In this document: positions 1 through 55,232 of the stretch, in pieces | Layout of the letters: each line of letters starts with the position of its first letter | Position numbering within the stretch: position 1 is the first letter of the stretch | Assembly: GCA_902625895.1 (NCBI GenBank) | Contig: CACODD010000004.1 | Location: 1 to 55,232 of the forward strand | DNA length: 55,232 nucleotides | Reading direction: 5' to 3' | From: an uncultured Alphaproteobacteria bacterium | GTDB taxonomy: Bacteria; Pseudomonadota; Alphaproteobacteria; Methylaequorales; Methylaequoraceae | Notes under the pieces: model-generated | Database searches by the model: none | What the model was told of the DNA's origin: nothing | Seen by the model: only the letters and a program-made list of their open reading frames with translations | Position numbers and translations under genes: made by a program

Positions 1-1
1 T

Positions 2-583
2 TTTTTTGTAATAGCGTCTTTAATATTCGTCTTTTCTGTAAATGATATTTCTTATGTAAAAGTTTTTTACAAATCTATTGTCTGGATTGTTTTAATTTTT
101 TCAATCATGCTTGTGTCAGAAAACTTTCTGAATGAGGATTTTAACGACGGAAGTTTAAAAGAACTTCAGTTTCTTGGTTTTAGTGAAGAAAGCATTATCG
201 TATCTAAAAGTGTAGCAATGTGTGTTATGATAATGATTCCAATGCTTTTTTTAGTGCCATTAGTCTTTGTATTCTTTCAAATCACATTACATGAATTAAT
301 AAGTCTCATAATAAACTTATTGCTTGCAACACCTAGTTTAACTTTAATTTCAATACTATCCTCATTGTTTTCAGTTCAACTTAAAAGGAATAAGATTATT
401 CAATTTGTAATTATTTTACCATTTTTCATACCTATGATTATATTTACAACCTCTACTGGAACTTTATTTGAGAACTATAATTTAAAAGAAAATCAATTTT
501 TAATTTTAATTGGGATTTTTTTTATTACATTACCAGTATGCCTAATGGCTGGAAGATTAATTATGAGGGAGATAAATAAGTGA
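2..583 (+). CDS. ccmB: Heme exporter permease CcmB (5'-truncated by window edge)
   Basis: Frame is open from position 2 (FFVIASLIF...). Hydrophobic, with the CcmB-like DFNDGSLKEL and ILPFFIPMIIF segments, directly upstream of ccmC. Confidence 0.85.
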   Translation, partial: FFVIASLIFVFSVNDISYVKVFYKSIVWIVLIFSIMLVSENFLNEDFNDGSLKELQFLGFSEESIIVSKSVAMCVMIMIPMLFLVPLVFVFFQITLHELISLIINLLLATPSLTLISILSSLFSVQLKRNKIIQFVIILPFFIPMIIFTTSTGTLFENYNLKENQFLILIGIFFITLPVCLMAGRLIMREINK

Positions 584-1299
584 TTTTTAATTTAGCAAAC
601 CCGTTGAGGTTTCAAAGATTAATTGAAAAAATTGAACCAATAACATTGAACATTGCAATTATCTTGCTTTTTGTGGGCTTATTTTTTTGCTTCTTTGGGA
701 GTCCTCCAGATTATCTTCAAGGAGAGACTGTTAGGATTATGTATATACATGTTCCATGTGCGTGGTTTTCATTAATGATATATTCAGTTATAGCTTTATG
801 CAGCATTTTTTCGATTGTATTTAAGCATACACTTGCAGATTTAATTTCAAGATCATGTGCACCCATAGGAGCTTGCTTCACTCTAGCTACATTGTTGTCA
901 GGTTCAATTTGGGGGAAACCAACTTGGGGGACATGGTGGGTCTGGGATGCAAGACTTACGTCTGAATTAGTTTTACTTGTTATCTATTTAGGACTAATAA
1001 TTATAAATAATGCTTACGAGGATAAATCAAAGGCTGACAGATACTCGTCAATCTTAGCAATAATAGGTATTATAAATCTTCCAATTATTAAATGGTCTGT
1101 AGATTGGTGGAGCACTCTTCATCAACCAGCCAGCATCTCCAAGTTTTCTTCTCCCTCAATAGATTCATCAATGTTATTACCTTTATTTATAATGACTTTT
1201 TCCTTTTTCTTTTTCTTTATTTCAATTTTATTGGTGAGAGTCAGAGGTGAAATAATACAACGAAAAATTGAAGTTATAAGATTCAACAGGATGGTATAA
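580..1299 (+). CDS. ccmC: Heme exporter protein CcmC
   Basis: WWD motif WGKPTWGTWWVWDARLTS plus conserved His residues in YIHVP and STLHQP. Confidence 0.97.
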   Translation: MIFNLANPLRFQRLIEKIEPITLNIAIILLFVGLFFCFFGSPPDYLQGETVRIMYIHVPCAWFSLMIYSVIALCSIFSIVFKHTLADLISRSCAPIGACFTLATLLSGSIWGKPTWGTWWVWDARLTSELVLLVIYLGLIIINNAYEDKSKADRYSSILAIIGIINLPIIKWSVDWWSTLHQPASISKFSSPSIDSSMLLPLFIMTFSFFFFFISILLVRVRGEIIQRKIEVIRFNRMV

Positions 1300-1469
1300 T
1301 GAATTATTTTGTAAATTTTATTAATTCAGGTGATCATTTTTCATATGTACTTTCATCATATTTGATTGTTTTTTCTATTATTTTATTGATATTCATTTTA
1401 AGCAATTCAAAAACAAAAAAACTAGAGAAAGAGTTTGTTAGTTTGATTAAAAATGAAGAAAAAAAATAA
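1299..1469 (+). CDS. ccmD: Heme exporter protein CcmD (56 aa, not in ORF track)
   Basis: ATG overlaps the ccmC stop (TAATG). Translates to MNYFVNFINSGDHFSYVLSSYLIVFSIILLIFILSNSKTKKLEKEFVSLIKNEEKK: G-x3-YV-x2-SY motif, one TM helix, charged tail, canonical position between ccmC and ccmE. Confidence 0.88.
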   Translation: MNYFVNFINSGDHFSYVLSSYLIVFSIILLIFILSNSKTKKLEKEFVSLIKNEEKK

Positions 1470-1902
1470 AAGATTTATTACTATTTTAATTTCTATGGCG
1501 TTCTTTGCTTTTGGATGTACGATTTTGCTTATCAATTTGAGAGAAAACTTAATTTTTTTTTACTCACCAACCGAAGTTTTTGAAAAACAAATAGAAACGA
1601 CACAAATGATAAGGGTAGGTGGCATGGTGAAAGACGAAAGTTTAGTTAAAAAAATTAAAACAATTGAAGGAAGACAACTTGAAGAAATATCTTTTGTCAT
1701 AACAGATTTTGAAAAAGAACTAGTTATTTCGTATATTGGAATTCTCCCTGATTTGTTTAAAGAAGGACAAGGTGTTGTTGTTGAAGGTTTTTTGAAAAAT
1801 GTTGGTAAGTTTGAAGCGAAAACAGTTTTAGCAAAGCACGATGAAAATTATATGCCACCTGAAATAAATGATATCAAATCAATAAAGGATAAAAAAATAT
1901 GA
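1453..1902 (+). CDS. ccmE: Heme chaperone CcmE
   Basis: IRVGGMV, LPDLFKEGQGVV and heme-binding LAKHDENYMPPE motifs. Confidence 0.97.
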   Translation: MKKKNKRFITILISMAFFAFGCTILLINLRENLIFFYSPTEVFEKQIETTQMIRVGGMVKDESLVKKIKTIEGRQLEEISFVITDFEKELVISYIGILPDLFKEGQGVVVEGFLKNVGKFEAKTVLAKHDENYMPPEINDIKSIKDKKI

Positions 1903-3791
1903 TTTCTGAAATTGGCTTTGTGTTTTTGACATTAACTCTTGTTATTTCAAGCTTCAGCTTCGCTCAACTGATTTATTCACATCTGAGTCCAAAAAATTTT
2001 ACTTTCAATCATTTAAAGGTAACAAACTTAATTTTTTTTTTCACTTTAAGTTCATTCATTTCTTTAACCTATTCTTTTTTAATTTCTGATTTTTCTTTAA
2101 ATGTTGTTTCTCAGAACTCTAATAGCCAACTTCCAATAATTTATAAATTTACTGGCGTCTGGGGAAATCACGAAGGATCAATACTTTTATGGTTATTAGT
2201 AATGACTTTTTTTGGTTTTTTATTTTCCAAAAATAGTTCAGCCACTGAAGAATTTAAAAATAATGTTCTCAAAATTCAAAATAGTTTATGCTTTTTAGTG
2301 GTATCTTTTGTAATTTTTACATCTAATCCATTTGAAAAATCTTTTCCGTATCCAACTGAAGGAGGTGACTTAAATCCACTTTTACAAGATCCAGGACTAG
2401 CTATACATCCGCCTTTCCTTTATCTTGGTTATGTTGGTTTTTCAATAATTTATTCCATATCAGTCGCTGCTTTGTCGGATGGTGTAAAACAATACTTTAT
2501 AAAAATTTTAAAGCCGTGGGTTTTTATATCCTGGATCTTTTTGACATGCGGAATAGGTCTAGGGAGTTGGTGGGCATATTATGAATTAGGATGGGGTGGA
2601 TTTTGGTTTTGGGATCCTGTTGAGAATGCCTCTTTGCTGCCTTGGCTGACTGCCTCCGCACTTCTTCATACAATTGTCGTTGCCGATAAAAAGAAAATCT
2701 TTATAAACTGGACAATTATCCTTTCAATTCTTACATTTATACTTAGTCTGCTCGGGACATTTTTAGTTCGATCTGGTGTTTTGGTTTCTGTCCATGCATT
2801 TGCCAATGATCCAACAAGAGGAGTTTACATTCTTCTTCTTTTAGCTTCTATAAGCTTTTTTGGTATTTTTAAATACATTAACAAAAATATACAATTGAGG
2901 CGCGTAGATATCACCTTGATTTCAAGAGAAGGAATGATTTCTTTGAATAATATTTTCATGCTTTCGTTAACTTTTACAATTTTAGTAGGAACAATTTATC
3001 CATTATTTGCTAGCGTTTTGTTTAACTCAAAAATTTCAGTTGGAGCGCCTTTTTTTAACTCGATACTTATGCCTGTAATGTTTCCTTTTATTGCAGGTAT
3101 GATTATTGGTCCATTTACTAAATGGGGGAAAGATGATCTTATTGTCTTACTAAATAGAATAAAAATCCTTATCTTTTGTTTTTTTATAATTTCACTCTTA
3201 GTGTGGTATCTAAATTATAAAACCCCTATTTTATCTATTATATTTATAGCATTAGGATGTTGGATAATTTTCAGTTCTTTATTTGAAGTCTTTCAGTTCA
3301 TAGATAAAAAGTTAAGAATTCCAAAAAAAATCTTTGCTCAAATCACAGCACATATTGGAATTGGCTTGTTGATTATCGGAGCAACAGGAAGTAGTATTCT
3401 TAAACAAGAAAAAATTCAATTCCAAGAAGTAGGCCAATCATTAAAAATTAAAAACTTTGATGTAGAATTTCTTGGTGTTAAAAAAATAGAAGGACCAAAT
3501 TACATCAGTCAGATGGGTGTTTTTTCAATTAAAAAACAAGGTGAACAAATTAAGATTCTTAGACCAGAGAAAAGGTTTTATAATGCAGGTAAACAAGTAA
3601 CAACTGAAGCGGCTATACATTCAAGTATTTTTGGAGATCTATACATCGCAATAGGAGATGTTCACGAGGATAAAACCAAATGGACTACAAGGATTTGGTT
3701 TAATCCATTCACCATTTGGATATGGATTGGTGTTTTTTTTCTTGCTACGGGTGGTTCACTTTCATTTCTAAATAGTTTATCAAGGAAATAA
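1899..3791 (+). CDS. ccmF: Cytochrome c heme lyase subunit CcmF
   Basis: WGNHEGS, HPPFLYLGY, WAYYELGWGGFWFWDPVENASL and SVHAFA motifs. Confidence 0.97.
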   Translation: MISEIGFVFLTLTLVISSFSFAQLIYSHLSPKNFTFNHLKVTNLIFFFTLSSFISLTYSFLISDFSLNVVSQNSNSQLPIIYKFTGVWGNHEGSILLWLLVMTFFGFLFSKNSSATEEFKNNVLKIQNSLCFLVVSFVIFTSNPFEKSFPYPTEGGDLNPLLQDPGLAIHPPFLYLGYVGFSIIYSISVAALSDGVKQYFIKILKPWVFISWIFLTCGIGLGSWWAYYELGWGGFWFWDPVENASLLPWLTASALLHTIVVADKKKIFINWTIILSILTFILSLLGTFLVRSGVLVSVHAFANDPTRGVYILLLLASISFFGIFKYINKNIQLRRVDITLISREGMISLNNIFMLSLTFTILVGTIYPLFASVLFNSKISVGAPFFNSILMPVMFPFIAGMIIGPFTKWGKDDLIVLLNRIKILIFCFFIISLLVWYLNYKTPILSIIFIALGCWIIFSSLFEVFQFIDKKLRIPKKIFAQITAHIGIGLLIIGATGSSILKQEKIQFQEVGQSLKIKNFDVEFLGVKKIEGPNYISQMGVFSIKKQGEQIKILRPEKRFYNAGKQVTTEAAIHSSIFGDLYIAIGDVHEDKTKWTTRIWFNPFTIWIWIGVFFLATGGSLSFLNSLSRK

Positions 3792-4288
3792 TGAAATATT
3801 TTTTTTTGGTTTTCTTTTTTTTCTGTATCTATATTTTATATGAAGGACTCCAAAAAGATCCAAATTTGGTTCCTTCAAACTTAATTTCGAAAGAGATTCC
3901 TGAATTTTCAATTGAATCTCTTCAAGGAAAAAATTTCACCAATGTTGATCTAGAAAAAAAAGAGGTTGTTATTTTGAATTTTTTTGCATCATGGTGTCCC
4001 CCTTGTAAAATTGAACATCCTCAACTTTTACAATTAAGTAACATCATCCCAGTATTTGGGATTGCAAAAAAGAATAAAAAAAAAGATTTACTCCCATGGT
4101 TGGAAGAACTTGGTAGTCCATATGAAGTAATTGGAATGGATCATAATGGTCTTCAAAGTATAAACTGGGGAGTTTATGGTTTACCTGAAACTTTCATAAT
4201 TCAAGATGGATTAGTAAAGTACAGACATGTAGGTCCAATTATGAAGAGAGATCTTGAAATTTTTAAAAATTTAACAAAAAAAAAATAA
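3791..4288 (+). CDS. ccmG: Thiol:disulfide oxidoreductase CcmG/DsbE
   Basis: N-terminal TM anchor, NFFASWCPPC thioredoxin motif, GVYGLPETF; lies in the ccm operon. Confidence 0.93.
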   Translation: MKYFFLVFFFFCIYILYEGLQKDPNLVPSNLISKEIPEFSIESLQGKNFTNVDLEKKEVVILNFFASWCPPCKIEHPQLLQLSNIIPVFGIAKKNKKKDLLPWLEELGSPYEVIGMDHNGLQSINWGVYGLPETFIIQDGLVKYRHVGPIMKRDLEIFKNLTKKK

Positions 4289-4656
4289 TGATTATTTTTA
4301 TTTTTTTTATGAATATCATTCTATCGGAAGCCGTTGCAATTGAACCTAATGAAATTTTAAAAAACAAAGAATTGGAAGCCCAAGCAAGAGCAATTGGCAA
4401 AGAACTAAGATGCTTAGTTTGTCAAAACGAAGATATTCAGAATTCGAATGCTGATATAGCTAAAGATTTAAGAAAAATTGTCCGGATTAAACTCGAAAAA
4501 GGTGAATCGAAAGAAGAAATAATGAATTTTATTCACTCAAAATATGGTGATTTCGTCCTTTTCTCTCCTCCATTAAGATTCGACACAGCTGGCTTATGGT
4601 TGTTACCAATCTCCTTTTTTATTTTATTAACATTTTACTTTTTTAGAAAAAGATAA
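4288..4656 (+). CDS. ccmH: Cytochrome c biogenesis protein CcmH/CycL
   Basis: LRCLVCQN motif and YGDFVLFSPP. Confidence 0.95.
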   Translation: MIIFIFFMNIILSEAVAIEPNEILKNKELEAQARAIGKELRCLVCQNEDIQNSNADIAKDLRKIVRIKLEKGESKEEIMNFIHSKYGDFVLFSPPLRFDTAGLWLLPISFFILLTFYFFRKR

Positions 4657-5291
4657 TGTTTCTTTGTTTGATTCTTTTTCTGATAATAATAACACTAAGT
4701 GTTTTGTACCTAAACAAATCCCAAAGAAAAACTCTTGGATTTTTTCTTGTCTTTTTGCTTATAACTATTCCTACAACAATAATTTATTTCTCTAAAGGAA
4801 ATCTTGAAACTTTCTTCTTTGAGGAAAAAATAAATAAGATCGTGCAAGAGGGAATAAACGATCCTGAAAATTTTAAGAACATAAGTCCCCAGGTTTTAAT
4901 CATTTTTCTAGAAAAAAAATTAAAAAAAGAACCTAACGATCTTCAAGGTTGGTTAATTCTCTCACGAACCTGTGTATTGAGTGGACACTATCAAAAAGCA
5001 GATAAATATTATAAAAACGCATTAGAGCTTTTTCCAAAAAATGAAAATATCTTACTAGAAATTGCTTTGCTAAAAAAGAAAACCAATCAAACAGAGAGTG
5101 CAGAAAAGTATCTTAGTAGATTAAAAAATCTTTATCCTTCAAATATAAAAGCAAGAGAGTTGCTAATAGAAATTTTTTCTAACAATTATATGCATGTGAA
5201 AGCCATTAAGGAATACAAAGAGCTTGCTATTATTAAAAAAGGAGAAAAAGAATACCTAGAAAGTATAAGAAAAAAATATAACCTAAACTAG
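4656..5291 (+). CDS. TPR protein, CcmI/CycH-like
   Basis: Two TM helices followed by TPR-like helices (PNDLQGWLILSR...YQKADKYYKNALELFP); last gene of the ccm operon. Confidence 0.7.
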   Translation: MFLCLILFLIIITLSVLYLNKSQRKTLGFFLVFLLITIPTTIIYFSKGNLETFFFEEKINKIVQEGINDPENFKNISPQVLIIFLEKKLKKEPNDLQGWLILSRTCVLSGHYQKADKYYKNALELFPKNENILLEIALLKKKTNQTESAEKYLSRLKNLYPSNIKARELLIEIFSNNYMHVKAIKEYKELAIIKKGEKEYLESIRKKYNLN

Positions 5292-6164
5292 TTCTAAATT
5301 TTTAGATCTTTTACTTTTTTTTAAAAAAAAATTGATCATTTCTCTGGTTGCATTTGTTATTCTGAATTTTTTATTACTTAGATGAGTAACTGGTAATATT
5401 TTAATTACTGAATTTGTAACAAACATATCATCGTAAGTTGAAATAGTTTTTTTTTTAATTTCAATTTCGTAAACTTCTTTAAAAAATAATTTAGCATTAT
5501 CAATCACCACTTGTCTCATTATCCCATTAATACCGCTCTTTTTAATTATTGGAGTATAAAGGACTTTATTCTTAGAGAAAAATAAGTTGGTCATTGTACC
5601 GTCAATAATACTTCCTGAACTGTCTAACATGACCCCATCAAAGAATTCATCTTCCTCCCATTCTGATCTAGCCATGACAGAATCAATTCTGTTTAAATGT
5701 TTCAATCCAGCAAGCATTGAATTTTCAAATATTGGAAATTCACAAAATCTTAATTTTACTCCTGTATTAAGAGTTCTTTTATTTATCTCTCTTGATGGAA
5801 AACTCAAAAAGATGACCGTTGGGACGATCTCTTTTTCAAATTTATATCCCCTTCCACCAATTCCTCTTGTAATTACAATTTTAAGGACACCATCCTTAAT
5901 TCCTTTTCTCAAGCATTCATTAAGAATCTTTTCTTTATAATTTGTTAAAATTTCTGTTGGCGGCAATTTTATTTTGGTGATGTCGCAACCTTGTTTTATT
6001 CTTTCTATATGCCTATCCCAGAATTCTACACCTAAAACTTTTTCATCATCTAAATAAGACCAAGACATTGTTTCAAACAAACCATCACCGTATGAAAGAC
6101 CTCTATCAATGACAGAAACATGCTTTGAAAATTCTCCGTTTATCAAAGATATAAAATCACTCAT
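5283..6164 (-). CDS. pabC: 4-amino-4-deoxychorismate lyase (PLP class IV)
   Basis: DRGLSYGDGLFETM, RGIGGRGY and LAGLKHLNR motifs; overlaps pabB. Start at ATG 6164 preferred over 6179. Confidence 0.9.
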   Translation of the reverse strand: MSDFISLINGEFSKHVSVIDRGLSYGDGLFETMSWSYLDDEKVLGVEFWDRHIERIKQGCDITKIKLPPTEILTNYKEKILNECLRKGIKDGVLKIVITRGIGGRGYKFEKEIVPTVIFLSFPSREINKRTLNTGVKLRFCEFPIFENSMLAGLKHLNRIDSVMARSEWEEDEFFDGVMLDSSGSIIDGTMTNLFFSKNKVLYTPIIKKSGINGIMRQVVIDNAKLFFKEVYEIEIKKKTISTYDDMFVTNSVIKILPVTHLSNKKFRITNATREMINFFLKKSKRSKNLELV

Positions 6165-7557
6165 CTTTAAATGACCCAACTGCTTTCAGCATACCATTGG
6201 CTTTTGCTTCTGTTTCAAGTGTTTCATTTTGTGGAATTGAATCTGCAACGATTCCTCCTCCAGCTCTAAAAAAGAGATCATTACTTTCTTTCAAAATTGT
6301 TCTTATTAGAATGTTTATATCCATATTTCCATTATGAGTGACGTATCCAAATGATCCTGTGTAAGGACCTCTTCCTTCCTTTTCTAATTCTGCAAGTATT
6401 TCCATACATCTTACTTTTGGACAACCTGTAATTGTTCCACCTGGAAAAACTGATTTTATAATTTCGCCAGGATTTATATTTTTTCTTTTTTTGCCACTTA
6501 TATTAGAAACGATATGATGAACATGCGCATACGTCTCTATGCTCATCATTTCGTCAACTTTTACACTTCCTGGTTCGCAAACTTTTGAAATGTCATTTCT
6601 TTCTAGATCAACTAACATCAAATGCTCAGCTTTCTCTTTATCCGAATTAATTAACTCCCTAGTTAGCTCAACATCAACAATACCAGACGTCCCCCTTGGT
6701 CTTGTTCCGGCAATAGGTCTAGTCTGCAAATGATCCCCAAAAATAGATATTAATCTTTCAGGGGAGGAGCTAATAATTGAGCTCTTCTTATATCTTACTA
6801 TTCCTGCAAATGGGGCCGGATTTTTTTCCCTAAGTTTCCTGTAAATGTCGATATCTGTTAATTCTTCATCTACCTTAAACCTCCATAATCTTGATAAATT
6901 TGCCTGAAAAATCTCACCTTGATAAATGTAATCAATACATGACTTAACTTGCGTTTGATGTTCAATTGAAGTTCCTTTTGAATAAATCTTAACCGAGCCT
7001 TTGGAGCTAAAATTTGCATGTGAAAATTTTGATTTATCTAAATCGCTTAAAATATCGTTGAAATCTTGAGAAAATAATTTTTTATCACTTGTCAAAATTA
7101 GAATTTTTTTAACGTGATCATAAATAATTGACGTATTTACCCTGGCTGCAAAAGCATCTGGTAAAACATAAGGGGACGATGGTATAACAATTTTTTTTTC
7201 AATTTCTTTTGCAATTTCATAACCTAGGTAAACAAACCATCCCCCATAAAATGGGATTTGATTACCTTTGTATATCATTTCGTCCTGTTCAACTTTATTT
7301 TTATCCCAAAGTTTGTCAAATTCATTTAGAAAATGGATATTGGCTGAATTTTTGACTAATAAGACTTCGGGTTTATAAAAAACAATTGAATATCGGTTTA
7401 AATCATTACCTCTTGAAGAACTTTCCAAAAAATACGGATATTTATTGGGATTCATTTCAACTAAATTCAAAAGATCAAAATTTTCTGTTTCTTCTAACTC
7501 TATTGCAATACCATTCCAACCTTTACCTTTAATTTTTTTTGATCTATTTCTGTTCAT
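6157..7557 (-). CDS. pabB: Aminodeoxychorismate synthase component I
   Basis: Chorismate-binding fold: [46 protein letters not shown]; adjacent to pabC. ATG at 7557 preferred. Confidence 0.88.
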
Positions 7558-7566
7558 AAATTTTTG

Positions 7567-7596
7567 TTGCAATTAATTTTTTTATTATTATATGCT
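7567..7596 (+). promoter_or_regulatory. Putative sigma70 promoter for the FAD oxidoreductase
   Basis: TTGCAA-N18-TATGCT upstream of 7635; the AT-rich background lowers specificity. Confidence 0.3.
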
Positions 7597-7634
7597 AGTC
7601 TTATAATAATATAGACTTTTAATACAAAAAAAAA

Positions 7635-8915
7635 ATGTATCATACAATTGTTATTGGTGGAGGATGCTTAGGCGCTGCAGCCGCTATTTCTCTCCAAAGA
7701 AAACTGAATAAACTCGGCAAAGGTGATAAAGTTTGCTTAGTAGAAAAAGCCGTTCTATGCGCAGCCGAGTCCTCTAGACATTCAGGTATTGTTAGGTCAG
7801 CAAATGCAGATCCTGATGCATCTATTATGGCATCCATGAGTTCTAAAATGTGGAAAAAACTCTCTTCGGTCTGGGGACTAGATATGGAGATAGATGAATT
7901 TGGTGCTATTTGGATAGCAAAGAAAAATTCAGACGGAGAAAACCCCGCATGGTCTGAACTATCCGACCGAATGAGCAAAATTCAATTAGTCTTCGAAGAA
8001 ATTGATACAAATTCAGCCACTCTAAAATGCGGTGAAACTTTACTTACAGACGAAAATGAATCGTATTTTTACGAACCAGCAGCATTTCAGTTAGATCCGA
8101 GCATTCTTCGGTCAACTCTTTACGATGCAATAGATGAGAATGGTGTCGTCTTAATGGAAAAAACTGAGGTTGATACGATTTTAACCAAAGGTAAAGAAAT
8201 AATAGGCATCACAACTAATAATGGAAAACTGGACGCTAAAAATTTTGTTAATGCAACTGGAGCCTGGAGCTCACAATTATTTTCAAAGATAGGGTTAAAA
8301 ATACCAGTCACAATTGAACCTGTTTCAGTTGTAAATTGGATGGAAAGCCCAAAACAGATTAGATACGAATATCCAATAGTAGCAGACTATACTAACCTTT
8401 GTTATTTCAGATCATGGAGAGGGAATAAAATGCATGCACACCAACCAAGGAAGAGATCTGTATATGAAATTGCTAAAAATTTTTTAAACGATCTTACATC
8501 CGTAAATGGTGGTGAATACCTTAATGAACCAATGAATCAGTCTCTTGCATATAACCAAATAAAAAATTATGAAGATATTTCAAAAAAAAGATTCTCGAAT
8601 ATCGATAAAACAGTATACGCTTCCGGTTACAGATCATTCTTCGATATTACACCAGACTTAAGGTTTATTTTAGGTAAAGACAGTAAATTCAATAATCTCT
8701 TCCATAATTTGGGATCAGGCCAAGCCATGAAGTATTGCCCAGTTTTAGGAGAAAGCATTGCAGAAGAAATTCTTAACGAATCAGATGTCACTGGAAAATT
8801 TGACTATAAAAAATTTAACATCAACAGATTCAGTGATGATTATATGAAGGACTTCTGGAACCTCGTTCAGGGAGAGGAAAACACACTCCATCGACAAGGT
8901 AAAAATACACTTTAA
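7635..8915 (+). CDS. FAD-dependent oxidoreductase, DAO/sarcosine-oxidase-beta family
   Basis: IVIGGGCLG Rossmann motif, ESSRHSGIVR, VNATGAWS and DITPDLRFILG. Confidence 0.85.
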   Translation: MYHTIVIGGGCLGAAAAISLQRKLNKLGKGDKVCLVEKAVLCAAESSRHSGIVRSANADPDASIMASMSSKMWKKLSSVWGLDMEIDEFGAIWIAKKNSDGENPAWSELSDRMSKIQLVFEEIDTNSATLKCGETLLTDENESYFYEPAAFQLDPSILRSTLYDAIDENGVVLMEKTEVDTILTKGKEIIGITTNNGKLDAKNFVNATGAWSSQLFSKIGLKIPVTIEPVSVVNWMESPKQIRYEYPIVADYTNLCYFRSWRGNKMHAHQPRKRSVYEIAKNFLNDLTSVNGGEYLNEPMNQSLAYNQIKNYEDISKKRFSNIDKTVYASGYRSFFDITPDLRFILGKDSKFNNLFHNLGSGQAMKYCPVLGESIAEEILNESDVTGKFDYKKFNINRFSDDYMKDFWNLVQGEENTLHRQGKNTL

Positions 8916-9310
8916 TCATCTTCGTTTGATAGAGAAGTAACAACATTTAAATTTCTCCAAAAATCTTCACTTTTTAAGTTTATATCATTCAATCTCATTA
9001 GCAAACTCCTCACAATTGCTCGAACCACAGGGTCTGCTTCCTTAAGTTTTTGTTTTAAATTTTTTTCATCTATTGGATACAAAATACAGTTTGAATCTGC
9101 TTCTGCTGTTACTGATCTAGATTCGTCTAATGAAGGTCCTCTTTCTCCAAAAATTTCTCCTTCTCCAATTTTTCCAAGTAAAAGACCACCAGGACTATAA
9201 ATATTAACACGTCCAGAATGAACATAATAAGCAAAATGGGCTGTATCACCTTTAGTGTATATTTTTTTTCCTTTACTAAATTTGAGTTGATTGATTCCTA
9301 TTTTTTTCAT
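8912..9310 (-). CDS. Stand-alone cyclic-nucleotide-binding domain protein
   Basis: KFSKGKKIYTKGD, YYVHSGRV, GEIFGE...RSVTAEA phosphate-binding cassette and a C-helix; no HTH domain. Confidence 0.88.
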   Translation of the reverse strand: MKKIGINQLKFSKGKKIYTKGDTAHFAYYVHSGRVNIYSPGGLLLGKIGEGEIFGERGPSLDESRSVTAEADSNCILYPIDEKNLKQKLKEADPVVRAIVRSLLMRLNDINLKSEDFWRNLNVVTSLSNEDD

Positions 9311-9316
9311 CCCGAC

Positions 9317-10675
9317 TTACTCCACTCTAAATAATCTTTTATTATCTAAATATCTTTTAGAAAAATCAACATTGGATTTAACTAACCTTCCAAAAAAATT
9401 TCTTTTTTCAAAGGTAAAATCAGACGCTTTTTCAGAATGTAACTTTAAATTATTAATATGCAGTTCATTGAAAAGAATTTTCTCTAACTTCTCAAAGATA
9501 AGAGATTCTTTATCTGTAGGAAAATAAATCTTATCCCTCACTAAAAAAACTGGAATCTTAATGCCAGTAATTTCTGAAACTAACTTAAAGAAAATTTTAG
9601 AAACAAGAAAATTCCAGCCAATATCTTTTCCTTTATACAAAAATTTTTGAAGTTTTTGATTATTCATTATGTGATTTTTTATTGCTTCATCTATTTCATT
9701 TGTAGTGAAATTTTGTAATGAAAATTTCTTTTTTTCTCTGAATACAGAATTCAAAAAGCTTGTGGATGTTTTGGACCGAAATCCCTTCATTATTAAATAA
9801 CATAATTGATCATAACCCAATACTTTGGAGAAAGACTTTTGTTGAATAGAAATATTGGAATTTGAAATCAAACTTAAATAATTGGCAAAATAATTTGTCA
9901 AGTCTAAATAGCTTGTTTTCTTATTATTTATTGTTAGTTTATTTTTAATATTCAAAAACAAGTGCAAATCGATCTTATTCCACCAGCAACCTCCAATTAA
10001 TCCTTCGTCTAACTTACCAACCTCTTTTTTATAAAAAATCGAAGAAAACGGAGAAATGGTAATTTTTTTATTGTCACCTCTTACTAAAATCTTTCCTTCA
10101 AAGCTTGGAATATCAAAAAGAGTTTTTGAAATAATTTTATTATAATTTTCTAGAACAACTCTTATCTCTTGGGTGTCATAAGAATCTTTATATTCATAAA
10201 GTTTTCCTTTATTATAAATTAAAAGATATTCTTTTTTTCTATGATTTACTCCTTGCGTGGAGAGTAATTTGATTTTTTCAAATTGATTTATTAATTTTTT
10301 TGAAGATTTAATTCGAGTCAATCTACTTTTTTTTGTTCTAGTGTCATAAAAACCCGCATGAAAATTTATAAGGTTATTTTTAACCAAAAAATTAATAACT
10401 TTTATTAAATAAGAAGATATATTGTTGGGATTATATCTAGATTTTGAGTTATAACCTCTCTTTGACATTGATACTGTAAGAAATTGTTTATCAGACTCAA
10501 TCCAGCAATAGTAAAGCTCAAGCATTAGAATTTTTAAGTGTTTCTTAAATAGAGAATTTTGATCTTCTTTGCAAAGCTCAGAAACACAATCATCAATAAT
10601 TTCTGAACTGATGTTTCTTTGAAAATCTATAGGTCTACTAAAATCAAAATCTAATTGATCAGTTTTGCTTTTCAT
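9317..10675 (-). CDS. Hypothetical protein, probable degenerate PolA/T7-type polymerase-fold family member
   Basis: Intact 452-aa ORF. Family assignment rests on recalled motifs (SRPID, LELYYCW, SRYN, GGCWWN, TSYLDL, PVFLVRDK); see findings. Confidence 0.6.
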   Translation of the reverse strand: MKSKTDQLDFDFSRPIDFQRNISSEIIDDCVSELCKEDQNSLFKKHLKILMLELYYCWIESDKQFLTVSMSKRGYNSKSRYNPNNISSYLIKVINFLVKNNLINFHAGFYDTRTKKSRLTRIKSSKKLINQFEKIKLLSTQGVNHRKKEYLLIYNKGKLYEYKDSYDTQEIRVVLENYNKIISKTLFDIPSFEGKILVRGDNKKITISPFSSIFYKKEVGKLDEGLIGGCWWNKIDLHLFLNIKNKLTINNKKTSYLDLTNYFANYLSLISNSNISIQQKSFSKVLGYDQLCYLIMKGFRSKTSTSFLNSVFREKKKFSLQNFTTNEIDEAIKNHIMNNQKLQKFLYKGKDIGWNFLVSKIFFKLVSEITGIKIPVFLVRDKIYFPTDKESLIFEKLEKILFNELHINNLKLHSEKASDFTFEKRNFFGRLVKSNVDFSKRYLDNKRLFRVE

Positions 10676-10693
10676 AATAGATTCTTATGAATT

Positions 10694-10981
10694 ATGTATT
10701 TTGTAGATTTCTTTTTATACATCATTTTTCAAATTTTGCAGATTTATAAATATGCTGTAATAATTTATGTAATTTTAAGCATGTTAATTTCATTTAATAT
10801 TATTAACACTAACAATAGAATAATTTCAATTGTAATGGATTTTTTATTTAAGTTGATCGAACCGCTGCTTAGGGTTATAAGGAATGTTATCCCAAACTTC
10901 GGTGCAATTGATATTTCACCTGTAATATTAATAATAATAATTGAAGCTTTTCAATATATTATGACAAAATACGGATTCTAA
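10694..10981 (+). CDS. yggT: YggT family membrane protein
   Basis: EPLLRVIRNVIPNFGAIDISP signature. Confidence 0.92.
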   Translation: MYFVDFFLYIIFQILQIYKYAVIIYVILSMLISFNIINTNNRIISIVMDFLFKLIEPLLRVIRNVIPNFGAIDISPVILIIIIEAFQYIMTKYGF

Positions 10982-10982
10982 T

Positions 10983-11879
10983 ATGAGCAATAAAATAATA
11001 GACGGAAAACTTATATCTTCTGAAATAAGAGAAAAGGTTAAAAAATTTGGAGATCAACTTAAAAATAAAACAGGAAAAGTCCCAGGGCTGGCCGTTGTAC
11101 TTGTTGGCGAAAATCCTGCTAGCCGGGTTTATGTTAAGAATAAAATTGAAAAAACAATTGAAGTTGGTTTCAATTCAATTGAGCATAAATTGAATGAGAA
11201 AGTATCTGAGAGCGAATTAATTGATTTAGTTGATAAATTAAATAATGATGAAAATGTACAAGGAATTCTTGTACAATTACCTCTACCAAAACATGTAAAC
11301 TCAGATAAAATTTTAGATAGAATAAAGCCTGAAAAGGATGTTGACGGTTTTCATGCCAATAACGTTGGAAAACTCTGGTCAGGTCTTAATTCACTTGTTC
11401 CTTGCACCCCTTTGGGTTGTAGTATTCTTATAAAAAAGGTCTCAAAAGATCTATCAGGCAAACATGCCGTTATAATTGGAAGGTCAAATATAGTTGGGAA
11501 ACCAATGGCAGCACTACTTCTTGGAATGAACGCGACTGTAACAATATGTCATTCAAGAACAAAAGACTTGGAATCTGTCTGTAAGGATGCTGATATTGTT
11601 GTGGCTGCTGTTGGCATTCCAGAAATGGTTAAGTCAAATTGGATCAAGGAAGGTTCAATAATAATCGATGTCGGTATTAACAGAATTGAAAGAGATACAA
11701 AAAAAGTTCTAGTTGGAGATGTTGATTATGACGATTGTCTAACAAAATGTTCTCTCATCACTCCTGTTCCTGGTGGAGTAGGGCCTATGACAATAGCCTG
11801 TCTCCTTCTAAACACACTTCTTGCATCCTACCCTCAGTTTAACCAACCAATTCCTGATTTATCGTCTATGCTTGAGTAG
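10983..11879 (+). CDS. folD: Methylenetetrahydrofolate dehydrogenase/cyclohydrolase
   Basis: [22 protein letters not shown] and [12 protein letters not shown] motifs. Confidence 0.98.
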
Positions 11880-13061
11880 TTTAAGCCTGAGTGCGTTTAA
11901 TTTTATGAACCCCTCAGCATCTTTTTGGTTATAAATTGAGTCTTCTTCAAAAGTTGCCATTTCACTGCTATAAAGACTATTTTTTGACTTTCTTCCGAGT
12001 ATAATAATATTTCCTTTATAAATTTTTAACTTTACAGTACCCTCGACATTTGATTGCGATTTATCAATCAATGACTGTAACATTTCTCTTTCTGGAGTAA
12101 ACCAGAAACCATTGTAGATTAATTCTGCATATTTAGGCATTAATTCATCTTTCAAATGAGCTGAAGATTTGTCAAGTGTAATACTTTCTATTGCTCTTCT
12201 TGAAGCAAGAAGAATTTCTCCTCCAGGAGTTTCGTATACACCTCTTGATTTCATGCCTACAAATCTGTTTTCAACAATATCAATTCTTCCAATTCCATTT
12301 TCACCACCTATTTTATTTAATCTAGCGAGAAGTTTAGCAGGTGATAGTTTTTCTCCATTAATAGAAATTAAATCTCCCTTGAAAAACTCTAAATCAATTA
12401 TTGTTGGGGTGTTAGGAGCATCCTCACAAGAAATCGTTCTTGTGTACATTGACTCGTTTGGCTGCGCCCAAGGATCCTCCAAAATTTTTCCTTCATACGA
12501 TGTATGCAGGAGATTTGCATCCATTGAATAGGGAGGCTCATAACTATTTTCAGGTGATACAGAAATTTGTGATTTTTTGGCATATTCTATTAAATCCTTT
12601 CTAGACTTTAAATTCCATTCTCTCCAAGGAGCAATAACTTTAATTTTTGGGTTTAATGCATAATATCCCAACTCAAATCTAATTTGATCATTACCCTTTC
12701 CCGTTGAACCGTGTGCAACGAAGTCTGCGCCTACTTTTTTCGCAATTTCAAGTTGTTTTTTTGCTATTAATGGTCTTGCTATAGATGTCCCTAGAAGATA
12801 GTAACCTTCATAAACTGCATTAGCCCTGAACATTGGAAATACATAATCTTTAACGAAGTCTTCTTTTAAGTCATCAATAAAAATTTCTTTTACTCCAAGT
12901 TTTAAAGCCTTATCCTTGGCTTCTTTGACCTCACTTCCTTGTCCAATATCAGCAGTGAAAGTTACAACTTCTAAATTTCTTTCATTTTGAAGCCATTTTA
13001 AAATTACAGATGTATCAAGTCCTCCAGAAAAGGCTAAAACAACTTTTTTTTTCTTATTCAT
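11859..13061 (-). CDS. argG: Argininosuccinate synthase
   Basis: [20 protein letters not shown] and [12 protein letters not shown] motifs; ATG 13061 preferred. Confidence 0.98.
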
Positions 13062-13069
13062 AAAGTTTA

Positions 13070-13594
13070 CTATTTCTTTTGGCAAGCTTCATTTATTTGC
13101 TGGTATGCTTTGCTGAAACCCATTAAAGAATAGGTATCTGTTGTTATCGTTCCTCTTGTTGAAGTTCCAACAACTTTCATTTTCATAGATGACTTTAAGA
13201 ATTTAATAATTTTTTCATCGTCAGGAGGACTAAAGCTCCATGCTCTTGATCCTGACGTAAATAATTGAAATTTTGCATCGCCAACAGTGATTTCTGGGTT
13301 ACTATCTGCTTTATAATTGTATCCAGCCACTATACTGAACTCATTCCATTTATTCTGACCAGGCAAATGAGTAATAACAGCAAAAATCTCACCTCTTCTT
13401 TTATAGTTACCTTCTGCTTTTTTTGGTTTTGAAACTGCGAGGCAGGCTAAGTTTTTTCCTTCACCTTCTGCATAAGCACTCCAATCATTAAATTTTCCTA
13501 GTTCCTTGGATTTTATTTCAGTAAATACAAAAATTACAAAAATGGTTAGCAAAAATTTATAAGTTATTTTTAAATTCATTATTTTTATTGACAT
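13070..13594 (-). CDS. Invasion-associated locus B (IalB)-family periplasmic protein
   Basis: Signal peptide, LGKFNDW, Cys pair and [23 protein letters not shown]-terminus typical of the alphaproteobacterial family. Confidence 0.75.
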
Positions 13595-13635
13595 ATTAGC
13601 TAATAAATTGCAAGAGACTATAATTCAAATAAGAT

Positions 13636-14499
13636 ATGTACCCAATTTTTTTACTTGTTTCGTCCTGTTTTCTCTTTTCAGTCCTCGCTGCTTTGATAAA
13701 ATTTGGCTCTCAGTTCATTCATCCCATCGAACAAGCATTCTTTAGGAATTTAATTAGTATTTTATTACTTATTCCCTTTGTTATTCAAACTAAGAAAATA
13801 ATTAATAAAAGTAGTAATATCAAACTTTTAGTTTTAAGAGGAATCTTTGGTGGTATCACAATGATTCTTCTTTTTTGGTCTTATTCACTTATTCCCCTTT
13901 CACAAGCCATGGCGGTTAGCTTTAGCACTCCTCTTTTTATTTATCTAGGGGCGATATTATTTTTTAAAGAAAAAACTTCTAGACTAAATAATTTTATAAT
14001 TCTTCTTGGATTTATCTTAACTATCATAATAATTCGACCAGACTTAGAAATAAAATTTGGAGTTATTCTAGCGCTTATTGCTGCAATAACTCACGCTATA
14101 GCAGGTTTGTTGGTAAAAAAAATATCAAAAAATGAATCTGTAATCACTCTAATGTTTAGTATGGTGTTATTGATGACTCCTATCGCTGGTATTCCTACTA
14201 TGATGGTTTGGTCAACACCAAATATTCAACAATTATACTTATTGGTTATTATTTCAGTTATAGCAACACTAGGGAATTTTTGTTGGACAAAAGCTCTAAG
14301 TATAACAAAGTTGACAAATTTGATGTCTTTTGATTTTTCTAAATTGTTATTTACTACTATATTGGGATTTATTTTTTTTGATGAGAAAATTGATCTTATA
14401 ACAATAATCTGTGGATCTGGTTTAATTTTATGTTCAAATATTAAGTTTATTAGTGTTAGAAGAAATGAGAAAAATAAAACCATTTTACCAGATAATTAG
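13636..14499 (+). CDS. DMT/EamA family transporter
   Basis: About 10 TM segments; FFRN, LRG, LSQAMAVSFSTPLF and IIIRP patterns. Confidence 0.9.
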   Translation: MYPIFLLVSSCFLFSVLAALIKFGSQFIHPIEQAFFRNLISILLLIPFVIQTKKIINKSSNIKLLVLRGIFGGITMILLFWSYSLIPLSQAMAVSFSTPLFIYLGAILFFKEKTSRLNNFIILLGFILTIIIIRPDLEIKFGVILALIAAITHAIAGLLVKKISKNESVITLMFSMVLLMTPIAGIPTMMVWSTPNIQQLYLLVIISVIATLGNFCWTKALSITKLTNLMSFDFSKLLFTTILGFIFFDEKIDLITIICGSGLILCSNIKFISVRRNEKNKTILPDN

Positions 14500-15304
14500 T
14501 TGTTTTTTTTTTGCAATTCTTGGCGTCCAAATAAAAAAGTTACTTTTAATAGATAACATAGAAAACCTTGTCTTCTACAGATCATTTTTTGGGATGTTAT
14601 TATTATTGATAACCATTTTATTGACTCAAAAAAGGGTATTTTTTTTGATAAACACAGGAAATATTAAAATTCACATTTTTAGATGTCTTTGCGGAGTATC
14701 AGCCATGTATTTCGGATATCAATCTTTGATGTTCCTTACATTAGCTCAAGCCAGTACAATTGGATTTACAAAAGTTTTTTTTACCTGTTTAATTTCATTT
14801 TTTATATTCGCAGAAAAATTAAACTTAAAACTGATCGTTTTAATATTTTTAGGATTTCTGGGAATTATTTTGATTACAAGACCGGGACAAATTCAGAGTG
14901 ACACTGGTGTATACATGGCTTTATTCTCTGCGATATGTGTATCAGGAGGTATTATTTCGATATCTTATTTGAGTAAAAGGGAAGAAACTTTAACTATACT
15001 TTTTTATCACTCTCTTTTTTCTACAATTATTTTTTTTTCAATTTTTTATAGTAAAATTTCTTTTAAATCTTTTGATTTAATTGGGAGCTATTTTTTAATA
15101 ACTTTAACAGCATTACTTGGACAATATTTTAACACGGAATCCTATAAAAACTTTGAAACAAAAAATGTTGTTATTCTTAGTTACTCTAGAATAATTTTTT
15201 CTACAATATTTGGGTTTATTTTCTTTGACGAAAAAATAAATTTTATGAGTTTAGTCGGAATATTAATCGTCTGTTTAACAAGTTTCTTAGTTCAAAAAAA
15301 ATAG
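14465..15304 (+). CDS. DMT/EamA family transporter (tandem paralog)
   Basis: Same architecture as the upstream gene (FYRS, LAQASTIGFTK, LITRPG); ATG 14465 preferred. Confidence 0.88.
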   Translation: MRKIKPFYQIISCFFFAILGVQIKKLLLIDNIENLVFYRSFFGMLLLLITILLTQKRVFFLINTGNIKIHIFRCLCGVSAMYFGYQSLMFLTLAQASTIGFTKVFFTCLISFFIFAEKLNLKLIVLIFLGFLGIILITRPGQIQSDTGVYMALFSAICVSGGIISISYLSKREETLTILFYHSLFSTIIFFSIFYSKISFKSFDLIGSYFLITLTALLGQYFNTESYKNFETKNVVILSYSRIIFSTIFGFIFFDEKINFMSLVGILIVCLTSFLVQKK

Positions 15305-15305
15305 A

Positions 15306-16346
15306 TTAAGGACATGGGTATGGATTTTCATCATGAATTTTTTCAATTTCAGAAATTACATCATCTGTTAAATTAATTCTGAAGGAATTAATATTATCCT
15401 TTAGCTGTTCTAAATCAGTTGCGCCAATAATATTACTTGTTAAAAAATCTCTTGAATTTACAAAACCTAAAGCCATTTGCACTGGCGTTAGACCATGCTC
15501 TCTGGCAAGGCTGTTGAATTTTTCTGAGTATTTTAAGCCCTTCGGCTTTGTATACCTTGTATACATGTTTGAATATAGGGTCAGTCTAGCTCCGTCAGGC
15601 TTTGCTCCGTTGTCATATTTTCCTGTTAACATTCCAAATGCTAGAGGCGAATAAGCTAATAATCCACATTTCTCTCTAATTGATATTTCTGCCATTCCTA
15701 CCTCATAACTTCTGTTTAAAAGAGAGTAGGGGTTCTGAACAGAAACAATTCTTGGAAGACCAAACTTTTCAGCTAAGGAAAGAAATTTCATTAATCCCCA
15801 GGGAGTTTCATTAGAAAGACCAATATATCTTATTTTACCCTTTTTTACATTATCTGAAAGAACTTCAAGTTGAAGTTTTAAATCAATAAAATCAGATTCT
15901 TCCTCAAATTTATAACCTAATTTCCCAAAAAAATTTGATTGTCTGTCTGGCCAGTGCAATTGATATAAATCTATATAATCTGTTTTAAGTCTTTTTAAAC
16001 TACCATCTATTGCTTCATTAATTTGTTGTTCGTTAAGTCTAGTTTCCTTATTACGAAACCACTTCATGCCAGATCTTCCAACTACCTTTGAAGCGATAAT
16101 TACTTTGTTTCGGCATTTTCTAGATTTTAGCCAATTACCAATGATTTTTTCTGTAATACCCCATGTTTCTTTTTTTGGGGGCACAGAATAAAGTTCAGCG
16201 GTATCAAAGAAATTTACGCCTTCAGAAATTGCCAAATCCATCTGCTGAAAACCTTCTTCTTCAGAATTTTGTTCGCCCCAAGTCATTGTTCCTAGGCAAA
16301 TTAGACTTACGTCGATATTTGTATTACCTAACTTGTTATATTTCAT
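15306..16346 (-). CDS. tas: NADP(H)-dependent aldo-keto reductase, Tas family
   Basis: ICLGTMTWGEQN, FFDTAELY, DLYQLHWPDR, GLSNETPWG and QNPYSLLNR motifs. Confidence 0.9.
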   Translation of the reverse strand: MKYNKLGNTNIDVSLICLGTMTWGEQNSEEEGFQQMDLAISEGVNFFDTAELYSVPPKKETWGITEKIIGNWLKSRKCRNKVIIASKVVGRSGMKWFRNKETRLNEQQINEAIDGSLKRLKTDYIDLYQLHWPDRQSNFFGKLGYKFEEESDFIDLKLQLEVLSDNVKKGKIRYIGLSNETPWGLMKFLSLAEKFGLPRIVSVQNPYSLLNRSYEVGMAEISIREKCGLLAYSPLAFGMLTGKYDNGAKPDGARLTLYSNMYTRYTKPKGLKYSEKFNSLAREHGLTPVQMALGFVNSRDFLTSNIIGATDLEQLKDNINSFRINLTDDVISEIEKIHDENPYPCP

Positions 16347-16454
16347 AATAAAATAAAAATCTTGATTTAAAAATTTTGTATCATATTTTAACTATAAATA
16401 ATAATAGTAGTATATTATACTACATGTAAAACATTTAAAATAAGGAGTTTAAAA

Positions 16455-17186
16455 ATGGCTTACGACTATGAAAGAGATCTAAAATCCAAATCTACATCTA
16501 TTGATATAGATTTAGGTCTTAGAGCCTACATGAATAAGGTCTATTCTTTTATGGCAGTTGGTTTGGCACTCACTGGTGTCATCGCCCATCTTACATCAAC
16601 GTTGGCTTTCAATTTTACCACCAATACCTACACATCTTTTGGTGCAGCTATCTATGGTTCGCCTCTAGCATTTTTAATAATGCTGGCACCATTAGGTTTC
16701 ATTATTGCTTTAAACATGGGTATTGCAAGAATGAAGGAAAGTACTGTTCAAATCCTATTTTGGGCATTTGCTTCTGTGATGGGACTTTCTCTATCATCAA
16801 TTTTCATTCAGTACACTGGTGAATCAGTTGCTCGAGTATTTTTCATATCTGCCGGAGCTTTTGGAGCTCTAAGTCTGTACGGTTACACCACCAAAAAGGA
16901 TTTAACAGGTTGGGGCTCGTTTCTGTTTATTGGACTAATTGGTATATTGATAGCTTCAATTGTAAATATCTTCGTAGCTAGTACCGCGCTTCAGTTTGGA
17001 ATTTCAGTAATTGGTGTTCTAGTATTTGCAGGACTTACTGCCTATGATACTCAGCGCATTAAGGCAATGTACTTTGATGGTTCTGGACAAGAAGGTAAAA
17101 AAGCAATAATGGGAGCTTTGACTTTATATCTAGATTTTATCAACCTCTTCATCATGCTAATCCAATTATTTGGGCAAAGAAGATAA
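16455..17186 (+). CDS. Bax inhibitor-1/YccA family membrane protein
   Basis: GLRAYMNKVY, YGYTTKKDL, AYDTQRIK and ALTLYLDFINLF; strong AAGGAG RBS. Confidence 0.95.
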   Translation: MAYDYERDLKSKSTSIDIDLGLRAYMNKVYSFMAVGLALTGVIAHLTSTLAFNFTTNTYTSFGAAIYGSPLAFLIMLAPLGFIIALNMGIARMKESTVQILFWAFASVMGLSLSSIFIQYTGESVARVFFISAGAFGALSLYGYTTKKDLTGWGSFLFIGLIGILIASIVNIFVASTALQFGISVIGVLVFAGLTAYDTQRIKAMYFDGSGQEGKKAIMGALTLYLDFINLFIMLIQLFGQRR

Positions 17187-17200
17187 TATAAAATATTCGT

Positions 17201-17228
17201 AGTTGGTAGGGCTAACACCCTACCGGCT
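17201..17228 (+). other. GC-rich RNA hairpin downstream of yccA, no U-tract
   Basis: AGTTGGTAGGG-CTAACA-CCCTACCGGCT forms an 11-bp stem with two G:U pairs on the + strand. Confidence 0.65.
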
Positions 17229-17243
17229 CAACTCAACAAACTC

Positions 17244-17915
17244 TTGAAAAAATTCACGTTTCTTTTTATCTTTTTTACTCTTTTCTTACCTTCAATATCA
17301 GTTTCAAACATAACAGCTGAGAAACTCAATTTTAATGTTTACAGAAATGGCTCATTAATTGGTTATCACAACTTAGATTTCTATGAAGAAGATGGTCTGA
17401 TTGAATCAAATATTGAAATAAAGTTCGAAGTTACTTTTCTTGGTTTTGTAGTGTATGAGTATTTTCATAAAAATCATGAAAAATGGATGAATAACACGCT
17501 AGTTTTTATGGAGGCCAGTACCGACAATAATGGTGACTTGTTGGACTGTAAAGTTAATAAAAAAGAAAACAAGTTTAAAATTTTGGGAACTCATGGCGAT
17601 TTTACAATTGATAAAAAAATCACACCAACGACATACTGGAAGTTTGACCAATTAATTTCTGGAGAGAAAAATAAAGTTTTGAATTCTCAAGATTGTAGTT
17701 ACATAAATTTTGAAATTAAATACCTCGGAGATGAAATGATTTATGATAATTTACTTAAAGCTTCACGTTATAAACTATTAGGTAAAGAGTTTACTGGTGA
17801 TGATGTAAATATTGACATCTGGTATAAAGATAAAAAATGGGTAAAAATGATTTTTCTAAAAGATGGGAGTACAGTTGAGTATTTTTTAAAGGAATATGAC
17901 TATAAAAAAGAATAA
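17244..17915 (+). CDS. Secreted protein, DUF6134-like
   Basis: Signal peptide, FNVYRNGSLIGYH, YEYFHKNHEKW, PTTYW and IDIWY patterns. Confidence 0.65.
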   Translation: MKKFTFLFIFFTLFLPSISVSNITAEKLNFNVYRNGSLIGYHNLDFYEEDGLIESNIEIKFEVTFLGFVVYEYFHKNHEKWMNNTLVFMEASTDNNGDLLDCKVNKKENKFKILGTHGDFTIDKKITPTTYWKFDQLISGEKNKVLNSQDCSYINFEIKYLGDEMIYDNLLKASRYKLLGKEFTGDDVNIDIWYKDKKWVKMIFLKDGSTVEYFLKEYDYKKE

Positions 17916-18657
17916 AGTTGCATGGATTACTGGTGGGGGCACAGGTATTGGAAAAGAACTTGCCCTAATTCTTGCCAAACAAGAATATGACGTCATTATA
18001 AGCGGAAGAAGAAAGGAGAAATTAATAGAAACAGCAAATATATATAAGAAAAGAATTCATCCCATTTCTTTGAATGTCAATAACCCAAATCAATGTTTGA
18101 AAGTTTCAAAGTCTATTTACAAAAAATTTAAAGACATTGATTTACTGATTCTCAATGCTGCAATTTATAGTCCAGGATCAATTACAAAAATTTCTACAGC
18201 AGAAGCTAAAAAAGTTATAGATATAAATCTTTTAGGTGCAATCAATGTTCTTTCGCCTGTAGCTAAAGAAATGCAGAAAAATAAAAGAGGTCACATTGTT
18301 TTTGTATCTTCCCCAGCAGGTTACCAAGGTTTACCAGGTGGAGGGTTCTATGGTGTTACAAAATCAGCCTTAACGTTTTTGGCCGAGACTTTGAACATTG
18401 AATTTCATAAAAGTAAAATCAAAGTACAGGTTGTAAACCCAGGTTTTGTGAAAACACCAATGACAGATCAAAATCCTTTTTTTATGCCTTTTTTAATGAC
18501 GCCGCAGAATGCTGCAAAAAAAATTTATAAAAAACTAGAGAGTAAACAATTTGAAATCTTTTTTCCTAAAAAACTTATTATCCCCATGAAATTCTTAAGG
18601 TTATTACCCTACAGTATTTATTTTTTTCTGATTAAAAAATTAATAAAACTTCCCTAA
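17896..18657 (+). CDS. Short-chain dehydrogenase/reductase
   Basis: WITGGGTGIG, YGVTK catalytic YxxxK and VNPGFVKTPMT. Confidence 0.93.
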   Translation: MTIKKNKVAWITGGGTGIGKELALILAKQEYDVIISGRRKEKLIETANIYKKRIHPISLNVNNPNQCLKVSKSIYKKFKDIDLLILNAAIYSPGSITKISTAEAKKVIDINLLGAINVLSPVAKEMQKNKRGHIVFVSSPAGYQGLPGGGFYGVTKSALTFLAETLNIEFHKSKIKVQVVNPGFVKTPMTDQNPFFMPFLMTPQNAAKKIYKKLESKQFEIFFPKKLIIPMKFLRLLPYSIYFFLIKKLIKLP

Positions 18658-19058
18658 TGAAAAAAGCCTTACAAAAATATCTTAGTCGCTTTGAAAGACT
18701 TCAGGACAATAAAATAGATGACCTGTTATCTAACGTTTCTGAAAACTTCATATTCGAAGACCCATTTCAAAAAATAAAAGGTAAGAGTCAATTCAAAGCT
18801 TTACTCAAAAAAATGTTTAAAAGGCTAAAGAAACCAAAATTTAAAATCATAATGGTTTATGAACATAAGCTTGTAAATGTTGTTAAGTGGAATTTTAGTT
18901 GTGAGTTTCTAAAAAAAACAATCTCATTTTCAGGTATGAGTGAAATTTATATTAAAGAAAAGTTAATTACAAAGCATATTGATTATTGGGACTCTGGTAG
19001 AAATTTTTATTCACATCTTCCATTAATAGGCTCAATTTTTAAAGGAATTCATAAATAG
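18657..19058 (+). CDS. SnoaL/NTF2-like protein
   Basis: FEDPF and HIDYWDS motifs. Confidence 0.85.
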   Translation: MKKALQKYLSRFERLQDNKIDDLLSNVSENFIFEDPFQKIKGKSQFKALLKKMFKRLKKPKFKIIMVYEHKLVNVVKWNFSCEFLKKTISFSGMSEIYIKEKLITKHIDYWDSGRNFYSHLPLIGSIFKGIHK

Positions 19059-19589
19059 TTAATTAATTTTTAAGAATGTTATAGATACTACTCCAATATT
19101 AAGGCCCCACTTTTTTACTTCTGCCCTATTCATAAGAATATTTCTATCTTGTAAAAACATCCAATCATCAAAATCAACTAAGATTGTACTGTCACCAACT
19201 TTCAAATTAAGCTTATATTTCCAATTAAGAGCATTACCTTCAGATATCCCTGTAGCTTCTCCAACAACGTCTGAAGCGGTACCACTATATTGATTATTTC
19301 CTAAAATCTTGATAGTCCAAACTCTTGAATCTTGTTCTCCATCGTCATATAGAAATTTTTCATCAAGCGTGAGTGTACTAGATTCTATTGTCCCAGTAAT
19401 GTCTACTTTAAATGTTCTCTTTAAATTACCAAATCTATCATGAAACATTCCCCAGGCCTCTGTCTTGCCTTCAAAATAATCTTCCAAAGTTAATGTTGGC
19501 TGACTTCCTTTGAACTTTTCTATATTCATCTGACTACTACAAGAACTAATTAAAAAAATTAAAATAGTAAAAAAAAATCTCATCGTCAT
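19059..19589 (-). CDS. DUF3833 family lipoprotein
   Basis: Lipobox ISSC; LEDYFEGKTEAWG, LDEKFLYDDGE and VDFDDWM. Confidence 0.85.
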   Translation of the reverse strand: MTMRFFFTILIFLISSCSSQMNIEKFKGSQPTLTLEDYFEGKTEAWGMFHDRFGNLKRTFKVDITGTIESSTLTLDEKFLYDDGEQDSRVWTIKILGNNQYSGTASDVVGEATGISEGNALNWKYKLNLKVGDSTILVDFDDWMFLQDRNILMNRAEVKKWGLNIGVVSITFLKIN

Positions 19590-19608
19590 TAAATTTATTT
19601 AAATAATA

Positions 19609-20898
19609 TCAACCATATATTTTTTTTTGAATTTTTTGAAGTTCATTTTCTTTTAATTTAAAATTTACAAGTAAATAAGCAGCTAAGAGCTTAAGTAAAA
19701 TTGGCGCCAAAGCGTAAGAAATTATTATAAAAAGTCTAACGTTAGTATTAATTTCACCATCTGTGTCAAAATCTAAAACCCCCATTATTCCGAATACAAA
19801 AATACTTACTACAGCAAAAGCAAATTTATTTAGAAAGGTTATGATTGAAAAAAGCACACCAGAAATATCCTCACCAAATTTACTACGATGCCAATCAGTT
19901 ATATCAGCCTGAATGGATGGTGGTATTATTAAATCTGCCCCAAGACAAAATCCAGTTATGCAAGAAATTATTATAAAAAACACAAAATTGCCATCTTCTA
20001 AAAAAAATACCAAAAGAAAAAACATTGCTGACATAAATAACGAAAGACTCCACACTTCTTTTTTTCCATATTTTTTACTGATAATCGTCCAAAAAGGAAC
20101 GCCCATTATTGCAAATAAAAAGTAAAAAAACAAAGTTGTTTGCCGGTTTGAATCGTCACCGCCTAGAACATAAGTAATAAAGAAAGCAAATAACACCATT
20201 GGAAATACATTTGCTAAATTATTAACAACTAATACCAAAAAAATTTTTGAAAAATATATATTTTTTTTTAAGTTTTTTATAACTTTTTTGAATTTAATTT
20301 TTTTGTCATTGGTTCTCTTGTTTTCTGGAATCAAACTACAAAATAAAATCAGCCCCATTAAACCAAATAGTGTGGCAATAAAAACTATATTTTCCAATAA
20401 CTTTTCATTACTAATACTAAAAAACATTGGGATACCAAGAGAGCTGAAAAGTCCGAGTAAAATGAAAAATTCACGAGTTGCACTAAGCTTAGTTCTTAAG
20501 AAATAATTTTTTTCTAAATCATATCCAATCGATAAATAAGGAATTTGAAACATCGTCCAACCAAGATATAAAATAGAAAGCCAAACAAAGAGAAATATCT
20601 CTTGATCTATATCTTGTTTCAAAAAAAGTTGTGTAAGTGCCAAACCAGACAAAATTCCACCTATTAATAAATAAGCCTTTCTTGGAAAAAAGTTTTTATC
20701 ATTCAGCCATCCAACAAGCGGATCTGTGATTATATCTATAAGCTTTGATAAAAAAATAAGTATTCCAATTACTGAAATTTCGAAACCATGAACTTCTGTA
20801 AAAAAAGCAGGGAGCATAATCATTACTGGAAAGGTGGGAATAGAAAATGCAAATGCGGGAAATGCATAAATTATATTTCTTAAAGAAATAGATTTCAA
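19609..20898 (-). CDS. MFS transporter (GPH/MelB-like)
   Basis: DIITDPLVGWLND, IPYLS and LGADLIIPPSIQAD; about 12 TM segments. Confidence 0.88.
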   Translation of the reverse strand: MKSISLRNIIYAFPAFAFSIPTFPVMIMLPAFFTEVHGFEISVIGILIFLSKLIDIITDPLVGWLNDKNFFPRKAYLLIGGILSGLALTQLFLKQDIDQEIFLFVWLSILYLGWTMFQIPYLSIGYDLEKNYFLRTKLSATREFFILLGLFSSLGIPMFFSISNEKLLENIVFIATLFGLMGLILFCSLIPENKRTNDKKIKFKKVIKNLKKNIYFSKIFLVLVVNNLANVFPMVLFAFFITYVLGGDDSNRQTTLFFYFLFAIMGVPFWTIISKKYGKKEVWSLSLFMSAMFFLLVFFLEDGNFVFFIIISCITGFCLGADLIIPPSIQADITDWHRSKFGEDISGVLFSIITFLNKFAFAVVSIFVFGIMGVLDFDTDGEINTNVRLFIIISYALAPILLKLLAAYLLVNFKLKENELQKIQKKIYG

Positions 20899-20899
20899 T

Positions 20900-22084
20900 C
20901 TAGACTTTCTTAATTAGAAATTGGCCAACATTGATATTACCAGATTTAAAACCTCCCTCACAATATCCTAAGTAATAGTTCCACAGTCTTTTAAAACTTT
21001 CACTAAAACCAAGGCTTTTTATGCAGTCCCAAGAACTCTCAAATGACTCAGACCATATTCTTATTGTTTTAGCGTAGTCATTTCCAAACATTGTTTTATT
21101 TGTGATATGAAGGCCTTTAGATGTTATGACCTTATCCATTTCCTCTACAGAGGGAAGCATACCACCCGGAAATATATAAGTTTGGATAAAATCTGGAAAC
21201 TTTTTATATTTTTGAAAAAATTTGTCCTCAATTGTAATTGTCTGAAGCCCTATTGATCCGTCAGACTTTAAGTTTTTCTTTAGAACATCAAAGTATTTTG
21301 ACCAGTATTTTTCTCCAACTGCCTCAAACATTTCAATAGAAACAATTTTATCATATTTACCGTTAATATTTCTGTAATCTAGAAGTTTTACATCAACTTT
21401 ATCTGTGAGCTTATCATCGTATATTTTTTGCTTTGCTTTCTCATACTGTTTTTTTGAAATTGTAATTGCTGTCACATTTGCTGAGTATTTTTTTGCTAAA
21501 AAAGAAGAAAAACCTCCCCAACCACATCCAATTTCAAGTATTTTGTCATTTTCTTTGACACCCGTAATATTTGCAAGATTATCATATTTATTAATTTGAC
21601 CTTTAAGAAGGTTATCCTCAGGATTCTTAAACATAGCTGATGAATATGTCATTGATTCGTCTAACCATTTTTCGTAAAACGAGTTGCCTAGATCATAGTG
21701 AAAAGATATATTCTTTTTCGATCCAGACCTGCTATTTTTTTTTAAGTGATGCTTAAGCCTTAAATACAAAATGGTGAACCATTTTCCTCTAACATATTTT
21801 GAAAATTCATGAAAATTTCTTGCACCCCATTCAAGAAAGTCAGTGAGGTTTGATGTTTCCCAATTTCCATCTACGTAACTTTCAGCCCAACCAAGGTCAC
21901 CTCTTAAAAAAAAATCACTAATGCATTTCTCATTTAAGATTTTTATATTTGCATCAGGTCCCGCATGCTCTCCGTTAAAAGAAAATATAGACTTATTATC
22001 CTTATAAACATTTATTGAGCCGTATTTACTCTGTGCTAATACATTTAAAAATAAATTTAACTTACTTTGAGTGTTAAAAATCAT
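20900..22084 (-). CDS. cfa: CFA-synthase-family SAM-dependent lipid methyltransferase (UfaM-like)
   Basis: NISFHYDLGN, MTYSSA, LEIGCGWG, SIEMFEAVGE and YIFPGG motifs. Confidence 0.92.
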   Translation of the reverse strand: MIFNTQSKLNLFLNVLAQSKYGSINVYKDNKSIFSFNGEHAGPDANIKILNEKCISDFFLRGDLGWAESYVDGNWETSNLTDFLEWGARNFHEFSKYVRGKWFTILYLRLKHHLKKNSRSGSKKNISFHYDLGNSFYEKWLDESMTYSSAMFKNPEDNLLKGQINKYDNLANITGVKENDKILEIGCGWGGFSSFLAKKYSANVTAITISKKQYEKAKQKIYDDKLTDKVDVKLLDYRNINGKYDKIVSIEMFEAVGEKYWSKYFDVLKKNLKSDGSIGLQTITIEDKFFQKYKKFPDFIQTYIFPGGMLPSVEEMDKVITSKGLHITNKTMFGNDYAKTIRIWSESFESSWDCIKSLGFSESFKRLWNYYLGYCEGGFKSGNINVGQFLIKKV

Positions 22085-22090
22085 TAATTG

Positions 22091-22855
22091 TCAGCCCTCT
22101 GAAAAAAAATTTTTTGGTTTTTTTGGTTTTTTTATATATGTTGCACCCTTTACAAAAAGTTTCAAGGCTTCTAAGTGTATTGAAATTGTAACTTTGAAAT
22201 TTTGAAAAATATTACTAAAGAATATTCCTAAGAGATTTTTGTCATTCATTTCAACTGATCTTCCCTTAAACGATGCTTCGAAAATTTTTTGATTATTTAT
22301 ATTATAATTTATAAACAAATTCACGAAACTTCTATCAATATTGAAAGTAATAACATAATGGCCATTTATATTAAAAAAAGGAGAAACGTGAAATCTTTTT
22401 TTTACATTATTTTGTTTATTTATTTCACAATAATATGAGTGTCTTTCGTTGAATGTATTACTAACCTCATATATTATTGCAGTCGCTTTATTTTTATCGT
22501 CAAAACCGACAAAAACAGTTATTGGGTTAAACACATAACCTAAAATTCTAGGTAAACAAAAAGACTTAATATCATAAATATTTTTTTTGCCTTCTTTTAA
22601 AAATTTTTTTTTTAATAATTGATATGTGTTACTTGATTTTTTACCAACTTCTCCATGATCTTTGTCGTAGAATGAAAATAAAGTAAATCTATTTTTTTTA
22701 AAAAATTTATATTTGTGTTTAAAGTTCAATGAAAACCAAAAATAACAAAAACGATAAGCAAATGAATGAGTAAAAGGTTTATACCTTGTATGTGAAACAA
22801 TACCCTCAAATAAAGTATCGTTAATGTTGTTAATTTTTTTCATTGTTTTTTTCAA
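22091..22855 (-). CDS. DUF1365 family protein (UfaO-like)
   Basis: HTRYKPFTHSF, PRILGYVFNP, EVSNTFNERHSY, FHVSPF and IHLEALKL motifs. Confidence 0.9.
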   Translation of the reverse strand: MKKTMKKINNINDTLFEGIVSHTRYKPFTHSFAYRFCYFWFSLNFKHKYKFFKKNRFTLFSFYDKDHGEVGKKSSNTYQLLKKKFLKEGKKNIYDIKSFCLPRILGYVFNPITVFVGFDDKNKATAIIYEVSNTFNERHSYYCEINKQNNVKKRFHVSPFFNINGHYVITFNIDRSFVNLFINYNINNQKIFEASFKGRSVEMNDKNLLGIFFSNIFQNFKVTISIHLEALKLFVKGATYIKKPKKPKNFFSEG

Positions 22856-24086
22856 ATATTCTTTTCACAACATGCAACGCGGAAGTAATTCCGTCCTCAT
22901 GAAAACCATAACCTAGGTATGCTCCACAAAACCATATGTTTTTGTTTCCTTGTATTGTTGTTATTTTTTTTTGATTTTCAAATGTATTTAAATCAAACAA
23001 TGGGTGATCATAATATATTTTTTTAAATATTTTTTCCTTAGAAGGTAAAATAGAGGGATTAAGAGAAACAAAAATATTTAAACTAGTATTCAGTTTTTGT
23101 AGTTTATTCATCCAATATGTAACGTTTACTCCCCTTTTATTAGTTTTATTTTCAATATAATTCCAACTTGACCATGCTTTTCTAGATTCTGGCATTAGTT
23201 TTTTGTCAGAATGTACATAAACCTTATTTTTGGTATACCTTATATCTTCAAACATCTTTTTTTCTTCTTTTTTTAAATTGATTATTTTTTTTACCTGATC
23301 TGAATGAACTGCAATTACAAGATGATCATATTCTTTTTTTTTACCGTTCACATTGAGAAAAATTTTATTTTTTTTGCTATATAAGAATTTTACAGAACTA
23401 TTTTTATAAGCTGAGATATCTTTTGACTCAAGAATTTTTTCAACATAATTTTTACTTCCATCTAAAACAGTTCTCCATTTCGGGCGATTAATAATTTTAA
23501 GAAGCCCGTGATTTACAAAAAACATTACAAACTTCTCAAATGGATATTTTTTTATTTCATTGATTTCTGAGGACCAAATACTTGCTGCCATCGGGTAAAG
23601 ATGTTTGTATTTGTAATAGTCAGAATAGTTTTTTAAATCCAAATATTCTTGAATTGTAGAATTTTTATATTTTCTAATATGCTTTTTAGCTAACAAATTA
23701 AATGTAACAATTTCACACAACATTCTCCAAAAATTAAAATTCAGTAAATTTTTCTTTTGAGAAAATAATGATGATAAATTAGTTCCTGAATATTCGATAT
23801 TTTCAATCTTATTTGAAACGGCAAAAGACATATCACTTTCATAAGATTTAACATTTAACTCCTCAAAAAGATTGCATAGATTTGGGTAATTAATTTCGTT
23901 GAATACTATAAAACCAGAGTCAACATTAATATTTTTCCCTCTATGTTTGATTGTTTGCGTGTGAGTATGTCCACCAAAATAGGAGTTTTTTTCAAAAAGA
24001 TCTACTTTATAACTCTTAGACAAATAATACGCACTTGATAGACCTGATATACCACTACCGACTACAGCAATCTTAAAATTCCTCAT
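22830..24086 (-). CDS. NAD/FAD-dependent oxidoreductase (UfaD-like)
   Basis: VVGSGISGL, GGHTHT, VDSGFIVFN, AWSSWNY, TYWMN and GYGFHEDG; upstream of DUF1365 and cfa. Confidence 0.9.
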   Translation of the reverse strand: MRNFKIAVVGSGISGLSSAYYLSKSYKVDLFEKNSYFGGHTHTQTIKHRGKNINVDSGFIVFNEINYPNLCNLFEELNVKSYESDMSFAVSNKIENIEYSGTNLSSLFSQKKNLLNFNFWRMLCEIVTFNLLAKKHIRKYKNSTIQEYLDLKNYSDYYKYKHLYPMAASIWSSEINEIKKYPFEKFVMFFVNHGLLKIINRPKWRTVLDGSKNYVEKILESKDISAYKNSSVKFLYSKKNKIFLNVNGKKKEYDHLVIAVHSDQVKKIINLKKEEKKMFEDIRYTKNKVYVHSDKKLMPESRKAWSSWNYIENKTNKRGVNVTYWMNKLQKLNTSLNIFVSLNPSILPSKEKIFKKIYYDHPLFDLNTFENQKKITTIQGNKNIWFCGAYLGYGFHEDGITSALHVVKRIFEKNNEKN

Positions 24087-24141
24087 AAAATAATATTATG
24101 AGAAAAAAAAGGAAATTAAACAAAATAAATCAATATATTGT

Positions 24142-24170
24142 TTGACTTTCAATCTTTATTACTATATATT
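24142..24170 (+). promoter_or_regulatory. Near-consensus sigma70 promoter
   Basis: TTGACT (24142-47), 17-nt spacer, TATATT (24165-70). Confidence 0.7.
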
Positions 24171-24176
24171 GATACT

Positions 24177-24302
24177 GGACTAGTATGATAATAACAAAAT
24201 TTTGTGCAATAACATTCTCATCAATATTTTTGTTACTACTAGTTTCAAGTCTATTTTAATTTCCTCCAATAAAACCCTAGTTTACTAGGGTTTTATTGTT
24301 TT
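24177..24302 (+). ncRNA. Candidate small RNA or small-peptide mRNA
   Basis: Bounded by a sigma70 promoter and a perfect hairpin with a U-rich tail; contains an internal long imperfect hairpin, a CCTCC motif and a 24-codon ORF at 24185-24259. Confidence 0.5.
24267..24302 (+). terminator. Intrinsic terminator, probably bidirectional
   Basis: Perfect 14-bp inverted repeat CAATAAAACCCTAG-TTTA-CTAGGGTTTTATTG followed by TTTT. Confidence 0.85.
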
Positions 24303-24469
24303 CTGTAAATTGATATCCAATGAGTTGAAAGACATTTAATGTCTAAATTTTCTGATGTTCCCGAAGTTAGTAACTCCGAGGTATTATAATTTTCAAGATC
24401 CTTTTTAAATGAAAAACTAGATTTACTTCTGTTTCTGTCAAATCTGAGATTATGAATTAAGTTCAACAT
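24293..24469 (-). CDS. Small hypothetical protein (58 aa, not in ORF track)
   Basis: ATG...TAA open frame MLNLIHNLRFDRNRSKSSF...LSTHWISIYRKQ; fills the gap and ends in the terminator stem. Confidence 0.4.
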   Translation of the reverse strand: MLNLIHNLRFDRNRSKSSFSFKKDLENYNTSELLTSGTSENLDIKCLSTHWISIYRKQ

Positions 24470-24505
24470 AACAATTAAAACGACATACCGTAAAAATGTT
24501 TAGTT

Positions 24506-24820
24506 TTATCTTAATAAGTGTTTTCTAAATTCACACACAGCTGTAAAATAAGGATCATCTGATCTTGGTTGAGTTGATAGTACATTTCTTCTAATATCAC
24601 AGTTTTCTGCAATCATTGAATTTAAAAGATGTCCTGCGTTCTGAAAACCTGAATGAATTGCAATAAATAAATTATCTGAGTTTTTGCATTTAGCCAAATC
24701 TTCTTTTATTTTTCCATCAGATGTATTTTGATTGTAAACAACTTTGCACCAATGAGCAGAAAAGGTTTCATTTGAATATGAACTAAAAAAAAAAAATACG
24801 AGAAAAAGAATTATTTTCAT
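24506..24820 (-). CDS. Secreted four-Cys hypothetical protein
   Basis: Signal peptide and four Cys residues; start overlaps the PAP2 stop. Confidence 0.7.
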   Translation of the reverse strand: MKIILFLVFFFFSSYSNETFSAHWCKVVYNQNTSDGKIKEDLAKCKNSDNLFIAIHSGFQNAGHLLNSMIAENCDIRRNVLSTQPRSDDPYFTAVCEFRKHLLR

Positions 24821-25599
24821 ATAAATATCCTCCAGTACATTAACTTAAAAAGATCAATAAAAGAAAAATTATGTTTTTTTTTTATTTTCTCAATCTTCTT
24901 TTTAAAAAATTTATCATAAAATAAAACAGGAACAATAGATCCTAAGTAAGCGCCAGCAACTAAATCACTTGGAAAGTGCATTGACATAAAAATTCTCGAT
25001 AATCCCATCATTGTTGCTATTAATATGATAATAAAAAAATACCCTCTTAAATAAATTATAAATAATAGAGCCAAAGAAAATGCTGCTTGAGTGTGTCCTG
25101 ACGGAAATGAGCTTATTTTGTGCTCAAAATTAAAAAAATTAAATCTTTCATATCCCTCTAAGAAAAAATATTTAGGACGTGACACTCCAAATATATATTT
25201 AAGAATATTACAAATTATTCCAGCAGCAGCTAAAGAAAAAATAAAATGTTTAGAAACTAACGAAATATAAGTAAAGAGGTCTTCAATCTTCTCTCGATTG
25301 TAATTTGTCTTATCTTTAATTACGGAAAACTTCTTCTTGTCATTCAAAAGGGAATTAACATTTAAATTTACAAATAAAATCAAAGAAAACAAAATAATAA
25401 AATTTAATGGATCCAAAATATCAGAAATTGGATCGATGACCTGCTTAAAAAAATAAAAAATTAGTCCTGGAAAAGATCTTGATAATTCAAATAAAAAAAT
25501 ATCAAGGAAATTAAAAAAAATTAAAATTATTAAAAGTAGACAAACGAAAAGTCTAACTGAGGTTAAAAAATTAAGGTATTTTAAATCTTTAACTATCAA
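24817..25599 (-). CDS. PAP2 phosphatase, LpxE-like
   Basis: All three PAP2 motifs are present: KYIFGVSRP, PSGH and SRIFMSMHFPSD. Confidence 0.9.
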   Translation of the reverse strand: MIVKDLKYLNFLTSVRLFVCLLLIILIFFNFLDIFLFELSRSFPGLIFYFFKQVIDPISDILDPLNFIILFSLILFVNLNVNSLLNDKKKFSVIKDKTNYNREKIEDLFTYISLVSKHFIFSLAAAGIICNILKYIFGVSRPKYFFLEGYERFNFFNFEHKISSFPSGHTQAAFSLALLFIIYLRGYFFIIILIATMMGLSRIFMSMHFPSDLVAGAYLGSIVPVLFYDKFFKKKIEKIKKKHNFSFIDLFKLMYWRIFI

Positions 25600-27200
25600 T
25601 TTTTATAAACCTTAAAAAAAACATTTTCACCTTTTGAATAATTGAAACCTGTAAATTCTTCAATTAGCAAAAAATCGGAAAAATTTTTATTATCTTTTAT
25701 ATTTTTACTTATAATATCAGTAACAATAAGTAAAATTTTTTCTTCTTTCTCTTTCTTGTAGCCCAAAATACTTGATGAATTTGAAGATTTATGTGAGGTT
25801 AGAAATAGTAAACTAGGTTCATTGAAACCAACTGTAAAGATTTTTTCAACACTGCTCTCGTGTTTGTTAATTATCATATTTATTCTATCTGAAATCCACA
25901 AAACCTCCAATCTTGGTAAGAGAAAAAATATTAAAACAAAGTAAGTAAAGATTTGAAAACATCCAGAGGAAATTAATACTGATTTAATCTTTTTTTTTAA
26001 AGTTTCTTTCAAAAGAAACAAAGTAAGGATTAAATATAAAATTATAATAAACACTAAGTTAACGTCAAATTCCGAAAACTGATGTATTGAAAATATAATC
26101 AATGAAATTATCGTCAGAGGAAATAATACAATTGGAAATAATGAAAATTTCAATAACTTTTTGTTGTAATCACATTCATCAATAAACTTTGCAACTAAAA
26201 TACTTAATGGAAGGTAAGCAGGATATATGTAATGAGGTAATTTAGTTGGAATTAACTCGAAAACAACTAAGGGAAAACAAAAACTAATTATGAGATAAAG
26301 TAAAAAGTCGTCCTTTTTAAGGATATACTTAAATCTTTCTTTCATTTGTAAAAAAAGGTTAATTATAAAAATAGACCCAGGCCAGAAAAAAATAAAAAGC
26401 AGTAGTGAATAATACCCTGGAGGAAATCCATGTGACTCCTGACCTGACTTAACTTTATTGAATAAATCGTTGCCGACAGACTCATACCAAAAAGCACCTC
26501 CTGATTTAATGTTTATCAAAACAAACCATGGAATTGTAATCAAAAGCAAAAGAATAAATCCAAAACCTGACCAAATATTTTTAATAAAATTGCGTTTTCT
26601 TAAAACTGAAAAAATTATTAATGGAAAAAATGTAAAAATTATTATGATAGGTCCTTTAATTAAGATACCGAAAGACATCGCAATCCAAAAAAATATTTTA
26701 TTAGGAAAACTCAGGTTTCTAAAATTTACGAGCTTGTAGATTTTCAAGTTGCATATTCCTATAAATAAGAAAAGCAAACCATCAGTTTTTGCCTGGTGAA
26801 TTTCAGATATTGTTAGAAAAGAAAAAATTAAAAAAAATACAGTCAAGAATGCTATTGATTCATTTTCAATATTCCTAATAATTACAAAAATTAAAAAGAA
26901 GCTTATAAAAACTCCTAATATCGATGGTAATCTATATATCGAAATTTTATCGTACGGATAACTTCCAAAAATTGAATTCATTAACGATTGCGTCCAATAA
27001 ATACCTATTGGCTTTTTATATCTTTTTTCTTCTACCATTTTTATGTCAATAAAATCCTTATCAATTAACATTGTTTTAGACGCAGTTGCAAAACGTGCTT
27101 CGTCTCTATCCATTACTGGGAGTTTAAAAATCCCCTGAAGATAGATTAAAAAACAAATAAATAAGAAAAAAAGAAATCTTTTATTAAAAGAAATATTCAT
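25596..27200 (-). CDS. ArnT/GT83-like lipid A glycosyltransferase
   Basis: DRDEARF, KKPIGIYW, LIKGP and TKLPHYIYP motifs; polytopic membrane protein. Confidence 0.9.
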   Translation of the reverse strand: MNISFNKRFLFFLFICFLIYLQGIFKLPVMDRDEARFATASKTMLIDKDFIDIKMVEEKRYKKPIGIYWTQSLMNSIFGSYPYDKISIYRLPSILGVFISFFLIFVIIRNIENESIAFLTVFFLIFSFLTISEIHQAKTDGLLFLFIGICNLKIYKLVNFRNLSFPNKIFFWIAMSFGILIKGPIIIIFTFFPLIIFSVLRKRNFIKNIWSGFGFILLLLITIPWFVLINIKSGGAFWYESVGNDLFNKVKSGQESHGFPPGYYSLLLFIFFWPGSIFIINLFLQMKERFKYILKKDDFLLYLIISFCFPLVVFELIPTKLPHYIYPAYLPLSILVAKFIDECDYNKKLLKFSLFPIVLFPLTIISLIIFSIHQFSEFDVNLVFIIILYLILTLFLLKETLKKKIKSVLISSGCFQIFTYFVLIFFLLPRLEVLWISDRINMIINKHESSVEKIFTVGFNEPSLLFLTSHKSSNSSSILGYKKEKEEKILLIVTDIISKNIKDNKNFSDFLLIEEFTGFNYSKGENVFFKVYKN

Positions 27201-27251
27201 TGCTATATACGCTCACTAGATTAGATTTAAAAAATATCATAACATCCGAAA

Positions 27252-27959
27252 ATGAAAAATTTTAGTATAATCATACCAATTTATAACGAATCTGAGTCAA
27301 TATTTGATTTAATCAAAGAAATACATTCTGAATTTAAAAAAAACACTCCTGAATTAATTATAGTTGATGATGGAAGCAATGACGATTTCTATCAACAAAG
27401 AGCTGAATTGAAAAAGTTAAAGGTGAGAATTCTTCGACACAAAAAGAATCTTGGAAAATGTAGAGCGATGTTAACTGGTATCTCAAATGCAAGAAATAAT
27501 TTAATTTGTATTATGGACGGAGATGGACAAAACCCTCCATATGAAGTTAAAAAAATGATTGCCTTTTGGCGTAACTTATCAAAAAAAGAACAAGATAATT
27601 CGCTTATATGTGGAAATAGAAAAATAAGAAAGGATACCTTAATAAAAAGATTAAGTTCAAAAGTTGCAAATACTATAAGAAAATTTTTACTAAAAGATGA
27701 TTGTAATGACACAGCATGTGCTTTGAAAATTTTTAATCGTTCTGATTATTTAAAAATAAAATATTTCAGGAATATGCATCGATTTCTTCCTGCACTATTT
27801 AAAATGAACAGTTGTAAAATATTTAATGTTCAGGTTGACGATAGATTAAGATACAGTGGCGTATCAAAATATTCTTTTAATAATAGATTTTGGGTGGGTA
27901 TTATAGATTTAATCAAGGTATATTTTTTAATAAAAAAAGGAGAAACAAATGGAGACTGA
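27252..27959 (+). CDS. GT2 polyprenol-phosphate glycosyltransferase (ArnC/DPM1-like)
   Basis: IIPIYNE, VDDGSND, MDGDGQNPP and MHRFLP motifs. Confidence 0.9.
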   Translation: MKNFSIIIPIYNESESIFDLIKEIHSEFKKNTPELIIVDDGSNDDFYQQRAELKKLKVRILRHKKNLGKCRAMLTGISNARNNLICIMDGDGQNPPYEVKKMIAFWRNLSKKEQDNSLICGNRKIRKDTLIKRLSSKVANTIRKFLLKDDCNDTACALKIFNRSDYLKIKYFRNMHRFLPALFKMNSCKIFNVQVDDRLRYSGVSKYSFNNRFWVGIIDLIKVYFLIKKGETNGD

Positions 27960-28251
27960 ACAAATTTGGCTTATAATTGGATTTATTGGTCAAACAATTT
28001 TTGCATCCCGCTTCCTTGTACAATGGGTTGTAAGTGAAAGAGCAGCGAAAAGTATAATTCCTAACATTTTTTGGTGGATAAGTTTGGCTGGCAGCATGAT
28101 TTTGTTAAGTTATGCAATTCATAAAGCTGATCCTGTATTTATCGTTGGGCAATCATGCGGTTTTTTAATATATTCAAGAAATATTTATCTAATTAAAAAG
28201 GAAGGAAAAAATAAAAAGAATGATCCAACTAAAATTATGAAAGTTAACTAG
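27949..28251 (+). CDS. Lipid A biosynthesis N-terminal-domain (LAB_N) protein
   Basis: GFIGQTIFASRFLVQWVVSE, FWWISLAG and DPVFIVGQ; AAGGAG RBS. Confidence 0.9.
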   Translation: METEQIWLIIGFIGQTIFASRFLVQWVVSERAAKSIIPNIFWWISLAGSMILLSYAIHKADPVFIVGQSCGFLIYSRNIYLIKKEGKNKKNDPTKIMKVN

Positions 28252-28865
28252 TGGAATCTAAGAATGAAAAGATACATGATTTCTTAATTGAAAAAAGTAG
28301 AAAATTTCCATTTATAAAGAATGAAATCAAAAATAACGGAGTGTTAAAAATAACAAAACAAGATATTGATTTATTTTCTTTCATGGTCAAAACAATTATA
28401 GCCCAACAAATATCAAACGAAGTAGCTGAAATATTATGGAAAAGATTATGCTCTCAATTAGGAAAAAATTCCATATCAATTAAAAGTTTTAAAAACATTA
28501 GTTACTTAAAAAAAATTCTTATAAAAACAAAGATTTCAAAATCTAAGATTAAATATATATCAGATTTATACACTGCTATGTTAAAAAAAGAAATAAACGA
28601 TCATATGCTTTTGAAAAAGACTGAAGATGAAATTAATTCTTTATTAATAGGATATAGAGGAATAGGCCAATGGACATGCAACATGGTACTTATTTTTTTT
28701 TACAATAAATTAAACATTTTTCCTGAGAATGATCTAGTAATAAAAAAAACTCTAAGGAAATTAAACTTGTTAGAAAAAAAAAAAATTAATTTCCAAGAAA
28801 ATTATTCTCCTTATCTTTCAATTTTCTCTCTTCATCTGTGGAAGATGTCTAAGAGGATTTTGTAA
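28251..28865 (+). CDS. DNA-3-methyladenine glycosylase II (AlkA family)
   Basis: IIAQQIS, HhH motif RGIGQWT and FPENDL. Confidence 0.85.
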   Translation: MESKNEKIHDFLIEKSRKFPFIKNEIKNNGVLKITKQDIDLFSFMVKTIIAQQISNEVAEILWKRLCSQLGKNSISIKSFKNISYLKKILIKTKISKSKIKYISDLYTAMLKKEINDHMLLKKTEDEINSLLIGYRGIGQWTCNMVLIFFYNKLNIFPENDLVIKKTLRKLNLLEKKKINFQENYSPYLSIFSLHLWKMSKRIL

Positions 28866-30134
28866 AAATTCTCTAAAAAAATCGATTTCTGTATGCTTCT
28901 CAAATTTACTCTTTGACCAAATTATTTGTCCAAATGCACTACAATTCTGACAAGTTAGTTGCCATTCTTTTTTTTCAGAATTACATGTTGAGCACTTCCA
29001 TTTTGGATCTGCTATAATGATTCCATCATCATTGAAGGACTTTGGCTCTTTAGTTTGTTCTGAGATCTTTTTATATAAACTAATTACTCGATGATCTCTT
29101 TCGGTCTTTCTAATTTGATCGAGATATTTCTGAGCTTCACCCCAAATTTTTGCTTCAAAACTTGCAAATGCTAAGCTCAACTTAGTTTCATTTGATTTCT
29201 CGTTAACATGTTTTTTTAAAGTTTTAACAATCAGTCTATATCTTTTCAAGGCTTCTTTTTCTCCTTGGGCCTTATACTGCATGAAAGTTTTAATAATATC
29301 AAAACATAGAAGTTGACTCCATGTTTTGCTCAACACTCCAACAGCTTTTTTTAAATTTTGCTTATCTATGTAAAATTTTATAGTTTCGTTTACTACTGGT
29401 ACAGATTGATTAGATAATTTATATGCATCTAAAGCTTCACCTCCAATTAAAATCTTTAGATTAGCTAAATTACTTCTAAGTTGGTTTGGAATTTTTTTTA
29501 AATTATTGATCGTATCATGAGCGAGCTTCCAGTTTTTTTCAAATGCATAAATTCTCGACAACTTTTCATGAAACCAGATATCATCAGGATACTTTTTACA
29601 TAAATTTAAAAGAGCAACTTTTGCATCTTTTTGATTGTTATTTTTTAAGAACAAAACTATTCTTCCTCTTTCAGCAACATATTGAGCCCTAGGAATAGAT
29701 TCCAAAACTCTCAAGTATTTCAATGATTCATTAAGATCGTTTTTAATAAGAGAAGAATTAAAAAGCATAAAGGCAGTAAAAAAATCATTTTTCAAATACT
29801 TTTTAAGCATTCTAGAATTTTTTTCTATGTTACTTGAATCCCCTGTCAGAAGTGCACCAGCAATGTTGTCCAAGCTCTTGTTTGCCAATTGAAGATATTT
29901 TTCATTTCTTTTACTACGAAAGTTTTTAGGTATATTTTTTATAGATGTGAAGGTATATATGACAATTAGAATGGTTGATAAAACAACAACAAAAATGAAT
30001 AAAAGGCCTAAAAGGTTAGTCTCAAAAAAATAATTTTCCCAAAATATTTCAACTTTTCCAGGATTTTCAGACAACCAAACTACAACGGTAGAAGTGAATA
30101 TTAAAATTAGAAAAAGTTTCAAAACTCTAATCAT
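28818..30134 (-). CDS. hemY: HemY-family TPR membrane protein
   Basis: WLSENPGKVEI N-terminal domain, TPR-like body and C-terminal CxxC...CxxC; downstream of hemCD. Confidence 0.8.
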   Translation of the reverse strand: MIRVLKLFLILIFTSTVVVWLSENPGKVEIFWENYFFETNLLGLLFIFVVVLSTILIVIYTFTSIKNIPKNFRSKRNEKYLQLANKSLDNIAGALLTGDSSNIEKNSRMLKKYLKNDFFTAFMLFNSSLIKNDLNESLKYLRVLESIPRAQYVAERGRIVLFLKNNNQKDAKVALLNLCKKYPDDIWFHEKLSRIYAFEKNWKLAHDTINNLKKIPNQLRSNLANLKILIGGEALDAYKLSNQSVPVVNETIKFYIDKQNLKKAVGVLSKTWSQLLCFDIIKTFMQYKAQGEKEALKRYRLIVKTLKKHVNEKSNETKLSLAFASFEAKIWGEAQKYLDQIRKTERDHRVISLYKKISEQTKEPKSFNDDGIIIADPKWKCSTCNSEKKEWQLTCQNCSAFGQIIWSKSKFEKHTEIDFFREFLQNPLRHLPQMKREN

Positions 30135-31152
30135 TTATTTCACCCACGATTTCAAGTAATTGGGATTCTAATAATCTTAATTTTTCTTCAACATCCGAAA
30201 GTTTAGAAGCATCTTCAACCCAAATATCAATTTCATTATCATCAATATTTGATAGTTTAAAAATTTCTATGGCTTCTTCTAAGTTTCCAATAATTAAATA
30301 TTCTTTTGCTTTTACTAATACTTTCCTGAAATTATAAATTTCATATGGAATCTTCTCACTTTTTTCTGAATATTCATTTACTCTAGTTACTTTATAAGTG
30401 CTATTAAGTATATCCTTGATATATTTTACTAAGTTTTCTCTTGAATTTAAGATCTCACTGAATTCTCTTGAGGTCTTATCAAAACTTTTATTTATAAATC
30501 TATCAATATCTACTTCGTAAAAATTAAGTTTCTCATTAAGTCTATCTAACAAATTTGCAACTTTAATTACATTTGAGATTTCTATGCCTTGTAAGTTTAT
30601 TATAGTACTTTTAACTTCAGGCCTGTTATTAAAAATTGAAATAAGAGTATTTAATTCATTCTCGAAACTTTGTCTACTATCAAATTTATTTTTTAAACTT
30701 AATAAGCAATTTAAAATTATATATTTTTCAGCATAGTAAAATTCTGAATTTACTAATTTTCTGCTCTCGTAATTATTTAGTTGTTGAGTTAAATCTGAAA
30801 TTTTTTTATTTGCTCGAGATAACTTTTCGGTGTTTTGCAATGAATCTTGCTTTAAGAGATCGATGTTTTCATTTAAATAAGCAATTTGTTCATTAAAATT
30901 ATTATCTCTCTCTTTTTTATAATTTTTTTTTTCTACCCCTTCAAAAGAGCTTGATCCATTATCATCAAAACTTTTAGAAATAAAATCTTTTACATTAAAA
31001 TTATTTATATAAAAAAAAATCAAGATTGTAGTGATGAATATAGAGAAAATTATAATAGTATATCTCTTGATTTTATTGTGCTTTTTGTACTGATCTCTCT
31101 CCAAATCAATAAAATCACCTTTAGGGGGTGATGATTTATTTGACTCATTCAA
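30127..31152 (-). CDS. Mitofilin/Mic60-like (COG4223) membrane-anchored coiled-coil protein
   Basis: One N-terminal TM, a coiled coil and C-terminal AKEYLIIGNLEEAI...WVEDA; position between hemD and hemY. Confidence 0.65.
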   Translation of the reverse strand: MNESNKSSPPKGDFIDLERDQYKKHNKIKRYTIIIFSIFITTILIFFYINNFNVKDFISKSFDDNGSSSFEGVEKKNYKKERDNNFNEQIAYLNENIDLLKQDSLQNTEKLSRANKKISDLTQQLNNYESRKLVNSEFYYAEKYIILNCLLSLKNKFDSRQSFENELNTLISIFNNRPEVKSTIINLQGIEISNVIKVANLLDRLNEKLNFYEVDIDRFINKSFDKTSREFSEILNSRENLVKYIKDILNSTYKVTRVNEYSEKSEKIPYEIYNFRKVLVKAKEYLIIGNLEEAIEIFKLSNIDDNEIDIWVEDASKLSDVEEKLRLLESQLLEIVGEIND

Positions 31153-31900
31153 TTAACTTCTCCTTTTTGCAGACCTCTCTAATTAATTTTAACATGCTTC
31201 TTTCATTGGGTTGAGAACAAACGAAAACCTTTTCAAATTTTAGTTCTTTTATTTCTTCTGCGATTGAGTCACTTAAGGTAAGAATTTTTTTTCCCCTATA
31301 GTTTTGCATCAAGCTTAACTTAGATAATTCTTTTTTGAAAGAAATAGCTGTTCTTCTTGAAAATAATGTTATTAATCCATCCTTACACGACTTAAAAAAA
31401 TTTTCAAACACTTCTGCCTTCTGATTAACCATAATAGACTCGTAGCAACTTATTTTTTTGTAGTAACAACCCTCACTTCTAAAAAAATCTTCTAAATCTG
31501 AGTTTTGCAGTTTAGAAGTAGGGTGAAGAATTTTGATATTTTGCTGCAAGAAAGGTTTCATCTTTATCTTCAAATTATTGGTGTCACCTTTGATGTTGGT
31601 CACGTTTGCATATCCATTTTTTTTTGCTAAATCAAAAGTTCCATCACCAATTACAAAAATTTTTTTTTTATGTTCTATCTTTTGAAAATTTCTCAACCCA
31701 TTTTTGCTTGTAAATAAAACAAAGTCATAATCTTCATTTTTGTCAAACTCATATTTACATTTAATTATTTGAATTAATGGGGCTAAATAGTACTCAAAAA
31801 AATTTTTATCTAAATATTTAGAAAAATTTAGAGCGTCTTTTTCTGGTCTTGTAAGTAAAATTTTAACTTTTTTATCTAATTTGATTTCTAATTTTGACAC
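31145..31900 (-). CDS. hemD: Uroporphyrinogen-III synthase
   Basis: ILLTRP, FTSKNG, IGDGT and FSRRTA motifs; follows hemC. Start uncertain. Confidence 0.88.
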   Translation of the reverse strand: MSKLEIKLDKKVKILLTRPEKDALNFSKYLDKNFFEYYLAPLIQIIKCKYEFDKNEDYDFVLFTSKNGLRNFQKIEHKKKIFVIGDGTFDLAKKNGYANVTNIKGDTNNLKIKMKPFLQQNIKILHPTSKLQNSDLEDFFRSEGCYYKKISCYESIMVNQKAEVFENFFKSCKDGLITLFSRRTAISFKKELSKLSLMQNYRGKKILTLSDSIAEEIKELKFEKVFVCSQPNERSMLKLIREVCKKEKLIE

Positions 31901-32789
31901 CTAATTTATAACTCTCTGACTTGAAATTCTTAATATCTAGATAAATTTTGTCTTTAACACATCTGGCCCCATCTTGTGAGAATGCTATAAAATTAAAAAT
32001 AATTTTGTCTTTATTATTTATTTTTTTTAAGATTGCGTAACCACCAACTGGCGTCTGGCATGAACCATCAAGAGCATTTAAAAAAATCCTTTCACATTCA
32101 GTCTCAAGGAACGTTTTGGAATGATTAAGTTTTCTAATAACTTTGTTTATATTAATATTTTTAACATTTACTACTAATGCTATTGTACCCTGTCCCAAAG
32201 CGGGAACTATTACTCGTGGATCTATTGTTTTATAGGATTTTTTTATATCTAATCTTTTAAGACCGGCATGTGCGAGAATAATTGCGTCGTAACTTTTTTC
32301 TTTTAGTTTTTTTAGTCTAGTATCAACATTTCCACGTATATCTTTGATTATTAGGTCAGGCCTTATTTTTTTTATTTGCATTGCTCGCCTTATCGAGGAG
32401 GTTCCAATAATTGATTTTTTTGGAAGTTCTTTAATATTTGAATCTCTATTTGAAACAATTGCATCCCTAAAGTTTTCTCTTTTCAGTGTCGCAGCTATTT
32501 CAATTCCTTTTGGCAACTTTGTTGGCAAATCTTTGAGAGAATGAATTCCTAAATTTATTTCAAATTTTAATAATGCTTCATCTATCTCTTTTGAAAATAA
32601 ACCTTTATTACCAAGATCAGAAATTTTTTCATTTAAAAATCTATCTCCAGTTGTTTTAAAAAATTTTTTTTGAATTTTAATTCTTGAAGAAACCTGTTTA
32701 CTCAGCTGAGTTTCGAAAATATCGATATGCTTTTTTGCTAAAAGACTTTCCCGTGATCCAACAATTATATTATCAAAATTATTATGCAT
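31872..32789 (-). CDS. hemC: Hydroxymethylbilane synthase
   Basis: GSRESLLA, KGLFSKEI, HSLKD, GTSSIRR, IRGNVDTRL and cofactor Cys in LDGSCQTP. Confidence 0.97.
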   Translation of the reverse strand: MHNNFDNIIVGSRESLLAKKHIDIFETQLSKQVSSRIKIQKKFFKTTGDRFLNEKISDLGNKGLFSKEIDEALLKFEINLGIHSLKDLPTKLPKGIEIAATLKRENFRDAIVSNRDSNIKELPKKSIIGTSSIRRAMQIKKIRPDLIIKDIRGNVDTRLKKLKEKSYDAIILAHAGLKRLDIKKSYKTIDPRVIVPALGQGTIALVVNVKNININKVIRKLNHSKTFLETECERIFLNALDGSCQTPVGGYAILKKINNKDKIIFNFIAFSQDGARCVKDKIYLDIKNFKSESYKLGVKIRNQIR

Positions 32790-32818
32790 ATACTTTATTT
32801 TACTATTATAAGAAAAAA
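32732..32818. repeat. Direct repeat copy 1 (hemC 5' end plus upstream region)
   Basis: Aligns with 33078-33168; 50/57 identity counted by hand in the core 32732-32788. Confidence 0.85.
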
Positions 32819-32904
32819 TTTGGGAAAAAAATAAATTGATCTACCTAACAAATAAATTTTAATAACAATAGATCAAATTCAAAAACTTACATGGTAAAAA
32901 AAAT

Positions 32905-32922
32905 AAAGTGTATATACACTTT
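32905..32922. promoter_or_regulatory. Perfect 18-bp palindrome, candidate operator
   Basis: AAAGTGTATATACACTTT equals its own reverse complement. Confidence 0.55.
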
Positions 32923-33077
32923 TATATTAAATATTATGTTAGGTGTCAATTTTTGAAACTGATCTTTTTTGATATTCATTTTGTCAAAAGCTAGTAATGT
33001 TTGGTTATGTTTTGGGATATGTTAAAGTATTGTAGAAATTTAAAACTAAGCATATTTTTACTTCAAAAAAATATTAA

Positions 33078-33168
33078 TTTTTGTTAAAAGACTTTATCGT
33101 GATCCAATAATTATATTTTCAGAATTAATATGCACACGCAGGATTTTATTTTAATATTATAAAAAAAA
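33078..33168 (-). pseudogene. Decayed duplicate of the hemC 5' end (repeat copy 2)
   Basis: Minus strand reads (GTG)HINSENIIIGSR*SLLTK versus HemC MHNNFDNIIVGSRESLLAK. Confidence 0.8.
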
Positions 33169-33196
33169 AATAATAAGAACTTTATAAAATTTTAAA

Positions 33197-34228
33197 ATGA
33201 AGGTATTGGGGATAGAAACTAGTTGTGACGAAACTTCTGCTGCTATTGTTGAAAAAAAAAATGGAAGAAAATTTGGAAAGGTGCTTTCTGAAGTCACAGT
33301 TTCTCAAATTAACAAGCATAAAAAATTTGGAGGTGTAGTTCCCGAGCTGGCATCCAGAGAACATAGTAATAATATAGACTTTATAGTACAAAAAACTTTA
33401 AAAAATTCAAATGTAAATCTATCAAAAATTGATGCATTTGCCGCAACTACAGGGCCAGGACTTCTAGGAGGTCTTTTAGTAGGAACCAATTATGCTAAAG
33501 CACTGGCAATTTCTTGTAATAAACCATTTTTATCAATAAACCATCTACAAGGTCATGTTTTAGTTCCAAGAATGAGCAGAGTTATAGATTTTCCTTTTAT
33601 CTGTTTACTTGTATCGGGTGGACACTGTCAAATTCTTCTTGCGAAAGATTATAATAAGTTTAAGGTCATAGGTGAAACGCTTGATGATGCTGTTGGTGAG
33701 GCATACGACAAAATTGCTAAGATATTGGGTTACGACTATCCTGGTGGTCCAATTATAGAAAAACTAGCACTTGAGTGTAATGGGAAATATCATTTTAATC
33801 TACCAAAACCTCTCATTAAAGACAAATCAAAGAATCTTTCATTTTCAGGATTGAAAACAGCTGTAAGAAGAATAATTGAAAAAGGTATTAGTGACGAACA
33901 AAAATTTGATTTAGCAAATGAATTTCAAACTGTAATTTGTGAATGTTTGATTAGCAAAGTTGAACTCGCAATAAATAGCTTAAAATATAGAAACAAGGTA
34001 AATAGTTTTATCCTAACTGGGGGAGTTGCCTCAAATTTATTCATCAGGAGAAAGTTCAAATTACTGTGTAAAAAGAAAGGTTTGTCTTTTATTGCACCAG
34101 AAAAAAAATTATGTACTGATAATGCTAGTATGATAGCTTGGGCTGGGCATGAGATTTTAAATAGAAGAAAAAAAAGCAGTAATTTAAGTTTGTCTCCTAA
34201 ACCTAGGTGGAGGTTGGATTCTTTATGA
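33197..34228 (+). CDS. tsaD: tRNA threonylcarbamoyltransferase TsaD
   Basis: LGIETSCDET, GGVVPELASREH, NHLQGH, LLVSGGH and TDNASMIA motifs. Confidence 0.98.
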   Translation: MKVLGIETSCDETSAAIVEKKNGRKFGKVLSEVTVSQINKHKKFGGVVPELASREHSNNIDFIVQKTLKNSNVNLSKIDAFAATTGPGLLGGLLVGTNYAKALAISCNKPFLSINHLQGHVLVPRMSRVIDFPFICLLVSGGHCQILLAKDYNKFKVIGETLDDAVGEAYDKIAKILGYDYPGGPIIEKLALECNGKYHFNLPKPLIKDKSKNLSFSGLKTAVRRIIEKGISDEQKFDLANEFQTVICECLISKVELAINSLKYRNKVNSFILTGGVASNLFIRRKFKLLCKKKGLSFIAPEKKLCTDNASMIAWAGHEILNRRKKSSNLSLSPKPRWRLDSL

Positions 34229-35160
34229 GAAAAGTCAGTATAATTGGTTCTGGTTCTTGGGCAAGAGCGCTAACAAAAGTCTTTATTAAAAGAGAGCTTT
34301 TAGTAAAGTATAGAAAATCAGTTAATAAATCAAAATTTACAAGCAAAACAATAAAGTTTACTAATCACTTCAAAGATCTTGATAAATCTTACTTCATTTT
34401 TTTAGCGATACCGTCACAATCAATTAGACAAAATCTTATTGAACTAAAAAGTAAAACTAGCTGTTATAATTCAGTTTTTATTATTTGTAGTAAAGGAGTT
34501 GAGCAAAGAACTAATCAGCTTATGAGCGAAGTTGTTTTAGATATATTTCCAAAAAGCAAAATAGTTATTCTTTCTGGTCCAAACTTTTCTTCAGAATTAA
34601 TTGGAAATAAACCCTCAGCTACAGTTTTATCATCATTGAATAAAAAATCATTGTTAGAAGTATCAGAGCTTTTTTCTATAGAAAAGCTTAGGGTATATTT
34701 TAACAACGATATAATTGGAACACAATTGGGTGGGGCAATGAAAAATGTAATTGCTATTGCTTGCGGGTTTGCAAAGGGTAAAAATCTTGGAGAAAATGCT
34801 AAAGCTGCTATAATTACAAGAGGGATGTCTGAGATAGTAAAATTAGGTGTTAAAATGGGAGCAAAAAGAAAAACATTTTATGGTTTATCAGGAATTGGTG
34901 ATCTTACACTTACATGCTCCTCTTTGAAATCAAGAAATACAAAATTTGGTTACGATCTAGCAAAGGGAGTTAAGCTCATTAACTTAAAAGGGAATTGTAC
35001 TTTGGAGGGATTTGAATCATGTGAAAGTATTTGTAAACTAGGACAAAAACATGAGGTTGAATTACCATTATGTAATTCTGTAAAAAAAATAATAAATGGA
35101 GCAAACGCTCAATTGGTTATTTCTAGCCTTTTATCAAGACCACTTCAATTTGAAAACTAA
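34225..35160 (+). CDS. gpsA: NAD(P)H-dependent glycerol-3-phosphate dehydrogenase
   Basis: SKGVE, LSGPNF, GGAMKNVIAIACG and GLSGIGDLTLTCSSLKSRN; ATGA overlap with the tsaD stop. Confidence 0.96.
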   Translation: MRKVSIIGSGSWARALTKVFIKRELLVKYRKSVNKSKFTSKTIKFTNHFKDLDKSYFIFLAIPSQSIRQNLIELKSKTSCYNSVFIICSKGVEQRTNQLMSEVVLDIFPKSKIVILSGPNFSSELIGNKPSATVLSSLNKKSLLEVSELFSIEKLRVYFNNDIIGTQLGGAMKNVIAIACGFAKGKNLGENAKAAIITRGMSEIVKLGVKMGAKRKTFYGLSGIGDLTLTCSSLKSRNTKFGYDLAKGVKLINLKGNCTLEGFESCESICKLGQKHEVELPLCNSVKKIINGANAQLVISSLLSRPLQFEN

Positions 35161-35432
35161 TGGCTTACCTTATAACTTGTACAGATAAAGAAAATTCGAT
35201 TGATTTGAGACTTTCAACAAGAGAAAAACACATCAAATATTTACAAAAAATAAAAAAGAAATTAATTCTTGCCGGGCCTATTTTGGATAAAAACGATAAT
35301 CCTGTGGGTACTGTTTTAATTGTTGATTTTGATAAGCTTACTTCTGTAAAAAAGTTTTTAAATGACGATCCTTACTCGAAAGTTAATCTTTTTAAAGAAG
35401 TAAACATAATTAGATTTAAAAAAGTTATATAA
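35160..35432 (+). CDS. YciI family protein
   Basis: RLSTREKHIKYL, LAGP and DDPY; conserved tsaD-gpsA-yciI order. Confidence 0.9.
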   Translation: MAYLITCTDKENSIDLRLSTREKHIKYLQKIKKKLILAGPILDKNDNPVGTVLIVDFDKLTSVKKFLNDDPYSKVNLFKEVNIIRFKKVI

Positions 35433-35481
35433 AATTTCTTTAAATTGAAAATTTAACGTTGACCATATGCTTATACCAGAG

Positions 35482-35499
35482 TTACAATTCATTTTGTAA
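35482..35499. promoter_or_regulatory. Inverted repeat upstream of acs, candidate operator
   Basis: TTACAA-N6-TTGTAA ending 10 nt before the acs ATG. Confidence 0.35.
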
Positions 35500-35509
35500 A
35501 CTGTAATAA

Positions 35510-37429
35510 ATGAAAAATATAATCGTAAATAAAACTAGCCACAAAAGTTTATCTTTTGAAGATTATAAGAAAGAATATTTAAGATCAATCCATAATTCTG
35601 AAGACTTTTGGACAGAAAAAGCAAATTCAATAAGTTGGATAAAAAAGTTCACCAAAACCAGAGAAAGTTCATTCGAAAAAGACATAAGTGTTAAATGGTT
35701 TGCAGACGGCACATTAAATGTAAGTTTTAACTGTTTAGATAGGCATCTTAAAGAAAGAGGTAACAAAACTGCTATTATTTGGGAATCAGATGATCCAAAT
35801 ATTTCAAAAAAAATAACTTATAGAGAGCTTTATGAAGAAGTTTGTAAATTCTCCAATGGACTAAAATCTATTGGTGTGAAAAAGGGAGACAGGGTAACTA
35901 TCTACATGCCAATGATACCAGAAGCAGCAATAGCAATGTTATCTTGTGCCAGATTAGGAGCTATACACTCTGTTGTTTTTGGGGGGTTTGCACCTGAATC
36001 TTTAAGAAATAGACTCGATGATTGTAGCTCTTCATTTATTATAACTGCAAATGAGGGTATAAGAGGTGGAAAAAAAATTCCATTATTAGCAAATGTGAAG
36101 GAGGCCTTGAAAGGTTATAAAAAAATAAAAAAAAATATTATTGTAAAAAGAACAACCAGCGAGGATCATTTTGAAAGTGAAAATGATATTTGGTATCATG
36201 AACTTATTGCCGACCAATCAAACGAATGTAAACCTGTTGAACAAAATTCTGAAGATCCTTTATTTATTTTATATACCTCAGGATCAACAGGCAAGCCAAA
36301 GGGGGTACTCCATACTAGTGCTGGTTATCTTCTTCATGCTTCATTGAGTCACAAAATTATCTTCAACCTACAAGAGGAAGATATTTATTGGTGCACAGCA
36401 GATGTTGGTTGGGTTACAGGTCATTCGTATATTGTTTACGGTCCTTTGTGTAATGGTGGAACAACATTGATGTTTGAGGGTATCCCTACTTTTCCGACAG
36501 CTGCAAGGTTCTGGGAGGTAATAGATAAATTTAAAGTCAATATTTTTTATACCGCTCCAACTGCTATCAGAGCTTTAATGGGTTTAGGCGATGATTTTGT
36601 AAAGAAAACAAACAGAGCTTCATTAAGAATTCTTGGAACAGTAGGAGAACCAATTAATCCAGAGGCTTGGAATTGGTATTATGAAATAGTTGGAGAAGGA
36701 AGATGTCCTGTAATAGACACATGGTGGCAAACTGAAACTGGTGCAACTTTGATTTCTCCAATAACAGGAACGACTCCCCTCAAACCTGGGTCAGCTACAT
36801 TACCTTTTTATGGTGTTGAGCCAGTGATAGTCGACAATGACGGAAAAGTACTTGAAGGTGCTTGTGAAGGTAATTTATGCATTAGTTCATCATGGCCAGG
36901 AATGATGAGAACAGTTTATAACGATCACAAAAGATTTATTGATACATATTTCTCTTCTTTCAAAGGTAAATATTTCACAGGCGATGGTTGTAAGAGAGAT
37001 GAAGATGGTTACTACTGGATCACAGGACGCGTTGATGACGTTATTAATGTTTCAGGTCATAGACTAGGAACTGCTGAAGTTGAAAGTGCATTGGTTTTAC
37101 ACGAAAAAGTTTCAGAGGCAGCAGTTGTGGGCTATCCTCATGACATAAAGGGTCAAGGAATTTACGCCTATATCACTCTAATGAAGGGACAAGAATATAC
37201 CGATCAGTTAAAAAAAGAACTCGTTTCATGGGTAAGATCAGTTATTGGACCTATTGCCTCGCCTGATATAATTCAGTGGGCACCAAATTTGCCAAAAACC
37301 AGATCAGGAAAAATTATGAGGAGGATATTAAGAAAGGTTGCGTCAAAAGAAGAAGAAGCAATTGGAGATGTCTCGACTCTGAATGAACCAGAAGTTGTTG
37401 AAGAATTAATTAAGAATAGAGTTGATTAA
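35510..37429 (+). CDS. acs: Acetyl-CoA synthetase
   Basis: [33 protein letters not shown] and LPKTRSGK motifs. Confidence 0.98.
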
Positions 37430-37433
37430 CAGA

Positions 37434-37568
37434 TTAAAAGTCATAACAAATACCTTTTTTTTCCCAATCACCATATCTCGTTGGTTCAGGTCCAGTTGGA
37501 CCACCAATCTCTTTTTCTTTTTGCGGTTTAAGGTTTTTGCTTTTTTTTTGTTTAATATTTTTATTCAT
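37434..37568 (-). CDS. DUF1674 / SdhAF4-like succinate dehydrogenase assembly factor (44 aa, not in ORF track)
   Basis: Translates to [44 protein letters not shown], with the signature [20 protein letters not shown]...DF. Confidence 0.93.
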
Positions 37569-37609
37569 GATAATAATCTAGTTAATAATTTTACTCTTTC
37601 TATAATTAA

Positions 37610-38902
37610 TTGTTTAACACAAGAGAAATAGCAACTCAAATACTAACTGACATTTATTTAAAATTTGAGTTTTTTGAAACTGCAGTTCTTCTAAGTAAAA
37701 ACTTTAGCAGGCTTAACCAAAGGGATAAAGCATTTGTTAGATATTTAGTTCTCAATACTTTAAGAAGGCATGGACAAGTAGATAAAGTTCTTAATGACTT
37801 TGTAAAGGTTCCAATTAAAAAAAAAAATTTTTATATTTTAAATTTATTAAGATTATCAATTTGTCAAATTCTTTTTTTAGATATAAAAGATTATTCCATC
37901 GTAAACACTGCAGTAGAAATATCTAAAAACTATAAAGTTGACAAATTTGTGAACGGTCTCTTAAGAAACATTTGCAGAAATAAATACAAGATTCTTCAAA
38001 ATTTAGAATATACAAACAATATTCCATATTGGATCAAAAATGACATAATTCAAAATTTAGGTAAAGAAACGTTAGAAAAAATATCTAAAAGAGTAGTTAA
38101 TGAACCAAATTTGAATATCAAAATTAAAGCTAATTGTTTGAAAGAAAAGAATTGGGAAAAACTTCTTAATGGAAAATTTATTTTAAATGATCTCTTAAAA
38201 ACGCAAAATGACGGTTTGATTGAAAAAAAACCCTATTTTAATGAAGGACATTGGTGGGTTCAAAATATCTCTTCGACTTTACCTGTTAGATTTATTTCAA
38301 GAATATTTAATAATTTTGATAAATCTAAAATATCCGTTCTAGATGTCGGTGCCGCACCAGGAGGTAAAACATTTCAGTTAATAGAAGAAAATTTTAATGT
38401 AAAATCTTTAGAAATATCACAAAGACGAATAAGAAGACTAAAAAAAAATTTACAAAGGCTTAAATTTGATACAGAGATTATTTGTGAGGACTTTTTAAAT
38501 TTCGAATATTCAGATTTATTCGATTGTATTTTAATTGATGCGCCATGCAGTGCATCAGGTTTAATGCAAAAAAAACCAGAAATATTGATAAGAGACAAGG
38601 AAAAAAACATAGAAAAGTTAATTGATAAACAACAAAAGATGCTTCAAAAAACAGAACAACTTTTGAAAATTGGAGGTTATATTGTTTACTGTGTTTGCTC
38701 AATACATTCAAGTGAAGGCTCACACCAGATTGAAACTTTTTTAAGAAAAAATAAAAATTTTAAAATTGTTGAATTCAATAACATTGTCAGTAACTTTGGA
38801 AAATATTTAAAAAAAGGTATGTTAACTATCATACCAGAAGATTTCGGTTGTAATGCAGAAGCGGACGGATTTTTTATTTCTATTTTAAAACGAGTAAAAT
38901 AA
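37610..38902 (+). CDS. rsmB: 16S rRNA m5C methyltransferase RsmB/Sun family
   Basis: NusB-like N-terminus (FVNGLLRN), LDVGAAPGGKT, DAPCS and YCVCS. Confidence 0.9.
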   Translation: MFNTREIATQILTDIYLKFEFFETAVLLSKNFSRLNQRDKAFVRYLVLNTLRRHGQVDKVLNDFVKVPIKKKNFYILNLLRLSICQILFLDIKDYSIVNTAVEISKNYKVDKFVNGLLRNICRNKYKILQNLEYTNNIPYWIKNDIIQNLGKETLEKISKRVVNEPNLNIKIKANCLKEKNWEKLLNGKFILNDLLKTQNDGLIEKKPYFNEGHWWVQNISSTLPVRFISRIFNNFDKSKISVLDVGAAPGGKTFQLIEENFNVKSLEISQRRIRRLKKNLQRLKFDTEIICEDFLNFEYSDLFDCILIDAPCSASGLMQKKPEILIRDKEKNIEKLIDKQQKMLQKTEQLLKIGGYIVYCVCSIHSSEGSHQIETFLRKNKNFKIVEFNNIVSNFGKYLKKGMLTIIPEDFGCNAEADGFFISILKRVK

Positions 38903-38907
38903 AACAG

Positions 38908-40518
38908 ATGAAAAATATATTAAGAAATTTTCAATTATCTCTTTTTTTCAAAAACACTCTCTTCAATCAAATCTTTAATGAAGGTATTGATGGAAAAATA
39001 CAATATAATCCTGAAAGTCTCTGGAAAGGAAATAAATTTGAAGGATCACGAATAATTGAAGGTTTTCTTTACTTTCAAAAAGAAAGTGTATTTTTAAATA
39101 GCAATGTTTGGAATAAAAATCATGGAAGTATTGCATGGAATAGTTATCTTCACAGTTTTATGTGGATTAAAGATGTAAGAGCGGTGGGTACTGATGAAGC
39201 GAGAATTTTCGTAAGACAGAAGATTCTATCATGGATTGATCAATCTGATTATTTGAGCCAGCATATTTGGGATGTAGAAGTCATGTCAAAAAGAATTTTT
39301 TATCTACTTACCAACCTATCTTTTTTCTTTGAAACAGCAAATGAGAGTTTTCAAAAAAAGTTTGCAGAAAATATTAACAAGCAAAGTATCTTATTATTAA
39401 AAAAAATAAAAAAAGTTAAAAATCTAAAAAACAAAATTTTTATTTCAAAATCTTTACTTCTTGCTTCTTTATGCTTTAAAAACTTAGAAAAAAATTTTGA
39501 TTACTCAGTTAAACTTTTACAAAAAACAATTGAAATTACAATTAAAGATGGGATGCATTACTTAAGATCTCCGAGTGAACATTTTTATTTTCTTTGTTCA
39601 ATATTAGATATAAAAAATTTTTTCGGAAACCTTAATAAAGAATTACCGATTGGCTTAAATGAAACAATAAAAGAAATGACAATAATTCTTGATTTCTTCA
39701 GAATAGGAGACGGTCATTTAGCGATCTTTAACAAATATGACTTTATTGGTTCAAATAAAATTTACAATCTTCAAAGAAAAATTGGTCACAAATATAGACT
39801 TCCTAATGTCTCAGAGTGCTCTGGTTTTCATAGAGTATCAAAAAATAAATTAATATTCATAATGGATTGTGGGAGTCCCTCGAAGGAAAAAACCCAAGCT
39901 GGTTCTCTCTCATTTGAATTGTCATATTTATCAGAAAAAATTGTTGTCAATTGTGGCTCACCTTTTGTTAACAATAGAGAGTGGGATGATGCTATGAGAT
40001 CAACAGCAGCCCACAGCACTGTTAATATAAATGAAATAAATTCATCTGATATTTTCTTTGATAAAGATACAACTTCAAGAATTGCAAAAGTTTTCTCTGA
40101 AAAATTCACTGAAAATGAAAATGTATGGATAAATTCTTATCATGAGGGTTACAAAGATATTTTTAGTATTATTCACAGAAGATTGATTCATATCGATCTT
40201 AAACATTTTGTTATTAGAGGTGAAGATTCATTTGAACATATTAAAACAAATCAAGAATATAAAAATCTTCAATATTTTTTAAGATTTCATATTCATCCTG
40301 GCATTAAACTGAATGTAACCACTAGTAAAAAAAAAGTAGTTTTAAAATTACGAAATAATCAGGGGTGGGAATTTATATGTTCAGAACCAAAGATTGAAAT
40401 TCATGATGGCATTTATTTAGGAGAGAATAAAATAGTACAACCTAACTACCATATCTTGATAAAAGACCACATTTTTCCAAAAACTAAAATTAATTGGTTG
40501 TTCAGGCTTATATCGTAA
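38908..40518 (+). CDS. Heparinase II/III family protein
   Basis: LHSFMW, DGHLAIFN, AGSLSFE, IVVNCG, RSTAAHST and RFHIHP; usual alphaproteobacterial neighbour of rsmB and purH. Confidence 0.85.
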   Translation: MKNILRNFQLSLFFKNTLFNQIFNEGIDGKIQYNPESLWKGNKFEGSRIIEGFLYFQKESVFLNSNVWNKNHGSIAWNSYLHSFMWIKDVRAVGTDEARIFVRQKILSWIDQSDYLSQHIWDVEVMSKRIFYLLTNLSFFFETANESFQKKFAENINKQSILLLKKIKKVKNLKNKIFISKSLLLASLCFKNLEKNFDYSVKLLQKTIEITIKDGMHYLRSPSEHFYFLCSILDIKNFFGNLNKELPIGLNETIKEMTIILDFFRIGDGHLAIFNKYDFIGSNKIYNLQRKIGHKYRLPNVSECSGFHRVSKNKLIFIMDCGSPSKEKTQAGSLSFELSYLSEKIVVNCGSPFVNNREWDDAMRSTAAHSTVNINEINSSDIFFDKDTTSRIAKVFSEKFTENENVWINSYHEGYKDIFSIIHRRLIHIDLKHFVIRGEDSFEHIKTNQEYKNLQYFLRFHIHPGIKLNVTTSKKKVVLKLRNNQGWEFICSEPKIEIHDGIYLGENKIVQPNYHILIKDHIFPKTKINWLFRLIS

Positions 40519-40522
40519 TACT

Positions 40523-41782
40523 CTAGAGTGACCAGTAATTTAAGTTTTTATCTCTTTTAGAGCCGACCTTACCTTTAATATCAAAAAACATACCGTCTGA
40601 TTTTAGAAAATTTTTAATAAAATCCATCCTCTGAAGATAGAATTTATGAGGCACTGCCAAAATAAAAGCATCAAAACTATTATTTTTAATTTTTTTTAAG
40701 TTTACCAACTTCAAATTATCAGATTTCACATATGGATCATGAAGTTTTACAGTATGTTGTTTATTTTTTAAAAATGAAATAATTTCAAAAGATTTAGAGT
40801 TTCTTAAGTCTGGTACGTCCTCTTTAAAAGTCAAACCTAAGAATAATACTTTTGATTTTCTTTTCAATTTTTCATCTATCCTTTTTGCAATAAAAGTTGG
40901 CATTTCATTATTTGTTTTTCTTCCTGATAAAATAACTTTGGGATTTATTTTTAACTTTGACGATTTGTGCGCTAAATAATAAGGATCCACACCTATACAA
41001 TGACCACCAACAAGACCTGGTTGAAATTTTAAGAAATTCCATTTTGTGGAAGATGCATTCAAAACATCATAAACGCTAATATTTAATTTGTTACATATTT
41101 TTGCTACCTCATTAATAAAAGCAATGTTTATATCTCTCTGAGAATTTTCAATTACTTTAGAAGCTTCAGCTACTTTAATATTCTTTGCTAAAAAAACCTT
41201 ACCTTTAGTGAGTTTTGAATAAATCTCTAAAAGTACTTTTTCTACCATTTTATTTTGACCTGATACTACTTTGTCAATTTTATCTATAGTATGAACTTTG
41301 TCGCCAGGATTTACTCTTTCAGGCGAATATCCAAGAAAAAAGTCTTTTCCCGACTTTAAATTTTTATTGTTTTTTTCAAGTATTGGAGCACAAATTTCTT
41401 CAGTTGCACCTGGATAAACAGTGCTTTCAAATACAACGATATCATTCTTTTTTAATAATTTTGATATAGTTTTGCAAACATCTCTTAGTGGCCTAAAGTC
41501 AGGTTTACAATTTTCAGTTATGGGTGTTGGTACTGTTGCGATGAAAATATTACAGTTTTTAAGATCTGTAAAATTATTTGTAACAATCAACTTTTTCTTT
41601 AAACAACTTTTAAGTTTAGTTTCTTTCACTTCCAATGTTTTATCAATTCCCTTGAGAAGTTGACTAACCCTATCCAAACTGATATCAAAACCTATGGTCT
41701 TATAAGATGAACATAACCCAACAGCTAGTGGTAATCCAACGTATCCTAAACCAAGTACTGCAATTTTCTTTTCTTTTATCAC
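40523..41782 (-). CDS. UDP-N-acetylhexosamine 6-dehydrogenase (TviB/WbpO family)
   Basis: GLGYVGLP, ESTVYPG, YSPERVNPGD and GLVGGHCIGVDPYYL motifs. Confidence 0.93.
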   Translation of the reverse strand: MIKEKKIAVLGLGYVGLPLAVGLCSSYKTIGFDISLDRVSQLLKGIDKTLEVKETKLKSCLKKKLIVTNNFTDLKNCNIFIATVPTPITENCKPDFRPLRDVCKTISKLLKKNDIVVFESTVYPGATEEICAPILEKNNKNLKSGKDFFLGYSPERVNPGDKVHTIDKIDKVVSGQNKMVEKVLLEIYSKLTKGKVFLAKNIKVAEASKVIENSQRDINIAFINEVAKICNKLNISVYDVLNASSTKWNFLKFQPGLVGGHCIGVDPYYLAHKSSKLKINPKVILSGRKTNNEMPTFIAKRIDEKLKRKSKVLFLGLTFKEDVPDLRNSKSFEIISFLKNKQHTVKLHDPYVKSDNLKLVNLKKIKNNSFDAFILAVPHKFYLQRMDFIKNFLKSDGMFFDIKGKVGSKRDKNLNYWSL

Positions 41783-41790
41783 TAATGAAT

Positions 41791-41798
41791 ATTATAAT
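41791..41798. promoter_or_regulatory. Symmetric -10 element, candidate bidirectional promoter
   Basis: ATTATAAT gives TATAAT on both strands within a 31-bp gap between divergent genes. Confidence 0.5.
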
Positions 41799-41813
41799 AG
41801 ATTGTAGTTAATT

Positions 41814-42836
41814 ATGAGTTTTATAATAATTTTAGCTTTATATCCACTAACTTCTGCATTATTAAGCTGGGCATTAAAATTTCTTAAAAATCCAACGTTT
41901 TTAGATGTTCCAATTGAAAGAAGTAATCATCAGACACCAAAGCCTCGAGGAGCTGGCATTATATTGATACCACTTATAATATTTTCAACATCTGTAATTT
42001 TTCTATTAGAAGATACGTTTAATAACAATTGGAAAATTATTTTTGGATTCTGTTTACTGCTCTCGATTATTTCTTTGTTGGATGACATGAAAAATATTAG
42101 TGCAAAAATCAGATTAACATTTCAGATATTTTGTGTATTTTCTTCGTTGTATCTTTTTAAGGATCAATTGAATATTTTAATAAGATCATCTGAGTTTTTG
42201 ATAATTTTTAACGGAATAGAATCTCTAGGACTAGGTCTAGTTTTTTGTTTTCTGGTTATGCTATGGGTATGGATAATCAATATGTTTAATTTTATGGATG
42301 GTATGGATGGAATAACTTCCGTTCAGATAAGTTCTTTATCTATTTTAACTAACTTTCTTGCTATTTTAGGGCTTACTGAAGAAAATTTCATTTATTTTAG
42401 TCTAATTCTTCTTACACTATCATTTGCATTTTACTCAGTAAACAAACCACCTTCTAAAATTTTTTTAGGGGATGTTGGATCAATCCCACTCGGTTTTATA
42501 GCAGGATTTATTCTTATATATAATATGATAATGTACAATTTGATTTTACCATTTCTAGTCATTATGCTTTATTATTTACTAGATTCTATTGCGACAATAA
42601 TTTTAAGATTTTTAAAAAAAGAAAATGTATTTGAGGCCCACAGCAGTCACTTTTATCAAAAAATATTGAGGAAAGGTTACAGTCACGATTATGTTCTAAA
42701 GAAGATAATTTATTTACATTCAATTCTATTAATACTGGCCATCCTTTCTTATTATTATCCTATACCCTCATTAATCCTTGCCTTTTTTTGTACTTCTTCA
42801 TTATTAATTTTCTTTAATTCAAGGAAATTTAAATGA
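41814..42836 (+). CDS. Polyprenyl-phosphate HexNAc-1-P transferase (WecA/WbpL-like, MraY superfamily)
   Basis: RSNHQTPKPRGAG, LLDD, NMFNFMDGMDG, IFLGDVGS and AHSSHFYQ motifs. Confidence 0.92.
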   Translation: MSFIIILALYPLTSALLSWALKFLKNPTFLDVPIERSNHQTPKPRGAGIILIPLIIFSTSVIFLLEDTFNNNWKIIFGFCLLLSIISLLDDMKNISAKIRLTFQIFCVFSSLYLFKDQLNILIRSSEFLIIFNGIESLGLGLVFCFLVMLWVWIINMFNFMDGMDGITSVQISSLSILTNFLAILGLTEENFIYFSLILLTLSFAFYSVNKPPSKIFLGDVGSIPLGFIAGFILIYNMIMYNLILPFLVIMLYYLLDSIATIILRFLKKENVFEAHSSHFYQKILRKGYSHDYVLKKIIYLHSILLILAILSYYYPIPSLILAFFCTSSLLIFFNSRKFK

Positions 42837-44647
42837 ATATTAGAATTTTAATTACAATTTTGCATGATCTTATATTTTTTGGAGTCTCATTTTTCATGTC
42901 TTTGTGGATTAGATTGGATCTCAACAGTGCTTTAATTCTTTGCAAAGAATTATGGTGGTTTCTAATTTTTTTTTCGTTCACTAATATTTTCCTACTTAAG
43001 TATATGGGTCTTTATCATGGGATTTGGAGGTATGCGTCCATCCACGAAATAAAATCTATTATTAAAAGTGTTTCTGTTTCAATCTTGCTATTACTTGGTA
43101 TTTTTTTTCTTGTCTTTAGATTGGAAGATATACCTCGGTCCTTTCCAATTCTATTATTCATTATCTCAATTTTTAGCGTTACTAGTCCAAGAGTTTTCTA
43201 TAGGATTATGAAAGATTATTTGAAAAAAAATAATCTTGAAAAAGTTCCAATTTTAGTTGTGGGAGACAGTCCTACAACAGAAAATTTTATAAGGTTTTCT
43301 AAGCAAGACGATAATTCTCTTTATGAAGTTGTTGGGATCATTAGTTTTAAAGAGTCCTCAATTGGTAGAAGAATCCACAATATACCCATTCTTGGCTCCT
43401 CTAACAAACTAGAGTCTATAAATGAAAGTCTAAAAAAAATAAAAAAGTCACCACAAAGAATTATCATTTCAGATTCCAAAGTTAAACCTGAAACTCTTGA
43501 ATCGCTATACATTTTTTCAAAACGAAATGGATTAGCCATTGGGATGCTTCCAAGCATTTCAGAAATTTCGATTAAGGATCAAGGTCAATTCATACCCAAA
43601 CCAATTGTCATCGAAGATATTTTAGGAAGAAAGCAAAAAGTGAATGATCCAAGGCTTTTGGAGGATATTGAAGGAAAAATAATTTTAGTTACAGGTGCAG
43701 GCGGAAGTATTGGAAGTGAATTATGCAGACAAATTCATAGATTAAGACCAAAGTTATTAATTTTACTCGAGCAAAATGAATATAACCTTTTCAAAATTTC
43801 ATCACAACTCAAAGGAAATATTTTGCCAAGTCTTACGGATATAAAAGATTTTAGTAAAATGGAGGAGATACTTAGAAAATTCAAACCTGACTATATTTTC
43901 CACACAGCCGCATTAAAGCACATTACATTTGTTGAAACGGATCCCTTAGAAGCTCTTCACACAAATTTTTTAGCAACCGTAAAACTTTGTCAGCTTTGCA
44001 AATTTTTAAAAATAAAAAAAATGGTTTTTATTTCCACCGATAAAGCTGTAAATCCCTCAAATATAATGGGTGCATCTAAGAGACTTTGTGAAAAATATAT
44101 TCAAAAAATTGCTTCTAAAGAGAAGGTAACACTTTTTACAATCGTTCGATTTGGCAATGTTCTAGGTTCAACAGGTTCCGTTGTTCCAGTTTTTGAAAAA
44201 CAAATAAGTGAAGGCGGTCCAGTAAAAATTACACATCCAAAAATTAGAAGATTTTTCATGACTATTAGAGAGGCTGTTGAACTAGTATTAATTTCTTCGC
44301 AACTTCAGATATCAGACAATGGAGAAATCTTTATACTAGAGATGGGTGACCCAATTTATATCAAAGACCTTGCAAAAAAAATGATAATACTATCAGGAGC
44401 AGATGAAAAAAATATTAAAATTAAATTTACTGGATTAAGGAAAGGTGAAAAAATAAATGAAGAACTTTTTTTTAAAAGTGAACAAATTAATAAGACTAAC
44501 ATCAAAGGCATTTTATCAACAACAAGTAAACTCTTTTCTCCGAAAAATTCCGATTTCGAAAAATTAGTTAAGCTTATAACAAACAGAAGGAATAAAAACT
44601 ATTTAGAAATTTTTGAAAAAATGCTTCCTGAATATAAAAAAAAATGA
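42833..44647 (+). CDS. Membrane-bound UDP-GlcNAc 4,6-dehydratase (CapD/WbpM/PglF family)
   Basis: Four N-terminal TMs; VTGAGGSIGSEL, STDKAVNP, MGASK and VRFGNVLGS. Confidence 0.93.
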   Translation: MNIRILITILHDLIFFGVSFFMSLWIRLDLNSALILCKELWWFLIFFSFTNIFLLKYMGLYHGIWRYASIHEIKSIIKSVSVSILLLLGIFFLVFRLEDIPRSFPILLFIISIFSVTSPRVFYRIMKDYLKKNNLEKVPILVVGDSPTTENFIRFSKQDDNSLYEVVGIISFKESSIGRRIHNIPILGSSNKLESINESLKKIKKSPQRIIISDSKVKPETLESLYIFSKRNGLAIGMLPSISEISIKDQGQFIPKPIVIEDILGRKQKVNDPRLLEDIEGKIILVTGAGGSIGSELCRQIHRLRPKLLILLEQNEYNLFKISSQLKGNILPSLTDIKDFSKMEEILRKFKPDYIFHTAALKHITFVETDPLEALHTNFLATVKLCQLCKFLKIKKMVFISTDKAVNPSNIMGASKRLCEKYIQKIASKEKVTLFTIVRFGNVLGSTGSVVPVFEKQISEGGPVKITHPKIRRFFMTIREAVELVLISSQLQISDNGEIFILEMGDPIYIKDLAKKMIILSGADEKNIKIKFTGLRKGEKINEELFFKSEQINKTNIKGILSTTSKLFSPKNSDFEKLVKLITNRRNKNYLEIFEKMLPEYKKK

Positions 44648-46185
44648 CAAAAATAGAGATTAAAAGAGCAATTGTTTCTGTACATGATAAAAGTTGTTTG
44701 AGTCTTTTAGCAGACTATTTTATAAAGTACAAAATTGAAGTTTTAAGCACTGGTGGTACTGCACGCTTTTTAAAAAATTATAGTGCAAAATTAAAAATTA
44801 TTGAAATTTCAGAATTTACAAATTTTAGCGAAATTTTAGATGGACGAGTAAAGTCTCTCCACCCAAAAATCCACTCAGGAATATTAGCAAAAAAAAAAGA
44901 TAAAAATCATATTAAAGAATTAAAAAAAATAAACACACCTTATATTGATTTAGTTGTAGTGAATTTGTATCCATTTGAAAAAGTGGTGAACGATCAAAAG
45001 TCAGGAAAACAAAAATGTATAGAAAATATTGACATCGGTGGACCTACATTAATCAGAGGCGCAGCAAAAAATTATGACAATGTAACTGTCCTCACTGATC
45101 CAAACCAATATAATTCTTTTTTAGAAATTGTTTATAAAAATCATAACCAGATACCTAAAAGTTTTAGAGAACTCTGTGCAATAGTTGCATTTGAAAAGAC
45201 ATCTTATTACGACGGAGTAATTTCAAATTGGTTTAACAAGGACAACCCGAATTTTTGTAATGAAAAAATTTCATTAATTTTTAATAAGATTTCTCAACTT
45301 AGATACGGTGAAAATCCTCATCAAAAAGCTGCGTTATTTAACTTAAATGAAAATCCCTTGATTAAAGTTTCTGGAAAAGATTTATCTTTTAATAACATTT
45401 ATGATTTAGAAGTTGCAATGGAGTTAGCCCAACAATTCCAAGAATCTTCATGTGTAATCTTAAAACACGGAAATCCCTGTGGAGTGGCTTTAGATAAAAA
45501 ACAACATATAGCGTTTGATAAAGCGCTTAATTGTGACAAAATTAGCGCGTTTGGAGGGATAGTAGCATTTAACAAAAAGCTCGCTTCACAAACTGCCAAA
45601 AAAATTAAAAACTTATTTATTGAGGTTGTGATTGCTCCAGATTTTTCATTGGAGTCCAAAAATATACTTTGTAAAAAAAAGAACCTTATTTTAATTCAAT
45701 ATAATGCAACCAATAGAAAAACTTCCGTTCATTTAAAAACAACTAGAAATTTTTTACTTCTACAAAATAAAGATAATAAAATTATTAGTAAAAAAGATTT
45801 AGCAATTAAAACCAAAATTACGCCTACTGATAAAGATAAAAAAGATATGATTTTTAGTTTTATAATTGCAAAATACCTAAATTCTAATGCTATTGTTTTA
45901 GCTCAAAATCAGGCAACTGTTGGTATTGGTGTAGGCCAAATGAACCGTCTTGAAGCTGCAAAACAAGCTATAAAACAGATGAAATCTAATTTAAAAAAAT
46001 ATAATCCAGTTCTTGCATCAGACGGTTTTTTTCCTTTCTCTGATATTGTTAAATTATGCTCAAAAAATAATATCAAAGGCATAATTCAACCTGGTGGCTC
46101 GAAAAATGACAAAGAGGTAATAGATGTTGCAAATAAAAATAAAATTTCTTTGGTTTTAACAGGGATTAGACACTTTAAACATTAA
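44644..46185 (+). CDS. purH: AICAR transformylase/IMP cyclohydrolase
   Basis: LSTGGT, GRVKSLHP, IDIGGP, LRYGENPHQ, KHGNPCG and ASDGFFPF motifs. Confidence 0.98.
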   Translation: MTKIEIKRAIVSVHDKSCLSLLADYFIKYKIEVLSTGGTARFLKNYSAKLKIIEISEFTNFSEILDGRVKSLHPKIHSGILAKKKDKNHIKELKKINTPYIDLVVVNLYPFEKVVNDQKSGKQKCIENIDIGGPTLIRGAAKNYDNVTVLTDPNQYNSFLEIVYKNHNQIPKSFRELCAIVAFEKTSYYDGVISNWFNKDNPNFCNEKISLIFNKISQLRYGENPHQKAALFNLNENPLIKVSGKDLSFNNIYDLEVAMELAQQFQESSCVILKHGNPCGVALDKKQHIAFDKALNCDKISAFGGIVAFNKKLASQTAKKIKNLFIEVVIAPDFSLESKNILCKKKNLILIQYNATNRKTSVHLKTTRNFLLLQNKDNKIISKKDLAIKTKITPTDKDKKDMIFSFIIAKYLNSNAIVLAQNQATVGIGVGQMNRLEAAKQAIKQMKSNLKKYNPVLASDGFFPFSDIVKLCSKNNIKGIIQPGGSKNDKEVIDVANKNKISLVLTGIRHFKH

Positions 46186-47398
46186 ATCTAAAATATAATT
46201 TTAAAAATGGAATCAGTGATAAAAATAAAAAAATCGGAATTACTATTATTCCAAATCTTATTGAATCGGTATGTTGTATTGTAAGTCCTACTAAAAATGG
46301 GCCCAGTATTGAACACAAATTTCCAAACATTGAATACAAACTAAAAGCTGCCAACTGATTTTGGGCTTTTATCTTTTGCACCAAAAAACTTCTACTTGAA
46401 GCCTGAATTGGTCCAATAAAAAAACCAACCAAGAGGGCAATCACCCAAAAGCTATAATAACTTTCAACGAAACAAAGAATTAGTGTTAAAATTAATAACC
46501 CTGAAATACAAATTTTCACAGCATTAAGTGATCCAATTTTGTCCTCAACATTACCAATAACTAAACAACCAATTATTCCAAAAAAATTAATCGAAACCCC
46601 TAGGAATAAGATTTCAGATTCAGAGAGTCCAAAGATAAATGCTGCAATCATGCTAGCAAATGCAAAAATAGAAACTACCGCATTGTTAAAAAAAAAATAG
46701 CTAATTAAGAAATTAGATACACCTCTAGATCTAATGTTTTTAATCAATTCTAAAATATTTGGTGATTTAAAATGAACCTCTTTCATAACGTTAAATAACG
46801 AAAAACCAAATAACGCCGACCATATTGCAACAAACGGACCAATTAATAAAAATACCTTAATATTAAAAATTTTAAAACTTTCATTAGAGAACTTTAATAA
46901 AATGAATACTAGAAACAACGATGCCAATCCACCTAAATACCCAAATGCCCAACCCAAGTTTGATAATGCTCCTGCAATATTATTTTTTCTAATTTTGGAC
47001 AATGAGAGATTATAAAACAAATTTACTATTTCAAACGAAACAAAACTAATTAAAATAAATATAAGCGGAAGGAATTGATTTGATCCCTTGTCAAAAAAGA
47101 ACAGTCCAAAAGTAAAAAAAATCATTAAATAGAAAAAAAACTTAAAGAAGCCAATTTTAATATTTCGAAAGAAATTTCTCCCGCTTATAAGAATGAAAGA
47201 TAATAATAAAAAACACAGTATGCTTGCTGCAGACAAAGCAAACCCCCAAAGACTTGTTCCCACATTTGGATCAGAAGAAATTGTTTTTGCGTAAAAGGCT
47301 CCATAGAAAAAAGTAAGAATTAAAGTTGGGTAACTCGAAATTCCAAAATCAAATAAACACCATGATCTAATCTTTTTTGAATTAAGTAATGAAAACAT
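46175..47398 (-). CDS. MFS transporter (UMF1/Atg22-like)
   Basis: SWCLFDF, SNLGWAFGYLGG and GPIQASSRS; about 12 TM segments. Confidence 0.85.
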   Translation of the reverse strand: MFSLLNSKKIRSWCLFDFGISSYPTLILTFFYGAFYAKTISSDPNVGTSLWGFALSAASILCFLLLSFILISGRNFFRNIKIGFFKFFFYLMIFFTFGLFFFDKGSNQFLPLIFILISFVSFEIVNLFYNLSLSKIRKNNIAGALSNLGWAFGYLGGLASLFLVFILLKFSNESFKIFNIKVFLLIGPFVAIWSALFGFSLFNVMKEVHFKSPNILELIKNIRSRGVSNFLISYFFFNNAVVSIFAFASMIAAFIFGLSESEILFLGVSINFFGIIGCLVIGNVEDKIGSLNAVKICISGLLILTLILCFVESYYSFWVIALLVGFFIGPIQASSRSFLVQKIKAQNQLAAFSLYSMFGNLCSILGPFLVGLTIQHTDSIRFGIIVIPIFLFLSLIPFLKLYFRFNV

Positions 47399-47422
47399 TC
47401 AAACCCCGTGAACTTTTAAATT

Positions 47423-50400
47423 TTAGTTACACAGTCCATTTCTTAAAACACAAGGAGCAACTGTTATTGATTGATCTGGAGTAGAAATACTGATTTTCTC
47501 TGCTACAGCTGGCACACTTCTGTGTGAGGTTTTTGTAGGCAAAAGAATCAAGTTTTTACCTGAACGTCCTTTATTTAAAATTTCTCTTACTCTTTGAGTA
47601 AAGGTTAATTTATGTTTTAAGGTCAACAAGAAACTTCCACCAGAAAATGTATAGTTTGAAGCTGATCCGGTTCCATCGCTAAAAGATAAAGTGCCCAAAG
47701 AAATATTTTGAGTGCTTCCTGGAATATTACTTTGAATACTACCTTGTCCAATTAAAGTTAACGACTCATTATTAGCTGCTGTGATAAATAATTCTTCAGC
47801 TAGAACGATCAAAGATGGGTTTTCCACAGCAACACGAGAGCCAAAGAGACTAACTGGTCTTTTTGTTACATTCATAGAAGCCCCTGTTATTGTATAATTT
47901 GGATGAGCTGAAGTTAATGATCCAATATTAACAGACTTTGATCCAACCCCAGGAGACCCAATTGTACCTGAACCAGAAATAGTTATTGTGTCGGAACCAA
48001 CAGTATTGGTGAAAGAATCAAATATGTTACCATTTACAATATTTGTCCCATCGTAAAATCTACTACCAGAGGCTGATGTTGTACGTGCTGTTACGTCAAT
48101 TGAATGGTTGCCGCCATCTAAAGTATAATTCGAGGCAGATCCACTTCCGTTTCCTAATGCAAGAGTTCCAATACTTGTAATGTTTTTTCCTACTCCTACA
48201 TTTTTATTTTGCATTTGACCATTTCCACTCAGTGTTAATGTCTGTCCCCCTACAGTATTAGAGATTCCATTAGATTGTAGACCTGAAGCAGGTGCATCTA
48301 AAGTTCCGTCATAAATTTTTTCGATACTTAGATCAACGGGACGTTTTGTAATACTTAAAGAAATTGTTCCCATGGAGTAGTTAGTAGCACTTCCATTTGC
48401 GCTAACAAGATTCAGTGTGTTCTGAGTAACTGATTTATTACTTCCAACGTTAGCATCGACTACACTGCCTTGACCGGATAGTGTGATGATTTCAGAACCC
48501 ACTCCGGTTGTTATAGCTAGGTCAGAACCATTCACAGTTGTTGTATTATCATACACTCTAGAGCCTGTAACATTCAACTGACGCGAGTTTATTGCGAATG
48601 TTCCACTTGATAATGAATAATTCGACGCTAACCCCGTTCCATCCTGCAATTGAAGTGTTCCAAGTACAATTGTTTTTCCAGTCCCAGAAATTGCGGTAGA
48701 GACACTTCCTGAACCTGTGATTCCAAGGGTCTCTCCAGCAGAGGTATTATTAAAAATTGAAATATCTGAACCATTTACAGTTGTTGTTCCATCATAAAAT
48801 CTTGAGCCACTAATTGTTATTGGTCTTTTTGTTACACTCATGGTTTGTGTTCCACCTGACAATGTATAATTAGCAGCTAAACCTCCATTAGTTCCATTAC
48901 TAATTGTAATGCCAGTTACATTTGTTAACGTTTTTAAATCTCCAACGTTAGCATTTCCTAAGTCACCATTTCCTGATAATCCAATTGTTTCCGAACCAAC
49001 CAAATTATTGATTGTTGTTAAGTCAGATGCGGCGGCAGTAGCAGAAGAATCGTAGATTCTTGAACCAGTTAAATCTAATGGACGTTTCGTAATATCTAAA
49101 GTTGCAGAGGTTAAATTATAATTACTTGAAGCTGCAGTTCCACTTGCTAATGCTATGCTTCCAAGCGATATTGACTGCCCAGACGCTACATTTTTAGAAG
49201 CAACACTTCCAGATCCTGTTAGATTTAAATTTTCCCCACTTACCAAATTGCTGAAAGTTGAGGTGAAGTTTGAAGTATTTGCATCTGTTGTTCCATCATA
49301 GTGTCTAGTACCCACAAAATTTACATCTCTCACATTAATATCAAAAGACCCTGATGATAATTCATAGTTGGAAGCTAACCCGGAATTATCTGTTAGTGCT
49401 AGTGAACCCAATGATATAGTCTTATTTGTTCCAACTGCAGCAGAATCAACAGTCCCAGATCCATTTAGATTCAGAGTTTCACCACCGGCTCTATTACTGA
49501 TAGTTGAAATAGATGAGTTTTGCACAGTGGTTGATCCATCATAGGTTTTTGAACCTGAAATTGTAATAGGTCTTTTAGTAACATTAACTGTGTGTGTTCC
49601 TCCAGATAATGTGTAGTTTGATGCTAACCCACCATTTGACCCATTGCCCAACGACAGTCCACTAACATTTGTAAGTGCTATCGAATCTGCAACATTTTTA
49701 TTACCTATAACTCCATTTCCTGAAAGGATAATTGTTTCAGAACCAACCAAATTAGTCATGGTTGATAAATCAGATGCTGCCACCGAAGTTGTTGAGTCAT
49801 ATACTCGTGAACCTGATAAACTTAATGGACGAGCTGTTACAGTAAGTGTACTCGAAGTTAAGTTATAATTACTAGCAGCACCTGAACCATCAAGGAGACT
49901 TAGGTTTGTGACTGTTACGGCTTTTCCTGAACCAACATTCTTATTTGAAACTGTTCCTGTTCCTGTTTGTGATAGAATTTCGGAACCTACTAGATTACTG
50001 TAAGTGAATGTTGTTGAAACACTAGCACCGTCCAAAATATTTGATCCATCATATTCTCTACTTGCGACAAGAGTTATAGGTCTTTGAGTGACATTCATCA
50101 AATGAGTGCCTCCATCAAGAGTATAGTTACTTGCTGACCCTGAGTTATCTGATAAAGAAAGTGTATTTTTAGCTACATTTTTTGAATTACCAACTGCAGC
50201 TGACAACAAAGTTCCAGAACCAGATAAATTTAAAGTTTCAGAACCAACTAAGTTTGATAAAGATAAATCTGAAGCATTTGCAGTTATTGATCCATCGTAA
50301 ATTCTTGTGCCTGAAGAATTCAGTATCCTCGGAGTAATTTCAAATGTTGTGGTGAAATTACTCAAGGTATAGTTCCCTGCACCAGGGCCAGTAAGAGCAA

Positions 50401-53400
50401 GGGATCCTGCAGTCACAGTTTTATTAGCGCCAACATTTTCATCTGCAACTGTGCCGGCTCCCGTCAAACTTACAGTTTCTCCACTAACTAAATTGGTTAA
50501 ATTAAGATCAGAACTATTAACAGTTTTTGTGCCATCATATTGCCTGCTTCCAGAAACATTCACAGATAATTGAGATATATCTAATGTGTGAGATCCCCCT
50601 GTTAATGTATAATTTGAAGACTTTCCTCCAGAACCATCCGAAATAGATAGACTTCCAAGGGTAATTGCTTTATTCATTTCAACTGTTGCATTTGGTAAAG
50701 TACCTGAACCAGATAGTGTTAAACTTTCGCCACTTACTATGTTGCTTATACTTAAATCTGCGCTTGAAGCATTGTTAGTCCCGTCAAAGGCTCTTACCCC
50801 ACTTAAACCAATCACACGTTCTGTAACATTTACGGTGGCAGAGGATAATGTGTAGTTTGTACCAACACCTGAACTATTGTCTATTGTTAGGCCTGATGTA
50901 TTTACTGTTTTTCCAGTTCCAGCGTCAGCAGAAGATATTGTACCAGTTCCTGACAGTGATAATGTATCCGATCCAGCCAGATTCGAAAAGCTTGTAAGGT
51001 TGCTTGACGCTACATTTGTTGTCCCGTCATAGGTTTTTGTTCCTGAAACTGTTGTTGATCTTGGAACAATTGTCATAGTTAGCGTTCCATTTGTTAAAGT
51101 ATAGTTAGATGCTATTCCAGAACCATCTGATATTGCCAATGTGTTTGTATTCACAATAGTCCGGCTACCAGCGGCTGGAGAATCCAATACGCCGCTTCCT
51201 GTTAACCCTAGTGTCTCTCCAGAAACAATATTTGTAAAACTTAGATCTGATCCAGAAGCTGTCCTTGTTGAATCATAAGCTCTTGAACCAGATAAATTTA
51301 ATGGACGTTGCGTAATATTAGAGCTTCCTGAAGCTATCGAATAGTTACTTGCTTGTCCAGAATTGTCAACTAATGAAAGCCCCGAAGTCGACAAAGTTTT
51401 AGCATTTCCTACATTTGCTGACGAAACAGTTCCAGATCCAGCAACAGATAATGTTTCAGATCCTACTATATTGGTGAATGTTGTAATTTGACTGCCATGA
51501 ATCGTTGTATTACCGTCGTAAATTTTTGAACCAACAAGTGTTAATGGTCTTTGAGTTATATCGAAATTTGCACTCGAAATGCTATAGTTACTGGCACTTC
51601 CGGTTCCATTCGCGAGAGCTAAAGTTCCAAGTGTAACTGTTTTGCCTGCACCAACATTCGTAGAACTTACAGAACCACTTCCTGAAACAGATAGCGTTTC
51701 AGAACCAACTAAATTTGAAAAAGTTGTCAAGTTGGAACCATCTACTGTTGTATTTCCATCATAAACCTTACTTCCATCTACCACAACTGGACGTTGTGTA
51801 ACATTAATTTCAAGAGTTCCATTTAAAGTATAATTAGCAGCGGCACCGCTGTTATCAGATAAAGTGAAGTTTACATCTGTTACACTCTTGTTATCACCAA
51901 CGGCACTAGAAGTAATAGTTCCGGATCCAGACAAGTTAAGTGTTTCAGAACCTATGAGTCCTGTTAATGATAAATTTGATGATGATACTGATGTGTTTCC
52001 GTCATAAACTTTTGATCCAACAACTCCTATAGATTTTTTGCTAATTGTTATACTGTGGGATCCCCCTAAGAGTGTATAGTTTGAAATTATTCCTCCGTTA
52101 CTCCCATCTGAAAGCAATAGCGCAGTCGTATTAATTGACGCTGATCCATAAGTTGAAGCATTTGGTAAAGAGGTCGAAACCGAGCCAGATTTATTTAAAG
52201 TCTCTGACCCTATAAGGCCGTTCAAACTAATATTTCCAGAAGAGACTGTAGTTGATCCGTCATAGGCTCTTGTTCCAGAAATACTTAATATTTTATTATT
52301 GATTGTAAATGTCCCTGTACTTAAAGAATAGTTAGAGGCATTTGAAGTGTTGTCCGCCAAACTCAGGCCAGTTGTATTTATTGTTTTTCCAGCGCCTACA
52401 TTCTTATCAGTTACTGAACCTGTTCCTGCAATTGATAAAGACTCTCCTGAAACCTCACCAATTAACGTTAAGTCAGAGCTTGCAACATTGGTTGTGCCAT
52501 CGTATTGTCTTGAACCCGAGAGTGTTATTGGCTTTGTGGTAATATCAAATGATCCGGAATCCAGAGTGTAATTAGAGGCCAAGCCGATAGTTCCGTTGGT
52601 TCCGTCAGATATTCCCAATGTATTAAGAGTGATAGATTTATTAGTTCCAACCGATGGTAGCGAAACACTTCCCTCTCCACTAATTGTAAGTGTTTCACCG
52701 CCGGCCGTGTTAACTGTATCAATTTGGCTGGCTAAAACCGTTCCCGTTCCATCATAAACTTTCTCTCCACTTATACTTAGATTGCGACGGGTTATAGCAA
52801 AGCTTGTTGTTCCAATTGTATAGTTAGATGCAGAATGTGAACCGTCGGAAAGGGATAGACCAGATATGTTTATTGTTTTACCAGATCCGACATTTTTATC
52901 AGTTACTGAACCTGTTCCTGTGATTGAAATTGATTCACCTGTAACTTCTCCAGTAACATCTAAATCTGAGCTACTAACTGTGGTAGTGGCATCATAAATT
53001 TTTTGACCTCCCACACTTACCCACTTTTGACTTATGTCAAATGTCCCTATTGTCAAATTATAGTTGCTCGCTAATCCACCGCCAGAACCGTCGGCTATTG
53101 CAATAGATCCTAACGTTATAGATTGGTTGTTTTGTACATTAGCCGATGAAACTGTTCCGCTTCCCGAAAATGCAAGTGTTTCTCCACTTGCAGTATCGTT
53201 GGTGACCAAATCAGATGAGCTTACCGTTGTAGTGCCATCATAAACTCGAGACCCTGAAAATGTTATGTCCTTTTTTGTTATATTGAACGTATGTGTTCCT
53301 CCATCTAATTTATAATTAGACGATAAGCCAGGCGTCCCTCCTGATCCGTTTCCTAAGGTCAAACCAGATACATCTAATGTTTTTCCATTTGCGACATTTT

Positions 53401-54778
53401 TGTCACTTATAGTTCCATTACCAGTTAATGTTAAATTTTCTCCTCCTTGAATGTTATTCAATGATAAGTCAGCCGGAAGGGCGTTTGTTGAACCATCGTA
53501 TTGTCGCGTACCCGTGATTGAAATTACAGCTTTATTTATAGTCAGTAAATGCGTTCCACCAGCCAATGTGTAATTAGAGGCTATTCCTCCATTAGACCCG
53601 TCAGCTAGACTTAGTGTATCTACACCTATTGTTTTATTGGCACCAACATTCTCGTCTGATACCGATCCATTACCAGAAAGTGCTAAAGTCTCACTTCCAA
53701 CTAAATTTGACAGAGTTATTATTCCGGATGAAACTGTTTTTAAAGTATTATAATCCCTGCTTGCAGACATGTTTAATACTCTTTCGATAATATTAAAGGT
53801 TTGTGTTCCTCCACTAAATGTGTAGTTAGATGCTAAACCTGCTGTTCCAGTTTGTCCATTCTCAAGGGTCAGACCTGATGTATTTACTGTTTTACCATTT
53901 CCAATATTTTTACTTACAACACTTCCCAATCCTGAGGTTGTTAAGTCTTCTCCTCCTTGTAATCCTGAAAGTGAAAATTCAGAATTCCTGACGTCTTGAG
54001 TTCCGTCGTATTGGCGTGATCCTGTTAGTGATATAGGAGCCTTATTCACAGTTAACTGATGCGTTCCTCCACTAAGAGTATAGTTAGCCGCTAAGCCTCC
54101 ATTCGATCCATCCGCTAATGCGAGTGTTCCTACCGATACTGTTTTGTTAGATCCAACATTCTTACTCGCAATCGTTCCGGTTCCACTTAAGTTAAGTGTT
54201 TCTGATCCCACTAAGTTAGCATGCGTTGATAAGTCTGATGCTACCGCATTTGTTGTGGCATCATATAAACGGGTGCCGCTTACACTCACTGCACGTCTAT
54301 TTACCGTAAAGTTATGCGTACCACCCGTAAGCGTATAGTTAGAAGCTGTTCCTCCACTCCCGTCAGCGATACTAATCCCAGATAAGTTTGTTATCGTATA
54401 ACTACCCGCATTCGCTGAACTAATCGTGGCTGTTCCAGAATGATTCAACGCTTCACCTGATACAAGGTTGCTTAATGTTATCGCTCCAGCTAAAGCATCC
54501 GTGTTCGCATCATACGTCTTCGATCCTGATGAGTTCAGTACTCGTTGTGCAATGTTAATCACCGTCGAGTTTAAACTATAATTTGACGCAAGACCTGTTC
54601 CGTCAGCCAATGCCAGTGTTCCATTACTACTCATCGCTATTCCATTGGCAACATTTGCACTCGCTGCCGTTCCCGAACCTGTCATGGTTAAGGTCTCTCC
54701 ACCTTGCAATGCATCAAAGCTACTCAAGGTTGATCCCGCTGCTGTCGTCGTTCCGTCATATTGTCTGGCGGCACGCAT
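47423..54778 (-). CDS. Giant YDG-repeat surface adhesin (FHA/TpsA-like), C-terminal part only
   Basis: About 29 units of roughly 80-87 aa ([RK]xYDG...GxETLxLSGxG...NVG...SNY). It begins mid-repeat with no signal peptide, so ATG 54778 is fortuitous and the genuine frame ends at about 54766. Confidence 0.88.
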   Translation of the reverse strand: MRAARQYDGTTTAAGSTLSSFDALQGGETLTMTGSGTAASANVANGIAMSSNGTLALADGTGLASNYSLNSTVINIAQRVLNSSGSKTYDANTDALAGAITLSNLVSGEALNHSGTATISSANAGSYTITNLSGISIADGSGGTASNYTLTGGTHNFTVNRRAVSVSGTRLYDATTNAVASDLSTHANLVGSETLNLSGTGTIASKNVGSNKTVSVGTLALADGSNGGLAANYTLSGGTHQLTVNKAPISLTGSRQYDGTQDVRNSEFSLSGLQGGEDLTTSGLGSVVSKNIGNGKTVNTSGLTLENGQTGTAGLASNYTFSGGTQTFNIIERVLNMSASRDYNTLKTVSSGIITLSNLVGSETLALSGNGSVSDENVGANKTIGVDTLSLADGSNGGIASNYTLAGGTHLLTINKAVISITGTRQYDGSTNALPADLSLNNIQGGENLTLTGNGTISDKNVANGKTLDVSGLTLGNGSGGTPGLSSNYKLDGGTHTFNITKKDITFSGSRVYDGTTTVSSSDLVTNDTASGETLAFSGSGTVSSANVQNNQSITLGSIAIADGSGGGLASNYNLTIGTFDISQKWVSVGGQKIYDATTTVSSSDLDVTGEVTGESISITGTGSVTDKNVGSGKTINISGLSLSDGSHSASNYTIGTTSFAITRRNLSISGEKVYDGTGTVLASQIDTVNTAGGETLTISGEGSVSLPSVGTNKSITLNTLGISDGTNGTIGLASNYTLDSGSFDITTKPITLSGSRQYDGTTNVASSDLTLIGEVSGESLSIAGTGSVTDKNVGAGKTINTTGLSLADNTSNASNYSLSTGTFTINNKILSISGTRAYDGSTTVSSGNISLNGLIGSETLNKSGSVSTSLPNASTYGSASINTTALLLSDGSNGGIISNYTLLGGSHSITISKKSIGVVGSKVYDGNTSVSSSNLSLTGLIGSETLNLSGSGTITSSAVGDNKSVTDVNFTLSDNSGAAANYTLNGTLEINVTQRPVVVDGSKVYDGNTTVDGSNLTTFSNLVGSETLSVSGSGSVSSTNVGAGKTVTLGTLALANGTGSASNYSISSANFDITQRPLTLVGSKIYDGNTTIHGSQITTFTNIVGSETLSVAGSGTVSSANVGNAKTLSTSGLSLVDNSGQASNYSIASGSSNITQRPLNLSGSRAYDSTRTASGSDLSFTNIVSGETLGLTGSGVLDSPAAGSRTIVNTNTLAISDGSGIASNYTLTNGTLTMTIVPRSTTVSGTKTYDGTTNVASSNLTSFSNLAGSDTLSLSGTGTISSADAGTGKTVNTSGLTIDNSSGVGTNYTLSSATVNVTERVIGLSGVRAFDGTNNASSADLSISNIVSGESLTLSGSGTLPNATVEMNKAITLGSLSISDGSGGKSSNYTLTGGSHTLDISQLSVNVSGSRQYDGTKTVNSSDLNLTNLVSGETVSLTGAGTVADENVGANKTVTAGSLALTGPGAGNYTLSNFTTTFEITPRILNSSGTRIYDGSITANASDLSLSNLVGSETLNLSGSGTLLSAAVGNSKNVAKNTLSLSDNSGSASNYTLDGGTHLMNVTQRPITLVASREYDGSNILDGASVSTTFTYSNLVGSEILSQTGTGTVSNKNVGSGKAVTVTNLSLLDGSGAASNYNLTSSTLTVTARPLSLSGSRVYDSTTSVAASDLSTMTNLVGSETIILSGNGVIGNKNVADSIALTNVSGLSLGNGSNGGLASNYTLSGGTHTVNVTKRPITISGSKTYDGSTTVQNSSISTISNRAGGETLNLNGSGTVDSAAVGTNKTISLGSLALTDNSGLASNYELSSGSFDINVRDVNFVGTRHYDGTTDANTSNFTSTFSNLVSGENLNLTGSGSVASKNVASGQSISLGSIALASGTAASSNYNLTSATLDITKRPLDLTGSRIYDSSATAAASDLTTINNLVGSETIGLSGNGDLGNANVGDLKTLTNVTGITISNGTNGGLAANYTLSGGTQTMSVTKRPITISGSRFYDGTTTVNGSDISIFNNTSAGETLGITGSGSVSTAISGTGKTIVLGTLQLQDGTGLASNYSLSSGTFAINSRQLNVTGSRVYDNTTTVNGSDLAITTGVGSEIITLSGQGSVVDANVGSNKSVTQNTLNLVSANGSATNYSMGTISLSITKRPVDLSIEKIYDGTLDAPASGLQSNGISNTVGGQTLTLSGNGQMQNKNVGVGKNITSIGTLALGNGSGSASNYTLDGGNHSIDVTARTTSASGSRFYDGTNIVNGNIFDSFTNTVGSDTITISGSGTIGSPGVGSKSVNIGSLTSAHPNYTITGASMNVTKRPVSLFGSRVAVENPSLIVLAEELFITAANNESLTLIGQGSIQSNIPGSTQNISLGTLSFSDGTGSASNYTFSGGSFLLTLKHKLTFTQRVREILNKGRSGKNLILLPTKTSHRSVPAVAEKISISTPDQSITVAPCVLRNGLCN

Positions 54779-55232
54779 TTATTAACGATTAACCAAAAAC
54801 CAATTTCGATTACTGGTACTCGTACTTACAACGCAACAACCACTACTTTGCCAACCAATTTAAGTATTGGTGGACTTGTTGGTGGTGAGTCAATATCTTT
54901 GACTGGTCAGGGTACAATTGCTGATAAAAATGTAGGTGCTGGTAAGACAATTACACTTAATACTTTAACACTTAATGATGGTGCGAACCCTACTCACCTC
55001 GCCTCAAATTATACCTTCACAGGCGGAACCCATACGTTCGATGTTACTAAGGCTCCATTGTCCATATCTGCGACACGTCAATATGACGGAACACAAACTT
55101 TTGACGATTCAATAATATCAATTTCTGGTTTACAAGGCGGAGAAACATTAACGGTATCAAATAACATTCATTCAAATTCTGAGAATGTTGGTTCCTACTC
55201 AAGTGGGGCTTCAAACTTACTATTAAACGATC
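54761..55232 (+). CDS. YDG-repeat adhesin fragment on the opposite strand (no start, runs off window)
   Basis: Open frame LSGGTHLLTINQKPISITGTRTYNAT...ASNYTFTGGTHTFDVTKAPLSISATRQYDGT..., the same repeat family as 47423-54766. Confidence 0.88.
   Translation, partial: MSGGTHLLTINQKPISITGTRTYNATTTTLPTNLSIGGLVGGESISLTGQGTIADKNVGAGKTITLNTLTLNDGANPTHLASNYTFTGGTHTFDVTKAPLSISATRQYDGTQTFDDSIISISGLQGGETLTVSNNIHSNSENVGSYSSGASNLLLND

Follow-up and report, generated by a model that had tools for sequence, protein, structure and literature searches.

The window, the whole 55,232-nucleotide stretch of DNA analyzed here, contains on its minus strand an intact open reading frame (ORF) of 452 residues with an ATG start (positions 9317–10675, of which 9317–9319 are the stop codon). 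The ORF call, predicted fold, homology and lost motifs point to a catalytically eroded protein resembling the transposon-virus polymerases (TV-Pols). The translation holds every sequence string quoted in the initial annotation of the locus; it includes SMSKRGY at residue 69, SRYNPN at 79, SRLTRI at 117, GLIGGCWWN at 225–233, TSYLDL at 254–259 and PVFLVRDK at 375–382. A Pfam scan of 45 window ORFs identified ccm genes, pabB/pabC, folD, argG, hemC/hemD, tsaD, purH and similar genes as neighbors and no integrase, transposase or phage protein, bearing out the core-gene setting first proposed. No tRNA gene was found in the 55-kb window. The gene that follows on the same strand (8912–9310) starts 6 nt after the ORF stop and encodes a stand-alone cyclic-nucleotide-binding (cNMP-binding) domain protein of 132 residues; no terminator-like site was found between the two. 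A promoter scan at the locus gave 16 sites compared with 13.6 expected and is uninformative. Contigs covering parts of the ORF at 90–99% identity were present in all four seawater RNA libraries (4/4); such libraries can contain DNA, the stretches left uncovered carry no meaning, and the evidence for expression from these contigs is weak.

We compared the protein with its orthologs from the same order of streamlined marine alphaproteobacteria (the clade), which form one side of a branch with support of 100 in two trees (stem 0.89 changes per site), and with more distant relatives (the wider family). The 452-residue protein matched no Pfam family at E ≤ 10, and thus not PF00476 (family-A DNA polymerase), and no NCBIfam family. 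No Pfam family was common to more than three of 35 clade members, none was matched by 28 wider-family proteins, and nothing came near the NCBIfam cut-offs for 10 wider-family proteins. Sequence searches of the PDB returned nothing, whether the query was the protein itself, a profile of the clade or one of the wider family. Matches in the ESM Atlas belonged to 'hypothetical protein' clusters only, and cluster look-ups gave 'hypothetical protein' or no name.

The AF2 model of the protein (pLDDT 81.6, pTM 0.84) comprises an N-terminal winged-helix-like domain (residues ~20–138) and a body resembling family-A polymerases and T7 RNA polymerase (T7 RNAP; residues 139–421). The likeness to a polymerase palm that had been proposed from motifs is seen in this model: the 14 best VIA matches comprise only family-A polymerases and single-subunit RNAPs (Z 9.5–7.1, 226–255 residues aligned, model residues 139–421), Foldseek also lists these polymerases, although with weak scores (best E 5.8e-3), and the palm/fingers/thumb fold of a family-A polymerase is present. 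In BFVD the protein has full-length matches to phage proteins of 400–450 residues (E 6.6e-17 to 4e-12), one of which is named a DNA polymerase. Residues 20–138 matched MarR, Z-beta, JetB-like and other winged-helix chains in VIA at Z 6.0–6.4, a level that is common according to the tool's own note. The model of a wider-family protein (pLDDT 88) matched family-A polymerases at Z 12.2–6.8 and, again, winged-helix chains at Z 5–6.3.

The protein can be divided into elements that follow one another along the minus strand. The N-terminal peptide (residues 1–22, DQLDFxFSRPxDxQ; positions 10610–10675) is the most conserved stretch of the clade (mean entropy 0.78, compared with 2.07 in the wider family), and its S13, R14 and D17 are common to the clade and the wider family. 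The winged-helix-like domain (residues 23–138; positions 10262–10609), assigned from VIA matches at Z ~6, its presence in the wider-family model and its invariant columns, includes an invariant SMSKRGY...SRYNPN loop and the SRLTRI wing. Residues 139–214 (positions 10034–10261) form the start of the polymerase-like body (thumb/palm side), as judged by fold match and alignment, and contain E149, Y162, D164, Y178, N179 and D188, all of which also occur in the wider family. By alignment and entropy, residues 215–250 (positions 9926–10033) are the remnant of a β-hairpin (the T/DxxGR equivalent), with GLIGGCWWN in place of GGRFYGGWWQ and the wider-family R215, R226 and R244 lost. Model and alignment place the motif A remnant at TSYLDL (positions 9899–9916), a predicted strand followed by a helix, and the motif C remnant at PVFLVRDK (positions 9530–9553), a predicted β-hairpin turn in which HDS has become RDK. 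Between them, alignment places the motif B (RxxxK...N) remnant in the fingers at residues 288–300 (positions 9776–9814), with R288 replaced by Y, K292 by C and N300 by R in the window protein.

A search with the clade profile gave 1392 cluster representatives at E ≤ 1e-3, and an hhalign comparison between clade and wider family gave a probability of 100 and an E of 5.7e-60 over 452 columns. Most full-length matches outside the clade carry GGR[FY][YF]GGWWQ and, ~160 residues further on, HDS, as motif C of T7 RNAP also reads. The relatives with polymerase motifs that the initial annotation had named exist, and their motif residues are invariant or almost invariant in an alignment of 105 proteins. 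Their proposed association with mobile elements is also seen, with a tyrosine recombinase at 38 of 80 wider-family loci and a resolvase at 5. A tblastn search of phages with a wider-family member returned 238 phage records, Microcystis phage Ma-LMM01 not among them. Relatives with intact motifs occur widely in marine phages, as well as in integrase-linked elements carried by marine alphaproteobacteria that live alongside the order, and are rare outside the order in a sample of the class (6 of 397 genomes). Eleven further weak matches at class level (E ~1e-5, query residues 222–347) were rejected as spurious; the one inspected was, by eye, an ABC-F-type ATPase.

These relatives had been called uncharacterized, and they do lack annotation, but the family fits a published description. 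In the accessible part of that account (Iyer, Abhiman & Aravind 2008, PMC2579912), TV-Pols are 400–600 residues long, one subset having an N-terminal globular domain, and are laid out as a thumb, a β-hairpin bearing an absolutely conserved Arg, an RRM-like palm containing two Asp residues, and fingers that carry RxxxK plus a conserved Asp. Their hosts include Rhodobacterales, Paracoccus and other alphaproteobacteria, and their neighbors a lambda-type integrase and a resolvase, as well as a transposase or D5-like helicase in mobile elements. The wider family shows this size, every listed feature of the layout, the same hosts and the integrase and resolvase neighbors, and the ORF aligns with it end to end. 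The assignment of the wider family to TV-Pol is a match to the published description and not to the sequence of a named member; the Zamilon virophage replication protein was a weak match in BFVD (rank 33, E 0.04). The winged helix with β strands in our models is unlike the all-helical N-terminal domain predicted in the same part of that account, and its main text, to the extent accessible, makes no mention of an inactive or Pelagibacter-like member. The clade departs from TV-Pol in having no hairpin Arg, RxxxK or fingers Asp, in the loss of one palm Asp in 12 of 35 members, in having no recombinase or helicase neighbor, and in being single-copy and vertically inherited.

The extent of catalytic erosion is evident from a comparison of the 35 clade members with the alignment of 105 wider-family proteins. 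The hairpin R226, an Arg in 103/105 relatives, is L, I, K or another residue in the clade (L in the window protein), and the motif A E256 (105/105) is Y in 20 members, F in 10 and H in 5 (Y in the window protein). R288 (104/105) is replaced by Y, I or F, and K292 (105/105) by C in 27, N in 4 and F in 3, consistent with the initial claim that the nucleotide-binding basic residues were lost. In the fingers, D358 (97/105) is V, L or C, and in motif C, H380 (96/105) and S382 (99/105) are K/R and K, respectively. Both candidate catalytic Asp residues do remain in the window protein, as had been noted, but this does not extend across the clade, where the motif A D258 (105/105) is D in 23, N in 8 and S in 4 of the 35 members; the motif C D381 (101/105) persists in 31, with E in 3 and N in the remaining one. 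A phage homolog keeps all of the residues eroded in the clade. Entropy in the clade exceeds that of the wider family, although the latter is far broader, only at the hairpin (1.97 vs 1.51) and motif A (1.86 vs 1.67); it is lower in the winged helix (1.43 vs 2.29), as in the N-terminal peptide, and 35 of the 37 invariant columns lie within residues 1–250. We infer from these replacements that polymerization of nucleotides has probably been lost, the two-metal site and the nucleotide and template contacts having been dismantled. Metal binding may persist in part, or some members may still be catalytic, with Asp381 being D or E in 34/35 and Asp258 being D in 23/35.

The gene is single-copy in the window's own genome and occurs in 37 of 42 genomes of the order, including 9/9 high-quality genomes and 14/14 genera, and the synteny argG-folD-yggT-ORF-cNMP is identical in 14/14 loci. 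Over 21 pairs dN/dS is 0.05–0.16, far from the value near 1 of a decaying relic; it is low in both halves of the protein and reaches only 0.06–0.17 in the eroded C-terminal half. The view of the locus as encoding a domesticated, catalytically eroded polymerase-fold protein is thus supported by fold, motif loss, selection and synteny. Housekeeping PolA is encoded elsewhere in 5/5 genomes checked, and in the window's genome the only PF00476 match is a 930-residue PolA on another contig. Orthologs are 42–56% identical, compared with 72–90% for FolD, ArgG and the cNMP-binding protein, and this two- to threefold faster evolution than the neighbors is unusual for a core regulator. All 35 clade members are basic (pI 9.3–9.9), whereas pI spans 4.8–9.7 in the wider family and 5.8–8.9 in the neighbors; the AT-rich genome may be a partial source of this basicity.

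In 37/37 genomes the ORF is followed immediately, on its own strand, by the cNMP-binding gene, and stop and ATG are 3–20 nt apart in 13 loci. The product of the cNMP-binding gene contains PF00027 only, with an invariant phosphate-binding cassette, and an ortholog is present in 4/4 genomes of the order compared with 0/397 others in the class sample. A search for longer homologs found none, which is weak evidence, and no cNMP-binding ORF occurs among 703 neighbor ORFs of the 80 wider-family loci. Each of five order genomes checked encodes two class III cyclases and 5–8 CNB proteins, and in none of the five did a CRP-type HTH (PF13545, PF00325) score over cut-off. An apparent fusion of the two genes in one genome (G012, a shared frame of 614 residues) was rejected: the linker contains so many ambiguous bases that a stop codon could be masked. 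Complex prediction for the two proteins gave a score of 0.00, to which we attach no weight either way. Adjacency alone is no proof of joint function because the whole block is syntenic.

We consider that the ORF probably encodes a domesticated, catalytically dead TV-Pol derivative kept as a host gene, with DNA binding its most likely role. The ancestor of the order would have captured, once, a TV-Pol-type polymerase from a mobile element, a minimal family-A/T7-RNAP-like enzyme with an N-terminal winged helix, which would since have passed down by vertical descent, as one copy among constant housekeeping neighbors. The two-metal site and the nucleotide and template contacts would have been dismantled while purifying selection retained the whole fold, the strongest constraint falling on the N-terminal peptide and winged helix, both common to the intact-motif relatives. 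The putative DNA-binding role would be carried by the winged helix and a uniformly basic surface, with the inert polymerase body serving as a scaffold, which would make the protein a regulator or an architectural factor. Possibly, and more tentatively than DNA binding, it works jointly with the downstream cNMP-binding protein, which would couple a cNMP signal to a DNA-binding output. A specific form of this idea, which we consider doubtful, is a CRP-like cyclic-nucleotide switch split over two proteins, with the dead polymerase as its DNA-binding half. In an order that encodes cyclases and several stand-alone cNMP-binding proteins, the origin-recognizing winged helix and inert body of a mobile-element TV-Pol would have been exapted as the output module for the cNMP sensor encoded 6 nt downstream.

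Other readings account for parts of these data. The protein could still be an enzyme, an altered nucleotidyltransferase or primase with a site rebuilt from Asp381 together with the newly fixed D236, N250, K297 and K382. The retention of D or E at 381 in 34/35 members, the clade-specific conservation of polar residues near the old site (D236 34/35, N250 35/35, K297 34/35, K382 33/35) and the purifying selection on the C-terminal half speak for this reading, but the motif A carboxylate is N or S in 12/35, the second motif A acid, the RxxxK pair and the hairpin Arg have given way to hydrophobic or uncharged residues with no one consistent replacement, and the hairpin and motif A are precisely where variability rises. 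We regard continued catalysis as improbable. Nor do we find it likely that the dead copy is a dominant-negative guard, occupying the origins or ends, or the partners, that incoming active TV-Pols need and so blocking their replication. Active relatives do abound in marine phages (the 238 records) and in integrase-linked elements of marine alphaproteobacteria that live alongside the order, the best conserved part of the protein is the domain it has in common with them, and it evolves faster than its neighbors; set against this are dN/dS values without the sign of an arms race, the absence of a match to PADLOC defense models among 11 proteins, the stable housekeeping block in place of a variable island, and the rarity of active relatives outside the order in the class sample.

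The possibility that the frame is miscalled or a decaying relic of an old integration is very remote. It would be in keeping with the lack of Pfam and NCBIfam matches, the eroded catalytic motifs and the stops or frameshifts in 3 of 37 copies (G038, G017 and G006), but open frames of 450–476 residues persist across sequences down to 34% identity, dN/dS is low and the fold model is confident. The broken copies were mostly rejected as real decay: argG and the cNMP-binding gene are also frameshifted in G038, which suggests an error of assembly, the single TAG in G017 adjoins an N, and only G006 has a lone frameshift.

The domesticated TV-Pol derivative that we favor has partial counterparts among characterized systems. 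One is CcPol-MP, the primase-polymerase of SCCmec (Bebel et al. 2020, PMC7581432), also a minimal family-A polymerase domain that stands alone and comes from a mobile element. The authors of that paper place it in TV-Pol, and the gene immediately behind it encodes a small protein with which it works. CcPol has catalytic activity, however, and the small partner is an OB-fold SSB whose gene precedes one for a helicase. According to a 2022 preprint (10.1101/2022.12.02.518924), CcPol has no N-terminal domain. In the ORF, by contrast, the site appears dead, the product of the adjoining gene is a cNMP-binding domain, and there is no helicase gene after it. With family-A polymerases and single-subunit RNAPs the protein has in common a palm, fingers and part of a thumb (Z 9.5–7.1), but it differs from family-A polymerases in having no PF00476 match and no exonuclease domain, in its predicted winged-helix N-terminal domain, and in its replaced catalytic and nucleotide-binding residues. 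The two genes together resemble CRP/FNR regulators in supplying a cNMP-binding domain with an intact cassette and a putative winged-helix domain; the parts are on separate proteins, however, and the latter domain differs from the CRP-type HTH (no PF13545/PF00325), so the likeness is one of parts and not of membership.

Transposases and integrases are well-known subjects of domestication. For the replicative polymerase of a mobile element, exapted, catalytically dead and kept in the core genome of a streamlined bacterial order, we found no precedent in the literature that we searched: no description of an inactive, chromosomally fixed TV-Pol was found under TV-Pol, Pelagibacter, single-subunit RNAP or HIMB59/AEGEAN-169, where supplements may hold relevant tables, or by a term search of the accessible part of a 2026 SAR11 'unknomics' paper.

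Streamlined genomes shed almost everything dispensable, and a pseudo-enzyme of 452 residues maintained at a dN/dS of ~0.1 in such genomes therefore implies a real function. The analysis also links ~1400 unannotated protein clusters and PHROG 4756 to the TV-Pol concept, and models the N-terminal domain of the wider-family proteins as winged-helix-like. If the link to the cNMP-binding partner is true, it would show cyclic-nucleotide readout in an organism where no CRP-type regulator was found. The clade provides a natural 'catalysis-off' variant for separating the DNA recognition of these elements from their polymerase function.

The ORF (9317–10675, minus strand) is intact and encodes 452 aa, and the peptide strings quoted in the initial annotation were all found in its translation, in the order and at the positions that it gave. 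Neither Pfam nor NCBIfam contained a family matching it at E≤10; the sole match in sequence libraries was PHROG 4756, of unknown function (E 8.7e-6, aa 42–193), which 20 of 35 clade members also matched. A word-seeded search gave 101 relatives with 95% to 34% identity, nearly all of 450–474 aa; the few names attached to them read 'hypothetical protein' (a Pelagibacteraceae MAG, an Alphaproteobacteria MAG). The clade, as we call the orthologues in the order of the window (Methylaequorales), is represented by an alignment of 35 of these relatives (A1) with 37 invariant columns, 35 of which lie within aa 1–250.

An AlphaFold2 model of the ORF calculated with A1 was confident (pLDDT 81.6, pTM 0.84). 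Compared with 48,161 PDB representatives by VIA-align, which is independent of Foldseek, the model gave 14 top rows consisting exclusively of family-A DNA polymerases (including apicoplast Pol, Aquifex/Klenow Pol I, Pol nu, Pol theta, T7 DNAP and DpoZ) and single-subunit RNA polymerases (including T7 RNAP and the yeast and human mitochondrial enzymes). The polymerase rows aligned 226–255 residues within model residues 139–421 (Z 9.5–7.1), and residues 20–138 matched winged-helix proteins (Z about 6). A Foldseek search of the PDB returned the same polymerases throughout, weakly (best E 5.8e-3, none at ≤1e-3). Among predicted viral structures, full-length matches were found to phage proteins of 400–450 aa (E 6.6e-17 to 4e-12), one of them annotated as a DNA polymerase. 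The modelled protein has a polymerase-like fold preceded by a probable winged-helix N-terminal domain.

The A1 profile, searched against 1.84 billion cluster representatives, matched 1392 proteins at E≤1e-3, 676 of them at E≤1e-10. Matches outside the clade are 440–700 aa long, their alignments spanning positions from about 10 to 420. The initial annotation had described relatives with polymerase motifs, and these exist: the non-clade proteins carry GGR[FY][YF]GGWWQ with HDS about 160 residues further on. This wider family, represented by 52 proteins (A2), matched A1 in a profile-profile comparison over 452 columns (probability 100, E 5.7e-60). The model of one member (pLDDT 88) resembles family-A polymerases (Z 12.2–6.8) and has a predicted winged helix at residues 47–170. 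Relatives are encoded in 381 of 414 candidate stretches from GTDB species genomes; most of the 80 best loci belong to Rhodobacterales, SAR116, Rhodospirillales and other marine alphaproteobacteria. Within at most 6 kb of flanking sequence, 38 of these 80 loci have a tyrosine recombinase, the recombinases falling into two blastp clusters (22 and 18 loci, two common to both; PF00589 confirmed for three representatives per cluster), and 5 have a serine resolvase (two representatives confirmed). By tblastn, 238 phage records match a wider-family member, all annotated hypothetical.

These properties fit the transposon-virus polymerases (TV-Pols), to which we provisionally assign the wider family by its match to the published description. 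According to that account (Iyer, Abhiman and Aravind, PMC2579912), TV-Pols are proteins of 400–600 aa with a thumb, a beta-hairpin whose Arg is invariant, an RRM-like palm containing two Asp, and fingers that bear RxxxK and a conserved Asp. Some also have an N-terminal globular domain, and in alphaproteobacteria and phages these are linked to lambda-type integrases, resolvases or transposases. One TV-Pol, CcPol of SCCmec, has proved to be an active polymerase that primes DNA synthesis with a small partner (PMC7581432; 10.1101/2022.12.02.518924). Several active relatives of the ORF stand alone on tiny contigs, some labelled high-coverage (L065; L062, L080 and L103 on 1.6-kb contigs). L065, a Ruegeria alba contig of 2989 bases, has a lone TV-Pol-like gene between 209-nt terminal inverted repeats (2–210 and 2780–2988, 95% complementary), which suggests a small repeated element with a TV-Pol-like protein as its sole gene. 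The 63-nt perfect inverted ends of L066 could be an assembly artefact.

When 105 full-length representatives of the wider family were aligned with the 35 clade members, the residues that define the active site proved to vary little or not at all in the wider family and to be replaced in the clade. R215 (103/105 in the wider family) is Y, F or C in the clade; R226 of the G224-G225-R226 hairpin (103/105) is L, I or K; and R244 (105/105) is K in 19, S in 5 and A in 3 of the 35. At the motif A positions E256 and D258, each conserved in 105/105, the clade has Y (20), F (10) or H (5) and D (23), N (8) or S (4), respectively. H263 (100/105) gives way to F or L. Motif B has lost R288 (104/105) to Y, I or F and K292 (105/105) to C in 27, N in 4 and F in 3 clade members; N300 (104/105) is R, N or K, and D358 in the fingers (97/105) is V, L or C. 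Motif C, H380/D381/S382 in 96, 101 and 99 of the 105, reads K or R, then D (31), E (3) or N (1), then K (33 of 35). A Vibrio-phage homologue retains all of these active-site residues. In the predicted secondary structure, TSYLDL lies on a strand that leads into a helix, and RDK sits at the turn of a beta-hairpin, as expected of motifs A and C. The clade has evidently lost the residues on which two-metal catalysis and the binding of nucleotide and template depend.

Entropy calculated per region reveals a shift of constraint. The wider family is far more diverse overall, and only at the hairpin (1.97 vs 1.51) and motif A (1.86 vs 1.67) is entropy higher in the clade; entropy is much lower in the clade for the N-terminal peptide (0.78 vs 2.07) and the winged helix (1.43 vs 2.29). 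Many N-terminal residues vary hardly or not at all in either group: S13, D17, L54, W58, Y75, R80, Y81, N82, G108, R121, E149, Y162, D164, Y178, N179 and D188. R14 never varies in the clade, but is R in just 74 of 105 wider-family proteins.

The window is AT-rich (G+C 24–44% per kilobase). Upstream of the ORF lie yggT, folD and argG, and downstream a small cyclic-nucleotide (cNMP)-binding protein, a DAO-type oxidoreductase and pabB/pabC. A setting of ordinary genes free of mobile elements, as proposed initially, was borne out by Pfam searches of 45 window ORFs, which detected no integrase, transposase or phage protein; tRNA genes were likewise absent from the window. The start codons of the ORF and yggT are divergent and 18 bp apart (10676–10693), a layout repeated at orthologous loci with gaps of 18–27 bp; because the gap is just 18 bp, the promoter of each gene must lie within the coding sequence of the other. 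Elsewhere in the window, a giant 2451-aa ORF (47423–54778, minus strand) with 24 YDG-domain repeats (PF18657, E 8.6e-254) lies in the sole G+C-richer part (38–44% vs about 29%). The cumulative GC skew has its minimum at about 32800–33200, and gene orientation switches from mostly minus to mostly plus around a 400-bp gap between hemC and tsaD, together an origin-like pattern some 22 kb away from the ORF.

The genome of the window has one copy of the ORF. Across the order (42 species genomes, all of one family), a match was found in 37 genomes, including 9/9 of high quality and 14/14 genera; the five without a match are 54–80% complete. Three copies appear broken: the frameshift in G038 is likely an assembly error, because argG and the cNMP gene are frameshifted there too, the G017 copy has a single TAG next to an N, and the G006 copy has one lone frameshift. 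Outside the order, 6 of 397 genomes (from a 401-genome sample of the class) have true relatives; eleven further weak matches were spurious, and the one inspected was recognised by eye as an ABC-F-type ATPase. All 14 loci examined, from four genera, share the gene order argG-folD-yggT-ORF-cNMP gene and then DAO or pabB. By NG86, 21 pairs at ≥80% identity gave a dN/dS of 0.05–0.16 overall, 0.03–0.18 for aa 1–235 and 0.06–0.17 for aa 236–452. The protein evolves faster than its neighbours (42–56% identity vs 72–90%), and a true PolA of about 930 aa is encoded elsewhere in 5/5 genomes checked. The ORF is vertically inherited under purifying selection. Contigs from 4/4 seawater RNA libraries (four studies) match stretches of the gene at 90–99% identity, a weak hint that it is expressed. 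In unrooted trees from FastTree (18 clade and 70 wider sequences) and IQ-TREE (12 and 36), a branch with support 100 sets the clade apart from the wider sequences; the stem measures 0.89 changes per site. This topology is consistent with a single capture at the origin of the clade, the direction of which is unproven because the trees are unrooted.

The cNMP gene (8912–9310, minus strand) encodes 132 aa with a lone cyclic-nucleotide-binding domain and starts 6 nt past the ORF stop codon, with GGAG within the last ORF codons and no terminator-like site found between the two. Its product matches PF00027, has PKG, PKA-R, Bd1971 and CRP as PDB relatives, and has an invariant FGE...RS(V/I)TAEA cassette. 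The gene immediately follows the ORF, on the same strand, in 37/37 ORF-bearing genomes (junctions of 3–20 nt in 13 loci). Its orthologue (E about 1e-79) was found in the order alone, in 4/4 order genomes vs 0/397 others of the class sample, where the best match is about 1e-16. The two genes form a tight unit. None of 703 ORFs neighbouring wider-family genes is cNMP-binding, so the pairing dates from the capture or later. An apparent 608-aa fusion of the two genes (L116, G012 contig C20, 74000–78500) is false, created by ambiguous bases read as X, and open-frame lengths from such records are untrustworthy. Adenylate/guanylate cyclase-domain proteins lie a few kb from active TV-Pol-like genes at five to six loci (L054, L055, L058, L060, L089) in uncultured alphaproteobacterial single-cell genomes, a count that is not independent because the genomes are probably closely related.

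Five order genomes, four of them ≥93% complete, each have two class III cyclase genes and 5–8 cNMP-binding ORFs, most stand-alone and of 123–178 aa. CRP-type HTH domains over the cut-off were found in none of the five (PF13545 0/5, PF00325 0/5); the same models detected them in 14/14 and 9/14 control genomes, respectively. Outside the window, G000 contig C3 (about 9850–14650) brings together a pair of stand-alone cNMP-binding ORFs (146 and 162 aa) with a class III cyclase (about 795 aa) and a protein of about 575 aa that carries a cNMP domain, a cluster that recurs in G027, G016 and G004. The order appears to route its cyclic-nucleotide signalling via several stand-alone sensor domains.

We favor a reading in which nucleotide polymerisation by the ORF protein would have ended and the protein would act by binding DNA, through its predicted winged helix and uniformly basic surface (pI 9.3–9.9 in 35/35 clade members, 4.8–9.7 in the wider family and 5.8–8.9 in the ORF neighbours); it may work together with its cNMP-binding neighbour. 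A dominant-negative guard against TV-Pol elements is improbable. A residual enzyme, with Asp still common at positions 258 and 381 and motif B gone, we regard as less probable again. A relic is very improbable, given the low dN/dS.

The fold and parent family of this DNA-binding candidate are not new, because TV-Pols are known. Because the order is small (42 species) and its G+C low, we suspect that it is a SAR11-like lineage outside Pelagibacterales proper, perhaps one such as HIMB59/AEGEAN-169. No description of a dead, core-fixed TV-Pol derivative coupled to such a sensor was found in main-text literature on TV-Pol, Pelagibacter polymerase domestication or HIMB59/AEGEAN-169, nor in the main text of a 2026 SAR11 'unknome' paper. 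The novelty lies in a TV-Pol derivative, catalytically dead to judge by its sequence, that has become a fixed core gene and is coupled with a cNMP sensor specific to the clade.

Follow-up and report, generated by a model that had tools for sequence, protein, structure and literature searches.

A conserved 24-codon gene for a predicted membrane micro-protein, with a structured mRNA and an NrdR-type operator, in a family of marine alphaproteobacteria

What is encoded in a 419-bp intergenic gap between two minus-strand gene blocks of an uncultured alphaproteobacterium? We investigated this question in a 55,232-nt stretch of DNA (hereafter the window; G+C content ∼29%), for which a preliminary description had proposed an unannotated plus-strand transcription unit producing a small RNA (sRNA) and/or a 24-aa hydrophobic peptide. 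The unit proved to be real. Its promoter, its fold and its open reading frame (ORF) are all conserved among relatives, and 24128-24305 (+) is confirmed as a self-contained, strongly conserved transcription unit. Judging from the sequence, it appears to be chiefly a protein gene and not a plain sRNA, and a single 24-codon gene is under three layers of constraint: on the protein, on the mRNA fold and on an invariant, exposed stretch of RNA. The genes on the two sides of the gap are as follows.

20900-22084, minus strand: cyclopropane-fatty-acid synthase, in the same operon as the amine-oxidase-like gene
22091-22855, minus strand: DUF1365 gene, in the same operon as the amine-oxidase-like gene
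22830-24086, minus strand: FAD amine-oxidase-like gene, start of this minus-strand operon on one side of the gap
24506-24820, minus strand: ORF, end of the second minus-strand block on the other side of the gap
24817-25599, minus strand: PAP2 phosphatase, second minus-strand block
25596-27200, minus strand: glycosyltransferase, second minus-strand block

A leader peptide or transcription attenuator was considered and rejected, since the genes that come next, at 24293-27200, are exclusively minus-strand and the first plus-strand gene starts at 27252.

Scanning the DNA for promoters and terminators returned 23 promoter-like sites, against 33.3 expected in shuffled sequences, and one terminator, against 1.1. 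Promoter and terminator alone are therefore not beyond chance, and the case for the unit rests on its conservation in relatives. A blastn search with the gap sequence hit 34 of the 36 other family genomes and none of 24 taken from the class's other families. A covariance model was then trained on 30 copies; it matched 36 of the 42 genomes of the order, which consists of this single family, and did not match any of 149 class members placed in other families. The element is present in all nine high-quality genomes of the order (at least 90% complete), and most matched genomes carry one copy (33/36, with two in the remaining three). An exact 26-mer scan of species genomes returned 33 loci, all from uncultured marine alphaproteobacteria, in records labelled Pelagibacteraceae or Rickettsiales. 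The carrier lineage is an order-level group of small, AT-rich marine alphaproteobacteria, perhaps the HIMB59-type group. The parts of the unit, some of them predicted, are listed below in order.

24128-24143, no strand assigned: putative NrdR box 1, AATCAATATATTGTTT, with 6/6 conserved positions in 33/33 unique copies
24142-24147, plus strand: −35 hexamer TTGACT, found by the scan; TTGAC[AT] is invariant in 33/33 copies
24144-24158, no strand assigned: linker between the boxes, 15 bp long in 33/33 copies
24159-24174, no strand assigned: putative NrdR box 2, TTACTATATATTGATA, with 6/6 conserved positions in 33/33 copies
24165-24170, plus strand: −10 hexamer TATATT, lying in box 2
24177-24178, plus strand: predicted transcription start, 7-8 nt past the −10
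24178-24244, plus strand: long 5'-terminal hairpin, with stems P1 (24178-24185/24237-24244) and P2 (24191-24204/24222-24233)
24185-24259, plus strand: short ORF for the 24-aa peptide MIITKFCAITFSSIFLLLLVSSLF and its stop codon, frame kept without indels in 32/32 unique copies
24248-24275, plus strand: invariant stretch AGTCTATTTTAATTTCCTCCAATAAAAC / AGUCUAUUUUAAUUUCCUCCAAUAAAAC, 28 nt with UUUCCUCC, spanning the last codons, the stop and the 3' UTR
24267-24305, both strands: bidirectional intrinsic terminator, a 14-pair stem with a T-rich tail on both strands
24293-24469, minus strand: convergent 58-aa ORF (MLNLIHNLRFDR...WISIYRKQ), with its stop codon in the 3' arm of the hairpin

The preliminary description had treated the peptide as an optional part of the unit; the coding signal is instead its strongest feature, and the 24-aa ORF is genuine. 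All 32 unique copies have an ORF of the same length, free of stops and indels, while indels do occur in the terminator loop. Frame 0 contains no stop in any of the 32 unique coding sequences; three of the other five frames are interrupted in all 32, and the remaining two in 7 and 12. On the minus strand, every frame contains stops in at least 12 of the 32 copies. A minus-strand ORF at 24180-24269 was discarded because it has stops in relatives. Variable columns fall on codon positions 1/2/3 in the numbers 16/7/19, second positions varying least, and the alternative codons comprise 28 synonymous and 38 mostly conservative non-synonymous changes, compared with 50 and 157 among all possible single changes. 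Amino-acid replacements are confined to the I/L/V/F/M or S/T/A/G classes, and at codon 12 four distant copies show a switch from one Ser codon family to the other (TCA/AGT). The peptide of the most distant genera reads MYITKIGVISLGSIFLLLLVFSLF, which shows that Cys7 is not essential. We also scanned metagenomes with an anchor on the promoter and ATG only, which returned 57 loci. Of their downstream stretches 53 are unique, and 12 of these were too short to assess; 37 of the 41 assessed encode a peptide of 23 or 24 aa, and the other four are unrelated chance matches.

The first ATG is replaced by ATT in four of the 32 unique copies and by GTA in one, and in four further copies the ATG stands one codon later. 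Little or no Shine-Dalgarno sequence is seen in most genera, a purine-rich GGAG preceding the start only in some. The copy with GTA at codon 1 (L004; G007:C13, ∼29951-30089, from a close relative, in a region 95% identical) additionally carries the non-conservative changes T4A and S13P, and these changes may reflect gene decay in that genome or an assembly error. The peptide has a short N terminus with Lys5 followed by 19 hydrophobic residues, a layout with which it should insert into the membrane as a single helix. Its exact 24-aa sequence is absent from a collection of ∼15 billion proteins; a gene of 24 codons is of the kind that gene callers miss.

The start of this ORF is held in an RNA hairpin. 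As the preliminary description had claimed, a long imperfect 5' hairpin (24178-24244) encloses the ATG of ORF 24185-24259. The RNA 24177-24306 is predicted to form this hairpin, an open stretch and the terminator, with a minimum free energy of −29.4 kcal/mol (z = −4.71; 0/200 shuffles fold as well). Across 30 copies (two of the 32 unique copies contain N and were excluded from the fold statistics), 99.1% of the 960 pair cells of the consensus fold are standard pairs, and sliding the partners along the fold lowers pairing to 35-55%. The search for covariation among relatives suggested with the original proposal came out in favor of the fold: seven pairs have changed on both sides, and none of 500 shuffles reaches the observed pairing and covariation. 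P1 is 99.6% paired, with three pairs changed on both sides. It begins at the predicted 5' end, takes in the first base of the AUG and has codons 18-20 as its partner, and it is still paired where those codons change, its first pair being GC in 12 copies, GU in 11 and AU in 7. About 70 cells of the fold are G-U pairs that would be A-C on the opposite strand, so the RNA is the plus strand. Since the AUG is held in the long hairpin, translation is probably limited or conditional.

At the other end, the 14-pair terminator hairpin reported earlier is present at 24267-24298 and is followed by TTTTCTGT. Its upper stem covaries, one pair being GC in 18 copies and AU in 12 and the next GC in 16, AU in 9 and UA in 2; its loop is variable among copies. 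The hairpin serves both directions, since its 3' arm carries the stop codon of the conserved convergent ORF. Homologues of this unannotated ORF stop inside the hairpin at 30 of the 33 unique loci, and their divergence is protein-like. The exact 58-aa sequence is absent from the protein collection, and Pfam has no family for this ORF or for the ORFs of 104, 129 and 124 aa. A comparison of 24080-24520 with Rfam gave a lowest E-value of 0.71, all matches scoring far below gathering (at best 19.9 bits against a gathering score of 50 bits), and the Rfam search of the whole window returned no match at gathering scores. In the portion covered of a structured-RNA survey of Pelagibacter, none of the motifs occurs in a comparable context (PMC2704228), and the portions covered of the literature on NrdR, small RNAs, Pelagibacter, HIMB59 and SAR11 small proteins contain nothing on the element.

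We then considered what controls this gene. A sigma70 promoter, TTGACT-17-TATATT, is present at 24142-24170 (+) as proposed, with 10/12 matches, and the form TTGAC[AT]-17-TAT[AG]TT is found in 33/33 unique upstream stretches. In the alignment, two invariant palindromic blocks flank a variable spacer. NrdR sites are described as two boxes of 16 bp in which C4, A6, A8, T9, T11 and G13 are highly conserved, separated by a linker that is normally 15-16 bp long and whose sequence is unconstrained by NrdR (PMC13584703); they are described as often overlapping the RNA polymerase site (PMC9110341). The two boxes of the micro-protein gene keep 12/12 conserved NrdR positions and the 15-bp linker in 33/33 unique copies, box 1 ending within the −35 and box 2 containing the −10. 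Outside the −35, the linker varies among copies. TTGAC[AT] is invariant although it lies mostly in a linker that NrdR leaves free, which argues for a plus-strand promoter. As far as sequence tells, a canonical NrdR operator with two boxes overlaps the promoter.

A loose published NrdR regular expression (PMC12051234, section 4.6) finds 27 pairs in the genome against 29.6 in simulations. It is not specific in this AT-rich genome, so a strict core and the six conserved positions were used. The strict pair, CWATATATWG-N19-23-CWATATATWG, has a single occurrence in the 968-kb assembly and none in the reversed control, and the operator is the best-scoring pair in a weighted genome scan. NrdR itself is encoded in the genome (TIGR00244, 177 bits against a cut-off of 124.65 bits), with its Zn-ribbon and ATP-cone domains, and 38 of the 42 family genomes carry nrdR, including 9/9 high-quality ones. 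The genome encodes a class I reductase whose large subunit, NrdA, shows no ATP-cone, so that, in what was searched, the system has no ATP-cone sensor other than NrdR.

The nrdA promoter provides a comparison within the family. In 30 family loci its layout is the same: box 1 is weaker and is fused with TTGACA, the linker again measures 15 bp, and box 2, TTACTATATRTWGTGT, is conserved. The micro-protein operator is predicted to be a better NrdR site than that of the genome's own nrdAB promoter. One such nrdA promoter (G000:C22:7960-8051, locus L060) lies directly 3' of a tRNA gene and has a degenerate box 1. A second strong box pair, with a 16-bp linker, was found at G000:C15:7902-7949, ending a few bases upstream of the start of a 129-aa ORF (7952-8341; locus L059/L131). 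In the 23 loci examined, the regular expression finds this pair in 15, and in the other eight it is visible with one deviating position. The 129-aa ORF is conserved and basic, adjoins umuDC and occurs in 29 of the 42 genomes of the family. A structure model of its product has a mean pLDDT of 64.5 and a pTM of 0.33, values too low to support a fold search. We also observed three flagellin-like ORFs in a row at G000:C18:9594-12942, on a contig assigned to this very small genome, with a moderate NrdR-like pair between two of them. The NrdR targets described are reductase operons, the only non-reductase target being topA of Pseudomonas aeruginosa, which has a single NrdR box and is activated (PMC4409342).

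A LexA/SOS reading of the palindromes was rejected, since lexA, recA and umuD carry GAAC-N7-GAAC instead. The classical alphaproteobacterial SOS boxes, GAAC-N7-GAAC or GTTC-N7-GTTC, stand before lexA, recA and umuD (G000:C9, C14, C15). Seen from the divergent amine-oxidase/DUF1365/cyclopropane-synthase operon, the operator is also an upstream element, at a distance of 41-87 bp, and it could act there too. From a weak TTGTTT-17-CATAAT at 24095-24123 (−), transcription of the amine-oxidase operon would begin at its ATG or beside it, giving a leaderless mRNA; no Shine-Dalgarno sequence stands before this ATG. The tie to the adjacent lipid and photo-oxidative stress genes that had been suggested was not supported: we found no link, and the promoter has an operator of NrdR type.

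The reading that we favor, and consider rather probable, is a single-gene operon encoding a 24-residue single-pass membrane micro-protein, controlled by NrdR and induced by dNTP shortage. How NrdR would bind and when induction would occur are drawn from the published mechanism, starting from the observed gene, fold and operator sequence. In the presence of dATP and ATP, NrdR is described as forming a tetramer that binds both boxes, and with ATP alone as forming non-binding oligomers (PMC9110341). By extension from the NrdR literature, the tetramer with dATP and ATP would occupy both boxes and block the micro-protein promoter. When deoxynucleotides run short, NrdR would leave and the gene would fire together with nrdAB, so the published mechanism predicts that micro-protein mRNA should rise with nrdAB at dNTP shortage. 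The mRNA, of ∼125 nt, would have its translation restricted by the 5' hairpin and would end at the terminator common to the convergent gene. Metatranscriptome contigs from four runs in four studies cover 24139-24317, 24188-24435, 24101-24301 and 24177-24328; they carry no strand information and no true ends. Their depth (2-5) is similar to that of the flanks, and together they cover 24101-24435 piecewise, 23986-24078 being covered by none of the four. Two contigs begin before the predicted start, and one continues past the terminator. The contig beginning at 24177 is a weak hint in favor of the predicted start.

By analogy with SidA, the small division inhibitor of Caulobacter, our preferred guess is that the peptide acts at the membrane as a brake on, or modulator of, division or another membrane process in replication stress, although we think even this guess rather unlikely to be right. 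A wider proposal, which we also regard as doubtful, is that the NrdR regulon is not reductase-specific and commands a dual-function RNA and a second, 129-aa protein, the peptide and/or the anti-Shine-Dalgarno stretch coupling dNTP supply to division, membrane function or translation. If true, this would amount to a replication-stress checkpoint run by NrdR, and not by LexA, in an Hfq-less, streamlined marine lineage.

We further considered whether the RNA does more than encode the peptide. Its CCUCC lies at 24263-24267 in a stretch that is unpaired up to 24266, in agreement with the claim that this stretch is single-stranded, and the stretch is also invariant. All of 24248-24275 is unchanged in alignment A1, including the synonymous sites of codons 22-24, and the most distant genera show only single changes in it. 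Furthermore, TAATTTCCTCCAATAAAACC / UAAUUUCCUCCAAUAAAACC is present in 37/37 peptide-bearing metagenome copies, which had not been selected for it. The complement of the stretch is an ideal ribosome-binding or translation-initiation region. Such conservation appears to mark a second, RNA-level function, and the exposed stretch could mask ribosome-binding regions in trans. Nine viral contigs (L218-L226, IMG/VR) share a 21-22-nt word with it; in seven of the nine viral contigs sharing a 20-mer, the opposite strand reads GGAGGAAATTAAAATG, a ribosome-binding site with a start codon. These contigs were rejected as carriers of the gene, of which they share this word only.

The RNA might then be dual-function, coding for the peptide and also pairing through AGUCUAUUUUAAUUUCCUCC, before the terminator, with the Shine-Dalgarno regions of other mRNAs. 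This would extend the NrdR-controlled micro-protein operon and does not exclude it; we hold it as a tentative possibility. Beyond the invariance of the stretch at synonymous sites and in the 3' UTR, its unpaired state in the consensus fold and the nature of its complement, two leaders speak for such pairing. When the exposed stretch was ranked against 947 ORF leaders of the window's genome, the best predicted target was the leader of an aldehyde dehydrogenase, complementary over 13 contiguous bases. The nrdA leader TAGGAAATT, conserved in most of the 30 aligned loci, is complementary to UAAUUUCCU, part of the 3' UTR of the micro-protein mRNA. Against this, nrdA ranks only 556/947 in the duplex ranking, and in the 23 family loci compared, GGAGGAA is all that the dehydrogenase leader retains, the flanking complementarity shifting from side to side. 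This is the pattern that any strong ribosome-binding site would show, and the dehydrogenase was rejected as a specific target on that ground. AGGAAATT occurs near the starts of ∼12 candidate leaders, including nrdA, which is suggestive only. Target prediction, one of the checks named with the original proposal, thus yielded no specific target among the 947 leaders. Hfq (PF17209) was found in 0/42 family genomes, including 0/9 of those at least 90% complete, which counts against an Hfq-dependent sRNA. This result and the lack of a match to any Rfam family, those of the alphaproteobacterial CCUCC-seed sRNAs mentioned in the preliminary description included, speak against pairing in trans. Of the novel base-pairing or dual-function RNA envisaged in the preliminary description, the unpaired and invariant stretch stands, and a dual-function RNA is a tentative reading.

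The unit was also likened to a type I toxin, with an antisense RNA silencing the folded mRNA, by analogy with damage-induced membrane toxins. The very small hydrophobic peptide, the start codon placed in a stem between the 5' end and the interior of the ORF, and a stress-type operator all fit this reading, as does a weak minus-strand promoter-like sequence, TAGACT-16-AAAAAT (8/12), that lies within the ORF and is kept in 26/33 copies. That sequence is low-scoring, however, and lies where coding and folding already constrain the DNA; such weak minus-strand sites are all that was found for an antisense or antitoxin RNA. Moreover, type I systems are usually patchy and multi-copy, whereas this gene is single-copy (33/36), nearly universal and fixed in its neighborhood. 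We consider the toxin reading improbable. A non-coding sRNA with an incidental ORF is very improbable: the RNA structure is strongly conserved and 5/32 unique copies (four with ATT, one with GTA) lack a canonical start in either of the first two codons, but the coding substitution pattern, the switch of Ser codon, the fixed length and the freedom from stops in all copies contradict it. We give almost no credence to the absence of any plus-strand gene, in which the hairpin (holding the stop codon of the convergent 58-aa gene) would end the minus-strand operon and the palindromes (with boxes upstream of the amine-oxidase start and a weak TTGTTT-17-CATAAT that could drive a leaderless mRNA) would serve the divergent lipid operon, given that the G-U pairs fit the plus strand only, that the plus-strand ORF is conserved and the minus frames are stopped in at least 12/32 copies, and that an invariant TTGAC stands 17 nt from TATATT.

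How does the NrdR-controlled micro-protein operon compare with known systems? NrdR is treated as a repressor specific to ribonucleotide reductase genes in the work considered here (PMC13584703, PMC12051234, PMC9110341, PMC4409342). A perfectly conserved, better-than-native NrdR operator before a micro-protein gene would widen its regulon, and the operators of the micro-protein and the 129-aa ORF point to an unknown response to dNTP shortage in an abundant ocean lineage with very few regulators. The NrdR operators of nrdAB, nrdDG, nrdHIEF and nrdJ, as described, consist like the present one of two partly palindromic 16-bp boxes with C4/A6/A8/T9/T11/G13, and share with it the free 15-bp linker, the overlap with the polymerase site and the presence of NrdR in the genome (PMC13584703, PMC12051234, PMC9110341). 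Unlike in the reductase operons, the gene behind the operator is a 24-codon ORF. SidA of Caulobacter crescentus, described as a 29-aa, SOS-induced inhibitor of division in the inner membrane, resembles the micro-protein in being alphaproteobacterial, of similar size, membrane-bound and under a repressor that senses trouble in DNA synthesis (PMC4211646). The micro-protein would differ from SidA, which is under LexA, by its NrdR-type boxes; the likeness is one of description, and a division target is conjecture.

Other likenesses concern the RNA. In the type I toxin genes tisB and dinQ, a damage-responsive operator precedes the coding region of a hydrophobic peptide shorter than 30 aa, and the mRNA is folded over its start. 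The gene described here has the small hydrophobic peptide, the hidden start and a stress-type operator in common with them; unlike them, it is a single-copy gene of the lineage's core genome. In CCUCC-seed sRNAs of the CcsR and CuxR/alpha-r14 types, an exposed C/U-rich anti-Shine-Dalgarno motif is repeated in loops. A similar exposed C/U-rich motif stands just before the terminator of the micro-protein mRNA, but here the CCUCC is single and the RNA is coding, matches no Rfam family and belongs to an Hfq-less lineage. The three layers of constraint on protein, fold and exposed stretch make the locus a compact test case for dual-function RNAs. Altogether, we would class the unit with the known stress-regulon membrane micro-proteins encoded on structured mRNAs, from which its NrdR-type control would set it apart.
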